This document shows positions 1 through 64,000 of a DNA stretch of 64,000 bases, in pieces. The stretch is from Candidatus Latescibacterota bacterium (GTDB lineage: Bacteria > Latescibacterota > UBA2968 > UBA8231). The notes under the pieces are model-generated. The model worked only from the letters and a program-made list of their open reading frames with translations, was not told the DNA's origin and did not search any database. How positions within the stretch are numbered: the stretch's first letter is position 1; every line of letters starts with the position of its first letter. Position numbers and translations under genes: made by a program. The stretch covers positions 960,001 to 1,024,000 of the forward strand of contig OZ241867.1 of assembly GCA_965203175.1 (NCBI GenBank), read 5' to 3'.

Positions 1-2952
1 TTCCTCGACGAAATCATGCCCGAAGCCTTCGCCATGGTCGTCGAGACTTGCCGCCGGCTCTTGGGCCGCACGTGGGAGCGCGCCGGCGAGTCCGTGGAGT
101 GGGACATGGTGCCCTACGACGTGCAGGTTTTCGGCGGTATATCGCTGCACCAAGGCAAGATCGCCGAAATGGCTACCGGCGAGGGCAAGACTCTAGTGGC
201 GACGATGCCCCTGTTCCTCAACGCCATACCCCAACGCGGGGTCCATCTCGTTACCCACAACGAATACCTCGCCCGGCGCGACGCCATGTGGATGGGGCCG
301 ATCTACAATTTCTTGGGGATGTCCGTGGGTATCATCCAAGACGTGTTTCAGACCGGTGCCGAAGCATATATACTCCAAGCGCCCGAGGGCGTGCCCGAGG
401 AATTCCCCTGGGAGCGCACCGACCACACAGCCGCGTACAAGGCCGATATTGTGTACGCTAATCACAGCCAAGTCGGCTTTGATTACCTCCGCGACAACAT
501 GGCCGTGCGGCTCGAAGACCTGATGCAGCGCGAATTCAACTATGCCATCGTCGACGAAGCCGACTCGATTCTCATCGACGAGGCGCGGACCCCGCTCATC
601 CTCTCTGGGACCGTTCCCGATTCCAAAAATCAATACAAAGAGATGCGTCCCCTCGTGGAGCGGCTGATGAGGGCCCAGACCAACTTGGTCAATAAGATCG
701 TCGCTGGAGCCGAGCAGGCGAGCAAGGAAACGGGCGAATACGACTACGACACTGGGATTGCCCTGCTCAAGGCCACCCGCGGCGCTCCCACCAATCGCCG
801 GTTGGCCAAAATTCTGCAAGAGGAAGGCGTCAAGCGACTAATCAACCGGATTGAGGCCGACTACATGCGCGACAAGCGCCTCAACGAGATTGACGAGGAT
901 CTCTACTTCGTCGTCGATGAGAAGGGCAACACCATCGACCTAACCGACAAGGGGCGCGACCTGCTCTCACCCAATGAGCAGGCCCTCTTCGTGCTGCCCG
1001 ACATCAGTATCGAGGTTGATGCGATCCGCAGAGACTCGGACCTGAGCGCCGAGGACAAGGCCCGCAAGGAGGAGGAGGCGCACCGTGCGTACGCCGAGAA
1101 AAGCCAAGCGGTACACAACATCAACCAACTGATGAAAGCTTATACCCTCTTCGAGAAGGATGTGCAGTACCTCGTCTCCGAAGACGGGCGGGTGGTCATC
1201 GTCGATGAAGCCACGGGCCGACCGCAGCCCGGCCGGCGCTTTGCCGACGGCTTACACCAAGCGCTAGAGGCCAAAGAGGGGGTGAAGCTACAGGAAGAAA
1301 CCCGCACCGTAGCCACCATCACGGTCCAGAACCTCTTCCGCATGTACCACAAGTTGGCCGGCATGACCGGCACGGCCGAGACCGAGGCCAGCGAACTGTG
1401 GGAGATCTACAAGCTCGACGTGGCCGTCATCCCCACCAACCGCCCGATTCGCCGCTTTGACCAAGAAGACCAGATATTTCGCACCAAGCGCGAGAAATAC
1501 AACGCGATCATAGAAGAAATCGACCGCCTACATCAGCTCGGCCTGCCAGTGCTAGTCGGCACGGTCTCGGTCGAGGTCTCCGAGTTGCTCAGCCGGATGC
1601 TCAGTCGGCGCGGCATCAAGCATCAGCTACTCAATGCCCGCCACCACGACAAAGAGGCCCAAATCGTCGCCGAAGCTGGCCAAGTTGGCACGGTTACGAT
1701 AGCCACCAATATGGCTGGGCGCGGTACGGATATTAAGCTGGCACCCAAGGTCGTCCACCTCGACCGCCAGACCGTCGAGTCCGACCTCACGCTCGACGAC
1801 AAGCTGCCTTCCGGCCAAGGCTTGCGCCAGCATCTGCAAGAAAACCCCGGTGGACTACAGGTCATCGGCACCGAGCGCCACGAAGCACGGCGCATCGATC
1901 GCCAGTTGCGCGGTCGCGCGGGACGCCAAGGCGACCCCGGTTCCTCGCGTTTCTATCTCTCTCTTGAAGACGACCTGATGCGGCTCTTCGGCTCGGAGCG
2001 CATCGCCTCCGTCATGGATAAGCTCGGGGCCGAAGAGGGCGAGGTCATCGAGGCTGGCATGGTCACGCGGTCGATCGAGCGGGCGCAAAAAAAGGTCGAG
2101 GCCCGCAACTTTGAGATGCGCAAACACGTGCTCGACTACGACGACGTCATGAACCAGCAGCGCCAAGTCATCTACAATCGCCGCCACGACCTGCTAGAGC
2201 AAGAAAGCGCACGCGAGCAAGTCGCGGAAATGATCGAAGAGAGCGTCGATGGCATCTTGGCCTCGTACGTCAATGCAGACGACCTAGCAAATGAGTGGGA
2301 TTGGGAGGGTCTGCAAACCGAGTTTGGCAGCACCTTCTTTTTGGCCTGTACCGTTCCCGAGGACGAGCGCGCCTACGCCAGCGTCGAGGGTCTGCGCGAG
2401 CAGCTACTCGCCACCGTTCGCGAAGCCTATCAGCGCCGCATCGACGCAGTCGGCGAAGAGGTCTTTCGCGAAGTCGAGAAGAGCATCGCCATGCACACCA
2501 TCGACACTTGCTGGCAGGAACACCTCCACGAAATCGACGAACTCAGGGACGGGATCGGCTTTGTCGGCGTCGGCGGGAAAAACCCCCTCATAGAATACAA
2601 GCGGGGGGCCTACGACATGTTTGAGAGCCTGATCGGTCGCATTGCCCAAGAGACGCTGCGCAATCTCTTCCAACTGCGCATCGACATCGGGACCGAGGCT
2701 TTGGGACCGGCGCGCCAGCCCGGGCGCATCAACGCGATTCACCAAGACGCCACCAATATGGGCTTTCGCGGCATCGAGCCAGTCCCGGCCGGCGTTCCTG
2801 GCCAGCCCACGCAACTGCGCGGCTCGGGTGGCGGCAGCAGCGAGGGCCAAGCCGTGCGTCAGCCGGTCGTCCGTGACCAGCCCAAGGTCGGGCGCAACGC
2901 CCCCTGCCCCTGCGGCAGTGGCAAGAAGTACAAGCGCTGCCACGGTGCCTGA
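1..2952 (+). CDS. secA: Preprotein translocase ATPase SecA (5' end outside window)
   Basis: MATGEGKT Walker [43 protein letters not shown]-terminal [22 protein letters not shown]; frame open from base 1. Confidence 0.99.
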
Positions 2953-2966
2953 GCTTGGAAAGCACT

Positions 2967-4433
2967 ATGGCCTTCTGGGAAGTACTCTGTCTGGTGGTGT
3001 ACAGCATCATCATCGTCGTTCTCGGCGTTTACGGCTTCCACCGCTACCAGCTACTGCGTCTGTTTTATCGACATCACCCAACCCCGATTCCCCAGCCCAA
3101 CCGCTTTGCCGAACTGCCCTTCGTCACAGTCCAACTACCACTCTACAACGAATATCACGTAGTCGAGCGCCTGCTAGAGGCTGTGGGCCAGATCGACTAT
3201 CCCCGCGACCGTCTGCAAATCCAGATCCTCGACGACTCTCAGGACGAAACCCGCGACAAGGCGCGACAAGGGGCAGCGCGACTGTCAGCCCAAGAGCTAG
3301 ACATCGAGTACATAGGCCGAACCCAGCGCCACGGCTTTAAGGCCGGGGCGTTGGCCGCCGGGCTAGAGCGCGCCCAAGGCGAATTCGTGTTGGTCCTCGA
3401 CGCCGATTTCGTGCCCCCTCCCGACATTTTACAACGAGCTATTCACTACTTTACCGACGATTCCATCGGCATGGTGCAGATGCGTTGGGGGCATCTCAAC
3501 CGCTCCTACTCGCTCCTGACGCGCATCCAGTCGATCTTCCTCGACGGGCACTTCGTCGTCGAGCACACGGCCCGCAACCGCTCGGGCCGCTTCTTCAACT
3601 TCAACGGCACTGGGGGGATCTGGCGCAAAAAGGCCATTTACGACGCCGGCGGCTGGCAACACGACACGCTCACTGAAGACCTCGACTTGAGCTACCGCGC
3701 TCAGCTAGCGGGCTGGCAGTTTCTCTATCTGCCCGAAATTGAAGTGCCCGGCGAGATCCCCATCGAAATCAATGCCTTCAAGTCGCAGCAGCACCGCTGG
3801 ACCAAGGGAGCGGTACAAACAGCAAAAAAAGTGCTGCCGCGGATCTGGCGCTCTGCGCTGCCAGCCAAGGTCAAGGTCGAGGCCACTTTCCATCTAACGG
3901 CCAACCTCTGCTACATCATGATGTTCCTGATGGCCCTGTTGACCGTTCCGGTGCTCTCCATTCGCTCGCAACTCGGCTGGGAGCGGTTCTTTATCATCGA
4001 TCTGCCGCTGTTTTCTTTTGCTACCATGGCCATTTCCGGCTTCTACATTACCTCCCAGCGCGTGCTCTATCCGGATTGGCGGCGACAGATCAAGTATTTG
4101 CCCATGCTGATGGCCATTGGCATGAGTCTCTGCATCAACAACACCCGAGCGGTAATCGAGGGCCTCGTCGGGTACCAAACCGACTTCCACCGCACCCCTA
4201 AATACGGGCTTACCGGACGCCGCGACCAAGACCAGCGGCGCAAGTACCTAAGCCGCTGGCCTCTGCTGTCTTTGGGCGAACTGGGCATGGCGCTCTACTT
4301 CGTCGTCGCCCTCTATCACGCCTACGCGACCGGCCTCTACTTGGGGATGCCCTTCCTGCTGCTATTCCACGCCGGCTTTCTCTACACTGGTTTGCTCTCC
4401 AGCGGTCAGCGCTGGTTGCACCGGGCGTCCTAA
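2967..4433 (+). CDS. Membrane GT2 glycosyltransferase, cellulose-synthase-like
   Basis: D,D,D,QxxRW motifs (QILDDS, DADF, TEDLD, QQHRW); N- and C-terminal TM helices; ATG at 2967 (ORF track TTG 2955). Confidence 0.93.
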   Translation: MAFWEVLCLVVYSIIIVVLGVYGFHRYQLLRLFYRHHPTPIPQPNRFAELPFVTVQLPLYNEYHVVERLLEAVGQIDYPRDRLQIQILDDSQDETRDKARQGAARLSAQELDIEYIGRTQRHGFKAGALAAGLERAQGEFVLVLDADFVPPPDILQRAIHYFTDDSIGMVQMRWGHLNRSYSLLTRIQSIFLDGHFVVEHTARNRSGRFFNFNGTGGIWRKKAIYDAGGWQHDTLTEDLDLSYRAQLAGWQFLYLPEIEVPGEIPIEINAFKSQQHRWTKGAVQTAKKVLPRIWRSALPAKVKVEATFHLTANLCYIMMFLMALLTVPVLSIRSQLGWERFFIIDLPLFSFATMAISGFYITSQRVLYPDWRRQIKYLPMLMAIGMSLCINNTRAVIEGLVGYQTDFHRTPKYGLTGRRDQDQRRKYLSRWPLLSLGELGMALYFVVALYHAYATGLYLGMPFLLLFHAGFLYTGLLSSGQRWLHRAS

Positions 4434-4437
4434 AACG

Positions 4438-4472
4438 AAAAAGCCCCCGGCCACAGGAGGCTGGGGGCTTTT
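4438..4472. terminator. Bidirectional intrinsic terminator
   Basis: AAAAGCCCCCGGCC-acagga-GGCTGGGGGCTTTT between convergent genes. Confidence 0.85.
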
Positions 4473-4494
4473 GCTCGCTTGAATACCGTCTGGA

Positions 4495-4968
4495 TTACTG
4501 AGGCCACTCCAGCGGAAAATCCGGCAATTTGTGGCGATCCCACAAGACGTTCATGCCGTTGTGGTGCCGCTTGGTGAATTTCTCGATGTGACGCACGCCG
4601 ATATCGACGTTGCTCTTCTCGCGCCGCATTTCGCGCCCCTTGTCTCCGGACAACTCAATGGCCTGCGAAGCCTTGTCGACATAGAGGTTGTGGGTCACGC
4701 GCAGTTCGCGGTATGTGAGATCTCGGGGAAAGGTCTGCAGTTCCGCCACGTAGTCGTTGATGAGCTGACGCGCCTTGGCTAGATCCTCTTCGGAGATCTC
4801 GCTGATCGGCTTTCTCAGATGCTCAATCGTATCGACAATCTGTCGGTTTTTGTCGTCCAGCGTCTTCAACTTCGTCACATACTCGATGAGCATTTGCTTG
4901 TCTTCCTCTTCGGTCCCACACCCGACCAAGACAAGCGCCAGTGCCAACACAGCCAGTTTCCTCGACAT
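4495..4968 (-). CDS. Hypothetical helical lipoprotein
   Basis: Signal peptide with lipobox LVGC; GGAGG upstream. Confidence 0.8.
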   Translation of the reverse strand: MSRKLAVLALALVLVGCGTEEEDKQMLIEYVTKLKTLDDKNRQIVDTIEHLRKPISEISEEDLAKARQLINDYVAELQTFPRDLTYRELRVTHNLYVDKASQAIELSGDKGREMRREKSNVDIGVRHIEKFTKRHHNGMNVLWDRHKLPDFPLEWPQ

Positions 4969-5063
4969 ATAGACCTCCCTGTAGGGGTGAGATTGTCTGT
5001 TCAGTCGGCCTCAAAATACACCTTAGAAGGGGGAAAATCAAGCATTCTCTCCGCTGAACCCTA

Positions 5064-5110
5064 TTGACGCGGCTTATGCGCGCTCATAATATCAACTTTA
5101 TATCAACTTT
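5064..5110 (+). promoter_or_regulatory. Sigma70-type promoter of purC with overlapping tandem 11-bp repeat
   Basis: TTGACG (5064)-N17-TAATAT (5087); ATATCAACTTT twice at 5089-5110. Confidence 0.55.
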
Positions 5111-5146
5111 TCGCATCCCCCGCTCTTACTTGAGGACGTCTATTCC

Positions 5147-6115
5147 ATGGTAACTCGCGAACAGATCCAATCCCAGCTCGACAACTGCCTGTTGGAGGCC
5201 AAATTCCCCCAGTGGGAGTCGCGCTATAAGCGCGGCAAGGTGCGCGATATGTACTTGCTCGAAAACCATCGCGTGCTGATCACTACGGATCGCCAGAGCG
5301 CGTTCGACCACGTGCTCGGCACCATTCCTCTCAAGGGCCAAGTGCTCAACCGCATCGCCCAGTACTGGTTTGAGCAGACCCAAGACATCGCCCCCAATCA
5401 AATCATTTCGGTACCCGACGCCAACGTCACCATCGCCCGCGAGCTGGACATCCTGCCCGTCGAGGTGGTGGTGCGCAAGTATCTGACGGGCAGTTCGGAC
5501 ACTGCTATCTGGACCCATTACAACAGCGGCGTGCGCCACTATTGCGGCCACATGTTGCCCGACGGCATGGTCAAAAACCAGCCTTTCGACGAAGCCATTA
5601 TCACGCCAACGACCAAGGACGAAGTCCACGACGAGCTGATTTCGCGCGACGAGATCATAGTCCAAGGCCTAGTGCCAGAAGATACTTGGAACCAAGTCGA
5701 AGAGATCGCCTTCGCGCTCTTTGCTCGCGGCGAGGAGCTGGCGGCCGAGCAAGGATTAATCCTCGTCGATACCAAGTACGAAATGGGGCTAGACGCAGAC
5801 GGCCGCATCACGCTCGCCGACGAGATCCACACGCCCGATTCATCGCGCTTCTGGATCAGAGACACCTACGCGGAGCGCCACGCCCGCGGCGAGGAGCCCG
5901 AAAGCCTCGACAAGGAATTTTTGCGCCTCTGGCTCCGCGACAAGGGCATTTCCGACGACAATATCCCCGAACTCGACGACGAGATCCGCGTCCAAGTTGC
6001 CGAGCGCTATATCGACCTTTTCCAACGGGTTACAGGCACAGACTTCGACGCCGAACTCGGCGCAACACCCGTCTTGCAGCGCATTGAGGAGCGGATTGCG
6101 GAATACCTCAACTAA
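5147..6115 (+). CDS. purC: SAICAR synthetase
   Basis: GKVRDMY, TDRQSAFD, PVEVVVRKYLTGS, LVDTKYEMG, DEIHTPDSSRFW, LDKEFLR. Confidence 0.97.
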   Translation: MVTREQIQSQLDNCLLEAKFPQWESRYKRGKVRDMYLLENHRVLITTDRQSAFDHVLGTIPLKGQVLNRIAQYWFEQTQDIAPNQIISVPDANVTIARELDILPVEVVVRKYLTGSSDTAIWTHYNSGVRHYCGHMLPDGMVKNQPFDEAIITPTTKDEVHDELISRDEIIVQGLVPEDTWNQVEEIAFALFARGEELAAEQGLILVDTKYEMGLDADGRITLADEIHTPDSSRFWIRDTYAERHARGEEPESLDKEFLRLWLRDKGISDDNIPELDDEIRVQVAERYIDLFQRVTGTDFDAELGATPVLQRIEERIAEYLN

Positions 6116-6211
6116 TTAGGAATTGCGAATTACGCCTCCACCGCGCCTTATGGAGAGGAAGTTCGCCATTTCTAATTCCTACCTAATTCCTAATTCCCAA
6201 TTCCTAATTAG
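6112..6211. repeat. 100-bp element bounded by inverted repeats built from heptamers (TAATTCC-type)
   Basis: CTAATTAGGAATTGCGAATTA (6112-6132) versus TAATTCCCAATTCCTAATTAG (6191-6211): 20/21 complementary; further CTAATTC units at 6172-6190. Confidence 0.8.
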
Positions 6212-6217
6212 AGAGCT

Positions 6218-6403
6218 ATGGTCAAAAACTTGCTCCGCGCCTTTTTGGTCTTCCGCTTGGAGTTTCATCAGCCCACCCTCAATTTTGAGACCATGTTGAG
6301 CTATTGGCGGCGTGCACCCATCGTCCAGTACGTGGTTGAAGACGACGGCGAACAGCGCAGCAGTGCGCTCAAGCGCCGGCTCGACGAGGTCTATCCCTTC
6401 TAA
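6218..6403 (+). CDS. Small hypothetical protein (61 aa)
   Basis: AGAGAG upstream; stop overlaps next start (TAATG). Confidence 0.45.
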   Translation: MVKNLLRAFLVFRLEFHQPTLNFETMLSYWRRAPIVQYVVEDDGEQRSSALKRRLDEVYPF

Positions 6404-6681
6404 TGCTGCATCGCCAGCTCAGAAACGCCTTGGAGGAAATTTTCGGCGTATCGTTTGTCGCCGAGGCACTCGCCAACGCGCCCATCGCCCAAGTTGTCCT
6501 CTACGAGCGGCGCGAGGAGTTCAAAAAGGCCGTCCTCGGCTTCCAGCGAATCAACTTTCGCGACGAACACACCGCGTATGCCGCGGGCATGGAGCGCGAG
6601 TTGGGCATCGCCCTGATCTGCGCCCTCCTCGACAACGACACGCGCGAGCTGGTTTCCGAACTCGGTCTCAATTACCTATGA
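6403..6681 (+). CDS. Hypothetical protein (92 aa)
   Basis: Host-like codon usage; TAATG overlap upstream and ATGA overlap with rhaB. Confidence 0.75.
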   Translation: MLHRQLRNALEEIFGVSFVAEALANAPIAQVVLYERREEFKKAVLGFQRINFRDEHTAYAAGMERELGIALICALLDNDTRELVSELGLNYL

Positions 6682-8147
6682 GCAAGCTGCTCGCCTTCGA
6701 TCTAGGGGCCGAGAGCGGCCGCGCCATCGTCGGGCATTTCGACGGCGAGCGCCTAGCGCTAGAAGAACTGCACCGCTTTGCAAATGGCCCGGTGCAAGTC
6801 TTCGACCGTCTCTACTGGGACCCTTTGCGCCTTTTCGCCGAGATGAAACAGGCCCTCGGCCTCTTTGCCAGTACACACGGCAAGGCCCTCGATGCCATTG
6901 GCGTCGATACCTGGGGAGTCGATTTCGCCCTCCTCGGGCCTGGGGACGTACTCTTGGACAATCCGCGCAACTACCGCGACCCGCGCACCGACGGCATGTT
7001 AGAGGAAGCCTTTGCACGAGTGCCGCGCGAGGAAATTTTTGCGCGCACCGGCGTGCAGTTTTTGAAGCTCAACACCTTGTATCAACTGCTTTCGCTGCGC
7101 GACTCGTCTTTGCTGGAATGGGCGCAGACCTTCTTGATGATGGCCGACCTGTTCAATTTTTATTTTACCGGCACCAAGACCTGCGAATTTTCCAACGCCA
7201 CTACCACCCAATTTTACGATCCGCGCCAAGGCACTTGGTCGGTCGAGCTCCTAGAAGGATTGGGGCTGCCGACCCATTTTCTTCCCCCGATTGTCCAGCC
7301 CGGAACCCGCCTAGGCTCGCTCCTGCCCTCTATTGCTGCTGAAACAGGGCTCAATGCGGTTCCGGTCATCGCTCCAGCTACCCACGATACGGGCGCGGCC
7401 GTGGCCGCGGTACCCGCTGAAGTACGCGACTACGCCTATATCAGCTCGGGAACTTGGTCGTTGATGGGCGTCGAGCTCGACCAACCGCTCATCAACAATC
7501 AGGCATTCCAGTACAATTTCACCAACGAAGGGGGCGTCGGGCCGACCTACCGCTTCCTCAAAAACATCATGGGACTGTGGCTAATACAGGAATGCCGGCG
7601 CGCGTGGCAGCGCGAGGGACGCGCCTTTTCCTACGACGAACTGACGGCCATGGCCCAAAGTGCAGCTCCCTTTACCGCTTTTGTCGATCCGGACGCCGAG
7701 TGCTTTCTCGCACTGGGCGACATGCCCGCCAGAATCCGCGCCTATTGCCAAGAAACAGGCCAAATCATTCCCTTCGACGAGGGACAAGTCGCGCGCGTGG
7801 CCCTCGAAAGCCTAGCGTTTAAGTACCGCTACGTACTCGACGCGCTAGAGACCATTCTCGGCCGCCGCCTCGAGTGCATCCACATCGTCGGCGGTGGGAT
7901 CCAAAACCGCCTGCTCTGCCAGTTTACCGCCTCAGCTACTGGTCGCCCGGTAGTCGCTGGACCGCTCGAAGCCACGGCTATCGGCAATTTAATGCTCCAG
8001 CTCATCGGCCTAGGCCAGATGAACTCGCTGGCCGAAATCCGCCAAGTCGTGCGCCACTCCTTTGCGCCCGTTGTGTACGAGCCGGAACAAGCCGCTGCTT
8101 GGGATGCGGCCTACGACCGCTTTCGCCCGCTGCTCTCCCCGGCCTGA
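6678..8147 (+). CDS. rhaB: Rhamnulokinase-family (FGGY) sugar kinase
   Basis: LAFDLGAESGR, GVDTWGVDF, YRDPRT, ATHDTGAAV, SSGTWSLMG, FTNEGG, KNIMGLWL; start ATG 6678, not 6312. Confidence 0.92.
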   Translation: MSKLLAFDLGAESGRAIVGHFDGERLALEELHRFANGPVQVFDRLYWDPLRLFAEMKQALGLFASTHGKALDAIGVDTWGVDFALLGPGDVLLDNPRNYRDPRTDGMLEEAFARVPREEIFARTGVQFLKLNTLYQLLSLRDSSLLEWAQTFLMMADLFNFYFTGTKTCEFSNATTTQFYDPRQGTWSVELLEGLGLPTHFLPPIVQPGTRLGSLLPSIAAETGLNAVPVIAPATHDTGAAVAAVPAEVRDYAYISSGTWSLMGVELDQPLINNQAFQYNFTNEGGVGPTYRFLKNIMGLWLIQECRRAWQREGRAFSYDELTAMAQSAAPFTAFVDPDAECFLALGDMPARIRAYCQETGQIIPFDEGQVARVALESLAFKYRYVLDALETILGRRLECIHIVGGGIQNRLLCQFTASATGRPVVAGPLEATAIGNLMLQLIGLGQMNSLAEIRQVVRHSFAPVVYEPEQAAAWDAAYDRFRPLLSPA

Positions 8148-8226
8148 TCCCGATCTGGAACCGCGTTCTTTCCCAGTCGTCTTACCTAAGAACCGTCATT
8201 TTCTCTTTTCGTCATTTGGGCTTCTT

Positions 8227-9075
8227 ATGGGAAAAAGCAGCCTCGATTCGCTAGATCTATCTGAGTCCTACTGGCGCGACATTCAGCACTTTCAGCCGCT
8301 GAGCCGCCAACGAGAGATCGAGCTGGTACACAGAGCGCGCGCTGGTGATGAGCGCGCCATGCACCAGATGGTCGAAGCCAACTTGCGCTTTGTCGTCCGC
8401 ATCGCCAGGGGATACCACGGGCGCGGGCTTTCCTTTATGGAGCTTATTTCCGAGGGCAACCTCGGGCTGATGGAAGCCGTCCAACGCTTCGACGAAACTC
8501 GTGGCTTTAAGTTCATCACCTATGCGGTGTGGTGGATTCGCCAAGCCATTCTTCGAGCCTTAGCCGAACACGGCAAAATTGCTCGCCCACCGCTGAGCCG
8601 GGTCAATGATCTGCAAAAGGTCGAGCGATGGACGAGTATCCTAGCCCAAAAACTGGGACGCGATCCCACTCCGGAGGAAATCGCCAACAGTGCCAAATTA
8701 TCGCTGGAGCGGACGCACAATGCCCTTTACATGGCCCAACCCGATATCTCTATGGACGTGCCAACCCTGCCCGATGAACGGGAGCCACTAATGGCCACTT
8801 TCGCGGCTCGCACCCCCGATCCGGCCGATTGCTATGAGCGCGCCGCGCTTGCTCATACCTTGCATGCGTGCCTCGACGTACTCGACCGACGCGAGCGCCT
8901 AGTCGTCCGCGCCTATTTCGGCCTCGACGACCAAGATCCCCAGACTCTGGAGCAAATCGGCATGCAATTGGGCCTCACGCGCGAGCGAGTGCGCCAACTC
9001 AGGGACCAAGCTCTCGATAAAATGCGAATTCACGCTGGCGAGCTACTACTCGAGCTTTCCAACAGTCCCGTGTAG
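8227..9075 (+). CDS. RpoD/SigA-family sigma-70 factor lacking region 1.1
   Basis: ANLRFVVRIA, ELISEGNLGLMEAVQRFDETRGFKFITYAVWWIRQAI, TLEQIG..LGLTRERVRQL; probable ATG 8227. Confidence 0.93.
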   Translation: MGKSSLDSLDLSESYWRDIQHFQPLSRQREIELVHRARAGDERAMHQMVEANLRFVVRIARGYHGRGLSFMELISEGNLGLMEAVQRFDETRGFKFITYAVWWIRQAILRALAEHGKIARPPLSRVNDLQKVERWTSILAQKLGRDPTPEEIANSAKLSLERTHNALYMAQPDISMDVPTLPDEREPLMATFAARTPDPADCYERAALAHTLHACLDVLDRRERLVVRAYFGLDDQDPQTLEQIGMQLGLTRERVRQLRDQALDKMRIHAGELLLELSNSPV

Positions 9076-9184
9076 CAAGACGCGCGCGGTGCGAGGCGGA
9101 GGCATAGGGCTTGATTGAGCACAGCAAAAGGCTTTCTTTTTTATCTATACTTTGAATAGTATTCTCACAGGATAGAAATACCTT

Positions 9185-10012
9185 ATGTCTTACAATTTAG
9201 CCGATCTTCACACCCATTCTCTGTGCTCCGACGGATTGCGGACGCCGACTGAAGCGGTCGAAGAGGCCTGCGAAGCGGGCTTGCAAGCGATGAGTTTGAC
9301 CGATCACGATACGGTCCAAGGCGTCCCCGAGGCCACGGCAGCCGGCGAGCGTATGCACATGGAAGTAGTACCCGGCACCGAACTGAGCGCCCACATCCGG
9401 GACCGCGAAGTACACATTCTCGCCTACTGCATCGACTACCAAGACGATCAGCTCGGTACGACCCTCGCCAAGTCTCTTCAAGCCCGCCACCAGCGGGGGA
9501 TCGCGATCGTCAAAGCGCTCAACAGCATGGGGCTGACCGTCAGCCTCGACGACGTGCTCTCCCAAGCCAACGGCAGCCCCCTCGGGCGGCCGCACATCGC
9601 CGCGGTCATGGTGAAAAATGGCCTAGTGGCCGACAGGGACGAAGCTTTCAGCCGCTACATCGGCGACCATGGCCCGGCCTTTAGGCCCAAACCCTACGCC
9701 GCAGCCAAAGACCTCATCGCCCTCATTCATCGCACGGGCGGCGTGGCCGTACTCGCCCACCCCAGCATCAGTCTCCCCGAGTCTATCATCGAGCAGCTAG
9801 TCACCTACGGGCTCGACGGCATTGAGGTCTTCCACCCGTCCCACCAGCCAGCGCAAATGGAATACTACGACCAGCTCGCCGACCGCTACGGCCTAATCAA
9901 GTCTGGAGGGTCCGATAGCCACGGCGACAGCGAAGGCACCCGCATCGGCGACTACGGAGTCGGCTACGAAGTAATCGAGGCCATGCGCGAGCGGGCCGCT
10001 ACCTATGCTTGA
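9185..10012 (+). CDS. PHP-domain phosphoesterase (TrpH/YciV-like)
   Basis: DLHTHSLCSDG, LTDHDT, GTELS, HILAY, GRPHIA, LAHP, GGSDSHG. Confidence 0.93.
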   Translation: MSYNLADLHTHSLCSDGLRTPTEAVEEACEAGLQAMSLTDHDTVQGVPEATAAGERMHMEVVPGTELSAHIRDREVHILAYCIDYQDDQLGTTLAKSLQARHQRGIAIVKALNSMGLTVSLDDVLSQANGSPLGRPHIAAVMVKNGLVADRDEAFSRYIGDHGPAFRPKPYAAAKDLIALIHRTGGVAVLAHPSISLPESIIEQLVTYGLDGIEVFHPSHQPAQMEYYDQLADRYGLIKSGGSDSHGDSEGTRIGDYGVGYEVIEAMRERAATYA

Positions 10013-11720
10013 GTGGCCCATCCCTAGCCGCAGTAAAAATGCTCGCTTGATGACCTATTTCTTTTTTCGCCAGGCCGTCCTCTTCTCTTTCTCGCTGCTC
10101 GTCTTAGCGCTGCATCTATCGCCTAGCTATGCGCTCCGGCCCCAGCGATTTCACCAAGCATCCGAGCCTATCCGCGGGCTATTAGGCACTTCAATAGGCG
10201 ACATCGTCTGGAGCGGGCGCTATCTATGGGTCGGCACCGAGAGTGGAGTGGCGCGCCTCGATCCGGCGCTAAGTAACGGCGTTGAGGTCGTGGACTGGGT
10301 CACCTTTACCGAACTCAACGGCCTCGGCCGCGGCGCGATCAGCGCCCTCGACGCGGTCGGCGATACCGTGTGGGTAGCAACCCTGATCGATTCAGTCACC
10401 GCCGAACGAGGAGTGAAACAAGCGGGCACTGGATTGAGTTTTTCTCACGACGGCGGCGGCTCTTGGCACCACATTCCCAATGAGTTCATTTTCGACCTCA
10501 CCCAGGCTGGTTTTGAGCGCGGCCTCGGCCGCGGCGCGACCATCGACAATGCTTGTTTTGACATCTCCATCGACGGAGAGGCCGTGTACGCCGCCTTTTT
10601 CGCTGGCTCCACCGTGCGTTCGCTCGACCAAGGCCGCACTTGGGAACCCTTCTTGCCCGGCGGCGCAGACGAGATCGTCTTCTTCGCCAGTGACACGGCT
10701 GCCGACAGCTTGCGAATTGTGGCCGACAGTCTCGCAGGCGCAAACGCCGATCCAAATAACATCGCCCAGTTGCGCGCTGACGCCGACAGCTTGGCCAGCC
10801 AATCATTCCTGCACCGCACTTTTGCGGTTATCGCTCACGGGGACACGGTTTGGATCGGCACTTCCAGCGGAATCGCCTTCACCTTTGACGGAGGCCAACA
10901 TTGGCAAAATGCCAAAGTGCGCCTCGGCGCAGAGGGCACCCCCCTTCCTGGCCACCCGGCTGGCAATTGGGTCGTCGCACTCGAACGCCAAACCCTACCA
11001 GACGGCACCACGGCCATCTGGGCGGGAACCAACACCACTCCATCGCCCGGCCAAACCCAAGCCATCAGCGTCAGCCGCGACCTCGGCCAGACTTGGGGCC
11101 ACACTGGGCCGACTTTTGCCTGGGACTTTGCTTTTACCCCCAATTTTGTTTGGGCCGGCACCGACCTAGGGCTGCTAGCCAGCCCAGATCCAACCCTGCC
11201 GACCGATTCAGAACGGGTCTGGGACACCATAGACGTCGTCGATGGACAGCCCCTAACCGGCACCTTCGTCGGGCTTGCCGCAGTGGGCGATGTGCTTTGG
11301 GCCGGGGCCGAGCATGGCCTTGGGCGCTCCGAGGATGAGGGGAACACCTGGCGCGTCATCCGCGACCTGATCCGCACGCGCACGCTTGATGAAGGTACTT
11401 TTGTCAGAGCCGGAGGCGTGCCCGACAGCACGGCCCTCGCGTACGCAGCACCCAACCCTTTCGCCCCCTCGCGCGAAACGACGACCATCGTCTTTAGCTT
11501 GTCACAGGATGCAGAGATCTCTGTTGCGATTTACGACTTCGCTAGCGGCCTAGTCCGCAACCTTGCGACGGACGCGGCCTTTGCCGGCGGCGTCGATCAC
11601 CGCATCCTTTGGGATGGCCTCGACCAAGACGGCCAACTGGTAGCTAACGGGACGTACTTTTACCGCATTGCCCTAAACACCGGTCAACAGGCCTTTGGCA
11701 GAGTGGTGGTGCTCGATTGA
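10005..11720 (+). CDS. Secreted Asp-box/BNR beta-propeller protein with C-terminal FlgD-Ig-like domain
   Basis: Five Asp boxes (SHDGGGSW, SLDQGRTW, TFDGGQHW, SRDLGQTW, SEDEGNTW); tail APNPF..IYD..G.LVR..WDG.D..G.LVANGTYFYRI; true start may be 10050. Confidence 0.85.
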   Translation: MLEWPIPSRSKNARLMTYFFFRQAVLFSFSLLVLALHLSPSYALRPQRFHQASEPIRGLLGTSIGDIVWSGRYLWVGTESGVARLDPALSNGVEVVDWVTFTELNGLGRGAISALDAVGDTVWVATLIDSVTAERGVKQAGTGLSFSHDGGGSWHHIPNEFIFDLTQAGFERGLGRGATIDNACFDISIDGEAVYAAFFAGSTVRSLDQGRTWEPFLPGGADEIVFFASDTAADSLRIVADSLAGANADPNNIAQLRADADSLASQSFLHRTFAVIAHGDTVWIGTSSGIAFTFDGGQHWQNAKVRLGAEGTPLPGHPAGNWVVALERQTLPDGTTAIWAGTNTTPSPGQTQAISVSRDLGQTWGHTGPTFAWDFAFTPNFVWAGTDLGLLASPDPTLPTDSERVWDTIDVVDGQPLTGTFVGLAAVGDVLWAGAEHGLGRSEDEGNTWRVIRDLIRTRTLDEGTFVRAGGVPDSTALAYAAPNPFAPSRETTTIVFSLSQDAEISVAIYDFASGLVRNLATDAAFAGGVDHRILWDGLDQDGQLVANGTYFYRIALNTGQQAFGRVVVLD

Positions 11721-12631
11721 AAACGCTCTTCGCGCTATTGCTCGCCGCCTCCGCTGCGCACGGGGCCGATTTTGCCGCCGCCTTTCTCAGAACAGGGCTG
11801 GGTGCCCGCAGCCTAGGACTGGGAGCCTTTGTCGCCGCGGCCGACGATGCATCATCCCCCTACCGGAATCCAGCCGGCCTCGCTCGCCTGCGGGGCAAAA
11901 CCCTAGAAACCTCCATTCAGTCGCTCTCGCTGGGGCGACGGCAAGGTAGTGCCGCTATCGCGTTCAACATTCGTGGAGACATGGGCTTTGGCTTCGCTTG
12001 GTCGCATGCTACAGTCGGCGGGATCAAGGGCCGCACGGCTAGTGGCCAGTACACCGGGCCTATCGAGGACCGAGCGAACGCTTTTATCTTCGGAATAGGT
12101 AGCTCTCTTGGGTCGCGCTTCGCGGTTGGTTTAGCCGTTAAAGTCCTCAAGCAGAGTATCGACCTGCCCTTAGTTCCCACGGCCACGGCCAACGGCAGCG
12201 GCTTCGACGTAGGAATTCAGTTCCGCGCGGCCGAGCATACCTGGCTCGGTGCCAGCATATCCAATCTCAACGCCGACCTCGCTTGGAAGGTGCGCCATGC
12301 CGACCAGCGGTCGAATACCACTGAGAATGCCCTGCCGCGCACGCTCGTCTTTGGCGCGTCACAGCGATTTTTGGACGCCCTGCTGTTGGCCGCCGAGTTC
12401 CGCGCTGACGGAGAACAGAGCGTCAACCTCGGCGCCGAGTGGCAGCTAAATGCACTGCTCGTAATGCGCAGCGGTTTGCACCTCCTCGGCACCGAAGACG
12501 GGGGCCAACTCTCGGTCGGACTGACCTTGCAGCCGATGCACCGCGAGACCTTGCAATTCCAATACGCGTACTTAACCGATCCCCTCGGTGCTGGAGGACG
12601 CACGACCGTGGGCCTGGCGCTGGCGTTCTGA
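11717..12631 (+). CDS. PorV/PorQ-like outer-membrane beta-barrel
   Basis: Signal peptide, FLRTGLGARSLGLG, NPAGLA, alternating beta strands, terminal Phe. Confidence 0.8.
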   Translation: MKTLFALLLAASAAHGADFAAAFLRTGLGARSLGLGAFVAAADDASSPYRNPAGLARLRGKTLETSIQSLSLGRRQGSAAIAFNIRGDMGFGFAWSHATVGGIKGRTASGQYTGPIEDRANAFIFGIGSSLGSRFAVGLAVKVLKQSIDLPLVPTATANGSGFDVGIQFRAAEHTWLGASISNLNADLAWKVRHADQRSNTTENALPRTLVFGASQRFLDALLLAAEFRADGEQSVNLGAEWQLNALLVMRSGLHLLGTEDGGQLSVGLTLQPMHRETLQFQYAYLTDPLGAGGRTTVGLALAF

Positions 12632-12637
12632 GAAGCG

Positions 12638-13492
12638 ATGGCTTTCCTCTTGGTCGCACTTTTGACGCTGCCAGCGGTCCTTAGTGCCGCTGGTCTGCCC
12701 GCGCTACGCCAAGGTGGCGGGGCCCGCGCTGCGGCCTTGGCCAGCGCGGAGACTGCCCTGTTTGCCTCTCAAGCCCTCAACCCAGCGGCTCGGCAATCGC
12801 GTGGGCGCAACATCGCCTTTAACCACCAAGCCTCTATCCAGAATATCCGCCAGAACCACCTGCACCTGACGCAGACCCGCGGCCGCGGTACCTGGGGGCT
12901 TTCCGCCCAACTGTTACACGACGACAACCTAGAGCACCGCATCGGCCCCTCAACTGAGCCACTGGGGCACTTTGGCGTGTACGAGGGAGCGGTCGGCCTG
13001 AGCTACGCCCGCCAGATGGAGCGGACGCGCCTCGGCTTGCAGCTAAAATTCATCCGCCAGTCCATTTTGACCCAAAACGCCAGCGGCCTAGCCGCCGACT
13101 TCGGGCTGGTGTACGATGTCGCGGCCCGCTTGCGCTTGGGGGCCACGGTGCGCAACTTGGGCCGCATGAACCGCCTCGACCAACGGGAGACTGACCTGCC
13201 CTTAGAAGCTCGTTTCGGCGCCGCCTATACCGGACGTGCAGACATGCTCGTGGCCGTCGAAGTGCAAAAGGTCCGCGACGACGATCTCACGCTGCATCTG
13301 GGCGGCGAGTACCGGGCCAGCGAGCACTTGCGCCTGCGCGCGGGTTACCAGACCACTGAAAACCACGGCCTCTCGGCCGGGCTTGGCCTAGTGGCCAAGC
13401 ACTGGGTCATCGACTACGCCTATGTGCCTTTTGGCTCAGGCTTGGGCGACGCGCACTGGCTCAGCCTCCAGCTAGAAAGCACAACCCCTTGA
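12638..13492 (+). CDS. Second PorV/PorQ-like outer-membrane beta-barrel
   Basis: GARAAALASA, LNPAA, ADFG, VRNLG, LRAGY, IDYAYVPFGSGLG. Confidence 0.8.
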   Translation: MAFLLVALLTLPAVLSAAGLPALRQGGGARAAALASAETALFASQALNPAARQSRGRNIAFNHQASIQNIRQNHLHLTQTRGRGTWGLSAQLLHDDNLEHRIGPSTEPLGHFGVYEGAVGLSYARQMERTRLGLQLKFIRQSILTQNASGLAADFGLVYDVAARLRLGATVRNLGRMNRLDQRETDLPLEARFGAAYTGRADMLVAVEVQKVRDDDLTLHLGGEYRASEHLRLRAGYQTTENHGLSAGLGLVAKHWVIDYAYVPFGSGLGDAHWLSLQLESTTP

Positions 13493-14454
13493 ACTTCTGG
13501 CGCAAAACAGTGTCGCCGGTGGTGCCGCCAACCCCATCAATCCCGACCTCGCTCCCGGCCCAGCACGCCAACTCCTCGCGCTTATGGGTCCACATACTGC
13601 TGTTTTTATGTACCATTGCTTCGACTGCGATCGCCGGTGCTATGCAGCAAGGAGTTGACCCACTGACCAGCATCGCGGCCTTGGTTCACCTCGTCGAGGG
13701 TCTCCCTTTTGCCGCGACTTTGCTCTTTATTCTCACAGTCCATGAATTCGGCCATTACTTTGCTGCGCGCCGCTGGGGAGTCAGGGCCTCGCTGCCTTAC
13801 TTTCTCCCCCTGCCCTATGTTTCCTTCCTCGGAACCTTGGGCGCGGTCATCAAAATTCGCTCTCCCATCCCCAACAAGTGCGCCCTTCTCGACATTGGTG
13901 CCGCTGGCCCCCTAGCGGGCTTTGTCGTCGCCCTCGCAGCCTGCTTTGCCGGGCTCTCGCGCTCGGCCGTGGTCTCGGCGGATTACTTTCACGCTTCCCC
14001 CATCGAATTAGGGGCACCCTTGCTCTTTTCCGGCATCGCCGCTCTCGTCTTGCCCGCCATTGGGCCGGACCAAATAATTCTCTTAGACCCGGTGGCTTTT
14101 GCCGGTTGGGTCGGGCTGTTTATTACGGCTTTCAACCTCTTTCCCATTGGCCAACTCGACGGCGGCCATATCGCGTACGCGCTCTTTGGTCACCGCCACC
14201 GACAGATCGCCCGCACGGCTTACGTGGCTTTGTTGTTCCTGGGAATTTACGGGGTTCTATCGCTGCTGTGGGAGTGGCCCCAGGGATGGCCGGGGTGGCT
14301 CGCACTGGCCTTTTTTCTCGCGCTTTTTGGCAAGGATCACCCGGCTCCCTACGACCCCTTTATCTCGCTGGGCCGCGGCCGGTGCTTCATCGGCTACCTC
14401 TGCCTACTGGTCTTTGTCCTCTGTTTCGCTCCCGTGCCTTTTGTCACCTACTGA
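13489..14454 (+). CDS. Site-2 protease, peptidase M50
   Basis: HEFGH, AGPLAG, NLFPIGQLDGG in multi-TM protein. Confidence 0.93.
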   Translation: MNFWRKTVSPVVPPTPSIPTSLPAQHANSSRLWVHILLFLCTIASTAIAGAMQQGVDPLTSIAALVHLVEGLPFAATLLFILTVHEFGHYFAARRWGVRASLPYFLPLPYVSFLGTLGAVIKIRSPIPNKCALLDIGAAGPLAGFVVALAACFAGLSRSAVVSADYFHASPIELGAPLLFSGIAALVLPAIGPDQIILLDPVAFAGWVGLFITAFNLFPIGQLDGGHIAYALFGHRHRQIARTAYVALLFLGIYGVLSLLWEWPQGWPGWLALAFFLALFGKDHPAPYDPFISLGRGRCFIGYLCLLVFVLCFAPVPFVTY

Positions 14455-14462
14455 GCTGCGCC

Positions 14463-15212
14463 ATGCTCTCGTTTCTACCATTTCTGCTCGCAGCGCTGTT
14501 GACTGGCTGCGCCCTAGGCGACACCGAACAAGTGGATTGTCGCTGTGCGCCCGACACAAGTATCGATCTTTTTCCCCATTGCGACGACGCGGTCGAGGAG
14601 CGCCCCGACCCTAAGACCCCGCTATCGACCCAGCTTCCCGACTGCCCCAGCGGCCAACAACTCTTCCTGCCCGAACGCACAAAACCCGTGTCTGTGCTGC
14701 GCAATCTCGAATCCATCTTCCAAGCCCAACCCGAGTTCCGCAGCCCCCAACAGTACATGGAGCAGTTCACCGAGGACTTTGTCTTCAGCCCCGACCCCGA
14801 CGATGTGCAGCTATACCCAGATGTCTACAACGTCAATCGCGATCCCGTCTGGGGGGCGGCAGAAGAGCGCAACTTCGCCCGCCTCATTCTCTCACCGGAG
14901 CGGCTTCATAGCGCGCGCTTTGTGCGCTGGTTCAATTCGTCCAAAGACGAGCGAGAACTCTCCGACGACCAACTGCGCGAGACCTTCAAATTTCCCTACG
15001 AAGCCGAGTTCATCGAGATAATCAGCTCGGCCGGGGGAGATTCCGAGGAACCGGAGTTCAACACAATTGGCGTCAAAGGCTTTGTGGAAATCGACTTGGT
15101 GACGCCAACGCTGGAAAATCCCGTGTGGTCGATCGCGGAGTGGCGCGATCGGCGCGATCAAGCCTCGGCCAAGTTTTCTTGGGGGGAGTTGCGGGCGCTC
15201 TTTTCGCAGTGA
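14463..15212 (+). CDS. Hypothetical lipoprotein (possible NTF2-like fold)
   Basis: ATG 14463 gives MLSFLPFLLAALLTGC lipobox; ends SWGELRALFSQ. Confidence 0.8.
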   Translation: MLSFLPFLLAALLTGCALGDTEQVDCRCAPDTSIDLFPHCDDAVEERPDPKTPLSTQLPDCPSGQQLFLPERTKPVSVLRNLESIFQAQPEFRSPQQYMEQFTEDFVFSPDPDDVQLYPDVYNVNRDPVWGAAEERNFARLILSPERLHSARFVRWFNSSKDERELSDDQLRETFKFPYEAEFIEIISSAGGDSEEPEFNTIGVKGFVEIDLVTPTLENPVWSIAEWRDRRDQASAKFSWGELRALFSQ

Positions 15213-15216
15213 CTTT

Positions 15217-15245
15217 TTGATAATTGCCTCTCTGATTTGTATCTT
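15217..15245 (+). promoter_or_regulatory. Putative sigma70 promoter
   Basis: TTGATA-N17-TATCTT, then GGAGG before GTG 15287. Confidence 0.45.
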
Positions 15246-15286
15246 AAAGGATAGTTTTTGCACGACACCAACCCGGAGGTACGATC

Positions 15287-15961
15287 GTGAAATCATTCGC
15301 CCTCTTAATCATCTGCGGCCTCCTCGCCTTGAGCGCCTGCGGCGGCAACCCCTTTGCACCCCCGACGCAGAACCGCACGGAAATAGAGCCGTCGGCCCCG
15401 CCCGCTCCCGACGCCATATCTCCTGAGATCCTCCGCGACAACCTCGCTCGCGCCATGCGCACCCGCGACAAGGAACTTTACGAGGCCTCGCTCGACAAAG
15501 ACTTCTTGTTTACCGAATGGGATTGCTTAGGAGAAGCGGCGTACCACTACGACTTGGAAGTCGAATTGGCGATCATGGTCGGCAGCCGCGATGGTTCGCA
15601 GCCGGGCATCTTCGACAGATTCCGCCTTTTTGACTACGACTTTGAGGTCCTCCGCCGCGATCCAGAACTCGGCTCCGATCACCCGGAAAACTATCCCGGA
15701 GACCCCGACGGCCACCCGGACGAAGACTGGGAGGTCTTCTATGGCCGAGTCCAAATGCGCTTGCTCGACGACGATGGCAATGGCTTTCGCGTAGATCAGA
15801 ATATGACCCACAAGCTCCGCCGCGACCCAGACGACGGCTTGTGGAGAGTCGTCCGCTGGGTGGACGATGCCTTGTCGGGGTCGGGGGACTGCGGCGGTGC
15901 GGGCAAACACTCGGCAAACGTCTTTAGCTGGGCGGCACTAAAGCAAAAAATCGCGCCCTGA
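15287..15961 (+). CDS. Hypothetical lipoprotein, probable distant paralog of 14463-15212
   Basis: Lipobox LSAC; shared NL...Y..(F/L)..DF.F and W.(I/V)..W.D motifs; ends SWAALKQKIAP. Confidence 0.8.
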   Translation: MKSFALLIICGLLALSACGGNPFAPPTQNRTEIEPSAPPAPDAISPEILRDNLARAMRTRDKELYEASLDKDFLFTEWDCLGEAAYHYDLEVELAIMVGSRDGSQPGIFDRFRLFDYDFEVLRRDPELGSDHPENYPGDPDGHPDEDWEVFYGRVQMRLLDDDGNGFRVDQNMTHKLRRDPDDGLWRVVRWVDDALSGSGDCGGAGKHSANVFSWAALKQKIAP

Positions 15962-15965
15962 GCCA

Positions 15966-18229
<2,264 letters not shown>

Positions 18230-18238
18230 AGGATCGAC

Positions 18239-18802
18239 TCAGGCCGCTTGATCGCAGGGCGCGCAGACTAGGGCGAAACGCCGTGCACCGCCTACGTCGA
18301 GTTCGGTGGCAAAGTCCTTCTTGACCGGCACGGATTGCTCGCCGCAAAAATCGCACTTGCCGCGCTCTGCGTAATCGGAAATCGCCCCTATCTCAAACTC
18401 GACCTGTTTGCGCTTTTCGCGCCCTTGGGAAAACAGCCGCGCAAAATTGAGTACTTGCTTGTCGGTCTCGCGCTCCAAGGTCCGCTCTATGATCTCGTCG
18501 AGCGCTGGGTCGTCGGGTTTGCCGCCGTCTTCGAGCGTGTGCCAAGCAGCGCGGCGCACTCGCGCATCTTGGTCTTCGAGCATTCGATAAAGCGCCTTCC
18601 AGACCTCGTCTATGCTCCGACGCACGTGACAGGGGCACAAAAAGGACGCCGCCTGTAGGCGATATTCTGGATCGGCACTGCGCGACATCTGCAACAGCTC
18701 TTGAATTTCTTCGCGCCCCACGCGCTGCTCGCCTTGGCGGAAAGCCGCCCGCTGATACTTGTTCAGTCCCTGGGGCCGCGCCTTGCGTCGCTTTCTGCTC
18801 AT
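18239..18802 (-). CDS. HEAT-repeat protein with C-terminal CxxC..CxxC motif
   Basis: LEDQDARVRRAAWHTL HEAT-like unit, CPCH, CDFC...CAPC; AGGAG 8 nt before ATG 18802. Confidence 0.75.
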   Translation of the reverse strand: MSRKRRKARPQGLNKYQRAAFRQGEQRVGREEIQELLQMSRSADPEYRLQAASFLCPCHVRRSIDEVWKALYRMLEDQDARVRRAAWHTLEDGGKPDDPALDEIIERTLERETDKQVLNFARLFSQGREKRKQVEFEIGAISDYAERGKCDFCGEQSVPVKKDFATELDVGGARRFALVCAPCDQAA

Positions 18803-18835
18803 GTCCAATTCTCCTGTCTCAACCTTGTCATCATC

Positions 18836-18865
18836 ATCTTAATGGCAAGAGTGCTGCAATGTCAA
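18836..18865 (-). promoter_or_regulatory. Putative sigma70 promoter of the HEAT-repeat gene
   Basis: Minus strand TTGACA-N18-TAAGAT. Confidence 0.5.
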
Positions 18866-18876
18866 AGGCAAAGGGT

Positions 18877-18905
18877 TTGACAGAGACATTCCCGCCTCGT
18901 ACTCT
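18877..18905 (+). promoter_or_regulatory. Orphan sigma70-like promoter pointing antisense into purF
   Basis: TTGACA-N17-TACTCT; no plus-strand gene until yajC at 20691. Confidence 0.5.
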
Positions 18906-18926
18906 GAACGCTTTACCGGAAAAAAT

Positions 18927-18957
18927 AAAAAACCGCCGACCAATAGCCGACGGTTTT
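18927..18957 (-). terminator. Intrinsic terminator of purF
   Basis: Minus strand AAAACCGTCGGC-tattg-GTCGGCGGTTTTTT, GU-containing stem plus U run. Confidence 0.7.
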
Positions 18958-18976
18958 CCCTGCCATCATTAAACCT

Positions 18977-20551
18977 CTATCCATAGGTCCTCCCCTTCAC
19001 TCCTTTCTTCACATTTCGCTTCGCCTTCCGCAACAACCGGCCTCCCCACTCCGTCGGATATCTGCCCGTCACGCATCCCAAGCACAACTCCCCCTCATCA
19101 CACCCTATTGTCTCCGCCAAATCCGCCACGTCCAAATAGCGCAGACTGTCCACCCCCAAGGCCCTCGCCATCTCCGCAAGCGTCTCGTTTCTAATCCGTC
19201 CCCCACGTCGCCCCTTGAGGAACTCCGGCGCGAACAACTCGCCTAGTGTCGACATGTCGATGCCGTAAAAACACGGCGCGACGATCGGCGGACAAGCCAC
19301 CCGCACGTGTACCTCACGCACTCTGCCGCGCGATCTGAGCTGGCTCGCCAGAGTCTTGAGCGTCAGCGAGCGCACGATCGAATCCTCGACCAGAAAGACC
19401 CGTTTGCCTTCCAGCACCGAAGGCAAGGGCGTGTATTTGCTCTGGGCACTCTGCTGCCGTACTGCGTCGGGCTGGATAAAGGTGCGTCCCACGTAGCGGT
19501 TGCGAATCAGTCCCTCCATGCAAGGAATCCCGAGGTGATAAGCGAAGGCGTCGCCCGCCGCCTTCGCAGTATCGGGCACCGGCACCACCACGCTGTCGCC
19601 ATCAATGGGTTGGTCTTCGCATGCAGCTAACCGCTCGCCCGCTGCCGCCCGCGACTGGTAAACGCCCATCCCATCGATCTGACTGGCGACGTTCGAGAAA
19701 TAGACCCACTCTAAAAAGCAGCGAGCATTTTGCTGGACCGGCGCATAGCGCACGATGCGTAGGCGGCCATCCTCGACAACGGCCATCTGCCCCGGCTCCA
19801 ATGCGCGGATATCCTCGAAGCCCGCATTGGTCAACGCCACCGACTCGCTCGCCGCACCAAAGAGTTGCCCTTGGACCGCCCAGTGCATCGGACGGATCCC
19901 CATCGGGTCGCGGGCGACGAACATCCGCCCCAGCGCGTCGAGAAAGGCGATGTTATAAGCCCCATCGAACATCGCCGCCGCCTCGCCCATCACCCGCTTG
20001 AGCGAGGGCTTGCGCTCGCCGCGCAGGCCGTGCGCTAGGGCGTGCATGATGATCTCGGTATCGGTGCCCAGCGAGAAGTGGTAGCCGCGATCGTCCTGTA
20101 GCTGGCGCTTCATTTCGGCGTAATTGGCCAACTGGCCGTTGAAGGCAAAACTGAACCACTTCCAAGGGCGGGCATGATGGCGCTCGAAGGGCTGGGCGTA
20201 GCGGGAGTCGGCGGCACCGGAGGTAGCATAGCGAGTGTGGCCAATGCCGGCGCGGCCGGCATATTCGCCAAGGATCGACCGGTGCTTGCCCGGATGCGAA
20301 GTGCGAAAAACCTCGGAGACGGTACCGACGTCTTTATAGGTGTCGAGGAGCTGAGCGCGGCCGGGATCAAAGGTGCTGAAACCAGAGGCCAGTTGGCCGC
20401 GGTTTTGCAGGTCGAGAAGCATCCCTGGCAAGATCGGTACCACATCTACCCACTTGTCGTTTTTGCCTCTGCGACCATTGGTCCCCGCCGGGGCTTGGTC
20501 CAACCAGTATAGCGCGACCACACCGCATTCGTGCCGCAGGTCTTCGCTCAT
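18977..20551 (-). CDS. purF: Amidophosphoribosyltransferase
   Basis: HECGVV Ntn nucleophile Cys, QNRGQ, GHTRYATSG, VPVPD, RNRYVGRTFIQP, VEDSIVR, PCFYGIDM, CLGC; GGAGG before ATG 20551. Confidence 0.96.
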   Translation of the reverse strand: MSEDLRHECGVVALYWLDQAPAGTNGRRGKNDKWVDVVPILPGMLLDLQNRGQLASGFSTFDPGRAQLLDTYKDVGTVSEVFRTSHPGKHRSILGEYAGRAGIGHTRYATSGAADSRYAQPFERHHARPWKWFSFAFNGQLANYAEMKRQLQDDRGYHFSLGTDTEIIMHALAHGLRGERKPSLKRVMGEAAAMFDGAYNIAFLDALGRMFVARDPMGIRPMHWAVQGQLFGAASESVALTNAGFEDIRALEPGQMAVVEDGRLRIVRYAPVQQNARCFLEWVYFSNVASQIDGMGVYQSRAAAGERLAACEDQPIDGDSVVVPVPDTAKAAGDAFAYHLGIPCMEGLIRNRYVGRTFIQPDAVRQQSAQSKYTPLPSVLEGKRVFLVEDSIVRSLTLKTLASQLRSRGRVREVHVRVACPPIVAPCFYGIDMSTLGELFAPEFLKGRRGGRIRNETLAEMARALGVDSLRYLDVADLAETIGCDEGELCLGCVTGRYPTEWGGRLLRKAKRNVKKGVKGRTYG

Positions 20552-20690
20552 TAAATACAAGCCTCCGCGATGGGGTTTGCTGATAATATAAAATAAGTGG
20601 TCTCGGCATACCATCTATGCCGGTATTACTCAGTACGGGGATTTTTGTTAGATTTCTTAGAGCTTTTACTCTACCGAAAGGAATTGATCC

Positions 20691-21029
20691 GTGTTCGATC
20701 TCATTTCCACTGCCTACGCTATGGGGGGGGGCACCGAGGGCAGCCAACAGCCCAACCCCATCGCCTCGCTCCTGCCCTTTGTGCTGATGTTCTTGGTTCT
20801 CTACCTCTTGATATTGAGGCCGCAGATGAGGAAGCAGAGAAACCAACAGCGGATGATCGACGAACTCGAAAAAAATGATGAAATCGTCACCAGCGGCGGG
20901 ATCCACGGCACCATTCTCAACATCAAAGACGACATCCTCGTGGTCAAAATCGCCGACAACGTCAAGATCGAGGTTTCGCGGGCGGCCGTCTCGCGGGTAA
21001 AAAACAAAGAAGACGACAAGGGGAAGTAG
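20691..21029 (+). CDS. yajC: Preprotein translocase subunit YajC
   Basis: YLLILRPQMRKQR, DEIVTSGGIHG, single TM. Confidence 0.96.
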   Translation: MFDLISTAYAMGGGTEGSQQPNPIASLLPFVLMFLVLYLLILRPQMRKQRNQQRMIDELEKNDEIVTSGGIHGTILNIKDDILVVKIADNVKIEVSRAAVSRVKNKEDDKGK

Positions 21030-21952
21030 TGAGGCTTGTGTTTATGGGAACCCCGCGCTTCGCGGTTCCCTCCTTAAAAGCCCTCGCCCAGAGCCGCCAC
21101 CAAATCACCGCCGTCGTCACCAATCCCGACCGACCCCACGGGCGGGGGCGCCAGCTTGCAAGTCCGCCCGTCAAAGAACAAGCTCTAAAGCTCGGATTAG
21201 AAGTTCTGCAACCGGCTGCGGTCAACGACCCCGAGCTAGCCGCGGCGCTGGCCGCGCGCGCGCCCGACCTCTTTGTCGTCGTCGCCTTTTCAATCCTATC
21301 TCGACGCCTCCTCGCCATTCCCCGCCTCGGCTCAATCAACCTGCATCCTTCGCTCTTGCCAGCGTATCGCGGCGCGGCTCCCATTATCTGGGCAGTGGCC
21401 AACGGCGAGGAGGAGACGGGCATCACCACTTTCCAGCTCAGCCCGCGCATCGACGCGGGTCATATCCTACTCCAGCGCCGCTTTGCCATCGGCTATGACG
21501 AGACGGCCGGTGAGTTGGAGGCCCGCCTGTGCGTGGAGGGTGCCAAGATGATCGTGGAAACCGTCAATGGGCTAGAAGACGACCACCTCACCGGACGGCC
21601 CCAAGGAACGGAGGGCGTCAGTCGCGCCCCCAAGCTGACCAAAGAGGACGGCCAGATTGACTGGCACCAACCAGCCGAGCGGGTCCGCAACCTCGTCCGC
21701 AGCATGAATCCCGCGCCCGGTGCCTACACCTACTGGCAGGGCAAAACGCTCAAAGTGCACCGGACTCAGCACGCTGCGGACTGCGGCGCACCCGGCACCG
21801 TACTCTGCGCCGACGACCGTCGAGGTTTAACCGTAGCCTGCGGCGAGGGAGCCCTACAACTGACCCAAGTACAACCGGCGGGCAAAGCCGCCATGGAGGG
21901 AACGGCCTTTGTGCGGGGCTATCCGATTGCGGCTGGTATGCGGCTGGGCTAG
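21029..21952 (+). CDS. fmt: Methionyl-tRNA formyltransferase
   Basis: VFMGTPRFA, PDRPHGRG, NLHPSLLPAYRGAAPI, DAG, APKL.KEDG.IDW. Confidence 0.98.
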   Translation: MRLVFMGTPRFAVPSLKALAQSRHQITAVVTNPDRPHGRGRQLASPPVKEQALKLGLEVLQPAAVNDPELAAALAARAPDLFVVVAFSILSRRLLAIPRLGSINLHPSLLPAYRGAAPIIWAVANGEEETGITTFQLSPRIDAGHILLQRRFAIGYDETAGELEARLCVEGAKMIVETVNGLEDDHLTGRPQGTEGVSRAPKLTKEDGQIDWHQPAERVRNLVRSMNPAPGAYTYWQGKTLKVHRTQHAADCGAPGTVLCADDRRGLTVACGEGALQLTQVQPAGKAAMEGTAFVRGYPIAAGMRLG

Positions 21953-22394
21953 TCTGCTCTTCATCCTGCTCGCGGGGCAACCGGCCTGTGCAACAGAGGT
22001 AGAGGCCGATTCGACTCGCACCGTGCAGTCCACCGCCACCCTCCCTTCGGCGCATGGGGCGCTCCTGCGCTCGGCCGTGCTGCCCGGCTGGGGACAGTTC
22101 TATAATGGCCGCCCTGTCAAGGGGCTGTTCTTCGGCGCGGCAAGCGCAACAGCCCTCACTGCGGTTGCGATTGAGCATCGCCGCATCCGTTCCGCGCCCA
22201 CGCCTGAAGAACACCAAGACCGCACCGCCCGCCGCAACGGTCGCCTGCTCTATTTCGCGCTCTCGGTCGCCTTGGCCGCCACCGACGCCTATGTCGATGC
22301 CCACCTCGCGGATTTTGGGGCCGTGCAGTCCGGCCTCAGTGTGGAGATGTGGCGCGGCAGAGCGTGGCTTAGGCTGAAAAAAACTATGCCCTAG
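21909..22394 (+). CDS. DUF5683-like membrane protein
   Basis: ALLRSAVLPGWGQFYN and DAYVDAHL; GGAGG before TTG 21909; start uncertain. Confidence 0.75.
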   Translation: MCGAIRLRLVCGWASLLFILLAGQPACATEVEADSTRTVQSTATLPSAHGALLRSAVLPGWGQFYNGRPVKGLFFGAASATALTAVAIEHRRIRSAPTPEEHQDRTARRNGRLLYFALSVALAATDAYVDAHLADFGAVQSGLSVEMWRGRAWLRLKKTMP

Positions 22395-22744
22395 ATACTT
22401 TGCTCAATTCGCTCGACTCGGCGTCTCAGCAATTTGAGCCGGTCGAATGCAAATGGCATACATTGCCGCGAGCGGTAGGGGGTTGGAATGCGGCGGCGGC
22501 GCTCCAAGTGAACGAGCTCGCGCTCGAGCTCGACGGAGAGCCGGTCGGAGAAAAACAACGAGATCGGGTGGGCGTTGAGCAGACTACCGAGCCGCAAGGT
22601 GCGGCCGTAGGCCAGCATTTGTACTCGGAAGGCGAGCTGCCGCAGGCCGCGCAGAGCGGCCAGCCGCCCCAAGATCACATAGGCTGCATAGGCCAAGCAG
22701 ACTAGAAAGATTCCGCAGGCCACATATAGGATATAGTAGAACAT
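22391..22744 (-). CDS. Small membrane-anchored hypothetical protein
   Basis: N-terminal hydrophobic helix, GAGGG upstream, stop shares CTAG with the convergent gene. Confidence 0.6.
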   Translation of the reverse strand: MFYYILYVACGIFLVCLAYAAYVILGRLAALRGLRQLAFRVQMLAYGRTLRLGSLLNAHPISLFFSDRLSVELERELVHLERRRRIPTPYRSRQCMPFAFDRLKLLRRRVERIEQSI

Positions 22745-22915
22745 AGCGCCCTCGGCATCGCACTTAATATCTAATACGCGGCCCGTCGGCTCAAGCTCAT
22801 TTTTTGCAGGATAAGAGGATAAAATGCTTGCTTAATTGGCCAAAAAAACCTATTTGAAGCGAACGCAGCCTCTTAGAGAGCTGTCAAACGAAGACTGCCG
22901 ATTGTGAGGTGTCCC

Positions 22916-23494
22916 ATGAAAATTCGCCATTGTACCTTGCTCTTTCTCGTCGCGTCGTTCGCTTCCTGTGGCACCGATTCGACCAAACGCTCCAGCGCGA
23001 GCTCCCAGTCGCAAGTATTGGCGACGCATCCGCCAGCGCTCGCAGCCCAGCTCGACGGCCGCTATGCGCAAAGCATTCACATCGAGGAGGGCCAATTCAC
23101 GGCTACCGGTCCCGGTCAGGAGGTCGTCCTCACCTTTGCGGCCCAAGGCATGGTAAACGTCAAACAATTTGAGTTGCGCCTAGAGATCGAGCCAGCCAAT
23201 GCCTTGGCCTTTGAAGGCTCTTCCTTCGCCGCAACCGCCCCCTTTCTCACCCCGCCCTTCAGCATTGAACTGACGGAAGAGGGGCTGTGGCGCACCGGCG
23301 GCGCGAGCATCACCGAAACCAAAAAGGGCGACGATATCCTAGGGACGTTCACGCTGAGAACTGGCGATGGCTTCGACGCGGGAATGCAAGTGCAAGTGCA
23401 AGTGGCCTTCTTCTCGCTGGGCCCCAGTTTCTCCGACCGCGACGACTACACGGCCGCCGACCTCAACATGGGCGTGGTGATTAACGGCGGCTGA
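22916..23494 (+). CDS. Lipoprotein with beta-sandwich (possibly cohesin-like) domain
   Basis: MKIRHCTLLFLVASFASC lipobox, Ser-rich linker, beta-rich domain; GAGG upstream. Confidence 0.7.
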   Translation: MKIRHCTLLFLVASFASCGTDSTKRSSASSQSQVLATHPPALAAQLDGRYAQSIHIEEGQFTATGPGQEVVLTFAAQGMVNVKQFELRLEIEPANALAFEGSSFAATAPFLTPPFSIELTEEGLWRTGGASITETKKGDDILGTFTLRTGDGFDAGMQVQVQVAFFSLGPSFSDRDDYTAADLNMGVVINGG

Positions 23495-23546
23495 TCTCGA
23501 CTCCTTGACGATGTAGAGGGAAATTGCTTATCTTTTTGGCTCTTGT

Positions 23547-23622
23547 GGGGCTGTAGCTCAGTTGGGAGAGCGCCTGAATGGCATTCAGGAGGTCAGGGGT
23601 TCGATTCCCCTCAGCTCCACCA
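23547..23622 (+). tRNA. tRNA-Ala (GGC)
   Basis: GGGGCTG acceptor stem with G3:U70, AGCTCAGTTGGGAGAGC D arm, CCTGA-ATGGCAT-TCAGG anticodon arm, GGTTCGATTCC, encoded CCA. Confidence 0.98.
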
Positions 23623-23641
23623 TGATAAGCTGTCAGGTAGT

Positions 23642-23678
23642 AAAGGGTTTACGACATGCCGTCGCAGACCCTTTTTTT
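23642..23678 (+). terminator. Terminator after tRNA-Ala
   Basis: AAAGGGTTTACGAC-atgcc-GTCGCAGACCCTTTTTTT. Confidence 0.75.
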
Positions 23679-23757
23679 CGGATTTCTCGACTGCGGGCAC
23701 GCCCTGTTCCGGCTATTTTCGCCGCACAAAATTCTCTAATAGCACGTTGAGAACGGA

Positions 23758-27152
<3,395 letters not shown>

Positions 27153-27156
<4 letters not shown>

Positions 27157-27971
27157 AAACACAGCTTGCCATCGCACTCGCGCTCAGCGCGCTGCCGGGA
27201 TGTGAACCGTCGGGTACTCGCGACATTGTCGCCCGCGTCGGAGATGCCGAACTCACGGAAAGCGAATTTGCAAGCCAATTCGCGCCCGGCCCCGACGCCG
27301 ATCTAGCCGAAGGTGAGCGAGAGCAGTTCATCGAGGACTGGGTGCGCCAAGAATTGCTCTATCAGGAAGCACTCGCCCGAGGACTTCACCAGCAGGCGCG
27401 GCTCAAAACGCTTCTAGAGCAGATGCGGCGAGATCTGCTAGTAGCGGCCCTGCTCGACGCCGAGTTCCAAGACCGTAAACTCGCCTTCAACGAGGCCGCG
27501 ATCCGCCACTACTACGACGAGCATCAGGCCGATTTTCAGAGGCTTCGCCCCGAGATTAGGGTGCGGCACATCCTCCTGACCAGCCAGCGCGAGGCCAACG
27601 CCCGGCGTCAAACCCTGCTGCAGCGCGGCGAGAGTTTTGCCGAAACGGCCCGCAAGTACTCGCACGATGACGCCACCCGCAACAAGGGAGGCGAATCGGG
27701 CTATTTCTCCGCAGTAGAAAATCCCGTGCTGTGGGACGCGTGCCAAGATCTGCCGCTCAAGCGCATTTCCGAGCCAGTGCAGACCGAGTACGGTTATCAC
27801 CTCATCCAGGTCCTAGAGCGCTGCGAGATCGGCACGGTCCGCGACCTCACGCAAGTGCGCTCTCAGATCGTCGAGGCGCTAGTGCGCGAGCATCATCAAT
27901 CTCAGCTCGACCAACTCGTCGCCAAACTCAAAAAATCCACAGACTGGGCTATCGCAACTCCCACCCCCTGA
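27153..27971 (+). CDS. Parvulin-type PPIase lipoprotein (PrsA/PpiC-like)
   Basis: VRHILL, FAETARKYS.D, GGESG, SEPVQTEYGYHLI; frame open back to CTG 27153 giving signal peptide and LPGC lipobox. Confidence 0.88.
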
Positions 27972-27973
27972 GT

Positions 27974-29311
27974 ATGTCACTGCATTCGCCAAACCGCCTG
28001 CTGTTAGCTTTCTGTCTCGCCTTGTGTATCGCGCCGAGAGCAGGGGCCTTGCCCGAACTTATCGACCGCATCGTCGCCACAGTTGACAACCACACAATTC
28101 TTTGGTCCGAACTCAATTATCGGCTGCGCTTTGAGGCCGAGCAGCGCGGGCTCTCGGTCTTTGGCGAATCCGAGCAAATCAAGGCGCTCCGCCGAGAAAT
28201 CCTCGACGCCATGATCGACGAGCAAGTACTGGTTCTCAAGGCCAAACAGGACAGCATTCAAATCGACCCAGCCGAAGTCGAGGAAATGCTCGGCCAGCAG
28301 TTCCAGCTAGCCAAGAGCAGCATGGACGACGGGGAATTCGCGCAGATGCTAGAGCGCGTGGGCTTGAGCGAGCGCCAACTCAAGGCCCGCTACCGCAAGG
28401 AAATCCGCCACCGCCTGCTCTCGCGCCAGATGCGCGCCTTTGTCTCGTATAGGGTACACGTCAGCCACCGCGACGTAGAGGAGTTCCGCATCGCGCACCA
28501 AGACACCTTGCCCTCTCAAATCTCGCTCAGCCACATTCTGATCAAGGTCCAACCCAGCGATGAGGTGCTAAAAGAGAAGCGGGCACGGATCGAAGAGATT
28601 CAGGCCCTGTTGGCCGACGGCGGCGACTTCGCCACAATAGCCCGCGCCCACTCTGAAGATCCCGGCAGTGCCTCTCTCGGCGGAGACTTGGGCTGTTTCT
28701 CGCCTGGGACCTTAGTGCCCGAGTTTGAGGAAGCGGCCTTCGCGCTCAAACCAGGTCAGATTAGCGAGCCGGTTTTGAGCCCGTATGGCTACCATTTGAT
28801 ACAGGTGCGCGAAAAGCGCGAAACCACCACCTGTGCCAGCCATATCCTCGTCTTGGCCAAAACCTCAGAAGGCGACGAGGCACGGGCGCGAGAAGAGCTA
28901 GAGGATTTGCGCTACCGCGCCCAGAACGGCGAGGAGTTTTCCCAGCTCGCCCGCCAGTATTCGGCCAATCCGCAGACGGCCATGCAGGGCGGTTTCTGGG
29001 GCACCTTCCCCAGGGACGGGATCCCCGGATTCCTTCAGCCTTACCTCCGCAACCTCAAGCTGGGCGACGTCAGCGCACCCTTCTTTTTTGACGATGGCGG
29101 CCACATTATCAAAATTGACGACGACCAAGCCGTGCTTGAGGGCCTGATCCGCGAAAGCCGCACCGCAGAGGCCATGCGCCAATTAATCGACGAATACCGG
29201 CAGCAAATCCACATCGAGGTTCGGCTCGACGAGGAAAACTTGCGCCGACCAGTACGGAATGCGACTGGATATCTTTCTGAAGAACACGGGGCTGATCAAG
29301 CAGCGCAGTGA
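27974..29311 (+). CDS. surA: SurA-like chaperone/PPIase with two parvulin domains
   Basis: Signal peptide, IDRIVATV, SHILI, SEDPGSASLGGDLG, VPEFEEAAF, YGYHLI, second ASHILV domain. Confidence 0.85.
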   Translation: MSLHSPNRLLLAFCLALCIAPRAGALPELIDRIVATVDNHTILWSELNYRLRFEAEQRGLSVFGESEQIKALRREILDAMIDEQVLVLKAKQDSIQIDPAEVEEMLGQQFQLAKSSMDDGEFAQMLERVGLSERQLKARYRKEIRHRLLSRQMRAFVSYRVHVSHRDVEEFRIAHQDTLPSQISLSHILIKVQPSDEVLKEKRARIEEIQALLADGGDFATIARAHSEDPGSASLGGDLGCFSPGTLVPEFEEAAFALKPGQISEPVLSPYGYHLIQVREKRETTTCASHILVLAKTSEGDEARAREELEDLRYRAQNGEEFSQLARQYSANPQTAMQGGFWGTFPRDGIPGFLQPYLRNLKLGDVSAPFFFDDGGHIIKIDDDQAVLEGLIRESRTAEAMRQLIDEYRQQIHIEVRLDEENLRRPVRNATGYLSEEHGADQAAQ

Positions 29312-29540
29312 AGCCAAGCGGGCCTGCGACGCCGGGCGAGTCCAGATCGGCGGGCGGCAGGCCAAGGCGTCGCACTCTGTGGTCGTGGGCGAGCAGATAC
29401 ACATTGCGACTCCTACCCGCCTGCTCGATATCGAGGTACTCGGCATCCCAGAGCGCCAGCCCGCACGGCGGGACCGCCACCGCTTTTATCGGATCCTCCG
29501 CGAAGAACACCGCGACCCGTACGAAGACCTGAGCTTTTAG
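29259..29540 (+). CDS. S4-domain RNA-binding protein (Hsp15/YabO-like)
   Basis: MRLDIFLKNTGLIKQRSEAKRACDAGRV; overlaps the surA 3' end by 53 nt. Confidence 0.9.
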   Translation: MRLDIFLKNTGLIKQRSEAKRACDAGRVQIGGRQAKASHSVVVGEQIHIATPTRLLDIEVLGIPERQPARRDRHRFYRILREEHRDPYEDLSF

Positions 29541-29550
29541 GACCCAAGCT

Positions 29551-30336
29551 GTGGGTAGCGCAGCGCAATCGCCCTATCAAGGGCTCGCCCCCATTTACGA
29601 CTATGTAATGGCCCACGTCGATTACGGCGAATGGGCCGCTTATATCCACGCGCTCTTCGCCCGCTTTGCCCCCGACACCACTCGCGTCGTGGACTTGGCT
29701 TGCGGCACTGGCAACGTGTCTTTTGCACTCCACCACCTCGGCTATGAGGTAACGGGCGTGGACCGCTCCGAGGCCATGCTGCAGGTCGCGCGCGAAAAGG
29801 CCGCTGGCACCGGCGTCGAATTCGTCCAGCAGGACCTGCGCCAGCTAGCGGACCTAGGGCCTTTTGACGCGGCCACTTGCCTGTACGACAGCATCAACTA
29901 TCTGCTCGCACCAGCCGACCTCGACGCGGCACTGCGCGGCGCGCAGAACATTGTGCAGCCGGGTGGGCTTTTCGTTTTTGACATCTGCACCGAGCGCAAT
30001 TCGCTGCGCTATTTCCGCAACATGCGCGACAGCGAGCGGGGGCCGGATTTTTCCTACGAGCGGCACAGCATCTACGACCCAGACAAACGGCTACAGAGCA
30101 ATCACTTCTGCATTCGCTGCGACGGGAGCGATGTCGCGTTAGAGGAAACCCATGTCCAGCGCATCTATTCGGTCGCCGCCGTCGCTGCCTGCGTCGAGGC
30201 GAGTGCTTGGGAGTTGCTCGCGCTCTTCGACGGTTTCACATTTGACAAGGGGACCGAAGAATCGGACCGCGTTCACTTCGTCCTTCGCGCTCCGCCAGCG
30301 GCTTCGACGACTCGGCTGAGCTCGCCGAAGACCTGA
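29551..30336 (+). CDS. Class I SAM-dependent methyltransferase
   Basis: VDLACGTG, GVDRSEAML, QDLR, DSINYL, PGGLFVFD. Confidence 0.92.
   Translation: MGSAAQSPYQGLAPIYDYVMAHVDYGEWAAYIHALFARFAPDTTRVVDLACGTGNVSFALHHLGYEVTGVDRSEAMLQVAREKAAGTGVEFVQQDLRQLADLGPFDAATCLYDSINYLLAPADLDAALRGAQNIVQPGGLFVFDICTERNSLRYFRNMRDSERGPDFSYERHSIYDPDKRLQSNHFCIRCDGSDVALEETHVQRIYSVAAVAACVEASAWELLALFDGFTFDKGTEESDRVHFVLRAPPAASTTRLSSPKT
30309..30332 (+). repeat. 24-nt hairpin mini-element copy inside a CTTCGAC...GTCGAAG hairpin
   Basis: GACTCGGCTGAGCTCGCCGAAGAC, 22/24 identical to the middle unit of the 63215-63289 nest. Confidence 0.85.
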
Positions 30337-30354
30337 GCACAGTCGAAGGGAGAA

Positions 30355-31311
30355 ATGACTTTGGACCTGCAGTTAAAAGCAACGCACGCATTCATTGAGG
30401 CGGCAGACGACTTCCTGCTGACGACTCACGTCAACAGCGACGCCGACGGCCTAGGTGCCTGCATGGCCTGGGCTCACCTGCTGAGGGGCCTTGGCAAGCG
30501 CGCTGACATCGGCCTGCCCGAGCCACCGGCCGGTCAATGCTCCTTTCTTGCCGACTGGGACGGCGTGCGTCACTTCGCCGACCTCGACTTGAGCCGCTAT
30601 CGCTGCGCCATTGTCTCCGACTGCTCCTCCCTCGACCGCATCGGCCCGGTGGGCCCAGGTCTCAGACCCGATATTCGTCTCCTCAACATCGATCACCACC
30701 AAGACAATGAGTGCTTCGGCGCAGTGAATATTGTGGAGGAGACCAGCTCTACCTGCGAACTCCTCTACCATCTCGCCATGGGCCTCGGCTATGAGATCGA
30801 TAGCGTCGCCGCCGACCAGCTCTATGCGGGGATTCTCTTCGACACTGGCGGCTTTCGCTTCTCGCTAACGACGGACACCACCTTTGAAGTGGCGGCCGAT
30901 TTAGTGCGGCGCGGAACGCGTCTCGACGCCATCGCCCAGGATGTCTTCGGCAACAAGAGCTTCGGCTCGGTCAAACAGCGCGGCCAAGCCATTGAGAGCT
31001 TGGTGCTGCGTCTCGGGGGCCAAGTGGCAGTGCTCCATCTCGACCGCGAGGCCATGAGCGCGGGCGAGCCGGACGAGGTCGTCAACTACGGCCTGATGAT
31101 TAAGGGAGTCGAAGTGGCCGTGCTGCTCAAGGAACGCGCGCCTGGATGCTACCGCATCAGCCTGCGCTCACGCGACAAGGTCGACGTCAGCCAAGTCGCC
31201 AGTACCTTTGGCGGCGGTGGGCACGCCCGCGCCGCTGGGCTGGAGCTAACGGGTGCATCCGAAGATATTGTTGAGAACATATTGGCCGAAATCGACCGCT
31301 ATTTGAATTAG
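30355..31311 (+). CDS. nrnA: DHH/DHHA1 phosphoesterase, NrnA-like
   Basis: HVNSDADG, IDHH, GILFDTGGF, SLRS, GGGGHARAAG. Confidence 0.9.
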   Translation: MTLDLQLKATHAFIEAADDFLLTTHVNSDADGLGACMAWAHLLRGLGKRADIGLPEPPAGQCSFLADWDGVRHFADLDLSRYRCAIVSDCSSLDRIGPVGPGLRPDIRLLNIDHHQDNECFGAVNIVEETSSTCELLYHLAMGLGYEIDSVAADQLYAGILFDTGGFRFSLTTDTTFEVAADLVRRGTRLDAIAQDVFGNKSFGSVKQRGQAIESLVLRLGGQVAVLHLDREAMSAGEPDEVVNYGLMIKGVEVAVLLKERAPGCYRISLRSRDKVDVSQVASTFGGGGHARAAGLELTGASEDIVENILAEIDRYLN

Positions 31312-31353
31312 TAATAATTATTCTTGATTACAAATTTTTATTTATTATATTAT
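31303..31353 (+). promoter_or_regulatory. AT-rich argF promoter with putative ARG boxes
   Basis: gtAATAATTATTCt (31311-31324, 11/14 to TGAATAATTATTCA) and caAATTTTTATTtA (31331-31344) overlapping TTGATT...TATATT/TATTAT. Confidence 0.5.
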
Positions 31354-31398
31354 TTTCTTTTTCCCCAAAAGAAGTAGCAATATAAGGAAGGCGTTCCA

Positions 31399-32316
31399 TT
31401 GCATTTAATCACCTTAAAGGACTGGTCTCCAGCCGATGTGCAGCAAGCTGTCGAACTCGGCCTCGCCGTCAAGGCCGCCCCGCAGCACTACGCCGACGCC
31501 TTCTCTGGACGCACAGTCGTCCTGCTCTTCCAGAAGACTTCGACCCGCACCCGTTGCGCCGGCGAGATCGGCACCGCCCAGTTGGGCGGCCACGCTCTCT
31601 ACTTGAACTGGCAGGACACCAACTTCGGTCTCGCCGACTTAGGCGACGAATTTCGCGTACTCTCCGGCTATTCCGACTTCATCGTCGCCCGCCTGCTCGA
31701 ACACGCCGATGTGCGCCACGCCGCCGCAGCCTCGCAGGTGCCGCTGATAAACGGCTGCTGCAACCGCTACCACCCCTTACAGGCATTGGCCGATTTGATG
31801 ACCCTACAGGAGGCTTTGGGGCGGCTCGAAGGGGTGCGCCTGACATACGTCGGGGTGCTCAACAACGTCGCCAACTCGCTCATTGCCGCTGGCGTCAAAG
31901 TGGGCATGCACGTTACTTGCGTCTGCCCCGAAGTCAACGCCGCAGCGCGCGACGACGAACTCTACGCCGAAGCCAAGCGCTTGGGACTCTACGAGCACAC
32001 CGAGGAACTGCATCCGGCGCTGGCAAAGTCCGACGCCGTGTACACTGACACTTGGATCGACATGGAATTTTTTGCCAATCCCCAATTCGCAGCCGAGAAA
32101 GCACGGCGGGTGCAGCTTTTTCAGCCCTATCAGCTCAACCGCGAATTGCTCGCCGATCTAGACCTGAAAATCCTGCACTGCCTCCCCGCCCACCACGGCT
32201 ATGAGATCGAAGGCGCGCTCTTGCACGACGAGCGCTCGCTGATCTTCACCCAAGCCGAAAACCGCCTGCACAGCCAGAAGGCCGTGCTGCTCAAGCTGGC
32301 GAATGCTCTCGCCTGA
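31399..32316 (+). CDS. argF: Ornithine carbamoyltransferase
   Basis: STRTR, HPLQALAD, NNVANS, YTDTW, HCLP, QAENRLH; TTG start after AAGGAAGG. Confidence 0.93.
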   Translation: MHLITLKDWSPADVQQAVELGLAVKAAPQHYADAFSGRTVVLLFQKTSTRTRCAGEIGTAQLGGHALYLNWQDTNFGLADLGDEFRVLSGYSDFIVARLLEHADVRHAAAASQVPLINGCCNRYHPLQALADLMTLQEALGRLEGVRLTYVGVLNNVANSLIAAGVKVGMHVTCVCPEVNAAARDDELYAEAKRLGLYEHTEELHPALAKSDAVYTDTWIDMEFFANPQFAAEKARRVQLFQPYQLNRELLADLDLKILHCLPAHHGYEIEGALLHDERSLIFTQAENRLHSQKAVLLKLANALA

Positions 32317-32396
32317 GCAGAGCTAGCACTCATCGTCGCTAGTTCCGCTACAAAGAGAAATTTTATATCACTTCTCTCTGACACTGGCATCTGTAT

Positions 32397-32440
32397 AACG
32401 GACGGTACGCACTAATTGCCAGAGTGCGTACCGTCCGTTT
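32397..32440 (+). terminator. 17-bp perfect hairpin, probable terminator or attenuator
   Basis: AACGGACGGTACGCACT-aattgccag-AGTGCGTACCGTCCGTT followed by TATA. Confidence 0.7.
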
Positions 32441-32526
32441 ATAATTAGTACTACAAGCCTTTGTCTTGCATCGGCTTTTGTCATAGACGGTGCTTGCTAT
32501 CGCATTTCCCCCAGCAGGGCTTAGCT

Positions 32527-35232
32527 ATGCTAGCACACGGCGGTTCGCGTCCAAAGTTCGTCCTCTTCCTGCTGATCCTGCTTTTTCCCTTCCAAGCCCC
32601 GGCTGAGATCAGATACTGGCGAGTGGGCGACCAAGACCATCCCTGGAACCTCGTGCCAGTTACCGGTCGCCTGACTTGGGGCCGCGGCTGGGCCGTCGAG
32701 ATCCTGACCGACGATGACGGCGACGGACTCATCGACGAAGACCCCATAGAACTCGTCGATTCGGATGGCGACGGACTGTTCAACGAAGATCCCCCTGATC
32801 CGCAAATCGACTCGGACGGCGACGGGAGACTCAACGAGGATCCTCCCAACAAACTCGACGATGATGGCGACGGACTCATCGACGAAGACCCCGTCGAGGC
32901 ATTCGACAGCGACCTGGACGGGCGCATCGACGAGGACGGGCCCGATCCACAGTTCGACTCAGACGGCGACGGACGGCTCAATGAAGACGGGCTGATGACC
33001 GACGGGGACGACGACTTGGACGGCCGCACCAATGAAGACCCATACAATGGCACAGACGACGACGGCGACGGACTCATCGACGAGGACGGGCCACGGCTCC
33101 GCGACACCGACGGGGTTGAGACTTGGCTGCGGCCCATCCTCCTCAACGAGCGCCGCAATCTAGCCATCCTCCTCAACGAGCGCTATCTACAAGGGGAGTT
33201 CGGCGGTGTGGGGCCGGACGGTAGGTTACTCAACCCCTTTCTGGAAATTCCCAGCGAATTCGGCCCACGCGTCGAGCGAGCCGATCCCATCTCGGGAGAC
33301 TATTTCAAATCGGGATCGGGTGGCGGCATCAACCGAGTCGACTACGGCAAGATGGTTGACGGCAATCTCTTCACCGCCTTCGGCACGACCAGCACCGACT
33401 ATCGCGTCGCCGGTATCTACGGCATCCACGGAGGGGGAGCATCCCTCAACCTGATGGGCTTTTACCACATCAATCGCCTCATCTTCCAACCGCGGCCTAC
33501 CCTACCCGTCACAACCATCGCCAACTACTTCGTTGTCTACGGCGACCCTACAACCGTCAATCACACTTTGGCGACCCTCGAAGTAAAGAAGATTCTCGTC
33601 CCTGTGACGCGAGAACACACCGATCCAGTCAAGGACCTGCGCTTCGACCCGCCCGTGCTCATAGGCCGGCTAGATGTCGCTTCACTCGATTCCGATTTTG
33701 ATTACAAGGAAACGGCAGAGGTAGGCCTCTTTGGCGAGGGCTTCGCCAGCGACGCCTCCTTTACCTCCGAGGTCATCGACGTCGGCACCCCCACGCCCCG
33801 CGCCCGGCGCTACAGCCAGCTACTCGAACTCTTCGATGACGCCGGTGTAGTCGAGGCCGAATTCCCCGACCGACTCGGCTCAACGGTCAACTGGGGCAAA
33901 GTCCGCTGGCGGGGACGCAAAACGGGTTCCGCTGGCGATATGCGCATCCAGTTCCGCGCCGGCGACGCGCCCAACACGCACATCTACGCCCGCGATAGCG
34001 GTGCCAACGAGATCGATACCCGCGGCGAGGACGGTCAGCCGCTCGACGCCTTTTCCTGGCTCAAGCTGCGCCAAGGCCGCATTCCCGAGGCCGAACTTCG
34101 CTACAATGAACTCGGTCCAGACTTGGGCAGCGACGGTCCGAGGGGCTGGAGTTTCTGGTCGGCCCCCTTCAGCTTTGAGGACGGGCTTATTGACGAACGC
34201 CTCCCCGCAGAGCGCTGGTCCGAGGCGGGAGTGCCTCTGCCGCTACCCACTGGCACCCGCTATCTGCAGTTCCGCATCCTCTTCGACAGCACCATTGAGA
34301 GCGCAGTTGCACTCGACTACCTCGAATTCGACTACGACGAACCCCTAGTCTCGGGCGGCGTGGTCGCCGAGGTCTTTCCGCCGCGCGTCGCGCTGGGCGA
34401 GACGGTGTCCTTGCGCTACTTCCTACGGCCCTTTTTTGCCGATGGGGAAGAAGGGAGGTTCAATCGCATCGAGTTGACGGTGCCCGATGCTTCAACTCGG
34501 ATCGACACTTTTAAGTTCGATGGCCGCGCTTGGGAGGAAATCGCCGTGCCTACTGGGGTCAACACCGAAGACCCGCTGCTCCAGGTCGAGCCTCTGCGTC
34601 TGGAGCCAGAACCGGACAGTCTCTTCGTCATCGGCCAGTTCGCTCAAACCACCGTCTCGGACCCCCAGACTGGCGAGACCCGGCTGTTGGTCAAGTTTCC
34701 GCAGCTAGGTGCTTCTGACTTCAAGGCCCGCCAAAGCATTGAGATCGGCTTGCGGACGCGGCTCTTTCGCGGCTCGGCCCGCTTTGCAGGATCGGTGTGG
34801 AACGACCGCCGCGCCACGCGGGAGGCGACGATTCCCCAGCAAGTGCGCGACGGCGACGCAGTGCAGCGAGTGGCTACCGACGCAACGCTGGTCGTCGTCG
34901 ATGATATCCAAGCGCATCGCCTGCAGATCCAAGCCGCCCCCAATCCCTTTACGCCCAATGGCGACGGCATAAACGACGCGATCGAATTCGCCTTCGACCT
35001 TTTTCTGGTCTTGGACCAAGTCGAAGTCGCAGTGGAAATTCTCGACCTGTCGGGGCGCAGGATGCACCGCCTAGGTCCGGTGTCGCGCACCGCGGGTCAG
35101 ACCAAACTCGAGTGGAACGGCCGCGACGCAGCGGGCCATCTTCTAGCGCCGGGCCTCTACCTCTACCGCCTACAAATCGCGGTTGACCAGACATCCACCG
35201 AGGCGCTCGGCGTTCTCTCACTGGTGTACTAA
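32527..35232 (+). CDS. Large secreted protein with Asp-rich repeats and C-terminal CHU_C/FlgD-like domain
   Basis: Signal peptide; eight DxDxDGxx(D/N)ED repeats; tail PNPFTPNGDGIND...WNGRD..G..LAPGLYLY. Confidence 0.88.
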   Translation: MLAHGGSRPKFVLFLLILLFPFQAPAEIRYWRVGDQDHPWNLVPVTGRLTWGRGWAVEILTDDDGDGLIDEDPIELVDSDGDGLFNEDPPDPQIDSDGDGRLNEDPPNKLDDDGDGLIDEDPVEAFDSDLDGRIDEDGPDPQFDSDGDGRLNEDGLMTDGDDDLDGRTNEDPYNGTDDDGDGLIDEDGPRLRDTDGVETWLRPILLNERRNLAILLNERYLQGEFGGVGPDGRLLNPFLEIPSEFGPRVERADPISGDYFKSGSGGGINRVDYGKMVDGNLFTAFGTTSTDYRVAGIYGIHGGGASLNLMGFYHINRLIFQPRPTLPVTTIANYFVVYGDPTTVNHTLATLEVKKILVPVTREHTDPVKDLRFDPPVLIGRLDVASLDSDFDYKETAEVGLFGEGFASDASFTSEVIDVGTPTPRARRYSQLLELFDDAGVVEAEFPDRLGSTVNWGKVRWRGRKTGSAGDMRIQFRAGDAPNTHIYARDSGANEIDTRGEDGQPLDAFSWLKLRQGRIPEAELRYNELGPDLGSDGPRGWSFWSAPFSFEDGLIDERLPAERWSEAGVPLPLPTGTRYLQFRILFDSTIESAVALDYLEFDYDEPLVSGGVVAEVFPPRVALGETVSLRYFLRPFFADGEEGRFNRIELTVPDASTRIDTFKFDGRAWEEIAVPTGVNTEDPLLQVEPLRLEPEPDSLFVIGQFAQTTVSDPQTGETRLLVKFPQLGASDFKARQSIEIGLRTRLFRGSARFAGSVWNDRRATREATIPQQVRDGDAVQRVATDATLVVVDDIQAHRLQIQAAPNPFTPNGDGINDAIEFAFDLFLVLDQVEVAVEILDLSGRRMHRLGPVSRTAGQTKLEWNGRDAAGHLLAPGLYLYRLQIAVDQTSTEALGVLSLVY
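32710..33087 (+). repeat. Intragenic array of eight Asp-rich 11-aa motifs
   Basis: DDDGDGLIDED, DSDGDGLFNED, DSDGDGRLNED etc.; units 1-3 recur 147 nt later as units 4-6. Confidence 0.9.
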
Positions 35233-35239
35233 GAGCATA

Positions 35240-38200
35240 ATGACGCGCCTGATTCTCGCCATCTTGCTTCCTGCTACGGCCGTCTGCGGCCAGGGATACC
35301 GCCTGACCGCAGATGCCATCCGCGTCGATCGCAATGAGCACTGGCGCGAGTGGATCTTTCAAAACGACGTAGTGCGCACCCTCAACGAGCGGGCCGACTC
35401 TACCGGCTTATTTTTGTTCTCGGACGATGCGGTGCAGCCCCGGCTCGTCGCGACAGTGGCCAACGCCGCGCTCGCCGCTGGGCAATTTAGCTACGTCGAT
35501 GCCGTACGCACCAACGGAGAAACCGTACAAGGGGGAGTCACAGCACTGAGCAATGACCGAATCGCGGCGCGACTCATCGACGGCGATCTAGACACCTTCT
35601 GGGAACCCGCTGCCGCGGACTTTTCCGCCGCAGGGCTGCGCAACTGGGAATTGCTAGTCGACCTCGGCCGCTTAGCCTTTATCGACAGCATCACCGTCTC
35701 TTTTCCCGCTGGGGACGCACCCAAGGCTTTCTCGCTCTTCGTCTCCCTCGGAGAGCCATTCCCCTTTCCCGACGGCAATAGTCTCAGTTTCTCACTGGTA
35801 GCGGAGACCAAAGAGACGGACTTGGCCCCTCCCGGAGCCGATGGCCTAGTGCGGCAATCCTACCCCATAGCGCCTCTTTTGCGCGCCGACTTCAATCTGG
35901 ACGGTCAGCCGGATCTGCAAGGATCTTTTCTTCAGTACATACGCCTGAAGATTACTGAGTCCGATCTCGAACGCCACCGCTTCGTCGGTGAGGGGGATGC
36001 CGGTCTCGACGCCTATCAGGCGTTACCGCCCGAGCGGCGCGGCGCGGTGGTCCACCAGCGGCTGACGGCGGGAGACTTCCTCATCGAGATCGACGAGGAC
36101 ACCTATTTCAACGACGTATCCGCTGCGCAACGGGGACCTATCCGCTACTTCGAGCGCGAAGTGCCGCGCGTCGCCGAAGTACAGGTCTGGACCAAGGGTG
36201 CCAACCTAGCCCTCAATCCGCGAGCGCGCGCCGGAGACTCCTACGAAATAGGAGGTAGGGGTACGCCCAATCAAGCCACCGATGGACTCTACCAGACCGA
36301 ATGGACGGCCTGGGGCTACGATCCAACCATCGTCCGCGGCACCATGTGGCTGGACTTAGGCGCAACCTTCTGGGTCGATGGCCTCTACGCAGTGATGCGC
36401 CGCCAGCGCAGCGGTTCCGCCTTCGCCGGCCACGGCTTTCTAGTCTCCGACGGGACCCAACTTAAACCCGTGCAACTAGATACCGCCGAGGATTTCGTCC
36501 AGCTCGAAGAGGCCCTGCAGTGGCACGACATCATCAGCGCGGAACGCTTCGACAACCGACAGCCGAGAGTGCTGATGTTCGGCGAGGAGTTCGCACCGCG
36601 CAAGATCCGCTTCGTGCAAATCCGCAACCTGCTCAGCCCCGGCAGCGGTGCCCGCCTCGCTGAAATGCAGCTCCACGGCGTTGGCTACCCAGTCGATGTC
36701 TCGCTGCACTCACCGCCGATCCGCCTTACCGACGCTCGCGGCAACTTCGTGCGCAAGACCCTGCCGCGGATCGCGTGGAGCGCCGACGCCGTCATACGAG
36801 AGGAAGACCCCCTCACCGACCAGACTATCGAGCGCATCGAGCCATTGGATCAGCACCCCGAAATCCGCCTCGATATTCAGACCCGCACCTCGGATCAGAC
36901 CGACACCAACTTCACATACTATCAGGTCGTGACCGTTGCTGGCAACGAAGAGCGCACGGAAGTGACGAAAGAGGTTTACGACGAGATCGCCTTGGAGTGG
37001 ACGGCCTGGGAGATCTGGCAGACCCTGCCCGCCAGCCGGAAACACGCCTCGCGCACCGACGACGACGGCGACGGCCTCACCGACGAGGATCGGATTGACC
37101 TGATTGACAACGATGGCGACGGTCTGGTGGACGAGGACGGTCGCAAACTGCGTCGCGCACCGCGCTCCAGCTTTGACAAGGACGGCGAACTGGCGTTTGT
37201 CGGCTGGAGCGAGTGGAGCGAGAACTACCAGCCCACCGCCGGTCGCAGCGAGGCCGCCATCACCTCGCCCAGCCCGCGCAAATTCGTCCAAATTCGCTTC
37301 AAGATCTCTTCTGAAGATCCCTTTAAGACGGCGAGAATTCGCTCGTTCCACCTTGATCTGGCACCCCCGCTGGCGCTGGAACTAGCCGGCGAACTGGCGC
37401 TTTTGAGCTCGCAGGGCATGACGCGGCCTATTGGCGACCTTGGTACCGCATCTGAGGACTATAGCCCGCCGCGCGGCATCAACCCGCTGGCCCCGCAGCA
37501 TTTTTCATATTTCGCGCGCCTCGCCGCGCCCGACCCCAACGATCCGACCGTTCGCGATGGCGTCGATGAGATATTGATCGTCGCCCCCCAAGCGGCCGAG
37601 CCGCTGGGCGTGCGCATAGGCCGGGTCGAGGTCGAGCGGCAGGCGTCAGATCTCGATCCGGCGATTTTCTCGACCCGCGTCCTCAAGACTCATTTTGATC
37701 AAGCCTTCGCGCGCGGACCCGACGGACGCTTACAAGACGCCGACGGCCAGACCATAGCGATTCTGCCAACCAGCCCCGATTCGCTCTATTTGCGCTTTCC
37801 CGCCTCGCTCAACGCCGATCTACCCCCGGATGTCCACGCCTTGGTCGAGGTACAATTCGCTTCGCAAACCTTCCGCGAGGGAATTCTCTTTCCTGCTTTT
37901 GCTCGTTCTTCGACTGATGCTGAAGGCTTTTTCCAGCGCGTCGATGCGGAAGCGCAGGACGCCACTGAGCTAGTCGCCAGCGGCACGGCGCGCGTCTCGT
38001 TGCAATCAGCCGGCCACCGGTTAATAAACGATGTGCAGGTAGCCCGCGTTTTTACCCCGAACGGCGACGGAGTCAACGACCTACTCCAAGGCCGCTTCGT
38101 GCTTTTGCGGATATTGGCAGAGCGGCGGCTGGACATCGCCTTCTACGATTTGGCGGGGACGTTGCGCGGACGCGCCGGAAGCGACTTGGGGCAGGCCGGT

Positions 38201-38335
38201 CAGTGGAACTTCACTTGGGACGGCCGCGACGAACGCGGGCAGTTGGTGCCGCCGGGGATCTACCTGTGCCGGATTAAGATCGCAGCGGACCGGGGAGCCG
38301 AAGAGGAAACCTTTCCGGTCCACGTGGCTTATTGA
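35240..38335 (+). CDS. Large secreted paralog with discoidin-like modules, two Asp-rich motifs and CHU_C/FlgD-like tail
   Basis: Signal peptide from ATG 35240; IDGDLDTFW, VDLG, LDLGATFWVD, WSEWS, SPSPRKFVQ, FTPNGDGVND, WDGRDERG..VPPGIY. Confidence 0.88.
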   Translation: MTRLILAILLPATAVCGQGYRLTADAIRVDRNEHWREWIFQNDVVRTLNERADSTGLFLFSDDAVQPRLVATVANAALAAGQFSYVDAVRTNGETVQGGVTALSNDRIAARLIDGDLDTFWEPAAADFSAAGLRNWELLVDLGRLAFIDSITVSFPAGDAPKAFSLFVSLGEPFPFPDGNSLSFSLVAETKETDLAPPGADGLVRQSYPIAPLLRADFNLDGQPDLQGSFLQYIRLKITESDLERHRFVGEGDAGLDAYQALPPERRGAVVHQRLTAGDFLIEIDEDTYFNDVSAAQRGPIRYFEREVPRVAEVQVWTKGANLALNPRARAGDSYEIGGRGTPNQATDGLYQTEWTAWGYDPTIVRGTMWLDLGATFWVDGLYAVMRRQRSGSAFAGHGFLVSDGTQLKPVQLDTAEDFVQLEEALQWHDIISAERFDNRQPRVLMFGEEFAPRKIRFVQIRNLLSPGSGARLAEMQLHGVGYPVDVSLHSPPIRLTDARGNFVRKTLPRIAWSADAVIREEDPLTDQTIERIEPLDQHPEIRLDIQTRTSDQTDTNFTYYQVVTVAGNEERTEVTKEVYDEIALEWTAWEIWQTLPASRKHASRTDDDGDGLTDEDRIDLIDNDGDGLVDEDGRKLRRAPRSSFDKDGELAFVGWSEWSENYQPTAGRSEAAITSPSPRKFVQIRFKISSEDPFKTARIRSFHLDLAPPLALELAGELALLSSQGMTRPIGDLGTASEDYSPPRGINPLAPQHFSYFARLAAPDPNDPTVRDGVDEILIVAPQAAEPLGVRIGRVEVERQASDLDPAIFSTRVLKTHFDQAFARGPDGRLQDADGQTIAILPTSPDSLYLRFPASLNADLPPDVHALVEVQFASQTFREGILFPAFARSSTDAEGFFQRVDAEAQDATELVASGTARVSLQSAGHRLINDVQVARVFTPNGDGVNDLLQGRFVLLRILAERRLDIAFYDLAGTLRGRAGSDLGQAGQWNFTWDGRDERGQLVPPGIYLCRIKIAADRGAEEETFPVHVAY

Positions 38336-38370
38336 GACGGCGCTGTCAAACGCCGCGACTTTCGCTCAAC

Positions 38371-38850
38371 CTACTCCTCTTCCCGCACCCACGTCCCACT
38401 CCGCCCGCCCCGCTTCTCCATTAGCCGCAACTCGGAAATCACCATTCCGCGATCGACGCCCTTGCACATGTCGTAAATGGTCAAAAGTGCCGTGCTCGCC
38501 GCCACCAAAGCCTCCATTTCCACACCCGTGCGGTCGTCAATTTTGGCCTCGGCCGCGACTTCGATCCGATCCTCGCCAACGTGCAAATCCACGCGGATCG
38601 CCGTGAGGTTGATCGGGTGGCACAAAGGGATTAACTCTCCCGTGCGCTTGGCGGCCATAATCCCGGCCAGCCGCGCCGCTTCCAAGACGCTGCCTTTAGC
38701 GACTTTATTTTCAGCGATCAGCCGCGCCGTCGCGCGGTCCATGCGGATCTCGCCGCGCACCCGCGCCAGCCGCGCCGTCGGCTCCTTGCCGCCTACATCG
38801 ACCATCTTGAGGCGGCCCTGCTCGTCGAGGTGAGTCAGCTCGTCAGTCAC
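38371..38850 (-). CDS. moaC: Cyclic pyranopterin monophosphate synthase
   Basis: LTHLD, MVDVGGK, AGIMAAKRT..LIPLCHP, TGVEMEAL, TIYDMCK; GTG overlaps icd stop. Confidence 0.97.
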   Translation of the reverse strand: MTDELTHLDEQGRLKMVDVGGKEPTARLARVRGEIRMDRATARLIAENKVAKGSVLEAARLAGIMAAKRTGELIPLCHPINLTAIRVDLHVGEDRIEVAAEAKIDDRTGVEMEALVAASTALLTIYDMCKGVDRGMVISELRLMEKRGGRSGTWVREEE

Positions 38851-40103
38851 TACATGTTCTCGATAATTGCCGCGCCGAACTCCGAGCACTTGACCTCGGT
38901 CGGCTCGTCCATCAGCCGCGCAAAGTCGTACGTGACGACCCGGTTCGCAATCGTCTGTTCCAGCCCCTTGACGATCAGGTCGGCCGCCTCGTTCCAGCCC
39001 AAGTGGCGGAGCATCATGTCGCCCGACAGGATCACCGAACCGGGGTTGACCTTGTCTTGGCCGGCGTATTTGGGAGCGGTGCCGTGGGTGGCCTCAAAGA
39101 TGGCGTGACCCGTGGTGTAGTTGATGTTGCCGCCTGGAGCAATGCCAATCCCGCCGACGCAAGCGGCTAGCGCGTCGCTGATGTAATCGCCGTTGAGGTT
39201 CATCGTGGCGATGACCGAGTACTCGGCCGGGCGCGTGAGGATCTGCTGCAAAAAGGCGTCGGCGATCGCGTCCTTGACGGTGATCTCGGTGCCGTTGACG
39301 ACGATGCTAGTCCAAGGGCCGCCGTCGATTTCTTCGCCGCCATAAGCCTTTTGCGCCACCTCGTAGCCCCAGTCGCGGAAAGCCCCTTCGGTGAACTTCA
39401 TGATGTTGCCTTTGTGGACCAAGGTCACGCTATCGCGGCCTTGGGCGGCGGCGTAGTCAATGGCGGCGCGAACCAGCCGCTCGGTGCCCTCTTGTGAGAT
39501 CGGCTTGACGCCCAAACCTACGGTGTCTGGAAAGCGGATTTTGCCGTAGCGATCGGCAAAGTGCTCTGCCAGCAGATCCTTAAAGCGCGCGTTGTCGTCC
39601 GTGCCTTGCTCAAACTCGATCCCGGCGTAGATGTCCTCGGTGTTCTCGCGGAAGATGACCATATCCACTAGCTCGGGTTGCCGCACCGGCGAAGGCACAC
39701 CGCTGAAGTAGCGCACGGGGCGCAGACACACGTAGAGGTCGAGGATCTGGCGCAAAGCCACGTTGAGGCTGCGGATCCCACCGCCGACTGGCGTCGTCAG
39801 CGGGCCCTTGATGCCAACCAGATAGGTACCGAAAGCCTCCACTGTAGCGTCGGGCAGCCAGCTAGCGGTCTGCTCGAAGGCCTTCCCACCGGCCAAAACT
39901 TCCATCCAAGCGATCCTCCGCTGACCGCCATAAGCCTTCTCGACGGCTGCGTCGAAAACGCGCACGGCCGCCGCCCAGATATCCGGCCCCGTGCCGTCGC
40001 CTTCGATAAAGGGGATGATGGGCTGGTCTGGAACGCTGAGCGCGCCATCCACTACGGTTATTTTCTCTCCGTTTGCGGGGACCTTGGGCTGCCAATCGGC
40101 CAT
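38850..40103 (-). CDS. icd: NADP-dependent isocitrate dehydrogenase
   Basis: [66 protein letters not shown]; start ATG 40103. Confidence 0.98.
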
Positions 40104-40203
40104 AGTGCAAAACTCCTCGTGTCTTTTGTTTGTTTTAAGGAATAATCGGCCCGGTTCGACCGCTGTAGCTGCGCCCGGAGCCTGTCTGTCGCAGCTTTTG
40201 AAT

Positions 40204-40881
40204 CTAAGACTTTCGCCCGAGACGGCCAATGCAGGCCGCCAAGGCACTGCGTTCGACCTCAACCAGTTCGCAGGCGAACACATCGGCATAGGCGCGCAGG
40301 AGTTCAGACTCGACTTCACCCCGATCCAACGCGCACCCCAAGAGCGAGGCCATCGTAGTTATCTCCTCGCTGTCCAAGCCGCAGGGCTTGATCGCCGCAA
40401 AGTGGCTCAGGTCGGTAGCCACATTCAGGGCCAGACCGTGCGTTGTGATCCAGTGCCGCACATTGACGCCGATCGACGCCACCTTGGACGAGCCGACCCA
40501 AGCGCCGGTCAATCCGCCCCGAGCCTCTCCCTCCAAGCCATAGGCAGCCAACGTGCGAATCAGCACGGCTTCCAAATCGCGCAAGTACTGATGTACGTCT
40601 CGACCGCGCTGGCGCAGATCGACAATCGGATAGGCCACGATCTGGCCCGGCCCGTGAAACGTCACACTGCCCCCGCGGTCAATCTCGACCACATCTAGCT
40701 CTTGGGTTAGGAGATGCTCGGGCAGCGTCGCTCGTCCGCCGGTATAGGTTGGCGGGTGTTCGACCAACATCAGCGTGTCCGGAATTTGCTCGGCTCGCCG
40801 CAATTGGCGCAGCGACTCTTGCCAAGCCCAAGCCTGGGCAAAATCGATCCGCCCAACTCGGCAAACGCGCGTTTCATTCAT
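40204..40881 (-). CDS. lipB: Octanoyltransferase
   Basis: [38 protein letters not shown]. Confidence 0.96.
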
Positions 40882-41051
40882 GGATAGCTTCTTTTTTAGC
40901 AGAACTCCGACCGGAGGAACGGCCCGGATTCATAACGCCACTTCCCCCATCACCCTTCACAATATACCTTTTTCGCCAAGGAACCGCTCACGCTCGTCAG
41001 ATCATTCGTCAGCAACAAATCGATTCCTGAGAAAGCAGGAAGACTTCGACC

Positions 41052-41855
41052 ATGGAAAACAACGCCTATCCCGAGTTGACAGATCTCAACATCCGATTGC
41101 AGGAGCTAGAGAGCCAAGGGTATACCGTGTTCCCCGAGTATCTCGACCGCGACACTACAGCCGCAATTCGCGCTCATATCGACAGCCTCGTCGGCCCCAT
41201 TGTGTCCGGCGATCGCACCGCCGCCAGACGCGACCTGCGGCATCCCATTCCAGGGGCGATCATGGCCCGCTTAGTGAACAATCCCGCGACCCTCGAACTC
41301 GCTGCAACATTGATCGGGTCGCGCGATCTTCGCCTGCGCGAACAAGTTTTCATCCGCAGCGACCCTTCGCCGCCGCCGTACCAAGCTCCGCAATGGCACA
41401 TCGACGCGGCCTTTTGCCGCGCAGAGTTTGAAGTCAGGCCGCGACAGGTCTATTACCAGATGCTGCATTGCTGTAGTACGGTTTCTGCCGGAGGGGCCGC
41501 GTTTATGATCGTGCCCGGCTCGCACAAGTTGTCTCTCGCAGCCAGCGATAAGGCAGAGCGAGCGGAGGGACGGGGACCCATCCAGAATCACACCGCCTCA
41601 GTCCCCGAGGCAAATGACGCCGACGGCATTGAAATTTGCGCCAACGATGGAGATCTCATCATCTTCAATCCCCTGTGTTACCACTCCAGTTCTCCCAACC
41701 GGACAGATCAGCCCCGCTACGTATATTTCACTTCGTTTTATCACCCCTCAGCGGCCCGCCTAATAGAACTAGTGCGCCGAACCAAGTACCGCGACAACTT
41801 TCCCGACTCATTGCGCCAAGGATTGCCGCCCGAACTTCAGAGTTTGCTCGATTAG
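41052..41855 (+). CDS. PhyH-family Fe(II)/2-oxoglutarate dioxygenase
   Basis: GYTVFP, WHID (HxD), VPGSH, GDLIIFN..YHSSSPN.TDQPR. Confidence 0.9.
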   Translation: MENNAYPELTDLNIRLQELESQGYTVFPEYLDRDTTAAIRAHIDSLVGPIVSGDRTAARRDLRHPIPGAIMARLVNNPATLELAATLIGSRDLRLREQVFIRSDPSPPPYQAPQWHIDAAFCRAEFEVRPRQVYYQMLHCCSTVSAGGAAFMIVPGSHKLSLAASDKAERAEGRGPIQNHTASVPEANDADGIEICANDGDLIIFNPLCYHSSSPNRTDQPRYVYFTSFYHPSAARLIELVRRTKYRDNFPDSLRQGLPPELQSLLD

Positions 41856-41958
41856 CATTCCAGAGTAGAACAATCAACGCGACGGTCAGCAGTTTGTCCC
41901 TGCGTACATTCGGCAACCGCGCCTTTCATTCATGCGCGGGCCAGACAGAGGGTTATTC

Positions 41959-41987
41959 TTGCACAAAAACGACGAAATTTCTATATT
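41959..41987 (+). promoter_or_regulatory. Sigma70 promoter of groEL
   Basis: TTGCAC-N17-TATATT. Confidence 0.65.
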
Positions 41988-42007
41988 TAACTGCTCAGCT
42001 TTGTTTT

Positions 42008-42034
42008 TTAGCACTCTCTTTTTTTGAGTGCCAG
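42008..42034 (+). promoter_or_regulatory. CIRCE element (HrcA operator)
   Basis: TTAGCACTC-N9-GAGTGCCAG versus consensus TTAGCACTC-N9-GAGTGCTAA. Confidence 0.92.
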
Positions 42035-42081
42035 TTTTTCGTGCAAAACGAAATTTTCCATCCATCCACCACCAACACTAG

Positions 42082-43734
<1,653 letters not shown>

Positions 43735-43752
43735 CCCTCCCATCGCAAATAG

Positions 43753-43790
43753 AAAAGGCTCGCTGCTTCTTTGGCAGCGAGCCTTTTTTT
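43753..43790. terminator. Bidirectional intrinsic terminator
   Basis: AAAAGGCTCGCTGC-ttctttg-GCAGCGAGCCTTTTTTT. Confidence 0.9.
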
Positions 43791-43803
43791 GTTCTTCCCT
43801 TGC

Positions 43804-44568
43804 TCACATCCACAATCTGTAGAGCAAGGGGTCGCGGAACTGCCCATCCTCTTGGACGGCGTAGTGCAATCCCGGCCTCCGAGCTCCACGTCCCTCGTCC
43901 AAAAGCGCGATGGACTGCCCTTTGAGCACGTAATCCCCCACATCGACGAACAGGCGCGCGTTGTATCCATATTGAGTCAGCAGACCATTGCCGTGGTCGA
44001 GAATCACCACGTAGCCGAGGTCCTTGTCGTAGCCCGCTTGCATCACTTGGCCCGCGGCACTGGCTCGTACCAAGCTGCCCGCAGCCGCAGCAATAACAAC
44101 CGAGGGATGTTCTTCGCTAAAGGGCCTGAGCACTGGCCCGCGCAACGGCCACAAGGTAGGGACGGTATGGACGTGACCCCAACGCAACCGCTGTATAAAG
44201 GAGATGTAGGGGGGACCATCGCTGGGCTGCGCTGCCTCCTCGTCTAATACCTCGGGCTTGCCTAAGATAGCGCGCAGTCGGTCATTGCCGCGCTTGAGTC
44301 GAACCAGCATTTTTTCGAGCTGATTGATCTGGCTCACTTGCTCTTCGAGCAGGGCATTATCCTGCTCGAGCTGTGCCGCCTGCTGCGTTAGCTCGTATTT
44401 GTCGAAATAAGACCAAAGCCCAAAGGGCAAAAACGAGAGCAAGACGAGACTGCACAACCCCAGCAACCACAAATATGCGCCGGAGATTTTAAACTCAAAG
44501 GTCTTGCGGCCCTTTTCTGGAATGACGATTAAGGTAATGTTGCTGCCCTTGAACATCGGTGTTTTCAC
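43804..44568 (-). CDS. Membrane-anchored coiled-coil M23/LytM-domain protein, probably inactive
   Basis: TM, coiled coil, WPLRG, ASAAGQV, ILDHGNG..TQYGY, GDYVLKGQ, LHYAV..DP; Zn ligands degenerate. Confidence 0.85.
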   Translation of the reverse strand: MKTPMFKGSNITLIVIPEKGRKTFEFKISGAYLWLLGLCSLVLLSFLPFGLWSYFDKYELTQQAAQLEQDNALLEEQVSQINQLEKMLVRLKRGNDRLRAILGKPEVLDEEAAQPSDGPPYISFIQRLRWGHVHTVPTLWPLRGPVLRPFSEEHPSVVIAAAAGSLVRASAAGQVMQAGYDKDLGYVVILDHGNGLLTQYGYNARLFVDVGDYVLKGQSIALLDEGRGARRPGLHYAVQEDGQFRDPLLYRLWM

Positions 44569-44769
44569 CAGCCGGCGACAAAACTTCGGCTATTTTCTCT
44601 AGTCAATATACCCTTCGGCAACCATAATACCAATCCGTTTCTCCACGCGCTCCATGTCGTAGTTGCTTGGCGGTCCGTTTTCGTCTGTAAGATGAATTAA
44701 TCCTAAATTCAATATATTTTATATCTGACGTTTAAGCCGCGCTCTCGCTTAAAAAACAATAGATCGCCC

Positions 44770-47079
44770 GTGTCGCCATTCCGCCTCTTACCCTTAGCAC
44801 TGTGCATGCTCGTGCCATTAAGCAGCCCCATTCGCGCCGAGCACCTAGTTATGACTTCGGCGGATATATGGGAAAACTGGGTGTACCCCCCCGGCGTTTT
44901 GCACCTAGACGAAGCAGGCTCGCTGCGGCCGGTGCATATCGGCAAAGACATTGACCCGCTCTCTGCGGCTATTGTTCGCGGGGCCGGAGCGGCACCATCT
45001 ACTGCTGTCCGCGCCTTTGACGGAGACCCCGCTACTAGCTGGAGTCCTCCGCCGGGCACGGCCCCCAAAGACTGGTGGCTCGAGATCGACTTGGGGCAGG
45101 TGTTCCCCGTCCAACAGATTCGCCTAAGCTTTGCCGACAGCGCGCCGCCCTTGCCCTTTTTTAATCTCTCGCTCTCCAAGGGCGAGCGCTTTATCAACAG
45201 CGCCAACGTCGTCGTCGAAGGCACCCTACTCTACAGCCACAGCCAGCGCTTCGCCTTCAACGAGGTGCGCGATGTCGCGATCAATCTCGACGACGAACTC
45301 GTCCAAGTTCTCCGCATCGAAGCCACTCGCGAAATAACCGGTGCGCCCGCGCTCGCCGAAATCCAAATCAGGGCCTTTGGCGACAATATCGCCTTTGACC
45401 TGATTGCCAAAGGCGGCACTGTCGATGTCGAGGCGGCCGTCGTCGCCGTGGCCGGCATTCCTTCGGTCATGTTCGACGGCGACCTCTCGACCATGTGGCG
45501 CGTCAACCCCCTCGCCAAAGGCTCCAGCGGCGACAGCGAGACCTTCGGCGATTACCGCATCGATCTAGGGGCGACCTACTGGATCGATTCGGTCTGGCTC
45601 TTGGGTGAGCCGTTGGGCATTCCGCCGCGGAAACGGCATCACTACGCCAACTTCCTCTCCTATCAGATGCAGTACTCCGACGGCTCGCTAGCACCTGACG
45701 GCTCGCTGGCTTGGCAGGCGTTAGCCTCTATTCCCCCCGATCCTCGCTACCTCTTCGATGTGCGCAACTTTCGCCACGATGTCCCCCTAATCGCCGCCCG
45801 CTACCTGCGTTTGATCTACCCCACTAGCCAAGGCGGCAACATCATCGGCGGTGGCCTGTCGGGCAGCGATATCGCCAACACCGGTCGCTTGGACGGGCTG
45901 GGCCTAGTCAGCGAGTTCCAAGTGTACGGCGAGGGGTACCCCGCCCGCGTCGTCCTGCGCTCGCCCGTTATCGACCTCGGCTCCAATTGGAATATCACGG
46001 CAATTGAGTGGGAAATTGACGCACCGCTCGGGGCTCTGTTCGCCTTGCGCAGCCGCACCGGCGACCACGTCGTCGAGCAGATGCGCTATTTCGACAAAAA
46101 CGGCAAAGAGGTTACCAAAAGGCGCTACGAAAAGCTGATCGCCTCGTTTCGCGGCCCCATCGAAACCACGCTCCAACCGGGCGATGGCTGGAGCGTGTGG
46201 AGCGAGGAATACCTCCGTACGGGCACCCGCTTCCGCTCGCCTTCGCCCCGGCGCTACGTCCAGCTCGAAGCCGAGCTGCGCGCCGACAGCCCGCAGGCCG
46301 GCATTGCCCTCGACGCGCTTGCCTTGATCTACTCTCGTCCTTTGGCGCGCACCGCGGTTGGCGAAGTCCACCCCGCGCGCGTCGAACCGGGCGAGCAAAC
46401 CGACTTCACGTACTTCCTCCGCCCAGAATTCGCTCGCGACAGCCAGGGCTTTGAGGCCATCGCCCTCGAAGCCTCGGTGCCCCTCGCGTTCCGCGCCCTG
46501 CAAATCGACGACGCGACAATCAATGTCGAAGTGGAAGAGACAAATGCGGGCCTCCGCTTGCATTTGCCCAAGCGAATCTCGGCCGCCGAGCGCGTCGAGC
46601 TAGATTTTGCCGCCACTGTCTTCCAAAACAATACCCGCTTCCGCGCCTTTCTAGAGCGCGAAAGCGGGCTTGACACCCTGCGTCAGCAGGTCGATCCAGG
46701 CGATGCAATTCCCGATTTAGCGGGAGCGGGCGACGCGGTGTCGCTGCCCGTGGACGAGAGCTTACTCTCGCGCCTAGACATAGGCGCGGGGATTTTTACT
46801 CCCAACGGCGACGGCGTCAACGACGCGCTGGCCATCTCTTTCGACGTGCTCAAGGTCCTAGACGCCCGCCCCATTGAAGCCCGCGTCTATGACCTGCGCG
46901 GCCAGCTAGTCCGCACGCTGCGAGATGCCGCCGGCGTGGCCGGCCACTATCAGCTAACTTGGGACGGCCGCCGCGACTCCGGCGCGCTAGCCCCGCCCGG
47001 CCTTTACCTCTTCCGCTTGCAGATCGCTGGCGACTCCGCCACCCGCACCTTGGTCCGCAGTATCGGCCTGAGCTACTAA
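44770..47079 (+). CDS. Third large secreted paralog with discoidin-like modules and CHU_C/FlgD-like tail
   Basis: Signal peptide; FDGDPATSW, EIDLG, IDLGATYWID, SPVIDLG, WSVWS, SPSPRRYVQ, FTPNGDGVND, WDGR..G.LAPPGLY. Confidence 0.88.
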   Translation: MSPFRLLPLALCMLVPLSSPIRAEHLVMTSADIWENWVYPPGVLHLDEAGSLRPVHIGKDIDPLSAAIVRGAGAAPSTAVRAFDGDPATSWSPPPGTAPKDWWLEIDLGQVFPVQQIRLSFADSAPPLPFFNLSLSKGERFINSANVVVEGTLLYSHSQRFAFNEVRDVAINLDDELVQVLRIEATREITGAPALAEIQIRAFGDNIAFDLIAKGGTVDVEAAVVAVAGIPSVMFDGDLSTMWRVNPLAKGSSGDSETFGDYRIDLGATYWIDSVWLLGEPLGIPPRKRHHYANFLSYQMQYSDGSLAPDGSLAWQALASIPPDPRYLFDVRNFRHDVPLIAARYLRLIYPTSQGGNIIGGGLSGSDIANTGRLDGLGLVSEFQVYGEGYPARVVLRSPVIDLGSNWNITAIEWEIDAPLGALFALRSRTGDHVVEQMRYFDKNGKEVTKRRYEKLIASFRGPIETTLQPGDGWSVWSEEYLRTGTRFRSPSPRRYVQLEAELRADSPQAGIALDALALIYSRPLARTAVGEVHPARVEPGEQTDFTYFLRPEFARDSQGFEAIALEASVPLAFRALQIDDATINVEVEETNAGLRLHLPKRISAAERVELDFAATVFQNNTRFRAFLERESGLDTLRQQVDPGDAIPDLAGAGDAVSLPVDESLLSRLDIGAGIFTPNGDGVNDALAISFDVLKVLDARPIEARVYDLRGQLVRTLRDAAGVAGHYQLTWDGRRDSGALAPPGLYLFRLQIAGDSATRTLVRSIGLSY

Positions 47080-47636
47080 ACGCCTAGCTCGCGCATCAGC
47101 GCCCCGTGCGAGCCACCGTGCAGTTCGGGTCGCATATAGACCTTGCGCACGTAGTCGAGCCCGCCGGACAAATGCTCAAACTGCTCCTCTAGGGCACCGA
47201 AGAGCCGCGCTTGCGACACAAAGCCGAGCTGGGCCAACTCGGCTGCCGCCCCATAAGCCCTTCTGCCCTGCTCCAAGTAGTAGCCGCCAAGCCCCTGCCG
47301 CTCGACCCACGTGCGGAAGAGCCCAGTGGTAAAAAGCGCGTAGTCGCCTACGTGTCGGCGGATATCCATCTCGCGGTCGAAGGACCAACGCCGTTCTGGT
47401 TGCCGCTGTCGCCCGAGTTCCACCAACATCTCGGCGATGGTTTCAAGTGGCTGGCCGCGCAGATCGCGGATGCGGTAGAGCTGATCGGTGCGCGCAAAGC
47501 TCACCAACAGATCGACGACGTACTCGACTACTTCGCGGTCGGCAATGCCCAACGAAGTGAACCCAGGAAAAACCAAACGTTGGAAAAAAGACCGTAGTCC
47601 GGACGGCGAGATCGGCTTTGTAATGCGACGCGGCAT
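47076..47636 (-). CDS. Hypothetical helical protein
   Basis: 186-aa ORF directly downstream of the porin gene; motifs YVVDLL, RRHVGDYALF.TGLF, YY..GR.AY. Confidence 0.75.
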   Translation of the reverse strand: MPRRITKPISPSGLRSFFQRLVFPGFTSLGIADREVVEYVVDLLVSFARTDQLYRIRDLRGQPLETIAEMLVELGRQRQPERRWSFDREMDIRRHVGDYALFTTGLFRTWVERQGLGGYYLEQGRRAYGAAAELAQLGFVSQARLFGALEEQFEHLSGGLDYVRKVYMRPELHGGSHGALMRELGV

Positions 47637-47657
47637 GTCGTATCAAAAACGTTCAGG

Positions 47658-48920
47658 TCAGAAAGTTGTGTTGGTCATAAGGTAAGTAAAGGTCATATCC
47701 CCGTTCCAGTCCTCAATCGAATCTTTGTAACGAGTAACGCTGGTCATGCTGTCGTCGGCTATCACTCGCGAAAGTCCGGCGACCACGGTAAAACCGGGGC
47801 GGTATTTGTAGGTAAGCGTCAAATCGACTTCCTCGCCCAAATGACTCGACTCCAAGTCGCCCTTTTGCGCTGTGCGGAAAGAGTGCCCGTGGACTCCGAG
47901 GGAGACCTGATCACTCAACGGCAACGCCGCCTTGAGCGCTAGGTCCTGCAGTCCGAGCCCGCCCGTGTGGACCGGGATATTGAGAAACAAATCGGCGTAC
48001 CCATAGTACTTGTGATTGGTCGCAAAGAGCGTGTCAAAGACCTTGGTCTTGTCATCGGCCAGATCGTCGTCGCCAGACAGGTAATCGTACCACAAAGTGA
48101 GGTCTAGCCCGCCTAAAGACCCGCCAATGCGCCCACCGAACATGAAGGCCGATACGTCTTGGGCGCTGCGCTGACCGGTCTGGAAAGAACCCTCGAAACG
48201 GTAGGAGTACGCCGTCTTCTTCCCCGCCAAGCGCGCCCCCATAGTGACCTGATCCGTGTCTTTAGCTCCGTCCTTGTTGTAGAGCGCGTAGAGGTCCAAG
48301 CTGCCAGCCGGCAGTTGCTCCAAGGTCGCGTACGCACCCGTCAAATAGGCGTCGTCTGCAAACTGAGCCGAGGTCGAGTCCGACTCGGTCACCTGAATCG
48401 CCGTCAGGTTCACCTGTCCCCAAGAGGGTGCCAACAGCAGTTGCAGACCGTCGAAAACCCGGCCTTGCTGGGTCCACTCGACCGCGCCGATCAGCCGCTG
48501 ACCACCAAGGGCGACGATCTGACGGCCAATTTTGAGCGAGTGGTCGCCGTCGCCCAGTTTCTTCAGGTGGACATAACCCTGATGCAGGTCAAACTTATCG
48601 GCGCTGTAATCCGTCAGGGTATTCTTTTCCTCACCCCACAAGCGCACATCTTGGAGCTGGATCATCAGATCGACATCGCTATCGAGCGAGGCCACCATCT
48701 GGGTTCGCACCCGCATGGAGGTGAAGGAGTCGTAGTTGTTTGCAAATGGATCGCGGAACTCGTAGCGCGGCCGAATCTGGCCACCCCAGACAATCGCGGC
48801 CCCCATGCGGGAGCCGGACTGCTCTTTTTTAGCGTAGCTGGCGCTGGATGCAACTACGCTCAAAAGAAATGCGGAATAGATTGCAAGACGCACGGCGTTC
48901 CTCCGACGTAAAGATGGCAT
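47658..48920 (-). CDS. Alginate-export-family outer-membrane porin
   Basis: GQIRPRYE, QDVRLWG, LHQGY, GRQ....GQRLIG..EW, SGDD, F.TLF.TNHKYYG.AD, terminal Phe. Confidence 0.88.
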   Translation of the reverse strand: MPSLRRRNAVRLAIYSAFLLSVVASSASYAKKEQSGSRMGAAIVWGGQIRPRYEFRDPFANNYDSFTSMRVRTQMVASLDSDVDLMIQLQDVRLWGEEKNTLTDYSADKFDLHQGYVHLKKLGDGDHSLKIGRQIVALGGQRLIGAVEWTQQGRVFDGLQLLLAPSWGQVNLTAIQVTESDSTSAQFADDAYLTGAYATLEQLPAGSLDLYALYNKDGAKDTDQVTMGARLAGKKTAYSYRFEGSFQTGQRSAQDVSAFMFGGRIGGSLGGLDLTLWYDYLSGDDDLADDKTKVFDTLFATNHKYYGYADLFLNIPVHTGGLGLQDLALKAALPLSDQVSLGVHGHSFRTAQKGDLESSHLGEEVDLTLTYKYRPGFTVVAGLSRVIADDSMTSVTRYKDSIEDWNGDMTFTYLMTNTTF

Positions 48921-48952
48921 GGATGTAGATTAAGTTAAACCGCGAATCTCGG

Positions 48953-49798
48953 TCAAGCTACCTGCTTTGGGGCGGTTTCGTCTAGAGTTTCCCGTTCCTC
49001 ATCCGGTACTGCGCCCGGTTCGACCAACGCCGGGCCGTCGAGGAAGCGCAGTAGGTGGCCGCGCAAATCGTAGAAGTGCTCGTGCTCACACACCGTGCGT
49101 CGATCTCGCGGCCGCGGGAATTCCACCGGCAGAACGTCGCCGACCTTGGCCTGCGGGCCGCTGGTCATCATCACTACGCGGTCGGAGAGAAAAAGCGCCT
49201 CATCCACATCGTGGGTCACCATGATTGCGGTAATCCGGTCTCGCCGCCAGACCTCCAACAGCACGTCTTGCAGCTCGGTGCGAGTCAGCGAATCGAGCAT
49301 TCCAAATGGCTCGTCGAGCAGCAGTAGCTTGGGCTTGAGCGCAAAGGCGCGGGCAATCCCCACGCGCTGGCGCATCCCCTGCGATAACTCGGCCGCGCGC
49401 TTGTCGAGCGCGTCAACCAAGCCCACGCGGTTGAGATAGTACTCGGCTATTTCCCGTCGCTCGCGCTTGCTGCCGTGCGGAAAGACTTGTTCGACGCCGA
49501 GCAGCACATTCTCCATGGCCGTCATCCACGGAAACAGACTCGGCGACTGGAAGACCATCCCACGGTCGGGTCCCGGTCCGGTAACCCGGCGTCCGTCTAT
49601 GTAAATGGCCCCGTCGGAGATCTTGTTGAGGCCGGCGATCATCGACAGCACCGTTGACTTGCCGCAGCCCGAGTGGCCAATGATGGAGACGAATTCTCCT
49701 TGTTCAATCCGCAAATCAAAGCCCTTGACCACGGCCATTGGCCCATCGACCGTCGGATAGACCTTGGCGAGATTCGCGAATTCAATATACGCATTCAT
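48953..49798 (-). CDS. nrtD: Nitrate ABC transporter ATP-binding subunit
   Basis: [36 protein letters not shown]. Confidence 0.88.
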
Positions 49799-50658
49799 CG
49801 AGACTGCTCCATAGGTTCTAGATTGGGTAACGCAAGTTCCTTGAACTCAGCGTGCTGAGCCAACCCTTGGTCGGGCCGCACTTCGAGCAAATAACTGTTG
49901 ATGGCGTTGCGGACGACTTTGTAGCCGACATCGCTATTGAGCTCGGTGCGGTCGCGGGGCCGGTCCAGTTCCACCTGAAAATGGGGCCCTAGCGTCGCGG
50001 CCTGCGACGCGGCTCCGGGCTTGAGCGGGATGATGCGGTCGGCGAGGACCAAGCCCTCGTCAACGTCGTTGGTGATCAGCACTGCGGTCTTGCGCTCCTC
50101 GCGCCAGATCTTCTCAATCTCGGCCTGCAAGGTGCCCCGCGTCAGCGCATCGAGGGCGCTGAGCGGCTCATCCATCAGCAAAATCTCTGGGTCCATCGCC
50201 AAGGCGCGCGCAACGGCTACCCGCTGGCGCATGCCCCCTGAAAGCTCAACCGGCCGCTTTTGCAGTGCCGGCGTCAGATGGACCATCTCGACGTAGCGCT
50301 CGACGTGGGCGCGGCGCTTTTTCGCTGGCCAAGCGGAGAAGAGGTGATTGACTACCAAGGCTACGTTGCCATAGACGGTCAGCCACGGCAGCAGCGAATA
50401 GTTCTGGAAGATGACGCCGCGCTCGGGACCGGGGCCGACGATCGGTTTGCCGTCGATGAGGATTTCGCCCTCGTCAGGGTCGCTTAGACCGGCGATCAGC
50501 GAGATCAGCGTGGTTTTGCCGCTACCTGAAAAACCGACGATGGCCACGAATTCTCCCCGTTCGATCTCCAAGCTGACGTTCGCGAGCACCTCGGTGCGCT
50601 CGGCACCTTCGCCATAGGCTTTGCTGACATTGCGCAATTCGAGAAAAGCCATGCCCAT
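49795..50658 (-). CDS. nrtC: Nitrate ABC transporter ATP-binding subunit
   Basis: [37 protein letters not shown]; H-loop reads TNDVDE. Confidence 0.85.
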
Positions 50659-50662
50659 GCCC

Positions 50663-51688
50663 TCAGGTGCCGACCGGCTCGTCGCCGAAGCTGACTAGCT
50701 TGTGCAGGATGACCATCGCCCGGTCGAGCATAAAGCCGATAAAGCCAATGGTCAGCACGGCCACCAAGATCCGCGCCAACGAGTGGCTGCTGCCGTTTTG
50801 AAACTCGTCCCACACGAACTTGCCCAAGCCTGGGTTTTGTGCCAACATCTCCGCGGCGATCAGTACCATCCAGCCGACGCCGAGCGAGATGCGCAGGCCC
50901 GTGAAGATGTAGGGCAGCGAGGCCGGCAGGACGATCTTAAAAATCCGGTCTTTGACCCCGAGGTTGAGCACCCGCGCCACATTGACGTAATCCTGACTTA
51001 GCGACGACACGCCCAAGGCGGTGTTGATCAGCGCTGGCCACAGCGAGCACAGCGACACAGTGACCGCCGAATTGATAAAGGACTTTGCAAAAAGTCCGTC
51101 GTTGGTCGTGTAGAGGGCACTGACCACCATCGTCACTAGCGGCAGCCAAGCCAGCGGCGACACGGGCTTGAATATCTGGATCAATGGATTAAACGCGTTC
51201 ATCACCGTGCGACTCATGCCGCAAAACAGGCCGAGTGGTACGGCCACCAGTGCAGCCAGCACAAAGCCGGCGAAAACCGTGTACAGGCTAGTGCCGATCT
51301 GGTCCAGATACGTCGGCTTGCCGGTGTATCGGCGAATCTTGACTTGGGCTTGTGGGTTTGCGGCCAATTTCTCGGCGTTGCGCTTTTCCTGCCGCTCGTA
51401 GAACGCCTGCGCTTTTTCCCGTTCTTCCACGTGCTCTTCCCACAGGCCTACCGCCTGCTGGTAGGCCTGCGTCGGCCCGGGGATATTGCCCAAGCTGGTC
51501 TCGATTTGGGCGGCGATCAACGACCACAGCATCAGGAAGGTGACGAACGCGCTCACGGGCACGCCGATCAGGGTCCAGATGTCGCGGACCTGCTGGCCGG
51601 GATTTTCCCCGGCGGCTAGTTTGACCACCGGCGTCAGCCAAGTCAGCCCGACGAAAATGAGGATTTTGTTCAGCTTATCGACTAGCAA
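50663..51688 (-). CDS. nrtB: Nitrate ABC transporter permease
   Basis: [47 protein letters not shown]. Confidence 0.92.
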
Positions 51689-51699
51689 TCTACCGCCTC

Positions 51700-53064
51700 C
51701 TATTTCATCGACGTTTTGGTGTAGTCGTCCTTGATACCCACGCGAAATTTGTGCAGATAGGCGTTGGGCTGGCGACCGTCGTACTCGACTCCATCTATAA
51801 AGTCGCTGGTCGGCTCCTTGTAGCCGTCGGTTTGGGGAATCTCGTCGGCTGTCAAGTAACCATCCTCCACGAGCAGAGCTGCGGCCTCGTGCCAGATGTC
51901 GGGCCGGTAGATCTCCTTAATCGTCGCGTGATACCAAGAGTCGGGTTTGGGGGCGTCGATCTGGCCCCAGCGCCGCATCTGGGTCAAGAACCAAATGCCG
52001 TCGCTGTAGAAAGGGTACGTGGCGGCGTAGCGGTAGAACACATTGAAGTCCGGCATTGCGCGCTTGTCGCCCTTTTCAAACTCAAAAGTGCCGGTCATGC
52101 TGTTGGCGATGACCTCAAAGTCAGCGCCGACATACTCCGAGCGGGAGAGGATCCGCGCCGCTTCAACGCGGTTTTTTGGCTCGCCATCTTCGCCTTCCTC
52201 GTCGAGCCACTTGCCAGCGCGAATTAGCGCCTTGACCACCGCTTTGTGCGTGTTGGGGTGCTTGTCGGCCCAAGCCTTGCTGACGCCAAAGACCTTTTCC
52301 GGATTGTTCTTCCACACGTCGTAGTTGGTCGTCACCGGCACGCCAATGCCCTTGAACACGGCCTGTTGGTTCCACGGTTCGCCCACGCAGTACCCGTAGA
52401 TGGTGCCCGCTTCCAAGGTCGCCGGCATCTGCGGCGGCGGCGTCACCGACAGCAGCACATCGGCATCGGTCATGCCGGTTATGTCCTCGCTAGTGTAGTA
52501 ACCCGGACTAATGCCGGCGGCGGCCAGCCAGTAGCGCAGCTCGTAATTGTGCGTCGAAACCGGAAAGACTATGCCCATCTTGAACCCGCGGCCCTCGTCT
52601 CGGTAGGCTTCCACAATCGGCTTGAGCGCATCGGCCTTGATCGGGTGGGTCGGCTTGCCGTCTGCGCGCTTGGGCACGTGGGGCTTCATTTGCTCCCAGA
52701 CCTCGTTGGCGACCGTGATGCCATTGCCGTTGAGATCCATGCTGCAGGCGGTAATAATGTGGGCTTGAGTGCCAAAGCCAATGGTCGCGCCAATCGGCTG
52801 TCCGGCCAGCATGTGCGCCCCGTCTAGTTCGCCGTCGATGACGCGGTCGAGCAGCACCTTCCAATTGGCCTGCGCCTCCAAGGTGACGAAAAGCCCCTCA
52901 TCCTCGAAGAAGAACTGCTCCTTGGCAATGACCAAAGGCGCGCAGTCGGTCAGCTTGATGAAACCGAACTTGAGTTCGTCTTTTTCTAATGCTAGTTCCC
53001 CAGCACCGATTCCCTCGGCGCAGGACAAGACGGCCAAGGCAACGGCTGCGATAACTGCTTTCAT
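51700..53064 (-). CDS. nrtA: CmpA/NrtA-family nitrate-binding protein
   Basis: [55 protein letters not shown]; ATG 53064 after GAGGAG. Confidence 0.93.
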
Positions 53065-53071
53065 AATCTCC

Positions 53072-55258
53072 TCATTTAGCGGTGGTTTTTTCGACTCGTT
53101 CAATGCGCACGGCGCACTGCTTGTAGTTGGGCTCGCGCGACTTCGGGCAGAACGCCGGGAGGGTGAGTTGGTTGACGCACTGCTCGGCAAAGTGAAAGGG
53201 CACAAAGAGTTGGTCTGGATGGATCGTCTCGGTAATCCGCAGCAGCAAGCCCTCGACGCGCCCGCGTCTGGAGACCAAAGAGACGCGATTGCGCGGGCCA
53301 AGGCGGAAGCGCCGCGCGGTCTGCGGATGGATCTCGACCCAAGGCTCGGGCGAGAGCTTTTCCAGCATCGGCACGTCGCGGGTCTTGGTCCGCGTGTGCC
53401 AGTGCTCTACCGTGCGCCCGGTGTTGAGCAGAATGGGGTATTCGTCGTCCGGCGGCTCGGGTAGCGGCAGCGGCGCAGTGTACAACAACCGCGCCCGGCT
53501 GTCCTCGGTCGGGAAGCGACCGTCGGTGTACAGGCTGTCAACGCCCTCGGGATGCGCGTCGTTGCAGGGCCACTGAATCCCGCCCAAGGCGTCCATCTTC
53601 TCATAGCTCATGCCGCTGTAATCGCAGAGCTGTCCCTTGGATATTCGGCGCATTTCCGCGAACGCATCGGCCGAGCCGCGCCATCCGGGAAAGAGTTCGT
53701 CGCTGACCCCAAGCACTCGGGCCAAATCCATGAAAATATCGAAATCGGCCTTGGCTTCCCCAGGCGGCGACACGGCTTGCCGCACCCGGCTAGCGCGGCG
53801 CTCGCTGTTGGTATAACTGCCGCTCTTCTCGCCCCACACAGCCGTCGGCAGCACCAAGTCGGCCAGCTCGGTAGTAGGCGTCGGGTGGAAACCGTCTTGC
53901 ACTACGAGCAGATCGAGGCCAGCGAGCGCCTGGCGCAACCGCTCCTGATCGGGAAAGCTAGCCAGCGGATTGGTGGCAATCACCCACAGCGCCTTGATGC
54001 GGCCCGCTGTGATGGCGTCGATGATGTCGGGATAGGCCAGGCCGCGCTTTTGGGGCAGTCGTTCCGCGTCCAACCCCCACAACACCGCCAATTCCTCGCG
54101 GTCTGCTCGGCTCTCGAACTTGCGGTAGCCCGGCAGCGATGAGGCAAAACCAAACTCGCGGGTGCCCATGGCATTGCACTGGCCGGTGATGGACAACGGC
54201 GCAGCACCCGTGCGGCCGATATTGCCCGTAATCAGCGCGAGGGTGTTGATCAAGCTGACGGTATCCGTCCCTTGCGTCGAGTGATTGACGCCCATGGTCC
54301 ACGCAAAGAGGACGTTTTCGGCCTTGGCAATCGCCTCGAAGGCCGCCCAGATCGCTTCGGGACTTAAACCCGTGTGCTCCGCCACGACCTCGATGGGATA
54401 ATGACTAGCGTGTTCGGCCAGCGCCTCAAAACCAGTGGTATGAGCATCGACGAAGTCTCGATCGACATAGCCGTGCTCAATCACCAAGTTGATCAGGCCG
54501 TTGAGCAGATACACATCGCCGCGCGGCCGGATCGGCAGATAGAGGTCGGCAAACATCGCCGTCTTGGTCTTGCGCGGATCGCAGACGATCAGTTTGTAAT
54601 CTTCGTTCTGGTTGAGATGATGCCAGAGGATGGGGTGATTGTCGGCGATATTCGCACCGATCAAAAAAACCGTATCGGCCTCTCGCAAACCGCGATACGA
54701 TCCCGGCGGGCCGTCCGAGCCAAAGCTCTGTTTGTAACCAGCCACCGCCGAGCTCATGCACAGCGTGGTATTGCCGTCGTAACTGCTCGTGCCAAAGCCC
54801 AGTTGCACTAGCTTGCCTAGCGCGTAAAACTCCTCGGTGACGAGCTGGCCGGTTGACAACACGGCAAAACTCTCTTTGCCGTACTGCTCCTGAATCCGGC
54901 ACACCCGTCCCACCATCTCCTCGTAAGCCCGTTCCCAAGAGATGGGGTCGCCGTGCCACAGCGGGGCATGGGCGCGATTGGGGCTTTTCAGGGGCAGGTG
55001 CTCGCTCAAGCCTTTTGGACAGAGGCTGCCCTCGTTGACAGGGTGCTCCTCATCGCCGCGCACCGAGACGATTTCGTCTCCCTTGACGCCCACTACCATG
55101 CCGCAACCCACCGAGCAGTAGCCGCAGGTGGTCTTGACCCAGCGCTCGGGGATTTTCTTTTGCGACAGATATCCGTACTGAGGGTCGCGACCAAAGGCGT
55201 ACTCGTCCGCCTTAATGTCAAAGCCAAGAGATTCTTTGATTTTCTGTCCGAGTTTCAT
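53072..55258 (-). CDS. Molybdopterin nitrate reductase catalytic subunit (NasA/NarB-like, no Tat signal)
   Basis: CGYCSVGC...CPKG 4Fe-4S motif, TTLCMSSA Mo-Cys, MGVNHS.QG, GQCNAMG.RE, LNTGR..EHWHT.TKT; start 55258 or 55273. Confidence 0.9.
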
Positions 55259-55269
55259 CGCTAGCCCCG

Positions 55270-56841
55270 TCACGCGACCGAGCGGTGGGCTTCGACGATG
55301 AAATTGCCTGCGATATTGGTGCCGACGACCGTGGTGAAAAACAGGTAGCGCTGCAAGAATACATAGGCCACCAAGCCAGCGACGCTCAAAGTCGCCGCCG
55401 CGATCGAGACCGCACCAACGCCCAAGGTCAAGAGTCCTATCAGCGCCAACAGGGCCGCACCATTTTTGTACATCCGCAAGCGGGCGAAGTGATCGCGGTA
55501 GAGTTCGGCGCTGGCCTGGAGTTCAAAGGTCTCGCTCTCCGCCAAGTAACAGACGAAGTCCGAGTGCAATTTCGCGTAGGCTAGCAGCGCCAGCGCCGAG
55601 ACCAACTCCGAGACCTGCACGCTCAATCCCGCTTCCCCACCCAATACCAGCGCCAGCCCCAGTACTGCCGGACCGACGATCCATGCCACGGCGAAAAAAT
55701 CGACTGTGGTCTTGCGGAAATTCCACGCCGGACGGGCCGGCACCCGATAGAGCCGGGCGCTGGCGTAAATGCCGGCGATGCCCGCCGTGACCGCTACTGC
55801 CCCCAACGACAGCCGGGCACCGATTCCACCCAAGGCTTCCGCACTCACCCACCCCAAACCTTCGGTCGCCAACAGGAACGCCGCATAGGCAAAGGCGACT
55901 TTGGCAAAAAGCGCTAGCGCCAGCACTTCGCGCGACAACCAGGAGGTGCGCCAGTTGCGAATCGCGCGGAAGGCAAAGGCTGGTCGCCCCAGATGCAAAG
56001 TCGATGCGGCGAGCGAAAGACCGATCAGCCCCATCAGCACGGCGGCCAGCGTGCCGAGCGCGGTACCGGCTAGCTGCACCGCACCGCTGAGCGAACGCAG
56101 CAAGTCCACCGCGTATATCGCCGCAAAGCCCCCCAAGCCGATCTGGGTCAGCACCGTCATAAAGATCAGCGGCGAATGCGGTTCCTCCGGCTCGACAAAG
56201 TCGCCGGTGACTGGGTGCAGACTGCTGGGATCGACGCCTTTGGGCAAGGTGATCTTCGTCGAAGGCATGGAGATTTCTGGCGCGGGCATTCCCGGGGCGG
56301 CACCAGCGTCCTCGTAGGTTGCGAACACCTCCTCAAGCGGCACAGTCTCAATCTCAATCGCTCCGGCCGGGCACGCCTGTGCGCAAGCGGGCTCGCGGCT
56401 TTCTTCGAGCCGATTGACGCACATGTCGCACTTGGAGACCACGCCGCGCTCGGGCTGGAAGCTCGGCACGCTATAAGGGCAGTTCCAAGTGCAGTACTGG
56501 CAGCCAATGCAGACATCAGCTTGGTGAATGACGATGCCGCGCTCGTCAATTTTGTAGGCATCAACCGGGCAGCCCTTGGCGCAGGGGGCATCTAAGCAGT
56601 GGTTGCAACCGCTAGAAAGGAAGAAGCGCAATGTGTCGGGATACTCGCCGCCCTCGACCTCGCCGACGCGCCGCCACTGGGTATCTACGGGCAGGCCATT
56701 CTGTTCACTACAGGCGACTTCGCAGGCGTGGCAGCCGACGCAGAGATCCATGTGGAAGTGGAAGCGCGTTTGGGTCGAGCGGTTGTCCGTGCGAAAACCG
56801 GGTAGGTCGGGCTTTTCTATTATATCCATTATCCATGGCAT
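55270..56841 (-). CDS. Fused DmsB-like 4x[4Fe-4S] protein and DmsC-like membrane anchor
   Basis: CVGCHACEVAC, CNHCLDAPC..GCP, CIGCQYCTWNCP, KCDMC..PACAQACP, then about eight TM helices with STLHLGRP and SWLSRE; start 56841 or 56829. Confidence 0.9.
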   Translation of the reverse strand: MPWIMDIIEKPDLPGFRTDNRSTQTRFHFHMDLCVGCHACEVACSEQNGLPVDTQWRRVGEVEGGEYPDTLRFFLSSGCNHCLDAPCAKGCPVDAYKIDERGIVIHQADVCIGCQYCTWNCPYSVPSFQPERGVVSKCDMCVNRLEESREPACAQACPAGAIEIETVPLEEVFATYEDAGAAPGMPAPEISMPSTKITLPKGVDPSSLHPVTGDFVEPEEPHSPLIFMTVLTQIGLGGFAAIYAVDLLRSLSGAVQLAGTALGTLAAVLMGLIGLSLAASTLHLGRPAFAFRAIRNWRTSWLSREVLALALFAKVAFAYAAFLLATEGLGWVSAEALGGIGARLSLGAVAVTAGIAGIYASARLYRVPARPAWNFRKTTVDFFAVAWIVGPAVLGLALVLGGEAGLSVQVSELVSALALLAYAKLHSDFVCYLAESETFELQASAELYRDHFARLRMYKNGAALLALIGLLTLGVGAVSIAAATLSVAGLVAYVFLQRYLFFTTVVGTNIAGNFIVEAHRSVA

Positions 56842-56876
56842 TCTGTTGGGACGCAAATGATTGAGCTACAGATTTT

Positions 56877-56894
56877 AAGCAAGAGTAGTGCCAA
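56877..56894 (-). promoter_or_regulatory. Sigma-54 promoter of the nitrate reductase/transport operon
   Basis: Minus strand TTGGCACTACTCTTGCTT = TGGCAC-N5-TTGC. Confidence 0.85.
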
Positions 56895-56925
56895 GAATGG
56901 AAAGAAAGACAGTGTGATTGTGTCT

Positions 56926-56938
56926 CAAGTCGTTGATA
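56926..56938 (-). promoter_or_regulatory. IHF-like site
   Basis: TATCAACGACTTG matches WATCAANNNNTTR. Confidence 0.6.
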
Positions 56939-57001
56939 AAAAATATACTTATATCATAAAAGATCTGTCTCTTGCAAAATGATTCGAACTCGTGAAATTA
57001 T

Positions 57002-57061
57002 CAAAAAAACTACAATATTTGTGTTTTTTGCCGTCAATAAAAAACATATTTGTGTTTTTTG
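57002..57061. promoter_or_regulatory. Tandem candidate enhancer (UAS) sites
   Basis: ATATTTGTGTTTTTTG at 57015-57030 and 57046-57061, 31-bp period, each within an A-tract/T-tract dyad. Confidence 0.6.
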
Positions 57062-57217
57062 GATCGCCGCACCATTACTTCTTTATCTGATCCGACCTCG
57101 ATTTTGTCGACACGGGGTTGGAGAACGCGCATTTGCGACATTTATGGACATTTTTGTCGATTTTCTGCAAAAATGTGCGCTATATCGCAGTGCCTTGCGA
57201 TTGAGTTAAATAATGCC

Positions 57218-57230
57218 TAAATAGTTGATA
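57218..57230 (-). promoter_or_regulatory. IHF-like site
   Basis: TATCAACTATTTA matches WATCAANNNNTTR. Confidence 0.6.
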
Positions 57231-57273
57231 AAATTATAAATACAGCAATTTATTGAACTCCTGTATCCGCAAG

Positions 57274-57291
57274 CTGGTCTGTGTTTTGCTT
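57274..57291 (+). promoter_or_regulatory. Sigma-54 promoter of nirBD
   Basis: CTGGTCTGTGTTTTGCTT, GG-N10-GC. Confidence 0.7.
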
Positions 57292-57326
57292 ATTGGACTT
57301 AAGCTAGTGTTTACAGGAGAAAACCG

Positions 57327-59849
57327 ATGATAGCACCAAGCGACAACAATCCGGATCGACCGCACTTAGTCGTCGTTGGCAATGGCATGGTGGGGCACCG
57401 CTTTTGCGAGGAAATGGTCGCGCGCGACGGCCAGCAGCAGTTTCGCATCCACGTCTTCTGCGAAGAGCCGCGCTTGGCCTACGACCGCGTCGGCCTCAGT
57501 AAATACTTCTCGGGCACCCCGGTCGCCGACCTAATGCTAGGTACTATTGAATGGTATCAAGAGCACGGGATTGAAACCCATATTGGCAGCCGGGCCACGG
57601 CCATACAGCGCGAGCAGGGCATCGTCACCTCCCAGCGCGGAGGGGCCATACAGTACGACCGCCTCGTACTGGCCACTGGGTCCGCCCCTTTCGTCCCACC
57701 CATCGACGGCGTCGCCAAAGAAGGCGTATTCGTCTATCGCACGATCGAAGATATAGAAGCCATTGCCGTCTACGGTCAAAAGGCACGGCGCGCGCTCGTG
57801 CTAGGCGGTGGGCTATTGGGCCTCGAAGCGGCCAAGGCCCTCGTCGATATGGGGCTGGAAACTACTGTCGTCGAATTCAACACCCGGCTGATGCCCCGCC
57901 AGATCGACGACGCGGCTTCATCGCTGCTGGTTGAGGAAATAGAGGCCCTCGGGGTCGAAGTCCTGCTCGGCAAAGGTGCGCAGCTCTTTCTCGGCGACGA
58001 CAAAGTCACAGCCGTCTCCTTTGGCGGGGAGGAGGAACGGGCCTTCGACATGGTCGTCATCTCCACCGGTATCCGCCCGCGCGACGAGCTGGCGCGCGAG
58101 TGTGGGTTAGCAACCGGCGAGCGCGGCGGCGTGGTCGTGGACGATACGCTCACCACCAGCGATCCACACATCCACGCCATTGGCGAAGTGGCCCTGCATC
58201 GCGGCATTACCTATGGCTTAGTGGCCCCGGGCTACGACATGGCCGCCATTCTCGCCGAGCGCCTCTGCGGGCCGGAAAACCCCGTCTTTACCTCGGGCGA
58301 CTTCTCGACCAAGCTCAAGCTCATGGGCGTCGATGTCGCCAATTTCGGCGACGCCTTCGGCCAAACGCCCGGCAGCCGGGTTATCTACTTCCACAGCGAT
58401 GTCGCCCGCGTGTACAAGCGGCTGACCGTTAGCGGGGAGCACCTGCTTGGCGGCATGCTGGTCGGCGACGCCTCGGAATACAACCACTTCTTGCAGATGG
58501 TCAAAAACAAGACCCCCTTGCCCGGCGATCCCCACGAACTACTGCTCGGCACATCCAGCGACAAGGCGGTCGGCTTCAATCCACAGAACCTGCCCGACGA
58601 CGCGCAGATCTGCTCGTGCAACAACGTCGCCAAGGGCACCCTCGTCCGCGCTGTAGCCGAAGGCTATACCCAACTCGGCGCACTCAAGGACGCCACGCGC
58701 GCCGGCACGGGCTGCGGCGGCTGCATACCCTTGGTAACCGACATCCTAAACGCCGAACTCACAGCCCAAGGCCTAGAAGTCAATACCCACCTCTGCGAAC
58801 ACTTCGCCTATTCGCGGCAGGAGCTGTTCCAGATTGTCAAAATCAACCGCATCAAGCGCTACGACGACTTGCTAGCCCGCTATGGCCAAGGACACGGGTG
58901 CGAGATCTGCAAACCCGCAATCGCCTCTATCTTAGCTAGCACTTGGAACGACCTCATCCTCGAACAGGAAGAACTGCAGGACACCAACGACCGCTTCCTC
59001 GCCAACATTCAGCGCGGCGGCACGTATTCGGTCATCCCCCGGGTGCCCGGCGGCGAGATTACGCCCGCCAAGCTGATCGCCCTCGGCCAAGTCGCGCAAA
59101 AGTACGACCTCTACTGCAAAATCACCGGCGGCCAGCGCGTCGATTTGCTCGGCGCACGAGTCGATCAGCTGCCCTTCATTTGGGAGGAGCTAATCGCCGC
59201 GGGCTTTGAGAGCGGGCACGCCTATGGCAAGGCCCTGCGCACGGTCAAAAGCTGCGTCGGCACCACTTGGTGCCGCTACGCCGTGCAGGACTCTACCGGC
59301 TTCGCCATCCGCATCGAAGAGCGCTACCGCGGCATCCGCGCTCCCCACAAAGTCAAGGCCGCCTGCTCGGGCTGCGTACGCGAGTGCGCCGAGGCCCAAG
59401 GCAAGGACTTTGGCTTAGTCGCCACTGAAAAAGGCTGGAATCTCTACGTTTGTGGCAACGGCGGTGCCAAACCTCAGCACGGGGTCCTGTTCGCCGCGGA
59501 TCTCGACGAGGAGACCTGTATCAAATACATCGATCGCTTCCTCATGTATTACATCCACACCGCTGACAAGCTGACCCGCACCGCCACTTGGTTCAATCAG
59601 CTAGAAGGCGGCATCGAATATCTGCGCCGCGTAATCATCGACGATCACCTCGGGATCTGCGCGCAGCTAGAGGAGGATATGGCCCACTTAGTGGCAACCT
59701 ATCAATGCGAGTGGAAGGCGGTCGTCGAAGACCCGGAGCGCCGCAAGCGCTTCCGCCACTTCGTCAACAGCGACGACGTGGACGACAATTTGCAGTGGAC
59801 ACACGAACGGGAGCAAAAGCGGCCCGTCAACTGGGAGATGGTAGTATGA
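57327..59849 (+). CDS. nirB: NAD(P)H-dependent nitrite reductase large subunit
   Basis: VVGNGMVG, GGGLLGLEAA, CSCN...CGGC, CEICKP, ANIQR.GTYS, KSCVG..WC, SGC.RECAEA. Confidence 0.97.
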   Translation: MIAPSDNNPDRPHLVVVGNGMVGHRFCEEMVARDGQQQFRIHVFCEEPRLAYDRVGLSKYFSGTPVADLMLGTIEWYQEHGIETHIGSRATAIQREQGIVTSQRGGAIQYDRLVLATGSAPFVPPIDGVAKEGVFVYRTIEDIEAIAVYGQKARRALVLGGGLLGLEAAKALVDMGLETTVVEFNTRLMPRQIDDAASSLLVEEIEALGVEVLLGKGAQLFLGDDKVTAVSFGGEEERAFDMVVISTGIRPRDELARECGLATGERGGVVVDDTLTTSDPHIHAIGEVALHRGITYGLVAPGYDMAAILAERLCGPENPVFTSGDFSTKLKLMGVDVANFGDAFGQTPGSRVIYFHSDVARVYKRLTVSGEHLLGGMLVGDASEYNHFLQMVKNKTPLPGDPHELLLGTSSDKAVGFNPQNLPDDAQICSCNNVAKGTLVRAVAEGYTQLGALKDATRAGTGCGGCIPLVTDILNAELTAQGLEVNTHLCEHFAYSRQELFQIVKINRIKRYDDLLARYGQGHGCEICKPAIASILASTWNDLILEQEELQDTNDRFLANIQRGGTYSVIPRVPGGEITPAKLIALGQVAQKYDLYCKITGGQRVDLLGARVDQLPFIWEELIAAGFESGHAYGKALRTVKSCVGTTWCRYAVQDSTGFAIRIEERYRGIRAPHKVKAACSGCVRECAEAQGKDFGLVATEKGWNLYVCGNGGAKPQHGVLFAADLDEETCIKYIDRFLMYYIHTADKLTRTATWFNQLEGGIEYLRRVIIDDHLGICAQLEEDMAHLVATYQCEWKAVVEDPERRKRFRHFVNSDDVDDNLQWTHEREQKRPVNWEMVV

Positions 59850-60205
59850 GCGAATCCATAGCAATAGAGCAGTGGGTGCGAGTCGCCCGAGTCGAGGACT
59901 TCCCCAGCAATGCTGGAGCCTGCGTCAAGCTGGGAGACGAGCAGATCGCAGTATTCAATTTTGCCTCGCACCGCGATTGGTACGCCTGCCAAAACATGTG
60001 CCCCCACAAGCGCGACATGGTCCTCTCTCGCGGCTTGATCGGCGATCGAGAAGGCACGCCCAAAGTCGCCTGCCCCCAACACAAGAAGACGTTCTCGCTG
60101 ATCGACGGAAGCAACCTCGGCGGCGAAGAGTACAGCATCAATATCTATCCAGTAAAGGTAGAACAGGGCTTCGTCTACATCGGCGCGGGCTCAACCAGCA
60201 ACTAA
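59846..60205 (+). CDS. nirD: Nitrite reductase small subunit (Rieske-like)
   Basis: QIAVF, NMCPHK...LSRGLIGD, VACPQHKK.F; ATGA overlap with nirB. Confidence 0.95.
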   Translation: MSESIAIEQWVRVARVEDFPSNAGACVKLGDEQIAVFNFASHRDWYACQNMCPHKRDMVLSRGLIGDREGTPKVACPQHKKTFSLIDGSNLGGEEYSINIYPVKVEQGFVYIGAGSTSN

Positions 60206-60220
60206 ACTGCGCTCCTTCGC

Positions 60221-60538
60221 TTAGCGTAGCAGCCGCTCGCTAAACAGCGTCCGCGCTAGAGCGCGCACATCCCGCTCACCAGCCAAATGAGTCTGCCCCA
60301 CCGACACCAACACCACCTCGACCTCCCCAAGCCCCACCCGATAGACGATGCGGAACCACCCTCCCGGCGGGCGCAGACAGCGATAGTCCTTTAGCTCGCC
60401 GACCAAGGGCCAGCCCTGTTCTTCAGGATCGATTGCCAACCCTGTGATGTATTGGTCCACTTGCTCGGCGATCCGCCGGTTGAGCAGGCCTTGCCGCGCC
60501 TCTAAAGCGCGCGGCGCCAAGACGACGCGCAACGTCAT
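60221..60538 (-). CDS. RelE/ParE-family toxin, possibly degenerate
   Basis: DPEEQG.PL.GEL..YR.LR....FRIVYRV; ATGA-coupled to antitoxin. Confidence 0.75.
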   Translation of the reverse strand: MTLRVVLAPRALEARQGLLNRRIAEQVDQYITGLAIDPEEQGWPLVGELKDYRCLRPPGGWFRIVYRVGLGEVEVVLVSVGQTHLAGERDVRALARTLFSERLLR

Positions 60539-60792
60539 TGCCCCTCCCAAACAGCGCGCTCGCCCGCCTCAATCTGGCGGATGCCTTCGCGCAGCGCAGC
60601 GCACTCGGCCTCGTCGCCGAGCACCTCTAACGTTTCGACAATACCCTGGTAAAGCGACCACGGCATCAGCGCGAGCACCGGCTGGCCGCGGCGCGTTACG
60701 GCGAAGGCACTTGCTTCGGGTTCGGCGGCGAAGCGATCGGGCAATTGATTCAGGACTTTGCGGGCTTCGGCGATGGGTATGGATTGGAGCAT
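60535..60792 (-). CDS. Phd/YefM-family antitoxin
   Basis: SIPIAEARK.L..L, VTRRGQPVLALM, Y..IVETLEVL; GAGG before ATG 60792. Confidence 0.9.
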   Translation of the reverse strand: MLQSIPIAEARKVLNQLPDRFAAEPEASAFAVTRRGQPVLALMPWSLYQGIVETLEVLGDEAECAALREGIRQIEAGERAVWEGQ

Positions 60793-60803
60793 ATTTTCCT
60801 CTT

Positions 60804-60835
60804 TTGTACCGTATATAGTACTAAATTGAGTACTT
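60804..60835. promoter_or_regulatory. Toxin-antitoxin operator array
   Basis: GTAC cores at 60806, 60818, 60830 (12-bp period) just upstream of the antitoxin start. Confidence 0.65.
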
Positions 60836-61137
60836 TTGGCGATGGTCTGGACGGCCCATAATTGTAGTATATTTCCATGAAATCGCGCGAGCGTGAAATT
60901 TGTCAATGGATAACCTATTAATAATACACTACTTTTGCGAATCCCGAAAAAGGCACGTACTTGTATGTACATCTAAAGGTGCAAAAAAACGTACTTTAAT
61001 GCAAAGCTAAAATTTCAATCAGACTCGACGAGATGTTAGCTGCGATATAATTGAATTAAGTGGCGGTGTGGACCGCTTTTTTGAGCGCGTTTACTTCCCC
61101 GTTGGCATTCCCTTTTCCCACACTTATATTTCCGCGC

Positions 61138-62001
61138 ATGTCCGACGGCGAATTCATCCGGCCCTTTCCCGCGCTCACCCCCGCCCAACGCTATCACCTC
61201 GAAGTCTATGGCTATGTGGTGATTGAAAACGCGATCGAGCAAGACTTGGCGGATCGCCTGCTAGAGGCTATGCTCCGGCTCAAACGCGACCTCCTGTCCA
61301 CCCCAGACCCAGCCAAAGCTAGCGTCCGCAACTGCCGTCTCTCCTCCTATCGGCCTCACTACCTGCACTTTGCCCACATCCTCGAAGCCGATCCCGCGAT
61401 TTTCGCATACCTAACTCATCCGCGCTTAGTCGGCATGGCCGAGGAGCTCGTCGGCGGCAGCGTGCGCCTCGAAGAATCAGAGGCCGTCGTCAACGAGCGA
61501 GATCCGGAGATCGACCTCGCTGCCGCGCCGCGCTACGGCTTCCACACCGGTACCACCCCAGACGTGGGCACGTACGTCGAAAACGGCCTCTACCACTGCA
61601 CCTTTGTCAAAACCCTGACTAACCTCACAGAGCTAGGCCCGGACGACGGCGGCACCGTGGTCATCGCCGGCAGCCACAAAGTCAAATGCGACCGCGAGAC
61701 CATCATCGCGGCGGCGTACGAAGACCCCGCGCTGATCCACCAAGTGGTCGCGCCCGCTGGGTCAACCCTGCTCTTTGGCGAGGCCCTGATTCACGCCACC
61801 GGCCAGATCCGCTCCGACCGCGAGCGCGTCATCGTCATCGGCGGCTATACCCCGCCGATGTTCCAAGCCTGGAACGGCCAAGAGCCGAGCGCTGAATTCA
61901 TCGCCCAAACGCCCGAACCTCTCAAGCCGCTCATTGCCGGCAGCGACAAGTGGCACTGGCAGCAGCGCCGTCGCCGCCTCGACATGCCGGTCGCCCCGTG
62001 A
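61138..62001 (+). CDS. PhyH-family Fe(II)/2OG enzyme with HxG in place of HxD
   Basis: GYVVIENAI, GFHTG, DDGGTVVIAGSHK, AGSTLLFGEALIHATG. Confidence 0.88.
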   Translation: MSDGEFIRPFPALTPAQRYHLEVYGYVVIENAIEQDLADRLLEAMLRLKRDLLSTPDPAKASVRNCRLSSYRPHYLHFAHILEADPAIFAYLTHPRLVGMAEELVGGSVRLEESEAVVNERDPEIDLAAAPRYGFHTGTTPDVGTYVENGLYHCTFVKTLTNLTELGPDDGGTVVIAGSHKVKCDRETIIAAAYEDPALIHQVVAPAGSTLLFGEALIHATGQIRSDRERVIVIGGYTPPMFQAWNGQEPSAEFIAQTPEPLKPLIAGSDKWHWQQRRRRLDMPVAP

Positions 62002-62996
62002 TCCAACTCGCGCACCCATACTTATTGTTCCTCGGCGACGCCGCCGACCAGCTAGCCGCCAAAACGGCCGTTGGCGTCGCCCAGTGGCGGCCCGAACACT
62101 GCATTGGTCAGCTCCGCCTTCCCGACTGCCACGCCGACCTCGGACTGCCCGACCAAACCCTCGCCGAAGCCCGCGCCGCTGGTGCCCGCACCCTCATCAT
62201 TGGCGTCGCCAATCGCGGCGGCACCATCTCCGACCTCTGGCGCGAGACCTTCCTGCAGGCCATCGACCTCGGCTACGATCTCGCCAGTGGCCTGCACACG
62301 CGCCTTGGCACCATCCCCGGCTTGGCCGACCGCGCCCGCGCAAAGGGCACTCGCCTCGTAGATGCGCGCTTTTCCGACCGCGCTTTTCCCATTGCAACCG
62401 GCGTCAAACGCCCGGGCAAACGCCTGCTCACCGTCGGCACCGACTGCTCGGTCGGCAAGATGTTCACCGCGCTGGCCATTGAGCGCGAGATGCAGGCGCG
62501 AGGCATGGCCTGCACCTTCCGCGCCACCGGCCAAACCGGCATCTTCATCGCTGGGACCGGTGTTGCCGTTGACGCCGTAGTCTCCGACTTCCTCGCTGGC
62601 TCCGTCGAGGTCCTGACCCCGGCCAACCACCCCGAACACTGGGACCTAGTCGAAGGCCAAGGTTCGCTGTTCCACGCCTCCTACGCCGGCGTGTCGCTGG
62701 GCCTCATGCACGGTGCCCAACCCGACGCGCTCGTCCTCTGCCACGATCCCAACCGGCCCCACATGCGCGGCCTACCCGAATACCAACTGCCCGATCTGCT
62801 CGACTGCATTCGCCTCAACGAGCAGTGCGGCCGGCTCACCAACCCGGCCTGCCGCACCGTTGGCATTGCAGTCAACACCTCGCACTTGCCGGAAGACCGC
62901 GCCGCCGAACTGCTCGAAACCATTGAACGCCAAGCCGGCCTGCCCGCAGTCGATCCGCTGCGCCAAGGGGCCGCGCGCTTGGTCGATGCCCTGTGA
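61998..62996 (+). CDS. dgcN: DUF1611-family protein, DgcN-like N-acetyltransferase
   Basis: YLLFLGDA, AKTA.GV..WRPE, GVANRGG, SGLH, VGTDCSVGKMFTAL, ATGQTGI, EGQGSLFH; GTGA overlap. Confidence 0.88.
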   Translation: MIQLAHPYLLFLGDAADQLAAKTAVGVAQWRPEHCIGQLRLPDCHADLGLPDQTLAEARAAGARTLIIGVANRGGTISDLWRETFLQAIDLGYDLASGLHTRLGTIPGLADRARAKGTRLVDARFSDRAFPIATGVKRPGKRLLTVGTDCSVGKMFTALAIEREMQARGMACTFRATGQTGIFIAGTGVAVDAVVSDFLAGSVEVLTPANHPEHWDLVEGQGSLFHASYAGVSLGLMHGAQPDALVLCHDPNRPHMRGLPEYQLPDLLDCIRLNEQCGRLTNPACRTVGIAVNTSHLPEDRAAELLETIERQAGLPAVDPLRQGAARLVDAL

Positions 62997-64000
62997 CCCA
63001 CTTCTCCGTCCGCAGCGAGAGCTTCCCTCTCGCCCAGACCTTCACCATCTCGCGCGGAGCCAAAACCACCGCCGATGTCGTCGTCGTCGAACTGAACCGC
63101 GACGGCTGCGTTGGCCGCGGCGAGTGCGTCCCTTACCCCCGCTACAACGAAAGCGTGGCCGGAACCATAGACGCGCTAGAATCGCTGCGCCCACAGGTAG
63201 AAGCCGGCCTCGACGGCTCGACGACTCGACTGAGCGGTTCGGCTGAGCTCACCGTCGAAGCCTCGCCGAAGTCTGAGCTCGCCGAAGTCCGAGCGGCATT
63301 GCAACGCACTCTGCCGCCCGGTGCCGCCCGCAACGCCTTGGACTGCGCCCTGTGGGATCTAGAAGCTAAAATCAGCGACCGCCCTGCCTATGAACTGGCC
63401 GGATTAGCAACACCGCGTCCAATATCGACGGCCTACACCCTCTCGCTCGACGATCCAGAAACCATGGGCCGAGCCGCTGCCCAGCACGCCGACCGCCCGC
63501 TGCTCAAGATCAAACTCGCCGGTCGCGACGATCTCGACCGCGTCGCCGCAATCCGCGCCAATGCCCCAGACTCGACCCTGATCGTCGATGCCAACGAAGG
63601 CTGGTCCGCCGACCAAGTCGAACCGCTCTCAACCGCCCTAGCTCGTTTGGGCGTCGCGCTCATCGAACAACCCCTGCCCGCCGACCAAGACGCCCTGCTC
63701 GCCGAGTTGGAACACCCGGTCCCCTTCTGCGCCGACGAATCCTGCCACACTGCCGCCGATCTCGCGGAACTAGCCGCCCGCTACGAATGCGTCAACCTCA
63801 AGCTCGACAAGACCGGCGGCTTCAGCGAGGGCCTGCGCTTGGCCGCCGAGGCGCGCGCGTGCGGATTGGACTTGATGGTCGGCTGCATGATCGCCACCTC
63901 GCTGGCTATGGCGCCGGCTGTCCTGCTGGCGCAACAAGCCCGCTTCGTCGATCTCGACGGCCCCCTGCTCCTGCAAAAAGATCGGGAACGCGGGCTGCGC
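62993..64000 (+). CDS. dgcA: Enolase-superfamily epimerase, DgcA/YcjG-like (runs off 3' edge; absent from ORF track)
   Basis: Translated by hand from GTG 62993: FTISRGAK, GECVPYPRY, AARNALDCALWDLEAK, KIK, DANEGW, EQP, ADES, KLDKTGG, GCM, DLDG. Confidence 0.9.
   Translation, partial: MTHFSVRSESFPLAQTFTISRGAKTTADVVVVELNRDGCVGRGECVPYPRYNESVAGTIDALESLRPQVEAGLDGSTTRLSGSAELTVEASPKSELAEVRAALQRTLPPGAARNALDCALWDLEAKISDRPAYELAGLATPRPISTAYTLSLDDPETMGRAAAQHADRPLLKIKLAGRDDLDRVAAIRANAPDSTLIVDANEGWSADQVEPLSTALARLGVALIEQPLPADQDALLAELEHPVPFCADESCHTAADLAELAARYECVNLKLDKTGGFSEGLRLAAEARACGLDLMVGCMIATSLAMAPAVLLAQQARFVDLDGPLLLQKDRERGLR
63215..63289 (+). repeat. 75-nt in-frame insertion of three nested hairpin mini-elements (24+24+27 nt)
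   Basis: GGCTCGAC[GACTCGACTGAGC[GGTTCGGCTGAGCTCACCGTCGAAGCC]TCGCCGAAGTC]TGAGCTCGCCGAAGTC. Confidence 0.88.

Follow-up and report, generated by a model that had tools for sequence, protein, structure and literature searches.

A candidate quinol-fed assimilatory nitrate reductase with a fused, putatively cytoplasm-facing iron-sulfur/anchor subunit in a Latescibacterota genome

Assimilatory nitrate reductases take their electrons from NAD(P)H through a flavoprotein or from ferredoxin or flavodoxin, the classical Nas enzymes being Klebsiella and Ralstonia NasA with an NADH diaphorase, B. subtilis NasBC, cyanobacterial NarB with ferredoxin and the actinobacterial NasN-type flavoprotein fusions. 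In NarGHI, the ligand provided by NarG is Asp, and NarI, an anchor of the di-haem b type, has its quinol site on the periplasmic side and forms a redox loop. The closest known layout to the locus reported here is that of SoeABC from Allochromatium vinosum and Aquifex aeolicus, which lacks Tat signals and was compared by its published description, not by sequence. SoeABC resembles the proposed enzyme in being of the CISM type, with Mo and FeS subunits on the N-side of an inverted DmsC-type anchor, and according to the available part of PMC8076601 SoeC carries the quinone-site residues His65, Glu87, Ser82 and Ser85.

The window analysed here, meaning a stretch of 64,000 nucleotides of contig OZ241867.1 from a Candidatus Latescibacterota bacterium, contains a Nas-like Mo gene next to a gene that fuses an FeS domain with a membrane anchor (Table 1). 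Judged from sequence, this pair would encode a two-polypeptide, three-module CISM enzyme that faces the cytoplasm, is fed by quinol and reduces nitrate for assimilation, a reading to which we give a probability of about 0.68.

The gene pair and its neighbourhood

The fusion is a single open frame of about 523 residues that probably starts at ATG 56841 (alternative 56829), the longest ORF being opened by TTG 56856, and Pfam assigns Fer4_11 (residues 78-169) and DmsC (228-438) to it. The Mo ORF (53072..55273, minus strand) most likely starts at ATG 55258, giving 728 residues, as in the 97%-identical protein P0123. Against TIGR01184 ntrCD (cut-off 291.8), the first of the two ATPases scores 263.9 bits (under) and the second 325.3 (over). 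The product of nirBD, which is divergent from the fusion/Mo operon, corresponds to an NAD(P)H-type assimilatory nitrite reductase. These Pfam and NCBIfam matches, together with the invariant cysteines described below, agree with the earlier note, which had placed a single polypeptide with four 4Fe-4S motifs and a DmsC-like anchor upstream of the Mo gene, NrtABCD-type genes and a porin downstream, and nirBD in divergent orientation.

Table 1. Features of the fusion/Mo locus, in positions of the window.
Feature	Position	Strand	Remarks
Fused electron-transfer/anchor subunit	55270..56841	-	DmsB-like FeS domain N-terminal, DmsC-type anchor C-terminal
Four-cluster FeS domain	56326..56772	-	P0001 (fusion) residues about 29-177
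DmsC-type membrane anchor	55327..56181	-	P0001 residues about 226-510, 8 TM helices
Mo-bisPGD catalytic subunit, Nas-like	53072..55258	-	Pfam domains, active-site motifs
NrtA-like periplasmic nitrate-binding protein (NMT1_2)	51700..53060	-	likely start ATG 53060, after GGAG
NrtB-like ABC permease	50663..51688	-	BPD_transp_1; TIGR01183 ntrB 166 bits, under the 209 cut-off
NrtC/NrtD-type ABC ATPases	48953..50658 (49795..50658; 48953..49798)	-	TIGR01184 ntrCD
Outer-membrane porin, Alginate_exp	47658..48920	-	Pfam family
nirB	57327..59849	+	NF011565 1130.7 bits, over cut-off
nirD	59846..60205	+	Rieske_2 E = 3.8e-28; ATGA overlap with nirB
Candidate sigma-54-type -24/-12 element	56879..56893	-	exact TGGCAC-N5-TTGC, 38 nt upstream of the fusion ATG

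The element upstream of the fusion gene matches the sigma-54 -24/-12 consensus and could tentatively be a nitrogen-regulated promoter. The window holds two exact matches to this motif and seven with up to one mismatch against 5.1 expected, so that the motif is not significant alone. Of 80 loci, only 3 have it ahead of the fusion gene. The Rfam scan of the window returned one tRNA only. Also, two metatranscriptome runs (X1 and X2, from two studies) contain contigs that are 90-99% alike over parts of the operon, and the fusion/Mo junction is bridged by X1 record 5 (54865-55734) and X2 record 13 (55095-55579); these contigs are sequence from relatives, RNA libraries may contain DNA and a two-gene contig is not a transcript, and as to expression of the operon they give at most a weak hint.

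A neighbourhood survey of the DmsBC fusion, which had been suggested as a check, covered 80 loci. The Mo gene stands beside the fusion in 74 of the 80 loci and directly downstream of it in 67 of the 70 with at least 2.5 kb of room, the carriers being Latescibacterota, Kiritimatiellota, Acidobacteriota, Actinomycetota, Dormibacterota, Omnitrophota and Campylobacterota. Because the pairing recurs across phyla, it is not a product of chance. A nitrite reductase gene is present in 37 of the 40 loci whose flanks are complete, a nitrate transporter in 24 and a porin match in 16. The assimilatory context claimed for the window is repeated in other phyla, where the nitrite reductases and transporters are different ones. 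For example, the locus of the cultured carrier Terriglobus roseus DSM 18391 (L063) comprises NirA, a CysJ-like protein, the fusion, the Mo gene, an MFS transporter and a porin, and Alginate_exp porins recur in the nitrate clusters of Acidobacteriota. Within Latescibacterota the distribution is patchy, the module being present in 13 of 168 genomes of the phylum. One Campylobacterota locus (L023) has the fusion after a nirA-type gene and no Mo gene within 4.4 kb downstream.

The fused iron-sulfur/anchor protein

The FeS domain carries four groups of cysteines (P0001 numbering: C39/42/45/49, C84/87/92/96, C116/119/122/126 and C143/146/158/162), and all 16 are invariant in 65 homologue sequences, as in the 16-Cys four-cluster FeS proteins of CISM enzymes. 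E. coli DmsB aligns to this domain with an hhalign probability of 99.9, and its Foldseek matches are ArrB, FdnH and PsrB. Many homologues of the fusion are labelled 'formate dehydrogenase iron-sulfur subunit' by JGI. The AlphaFold2 model of the whole fusion (pLDDT 83.8, pTM 0.86) has 8 transmembrane helices.

A comparison of the anchor with E. coli DmsC gives an hhalign probability of 97.5, S285, H288, S305, E310 and R503 being aligned with DmsC S62, H65, S82, E87 and R271, and Foldseek matches it to ActC and PsrC. The putative quinol-site residues S285, H288, S305 and E310, as well as the mid-membrane R503, are invariant in the 65 sequences. The available part of PMC8076601 names the matching residues as quinone-site and gate residues of DmsC/SoeC and reports that replacement of DmsC H65 blocks quinol oxidation. 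This would make the C-terminal domain a haem-free NrfD/DmsC-type 8-helix anchor with a putative quinone site, as in CISM enzymes, and it supports the proposal that the anchor is of the quinone-exchanging kind.

Regarding orientation, the loops on the FeS side hold a mean of 18.8 Lys and Arg residues (minimum 14) and those on the opposite side a mean of 1.0 (maximum 4). Given this strong positive-inside bias, which has the same direction in 65 of 65 sequences, the FeS domain is placed in the cytoplasm. E. coli DmsC has 4 against 8 Lys and Arg, the reverse of the fusion, and the predicted orientation is accordingly the reverse of that of E. coli DmsC. No Tat motif was found on the fusion or the Mo subunit, and the latter lacks the RR motif and the h-region of a periplasm-facing enzyme of the DmsABC kind. 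A periplasmic orientation was rejected on the absence of a Tat or Sec signal and on the strong opposite charge bias. The charge pattern and the retained SoeC-type His, Glu and two Ser residues correspond to an N-side arrangement like that of SoeABC, with cytoplasm-facing subunits on an inverted DmsC-type anchor, and the suggestion of a cytoplasm-facing enzyme holds in silico.

The predicted complex of the Mo subunit and the fusion passed with a score of 0.92, the best of three controls reaching 0.00. Of 80 solved complexes 58 reached the mark applied, as did 2 of 110 mismatched pairs, counts that are only rough because other alignments were used here. At least 86% of contacts are shared between the runs, the partner pLDDT is at least 82, and the predicted interface brings Mo residues 17-40 and 82-90 against the first Cys group of the fusion (residues 38-54). 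This pass may reflect likeness to the solved alpha/beta pairs PsrAB, FdnGH and ArrAB.

The catalytic subunit and its phylogeny

The Mo subunit has the Pfam domains Molybdop_Fe4S4, Molybdopterin and Molydop_binding, and since these end at residue 721 of 733, a 2Fe-2S tail is absent. Its N-terminus lacks a twin arginine and a hydrophobic stretch, unlike the NapA references placed alongside, and carries a clade-specific extension (about residues 10-45). The FS0 cysteines C50/53/57/85 (P0002 numbering, that of the Mo subunit) are invariant in 43 sequences, giving the N-terminal FS0 motif of a CISM Mo-bisPGD subunit. The Mo-ligand motif is C172-M173, with R372 conserved, and C172-M173 with its neighbouring residues has the form of a nitrate-type active site. 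In the alignment, at the positions of motifs [11 protein letters not shown] and [12 protein letters not shown], NapA reads rlcmasavggy and ltgqpnacggvrd and FdhF lchaptvag and lrgqnnvqga, and the TGQxNAxGxR motif resembles NapA, not FdhF. TLCM is present in 71 of the 74 fusion-linked Mo genes, the other three being partial matches that stop short of the motif; annotated Nas references have RLCM, FdhF references C-H, and the second homologue in the same genome Sec-H. These features, those of a probable cytoplasmic Mo-bisPGD enzyme of the Nas/NarB kind with a Cys ligand, match the earlier description of NasA/NarB/NapA-type motifs with neither a twin-arginine leader nor a C-terminal 2Fe-2S extension.

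All NCBIfam scores of the subunit are under their cut-offs. The best is Fdh-alpha (540 bits); NasA_Halo and NasC reach 512.7 and 511.1 bits against cut-offs of 1000 and 1100, which leaves the subunit outside the curated Nas families, and the NapA models reach 389 and 367 bits against 904 and 931. Database entries name the orthologues 'assimilatory nitrate reductase catalytic subunit'. Also, the operon holds no nap genes and no NasB-like gene besides NirB, and the Nas/Nap/Fdh branch and Cys-Met motif of the subunit differ from a SoeA-type subunit, SoeA being compared by description.

The fusion-linked Mo subunits form their own clade (SH-aLRT 100), with 52-95% identity inside it and 36-39% to annotated proteobacterial and actinobacterial Nas. 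The LG+G4 tree, which leaves out eight loci with partial Mo matches (L005, L013, L019, L035, L046, L048, L061 and L078), has a polytomy at its base, and the mixture-model tree, from a quick IQ-TREE search, places the clade as a weak sister to the formate dehydrogenase references (SH-aLRT 80). The references do not include NarB, Bacillus NasC or haloarchaeal NasA. A joint clade with the Nas references was not rejected (p-AU 0.444). In the phylogenetic check against Nas, Nap and Fdh the subunits stood as a clade of their own, which the tree did not place inside the classical Nas clade.

In the genome, NarG was not found (the TIGR01580 narG model gave 21-27 bits at best), and the only Nas/Nap homologue elsewhere is a Sec-formate dehydrogenase. 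MqnC scores over its cut-off, corresponding to the futalosine pathway for menaquinone; MenA is absent, with no UbiA over its cut-off.

Proposed electron path, alternatives and known systems

Because the reductase adjoins a protein that combines an FeS wire with an inward quinol-site anchor, quinol rather than NADH or ferredoxin would be its probable donor; the donor, the sense in which electrons run and the role in the cell are all inferred. Menaquinol would be oxidised at the DmsC/SoeC-type site that the anchor domain would have on its cytoplasmic side, and electrons would pass through the four 4Fe-4S clusters of the fusion and FS0 to the Mo-bisPGD of the docked Nas-like subunit. Nitrate imported by NrtABCD would then be reduced to nitrite, and NirBD would convert nitrite to ammonium, which is assimilated.

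Assimilation might be only a secondary role of the same quinol-fed complex, whose main work would then be dissimilatory: it would take up electrons in the cytoplasm for redox balancing or for a low-grade nitrate respiration. A quinol:nitrate oxidoreductase is able to drain the quinone pool, NarG and NapA are absent from the genome, and Granulicella mallensis and strain KBS 96 are reported to form nitrite from nitrate while having, in the available part of the source, putative nasA genes only and no dissimilatory reductase (Eichorst et al. 2018, PMC5900883). This role is nonetheless unlikely in view of the near-constant linkage to NirBD or NirA and uptake systems, an N-side quinol site without a haem relay, which offers no obvious redox loop, and, weakly, the sigma-54-like element. 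It also appears quite improbable that the fusion serves chiefly to tether the reductase at the membrane beside the nitrate importer and to relay electrons through its FeS clusters, with ferredoxin, NirB or a CysJ-like flavoprotein as soluble donor. Soluble donors do serve the classical Nas enzymes, NirB is adjacent in many loci, and a CysJ-like diflavin reductase gene occurs in 25 of the 80 loci, directly upstream of the fusion in Terriglobus, where the NADPH flavoprotein it encodes could serve as another donor. However, that gene is missing from the other 55, the window included, and in Terriglobus it comes right after NirA, as expected for a NirA partner; moreover, a mere tether needs neither the quinone-site residues nor the mid-membrane Arg that are invariant across several phyla.

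A cytoplasm-facing formate (or other substrate):quinone oxidoreductase working in the reverse direction would fit the top NCBIfam score, the JGI names of many fusion homologues and the weak sister position in the mixture-model tree. It is nevertheless highly improbable, and formate dehydrogenase was set aside despite that score, on active-site motifs and gene context: Cys-Met stands in place of Cys/Sec-His and TGQxNAxGxR in place of RGQNNVQG, nitrite reductases and nitrate transporters surround the pair, and the genome encodes a separate Sec-containing formate dehydrogenase. Going beyond the quinol-fed nitrate reductase, the fusion might act as a cytoplasmic 'quinol socket' of general use and mark out a third class of assimilatory nitrate reductases, perhaps proton-coupled and serving other acceptors, which is a speculative and rather unlikely extension. 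In this case, inverted NrfD-type half-channels gated by R503 might move protons, so that nitrate assimilation conserves energy, and other acceptors might include the NirA-type nitrite reductase whose gene immediately precedes the fusion in Campylobacterota. If true, it would account for nitrate-to-nitrite reduction in Acidobacteria without Nar and Nap.

A quinol-fed, membrane-bound nitrate reductase of the kind proposed here would add a third electron source for assimilation and couple nitrogen assimilation directly with the quinone pool of respiration. The energy and reductant cost assumed when Acidobacteriota, Acidimicrobiia, Latescibacterota, Kiritimatiellota, Campylobacterota and other such abundant groups of soil and sea use nitrate would change with it. 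After SoeABC, it would be a second, independent case of an inverted DmsC-type anchor. For these organisms genome surveys list 'nasA' only and miss the partner, often mislabelled as a DMSO-reductase anchor or formate-dehydrogenase FeS subunit. No description of the fusion/Mo layout was found in the literature outside subscription journals and supplements, nor is the pairing described in the available parts of PMC8076601, PMC5900883, PMC4013037, PMC10100899 and PMC10623323.

As the earlier note had argued, the layout falls outside the standard Nas, Nar and Nap types, matching none of Nas with an NADH diaphorase, NarB with ferredoxin, NarGHI and NapAB. The classical Nas enzymes share with it a cytoplasmic Mo-bisPGD, FS0, the Cys-Met site and nas/nir/nrt clusters, whereas the present subunit belongs to a separate clade, lacks a 2Fe-2S tail, has a membrane FeS/quinol-type partner and carries its N-terminal extension at the predicted FeS interface. 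Like the proposed enzyme, NarGHI sits in the membrane, faces the cytoplasm, passes electrons from quinol to nitrate and has a catalytic subunit without a Tat signal, but here a Cys ligand and a haem-free DmsC-type anchor are found. FqoABC was rejected as the same system, having in the available part of PMC8076601 separate FdnGH-like subunits and an Asp65 in FqoC where His is found here. E. coli DmsABC has the same wiring, from the DmsC quinol site through the four DmsB clusters to FS0 and Mo-bisPGD; however, DmsAB is Tat-exported and periplasmic, whereas the present proteins lack Tat signals, show the opposite charge bias, unite B and C in one chain and have a catalytic subunit of the Nas/Nap/Fdh branch, not DmsA. 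Finally, SoeABC differs in that SoeA oxidises sulfite and reduces quinone, whereas the Nas-like Mo subunit should be reduced by quinol, and in that SoeB and SoeC are separate proteins, whereas their counterparts here form one polypeptide.

The operon and its putative control region

A single tight operon on the (-) strand occupies 47.0-56.9 kb of the window, and nirB and nirD diverge from it (see the table). Its leading gene codes for the fusion, a DmsB-like iron-sulfur domain and a DmsC-type anchor in one polypeptide, and 11 bases separate the stop codon of this gene from the ATG of the Mo subunit, a Nas-like Mo-bisPGD catalytic protein. Every element that the earlier note had observed, namely the Mo subunit, the fusion, the NrtABCD-type genes with a porin, and the divergent nirBD, is found at the coordinates tabulated here. 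Nothing follows the dinucleotide-binding domain of the Mo subunit, the C-terminal 2Fe-2S extension being indeed lacking, and the four 4Fe-4S motifs and DmsC-like anchor described for the gene directly upstream lie in one frame. The ORF at the operon end is kept in the near-identical locus L001 (100% over the part present there).

Coordinates of the features discussed (window positions unless a locus is named)
Feature	Coordinates	Strand	Remarks
Fusion gene, operon gene 1	55270..56841	-	one frame, ~523 aa; longest ORF from TTG 56856
Mo-subunit gene	53072..55258	-	728 aa; Fe4S4, molybdopterin and dinucleotide-binding domains
NrtA-like binding protein	likely start 53060	-	3' of Mo-subunit gene
ntrB-like permease, then two ntrCD-type ATPases		-	next in operon after NrtA-like gene
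Alginate_exp porin	47658-48920	-	downstream in operon
ORF at operon end	47076-47636	-	186 aa; no Pfam/NCBIfam match
nirB	57327..59849	+	divergent from operon
nirD	59846..60205	+	Rieske_2; divergent
Sigma-54-type TGGCAC-N5-TTGC, exact	56879-56893	-	38 nt 5' of fusion ATG
Repeated runs and half-sites in nas/nir spacer	56894-57326
Three large secreted-looking proteins	32461-38335, 44770-47079	+	923, 1050 and 769 aa
Alginate_exp porin, L063 (Terriglobus roseus)	13203-14792
Alginate_exp porin, L004	15959-17395
HemD-GAF-ANTAR gene, L063	2209-3879	-	flanks cluster
NirA-type gene and fusion, L023 (Campylobacterota)	4004-7517
NirA-type gene and fusion, L068 (Campylobacterota)	1360-4998
Second Mo-subunit homologue, own genome (G000, L082)	4125181-4127193	-	in-frame TGA

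The nas and nir genes are separated by an A+T-rich spacer of 485 bp. The exact motif upstream of the fusion gene matches the sigma-54-type consensus, but such motifs show no enrichment across the window (7 found, 5.1 expected), and just 3 of 80 loci have one 5' of the fusion gene. About 45 nt upstream of nirB there is a looser GG-N10-GC element (TGGTCTGTGTTTTGC). The spacer also contains ATTTGTGTTTTTTG-like runs that recur and half-sites of the TGTCGACA/TGCGAC type, which could be regulator sites. In two RNA libraries from two studies, contigs 90-99% alike cover parts of the operon, two of them spanning the fusion/Mo junction, which is a weak hint of expression at best. Elsewhere in the window, the three large secreted-looking proteins show F5/8 type C domains at most, to which the 769-residue protein adds a CHU_C/T9SS sorting domain; the 923-residue one matches no family.

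Active site and phylogeny of the Mo subunit

Profile scores leave the identity of the Mo subunit undecided, with 540 bits for Fdh-alpha, 513 for the haloarchaeal NasA, 511 for NasC and 389 for NapA in NCBIfam, all below the cut-offs, and among solved structures it is best matched by FdhF from the hydrogen-dependent CO2 reductase and by the Desulfovibrio NapA. At the level of sequence, it is the active-site stretches that do decide. Two of them align to rlcmasavggy and ltgqpnacggvrd of NapA, whereas FdhF reads lchaptvag and lrgqnnvqga at these positions, in agreement with the NasA/NarB/NapA-type motifs noticed before. In the structural literature, Cys-Met marks Nap and Nas enzymes and Sec/Cys-His marks formate dehydrogenases. 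RLCM is present in the annotated Nas genes of Ralstonia, Leisingera, Erwinia and Streptomyces, annotated FdhF genes having C-H, and TLCM occurs in 71 of 74 fusion-linked Mo genes, the remaining three hits not covering the region. In public annotation, the orthologues are named 'nitrate reductase' or 'assimilatory nitrate reductase catalytic subunit'. In the second homologue in the own genome, the active-site position is taken by one in-frame TGA with His after it, so this protein is a selenocysteine formate dehydrogenase alpha subunit. Moreover, this genome contains neither NarG (best hit, 27 bits) nor another Nas/Nap homologue, so the Mo subunit is its sole candidate nitrate reductase.

In a quick IQ-TREE analysis (LG+G4) of 78 rows, comprising the window, 66 loci and 11 references, with eight partial-hit loci left out, all 67 fusion-linked Mo subunits form one clade (SH-aLRT 100) apart from three proteobacterial Nas, a Streptomyces NasN-like fusion, five formate dehydrogenases and two NapA. 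The deepest branches of this tree form a polytomy. A quick search under a site-mixture model (38 rows) recovers the clade intact (100), with the formate dehydrogenases as a weakly supported sister group (80); a tree joining it to the Nas references is not rejected by the AU test (lnL difference 0.67, p-AU 0.444). Wells et al. (PMC10100899) likewise report that the branching of NasC/NasA and NapA within the cytoplasmic formate dehydrogenases is not robust. Identity to annotated Nas is 36-39%, and an N-terminal extension of about 40 residues, with G17, D19, Y25, G34 and W45 invariant, is specific to the clade and missing from the proteobacterial Nas references. The phylogeny proposed in the earlier note, run here against Nas, NapA and Fdh references, yields a whole clade whose neighbours may be either the formate dehydrogenases or Nas. 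Because the clade is separate in both trees and its placement is weak or polytomous, the fusion-linked Mo subunits are treated as a distinct Nas-like clade and are not counted in the classical NasA clade.

The fusion in the membrane and with its predicted partner

In Pfam, the fusion matches Fer4_11 (4Fe-4S dicluster) at residues 78-169 and DmsC (DMSO-reductase anchor) at 228-438, and NCBIfam ranks DmsB first for its N-terminal part (153.7 bits, below the cut-off). In hhalign, a profile built from 15 homologues matches E. coli DmsB and DmsC at probabilities of 99.9 and 97.5, respectively. All 16 Cys of the four cluster motifs are invariant among 65 fusion homologues from several phyla. The AlphaFold2 model from the 65-sequence alignment (pLDDT 83.8, pTM 0.86) presents a ferredoxin fold for four clusters and, after it, eight long helices that span the membrane; for these parts Foldseek returns ArrB, FdnH and PsrB (N-terminal part) and ActC and PsrC (C-terminal part). 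Residues S285, H288, S305, E310 and R503 correspond in the hhalign alignment to S62, H65, S82, E87 and R271 of E. coli DmsC, and all five are invariant across the 65 sequences. According to sections of the review by Calisto and Pereira (PMC8076601), the first four positions are predicted quinone-site residues in DmsC and SoeC, replacement of DmsC His65 blocks quinol oxidation, and the Arg at the R271 position is a conserved mid-membrane residue of NrfD-like subunits. Since the site residues match those of DmsC/SoeC and are invariant, the anchor looks like a working quinol site, more than a tether.

With helix limits taken from the AlphaFold2 model, the loops on the iron-sulfur side contain a mean of 18.8 Lys+Arg (minimum 14) against 1.0 (maximum 4) on the opposite side, and 13.6 against 1.0 when only inter-helix loops are counted; the iron-sulfur side is the richer one in 65/65 sequences. 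E. coli DmsC, which according to the same review has its DmsAB partners on the periplasmic side, shows 4 on the DmsB side versus 8 opposite. Moreover, the fusion and the Mo subunit have neither a twin-arginine motif, which the earlier note had found missing in the latter, nor a hydrophobic leader, whereas the NapA references compared with them carry both. Because of this positive-inside bias and the lack of export signals, the iron-sulfur domain is placed on the cytoplasmic side, together with the quinol site and the Mo subunit docked to it, in favour of the cytoplasm-facing enzyme suggested earlier. The anchor would therefore be inverted relative to DmsC, an orientation also proposed for SoeC.

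Complex prediction of the Mo subunit (43-sequence alignment) with fusion residues 1-225 (65-sequence alignment), a check that the earlier note had named, gives a score of 0.92 against 0.00 for the best of three controls. The pass mark is reached by 58/80 solved complexes and 2/110 mismatched pairs, counts that apply here only roughly, as the alignments of the present run were our own. Three runs share at least 86% of contacts, with partner pLDDT of at least 82, and the predicted interface brings the Mo-subunit loop (82-90) of FS0, its 4Fe-4S cluster, and the clade-specific N-terminal extension (17-40) against fusion residues 38-54 with their first Cys group, which is the alpha/beta arrangement of complex iron-sulfur molybdoenzymes (CISM). 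As PsrAB, FdnGH and ArrAB complexes are already solved, the pass may derive from likeness to them; the prediction shows a pair apparently built like these three, binding not being implied.

Gene neighbourhoods, proposed electron path and known systems

The fusion family comprises 4,465 proteins at E <= 0.001 among 8,000 scored, with relatives on at least 592 stretches of one-genome-per-species contigs. The best 80 of these loci belong to Latescibacterota, Kiritimatiellota (Pontiella), many Acidobacteriota including the cultured Terriglobus roseus DSM 18391, Acidimicrobiia, Dormibacterota, Omnitrophota, Vulcanimicrobiota, Chlamydiota and Campylobacterota. In the window's own phylum the distribution is patchy (13/168 genomes, and 8/30 other genomes of the genus). 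At 74 of the best 80 loci there is an orthologue of the Mo subunit (49-95% identity). The neighbourhood survey that had been suggested for the fusion places the Mo gene directly 3' in 67 of 70 loci with at least 2.5 kb downstream, the exceptions being L023 (no Mo gene), L068 (Mo gene 2.3 kb further on) and L046 (both hits partial). Among the 40 of the best 80 loci with full 8-kb flanks, 39 have an adjacent Mo gene, 37 a NirB-type or NirA-type nitrite reductase gene, 24 an Nrt or MFS nitrate transporter and 16 an Alginate_exp-type porin. The pair is constant while the partner genes vary. For example, the Terriglobus cluster consists of a HemD-GAF-ANTAR regulator, NirA, a CysJ-like flavoprotein, fusion, Mo gene, MFS, porin and a second MFS, and that of a Terriglobia MAG of fusion, Mo gene, NirB, and then an MFS transporter and porin.

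Some neighbours deserve separate mention. The porin recurs in Acidobacteriota nitrate-assimilation loci, and the cluster-linked members may be a nitrate/nitrite-specific porin family. The Terriglobus HemD (uroporphyrinogen-III synthase) fusion may be an antiterminator-type regulator through which sirohaem supply and nitrate assimilation are linked; ANTAR-type hits occur at 35 of the best 80 loci. In L023 and L068, both from Campylobacterota, the gene immediately 5' of the fusion codes for a nitrite reductase of the NirA (ferredoxin) type, and in L023 the 4.4 kb downstream hold no Mo-subunit gene, FtsK following on the other strand, an arrangement which raises the question whether the fusion also serves nitrite reductase.

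In the proposed mechanism, nitrate would enter through the porin and NrtABCD, the anchor would oxidise menaquinol at its cytoplasmic face, in the S285/H288/S305/E310 site, and electrons would pass through the four 4Fe-4S clusters and FS0 to Mo-bisPGD, where nitrate would be reduced to nitrite, NirBD then forming ammonium. Domain make-up, pairing, orientation and the retained quinone site are shown in silico, and from them we infer quinol as the donor and the direction of electron flow. In the own genome, MqnC scores above its cut-off, MenA is absent and no proteobacterial UbiA exceeds the cut-off. Menaquinone has a potential of about -74 mV. With the nitrate/nitrite couple at about +433 mV, as stated in a passage of PMC10100899, the driving force is ample. 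The step is probably non-electrogenic unless NrfD-type proton paths are in use, because an N-side quinol site in a haem-free enzyme offers no obvious redox loop.

No description of the fusion/Mo pairing was found in full-text searches of the main text of open-access papers. The 2021 review of NrfD-like subunits (PMC8076601) does not contain 'fused', 'fusion' or 'nitrate reductase' and names SoeABC as the only N-side-facing complex, and Eichorst et al. 2018 (PMC5900883) list 'nasA' without a partner in Terriglobus roseus and other Acidobacteria and report nitrate-to-nitrite reduction in strains with only nasA. The module is real, conserved, widespread and apparently undescribed. We consider it probable, with roughly two chances in three, that it is an assimilatory nitrate reductase of the CISM type which faces the cytoplasm, has its FeS and DmsC parts fused in one subunit and most likely draws on quinol. 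The quinol-fed assimilatory enzyme postulated before gains in silico support from the site residues, the cytoplasmic orientation, the nitrate-type active site and the nir/nrt context. This would add a third route of electron supply to nitrate assimilation, in a module that cultured Acidobacteria carry.

The wiring is that of DmsABC/PsrABC, the orientation that proposed for SoeABC, and the type of catalytic subunit and gene context those of Nas. As the earlier note had held, the system fits none of the Nas, Nar and Nap layouts: the Asp ligand and NarI haems of Nar are absent, as are the Tat signal and NapB of Nap, and classical Nas supply, in which an NADH diaphorase works with a 2Fe-2S tail or the enzyme stands alone and depends on ferredoxin, differs from the fused partner observed here.

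What the first reader, a model, noticed from the sequence alone, without database searches (positions are those of the whole stretch)
63215..63289. Three nested 24/27-nt hairpin mini-elements inserted in frame inside the dgcA-like gene
Seen: the 75 nt parse exactly as an outer unit GGCTCGAC|TGAGCTCGCCGAAGTC (63215-63222 + 63274-63289), a middle unit GACTCGACTGAGC|TCGCCGAAGTC (63223-63235 + 63263-63273) and an inner unit GGTTCGGCTGAGCTCACCGTCGAAGCC (63236-63262). Each unit is a multiple of 3 and an imperfect hairpin with a TGAGCTC loop. Together they add GSTTRLSGSAELTVEASPKSELAEV between EAGLD and RAALQ; removing them gives GLDRAALQ..LP.GAARNALDCALWDL, the pattern I recall for YcjG/DgcA. The outer and middle units both follow TCGAC, and no clear target duplication is visible. 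Inference: an extremely small non-autonomous mobile or self-propagating element that inserts repeatedly, including into itself, and is tolerated in genes because it keeps the frame. Conceptually like Rickettsia palindromic elements or REP sequences but much shorter. No mobilising enzyme is in this window.
Basis: partly seen in the sequence, partly recalled or inferred. Interest (0 to 1): 0.9.

Follow-up and report, generated by a model that had tools for sequence, protein, structure and literature searches.

The report
Nested 24-base mobile mini-elements
Three copies of a 24-27-base mobile DNA snippet sit one inside another within an enzyme gene without breaking its reading frame, and the same snippet occurs in many unrelated bacterial phyla, making it one of the smallest and most widely spread jumping elements seen.

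Summary
Window 63215-63289 is three nested units of 24, 24 and 27 nt. They add 25 residues to a DgcA-family racemase gene.

- **Stepwise insertion.** In 24 same-genus genomes the same site is empty (13 clear cases), or holds +24 nt (4), +48 nt (3) or +75 nt (this genome only). The boundaries are exact and there is no target duplication.
- **Other sites.** Four further sites in this genome also have exact empty alleles in relatives.
- **Target.** Insertion always follows a C (118 of 120 copies). It favours structured, palindromic DNA and the element's own interior, which explains the nesting.
- **Location.** 73 of 76 copies in five closed relatives lie inside long ORFs. All five stop-free frames are used and the frame that carries TGA is never used.
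- **Distribution.** The exact 24-mer occurs in at least 120 stretches from many phyla. Single genomes hold 25-191 copies while most of their relatives hold none.
- **Mobiliser.** None was found. Y1 (IS200/RAYT) transposases and RVT_1 reverse transcriptases do not track the element.
- **Hairpin.** It is thermodynamically weak.

The closest known kinds are the cyanobacterial SDR elements and intragenic REPs. I found no paper containing the sequence. Verdict: a real mobile mini-element, a new variant of a known kind, with the mechanism unresolved.

The parts
62993..64000 (+). Host gene. This is the 5' 336 codons of a 351-codon N-acetyl-D-Glu racemase (DgcA family); it runs on to genome 1024048, beyond the window.
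   Evidence: NCBIfam NF042940 scores 470 bits against a cut-off of 400. Pfam finds MR_MLE_N and MR_MLE_C. Full translation.
63201..63214 (+). Left half of the original target, GCCGGCCTCGAC. Insertion occurred right after its last C.
   Evidence: Empty alleles read ...ggcctcgac|cgagcggc... in 13 relatives. With 63290-63297 it forms a quasi-palindrome, GCCG[GC]CTCG-AC-CGAGCGGC, read from the sequence.
63215..63222 (+). Outer 24-nt unit, left part (GGCTCGAC).
   Evidence: Together with 63274-63289 it equals the single insert of the +24 alleles and the intact copy at genome 2422103.
63223..63235 (+). Middle 24-nt unit, left part (GACTCGACTGAGC). It was inserted after CTCGAC of the outer unit.
   Evidence: The +48 alleles hold this unit intact at this point (L009, L010).
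63236..63262 (+). Inner 27-nt unit (GGTTCGGCTGAGCTCACCGTCGAAGCC). It was inserted after TGAGC of the middle unit and is present only in this genome at this site.
   Evidence: An identical copy lies at genome 1090149. Relatives hold 100% matches of 28 nt. It is absent from all 23 other orthologous loci.
63263..63273 (+). Middle unit, right part (TCGCCGAAGTC).
   Evidence: The same split is seen at genome 2650478.
63274..63289 (+). Outer unit, right part (TGAGCTCGCCGAAGTC).
63290..63297 (+). Right half of the original target (CGAGCGGC).
   Evidence: Empty alleles.
30300..30348 (+). Second locus of the family in the window, a 49-nt composite. A 25-nt palindromic relative (GGCTTCGAC...CTGAGCACAGTCGAAG) carries a 24-nt unit (30309-30332) after its TTCGAC. 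It lies at the end of one ORF, just before the next gene's start.
   Evidence: The composite is present only in G000 and G042; 27 relatives have the empty site AGC^GGAG and 1 was unresolved. ORF context.

Best explanation
The 75 nt are three successive insertions of a miniature, non-autonomous insertion element. The family has the core G[GA]CTCG[AG]C-TGAGCTC-GCCGAAG[TC]C at 24 nt, plus 25-27-nt relatives.

Shown:
- A unit is added precisely, immediately 3' of a C (usually RC^). No target sequence is duplicated.
- Favoured targets are structured, quasi-palindromic DNA and three C^ positions inside the element itself. That produces nests.
- Nested composites can be found inserted as one block.
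- The units are multiples of three with only one stop-containing frame, so genes tolerate them. Here they encode a 25-residue disordered loop between two helices of the capping domain of DgcA.
- The family is patchy within lineages yet has an identical sequence across phyla.

Inferred:
- It spreads horizontally and is moved in trans by an enzyme encoded elsewhere.
- A 24-bp duplex cannot loop or circularise. My preferred mechanism is therefore cut or copy and paste of a single-stranded unit by a strand-transferase of the HUH kind, or an unknown analogue. I give this sub-claim only about one chance in three.
For: - **Allele series at this site.** Of 24 same-genus orthologous loci: +75 in 1, +48 in 3, +24 in 4, empty in 13, and 3 too diverged for flank projection but lacking the residues. 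The most divergent relatives and the solved homologues are empty, so empty is ancestral.
- **Other polymorphic sites with exact empty alleles.** Three lie in a hybrid histidine kinase gene. Of 26 loci: site A filled 2, empty 16, unresolved 8; site B filled 8, empty 17, unresolved 1; site C filled 9, empty 17. The fourth is the window's 49-nt composite: of 30 loci, filled 2, empty 27, unresolved 1.
- **Target rule.** Base -1 is C in 118 of 120 copies and base -2 is a purine in 100 of 120. Flank -2 does not correlate with element position 2, so there is no duplication.
- **Target structure.** Reconstituted empty sites are more structured than control RC sites: -10.7 against -8.0 kcal/mol, p 7e-6, 121 sites against 1209 controls.
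- **Copy numbers.** 0-28 per genome in 31 genus genomes, with the reversed-pattern control at 0 everywhere. Five genomes of other phyla hold 64, 191, 111, 25 and 65 copies.
- **Distribution.** At least 120 stretches in public genomes against fewer than 1 expected by my own estimate. Only 19 of 168 genomes of the own phylum hold it, 17 of them in this genus and 0 of 45 in sister genera. Only 2 of 119 genomes in another host's class hold it.
- **Coding tolerance.** 73 of 76 copies lie in ORFs of 200 aa or more. Frames: sense 27, 5 and 0 (the TGA frame); antisense 23, 13 and 5. AlphaFold gives pLDDT below 50 for residues 78-92 and pTM 0.80 for the protein.
- **Orientation.** The element's top strand lies on the C-rich strand at 43 of 65 independent sites (p 0.0125).
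- **Read support.**
Against: - **No mobiliser identified.** Y1_Tnp is found in 15 of 31 genus genomes and does not track copy number. The closed genome G010 has 21 copies and no Y1 candidate at all; G014 has 26 copies and none.
- **No element next to Y1 genes.** None of 12 Y1 loci in four copy-rich genomes of other phyla has the element within 1.5 kb at up to 4 mismatches.
- **The Y1 gene I examined in G000 (of two Y1 hits) is an ordinary IS200/IS605 tnpA-tnpB element** with an unrelated hairpin.
- **RVT_1 is also uncorrelated**.
- **No recurrent neighbouring gene** among 120 loci, and no long element bounded by the two halves in G000.
- **The hairpin is not more stable than shuffles**.
- **Target structure is only a tendency.** The junction lies in a predicted hairpin loop in 58 of 121 sites against 538 of 1209 controls (not significant). 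Strong hairpins with the junction in the loop are only modestly enriched, 42 of 121 against 275 of 1209.
- **Orientation bias is weak or absent elsewhere.** It is absent in the cross-phylum sample (52 against 56 of 108 loci) and only 2:1 in the genus. It is also opposite in sense to what the IS608 paradigm would predict if the strand carrying the 5' target C is the active one (my inference).
- **Allele states are not nested clades** on the local 4-kb tree. G014, which is empty, is sister to G000. Recombination, precise excision or repeated hits at a hot spot must also be invoked.
Confidence: 0.85

Rival explanations
1. Template-directed insertion. A polymerase or reverse transcriptase extends a nick after a C by copying a conserved master template (RNA or DNA). 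Each unit is then a read-out of that template, not a copy of another unit.
For: - Unit length is strict and copies are very uniform. In five genomes most copies match the 19-nt core exactly; for example the Terriglobia genome has 48 exact copies among 65 at up to 1 mismatch.
- The same sequence occurs in many phyla.
- The junction shows 1-nt microhomology (C).
Against: - A 49-nt nested composite is present or absent as one block, and the same composite recurs at many loci. This fits ends being recognised rather than a fixed template.
- The rare 27-nt variant has only two copies in G000, one of them a lineage-specific insertion.
- RVT_1 does not track the element: none in G010, G020 or G044, but present in the zero-copy genomes G023, G001, G009 and G046.
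- No copy lies next to a candidate template gene, and there is no Rfam hit.
Confidence: 0.08
2. No dedicated enzyme. The units spread by replication template-switching or short-patch gene conversion between hairpin-prone sequences that already resemble each other.
For: - Several targets resemble parts of the element, such as CTCGAC^CGAGC at DgcA and TCGAAGGGC^ at the two receiver-domain sites.
- Targets are more structured than controls.
- Allele states are patchy on the local tree, as recombination would give.
Against: - Boundaries are exact to 1 nt at every site, with only a single C of shared sequence.
- Many targets bear no resemblance to the element (57 site A).
- Template switching should give variable tract ends and would not keep one 24-mer identical across phyla.
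Confidence: 0.05
3. Not an insertion. The 25-residue loop is ancestral or selected at protein level, and relatives lost it; or the sequence is an assembly artefact.
For: - None for the artefact reading.
- For loss: one empty genome (G014) sits inside the clade of filled alleles.
Against: - The most divergent relatives and the solved homologues lack the loop.
- The same nucleotide units occur in unrelated genes, in all five open frames, on both strands and in non-coding DNA.
- Independent public contigs carry the sequence.
Confidence: 0.02

Closest known systems
Small dispersed repeats (SDR1-8) of heterocystous cyanobacteria (Elhai et al. 2008, Genome Res 18:1484)
   Same: - Dispersed units of 21-27 nt thought to be mobile.
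- One family (SDR5, 21 nt) is inserted precisely inside a palindrome, HIP1.
- Function and mobiliser are unknown.

I saw only passages of papers that cite it. That SDRs nest in each other and are absent from orthologous sites is my recollection.
   Different: - Host phylum: none of the named hits is a cyanobacterium.
- The target is a C in structured DNA, not HIP1.
- The present family has one sequence across many phyla and is mostly intragenic.

The paper itself is not held, so I could not compare sequences.
REP / REPIN elements with RAYT (TnpA-REP) transposases, including intragenic REPs
   Same: - Short (20-40 bp) palindromic repeats, believed to move as single strands through an HUH Y1 enzyme.
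- REPs inside ORFs that add residues are documented, for example in Opitutus terrae and Rickettsia conorii RPE-4/RPE-6 (PMC3733652: abstract and sections 6 and 15).
   Different: - No GTAG or CGTC tag.
- Weak hairpin.
- Most copies are intragenic rather than extragenic.
- No RAYT association.
- Self-nesting.
- Identical sequence across phyla, whereas REPs are said to co-evolve with their RAYT (PMC6006769, passage seen).
Class 3 TnpA-Y1 'REPtron-like' systems (Quentin et al. 2018, PMC6006769)
   Same: These are rare Y1 genes found mainly in Planctomycetes, Acidobacteria and Proteobacteria. [quoted passage not shown] The host phyla overlap with those seen here.
   Different: This was not tested. 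The structures are shown only in a figure and a supplement that I could not see. G000 and G010 show no such gene with the Pfam Y1 profile. I had no class 3 profile to search with.
IS200/IS605 insertion sequences and their palindrome-associated derivatives
   Same: Insertion 3' of a short conserved target without duplication, precise ends, and single-strand chemistry (established knowledge; abstract of PMC6006769 as listed under its preprint DOI).
   Different: - Those elements need two different subterminal hairpins.
- They show a strong lagging-strand bias; here it is 43:22 in the genus and none across phyla.
- TnpA is absent from copy-bearing closed genomes.
Rickettsia palindromic elements (RPE-1) and MITEs
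   Same: In-frame insertion of a repeat into genes that stay functional (RPE). Non-autonomous elements with inverted ends (MITE).
   Different: - Those are about 100 bp or more (recalled).
- MITEs make target duplications; here there is none.
- No parent IS was found.

Membership tests
REP/REPIN-RAYT system | Imperfect palindrome of 20-40 bp that folds into a stable stem-loop | tested here: inconclusive
   The length fits and inverted symmetry is present. However, ssDNA folding of the 24-mer (-3.3 kcal/mol, z -0.39) and the 27-mer (-2.8, z 0.14) is no better than shuffles.
REP/REPIN-RAYT system | Conserved unpaired tag (GTAG or CGTC) at one end | tested here: not met
   The units start G[GA]C and end G[TC]C, and neither strand carries a GTAG or CGTC tag. 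Tag definition taken from PMC3733652.
REP/REPIN-RAYT system | Cognate RAYT gene in the genome, flanked by its repeats | tested here: not met
   Closed genome G010 has 21 copies and no Y1_Tnp candidate. In four copy-rich genomes, 12 of 12 Y1 loci lack the element within 1.5 kb.
REP/REPIN-RAYT system | Predominantly extragenic location | tested here: not met
   73 of 76 copies in five closed relatives lie in stop-free frames of 200 aa or more. This uses a longest-ORF criterion, not gene calling.
Cyanobacterial SDR elements | Dispersed units of 21-27 nt that are present or absent at orthologous sites | tested here: met
   Units of 24 and 27 nt, with exact empty alleles at five sites.
Cyanobacterial SDR elements | Sequence belongs to one of families SDR1-8 | not testable with these tools
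   The defining paper is not held. The 15-mers of the core are in no paper of the library.
MITE (DDE-transposase derived) | Terminal inverted repeats plus a target-site duplication, with a parent IS | tested here: not met
   There is no duplication beyond a 1-nt ambiguity. No long element is bounded by the halves and no recurrent neighbouring gene was found.
IS200/IS605-type single-strand transposition | Insertion 3' of a fixed short target, no duplication, strong orientation bias with replication, and TnpA present | tested here: inconclusive
   - Met: the 3'-of-C rule and no duplication.
- Weak: orientation bias is 43:22 in the genus and absent across phyla.
- Not met: TnpA is absent in G010 and G014.
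DgcA (N-acetyl-D-Glu racemase) family, for the host gene | Score above the curated cut-off of NCBIfam NF042940 | tested here: met
   470.3 bits against a cut-off of 400, over profile positions 2-323 of 323.

The most novel reading that the evidence does not exclude
This is a previously undescribed class of transposable unit: a 24-nt, frame-neutral insertion element that jumps horizontally between bacterial phyla and lands mostly inside genes. It nests in itself, and the nests can move as blocks. It would be mobilised by machinery that is neither a RAYT/IS200 Y1 transposase nor an RVT_1 reverse transcriptase, so the enzyme or mechanism would be new.
Probability: 0.35. Interest if true: 0.9.

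Novelty: new variant of a known kind. Interest (0 to 1): 0.72.

Why it matters
How very small dispersed repeats such as REPs and SDRs move has been open for decades. One reason is that clean before-and-after alleles are rare. Here, closely related closed genomes show empty, single, double and triple states at one site, and four further sites have exact empty alleles. This fixes the insertion chemistry to the nucleotide: 3' of a C, no duplication, nests that move as blocks.

The same 24-mer is abundant in several phyla and absent from most relatives. A large-scale phyletic-profile search for the mobiliser is therefore directly feasible.

The element also adds 8-25-residue loops to proteins in at least five frames. 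That makes it a source of protein length variation, and a trap for alignment, annotation and short-read assembly. Public short-read contigs (unitigs) laid on this locus break at the repeat.

Tried and rejected
**Mobiliser candidates**
- Y1_Tnp (PF01797) in the genus does not correlate with copy number. The G000 Y1 locus I examined (L161; a second hit at 330768 was not examined) is an ordinary IS200/IS605 with an unrelated hairpin.
- Y1 loci in copy-rich genomes of other phyla have no element nearby. My motif screens for class 3 Y1 proteins in those loci were crude and gave nothing usable.
- RVT_1 (PF00078) does not correlate either.

**Searches for an autonomous parent**
- A long element bounded by the two halves in G000: only chance pairs.
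- A recurrent neighbouring gene in 120 loci: only spurious or housekeeping clusters.
- The 1.9 kb between two inverted copies in L056 holds what look by eye like housekeeping genes (riboflavin-synthesis and nusB-like; not run against any family library).

**Other checks that led nowhere**
- Rfam: no hit in 33 kb around four loci.
- A general search for any hairpin around TGAGC showed no enrichment over the reversed genome and was dropped.
- GAGCTC avoidance as a restriction-related clue: observed/expected 0.55, not among the most avoided palindromes.
- Viral contigs: 12 IMG/VR contigs hold single copies in unrelated contexts, with no pattern.

**Literature**
- The core 15-mers occur in no paper of the library.
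- Four word searches found no description of this family; a fifth only located papers that cite Elhai 2008.
- Supplementary files and figures of PMC3733652 and PMC6006769 list REP consensus sequences. I could not see them, and they might contain this family.

**Tool closure**

**Correction**
- My note gave 9/26 and 10/26 filled for sites B and C. Recounting one search gives 8/26 and 9/26, and the report uses the recount.
Full report
**What is there**

It lies in an ORF that starts at 62993 and runs past the window end. The full 351-residue protein scores 470 bits against the NCBIfam DgcA equivalog, whose cut-off is 400. It carries the two enolase-superfamily domains.

The window is G000:C1:960001-1024000. 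The genome is one contig of 6.58 Mb at 59% G+C.

**The parse into three units is real**

- The outer unit, once its two parts are rejoined, is identical to an intact copy at genome 2422103.
- The inner 27-mer is identical to a copy at 1090149.
- The middle unit is found split at the same internal point by another unit at 2650478.
- About 13 loci of the family exist in this genome. A structured pattern finds 13 against 1 in the reversed-genome control. A second copy lies in the window at 30309.

**Comparative proof of stepwise insertion**

A protein search of same-genus genomes returned 24 orthologous loci. Projecting the flanks and aligning the proteins gives these states:

| State | Number of loci | Genomes |
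|---|---|---|
| Empty (...CTCGAC\|CGAGCGGC...) | 13 clear cases | G013, G002, G011, G023, G014, G001, G008, G007, G004, G019, G009, G005, G016 |
| +24 nt (GGCTCGACTGAGCTCGCCGAAGTC) | 4 | G021, G010, G003, G012 |
| +48 nt (a second unit after CTCGAC of the first) | 3 | G020, G022, G006 |
| +75 nt | 1 | G000 only |
| Too diverged for flank projection, but lacking the residues | 3 | G024, G015, G017 |

Six of the 13 empty cases were printed by the script. Seven follow from contiguous flank coordinates. The +24 state was read directly in G021, G010 and G012; for G003, and the +48 state for G006, it is inferred from gene length and pattern hits.

The solved structures 4gfi and 1jpd align to residues 1-73 and 100-351, a clean gap. 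The most divergent relatives are empty, so empty is the ancestral state.

The boundary of each insertion is fixed to within one base. No target sequence is duplicated.

**Read support**

Contigs of public runs labelled sponge or marine metagenome hold the locus.

- One 275-nt contig (X4) spans 63207-63481 with no gaps.
- Unitigs from X1 tile the region at 100%.
- Depth rises five- to eight-fold over 63221-63288 and many loose ends start there. A repeat present in many contexts of the same samples would give this.

**Generality within the genome and genus**

A hybrid histidine kinase gene holds three units. All three sites are polymorphic with exact empty alleles among 26 loci:

| Site | Unit | Filled | Empty | Unresolved |
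|---|---|---|---|---|
| A | 27 nt | 2 | 16 | 8 |
| B | 24 nt | 8 (two are decayed copies) | 17 | 1 |
| C | 24 nt | 9 | 17 | 0 |

- Sites B and C lie at the equivalent position of the two receiver domains, after ...TCRAAGGGC.
- Site A is filled in G000 and in the more distant G010, but not in G021 and G020. Those two are 95% identical to G000 here. This points to a hot spot, or to loss or exchange.

The window's second locus is a 49-nt composite. A 25-nt palindromic relative carries a 24-nt unit. Among 30 loci it is present only in G000 and G042, 27 have the empty site AGC^GGAG, and 1 was unresolved. No intermediate state was seen, so the composite was probably inserted as one block. The same composite recurs at many loci of relatives: 14 of 76 copies follow TTCGAC.

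**Target rule**

In 120 copies from many phyla:
- base -1 is C in 118;
- base -2 is a purine in 100;
- +1 is C in 62 and +2 is G in 70.

In this genus the preceding triplet is GAC in 46 of 76 copies. Across phyla CGC, CAC, GAC and AGC lead. The flank does not correlate with the element's own second base, so this is not a duplication.

Inside the element the sites used for nesting are GAC^T, AGC^T and CGC^C.

Target structure is a tendency, not a requirement:
- Reconstituted empty sites fold better than control RC sites (-10.7 against -8.0 kcal/mol, p 7e-6).
- Strong hairpins with the junction in the loop are modestly enriched (42 of 121 against 275 of 1209).
- Loop location as such is not enriched (58 of 121 against 538 of 1209).
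- Contiguous stems of 5 bp or more across the junction occur in 20 of 120 sites against 3.2% of 2399 controls.
- Some hosts are REP-like hairpins with a GTAG foot (L051, L075, L115, L131).

**Coding context**

In five closed relatives, 73 of 76 copies lie in stop-free frames of 200 aa or more.

| Frame | Copies |
|---|---|
| Sense, giving D/GSTELAEV | 27 |
| Second sense frame | 5 |
| Sense frame containing TGA | 0 |
| Antisense frames | 23, 13 and 5 |

This is a longest-ORF criterion, not gene calling.

In DgcA the insert lies between two helices. It is predicted disordered (pLDDT below 50 for residues 78-92) in an otherwise confident model (pTM 0.80).

**Distribution**

- Within the genus, 20 of 31 genomes hold the core at up to one mismatch, with 0 to 28 copies. 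The reversed-pattern control is 0 everywhere.
- In the phylum, 19 of 168 genomes hold the exact core: 17 in this genus, 0 of 45 in other genera of the family, and 2 elsewhere.
I estimate fewer than one would be expected by chance.
- The titles name Planctomycetota, Chloroflexota, Verrucomicrobiota, Latescibacterota, Bdellovibrionota, Nitrospirota, Nitrospinota, Desulfobacterota, Acidobacteriota, Gemmatimonadota, Tectomicrobia and others, plus one Promethearchaeota MAG contig.
- The 123 copies are 63 GGCTCGAC..GTC, 38 GACTCGAC..GTC and 15 GGCTCGGC..GTC; the remaining 7 are four rarer variants (3, 2, 1 and 1).
- Five of these genomes hold 64, 191, 111, 25 and 65 copies.
- In the class of one of them, only 2 of 119 genomes hold any.
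- L114, a named record labelled Candidatus Latescibacterota, shows the +24 state at the same DgcA site.

Patchiness within lineages combined with identity across phyla points to horizontal spread and bursts.

**Mechanism: what is shown and what is not**

Shown: precise addition 3' of a C, no duplication, self-nesting, and block mobility of nests.

The local 4-kb tree places all filled alleles in one clade (support 99/97). But empty G014 is sister to G000, and the 24 and 48 states are not monophyletic. Recombination, precise excision or repeated insertion must also occur.

A 24-bp duplex cannot form a synaptic loop or a circle. I therefore favour a single-stranded intermediate.

Modest support for that:
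- In genomes with strong GC skew, the element's top strand lies on the C-rich strand at 43 of 65 independent sites (p 0.0125).

Against a classical HUH system:
- There is no bias in the cross-phylum sample (52 against 56).
- The hairpin is weak.
- Y1 transposases do not track the element.

RVT_1 does not track it either. No neighbouring gene recurs, no long parent element exists in G000, and there is no Rfam match.

**Comparison with what is known**

- The nearest concepts are the 21-27-nt SDR elements of cyanobacteria. I know these only from citing passages and from recall.
- REPs are also close, including intragenic ones (PMC3733652).
- Class 3 Y1 systems of Planctomycetes and Acidobacteria, with atypical structures, are an untested lead (PMC6006769).
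- The core sequence is in no paper of the library.

**Verdict**

I file it as a new variant of a known kind, very small mobile repeats. Its unusual features are cross-phylum identity, mostly intragenic frame-neutral insertion, and nests that move as blocks. The mobiliser is unknown.

Noticed in passing
G000 genome 555845-2710172 (window copies at 30300-30348 and 63215-63289): All ~13 loci of the family in this genome lie between 0.55 and 2.71 Mb of the 6.58-Mb chromosome. That places them around the likely origin as judged by cumulative GC skew. In closed relatives the copies are spread over the whole chromosome.
   Followed up: partly
G000 genome 2651524-2651549; window 30300-30308 plus 30333-30348; many loci of relatives (L206, L207, L209, L210, L213 and others): There is a related, nearly perfect palindromic unit of 25-26 nt (CCTTCGGCTGAGCTCAGGTCGAAGCC / GGCTTCGAC-CTGAGCTCAG-CCGAAGG). 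It is the commonest host of the 24-nt unit in this genus, and the 49-50-nt composite recurs at many sites.
   Followed up: partly
L315-L319 (G051, a Terriglobia-labelled MAG): A MITE-like repeat of about 230 nt carries the 24-nt unit in inverted orientation in both of its long terminal inverted repeats. Five copies were aligned.
   Followed up: partly
L051, L075, L115, L131: In Nitrospinota-, Verrucomicrobia- and Tectomicrobia-labelled MAGs the unit sits in the loop of GC-rich hairpins that start with GTAG. These look like canonical REPs.
   Followed up: no
G045:C1:1910658, G013:C1:3515915, G044:C1:707139, G008:C198:1958: A partial Y1_Tnp domain (profile positions 24/40-121) lies inside open frames of 1203-1288 aa in four relatives. 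This is an unusual architecture for a Y1 transposase domain.
   Followed up: no
G000 whole genome: Several 6-bp palindromes are strongly avoided: CAGCTG observed/expected 0.13, GGCGCC 0.17, GTCGAC 0.20, CTCGAG 0.27. This suggests restriction-modification pressure.
   Followed up: no
window 61950-62996: A 348-aa ORF ends 4 nt into the start of the DgcA-like gene, so the two overlap, probably as an operon partner. I did not test its family.
   Followed up: no
L111: One exact copy lies on a 4.2-kb contig of a MAG labelled Promethearchaeota, the only archaeal hit among the 120 stretches. Mis-binning was not excluded.
   Followed up: no
L185 (G044) and L192 (G008), site B of the kinase gene: Decayed copies with 5-6 substitutions sit at the same site as intact copies in other genomes. 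Old insertions evidently drift, and the unit is not conserved once in place.
   Followed up: no
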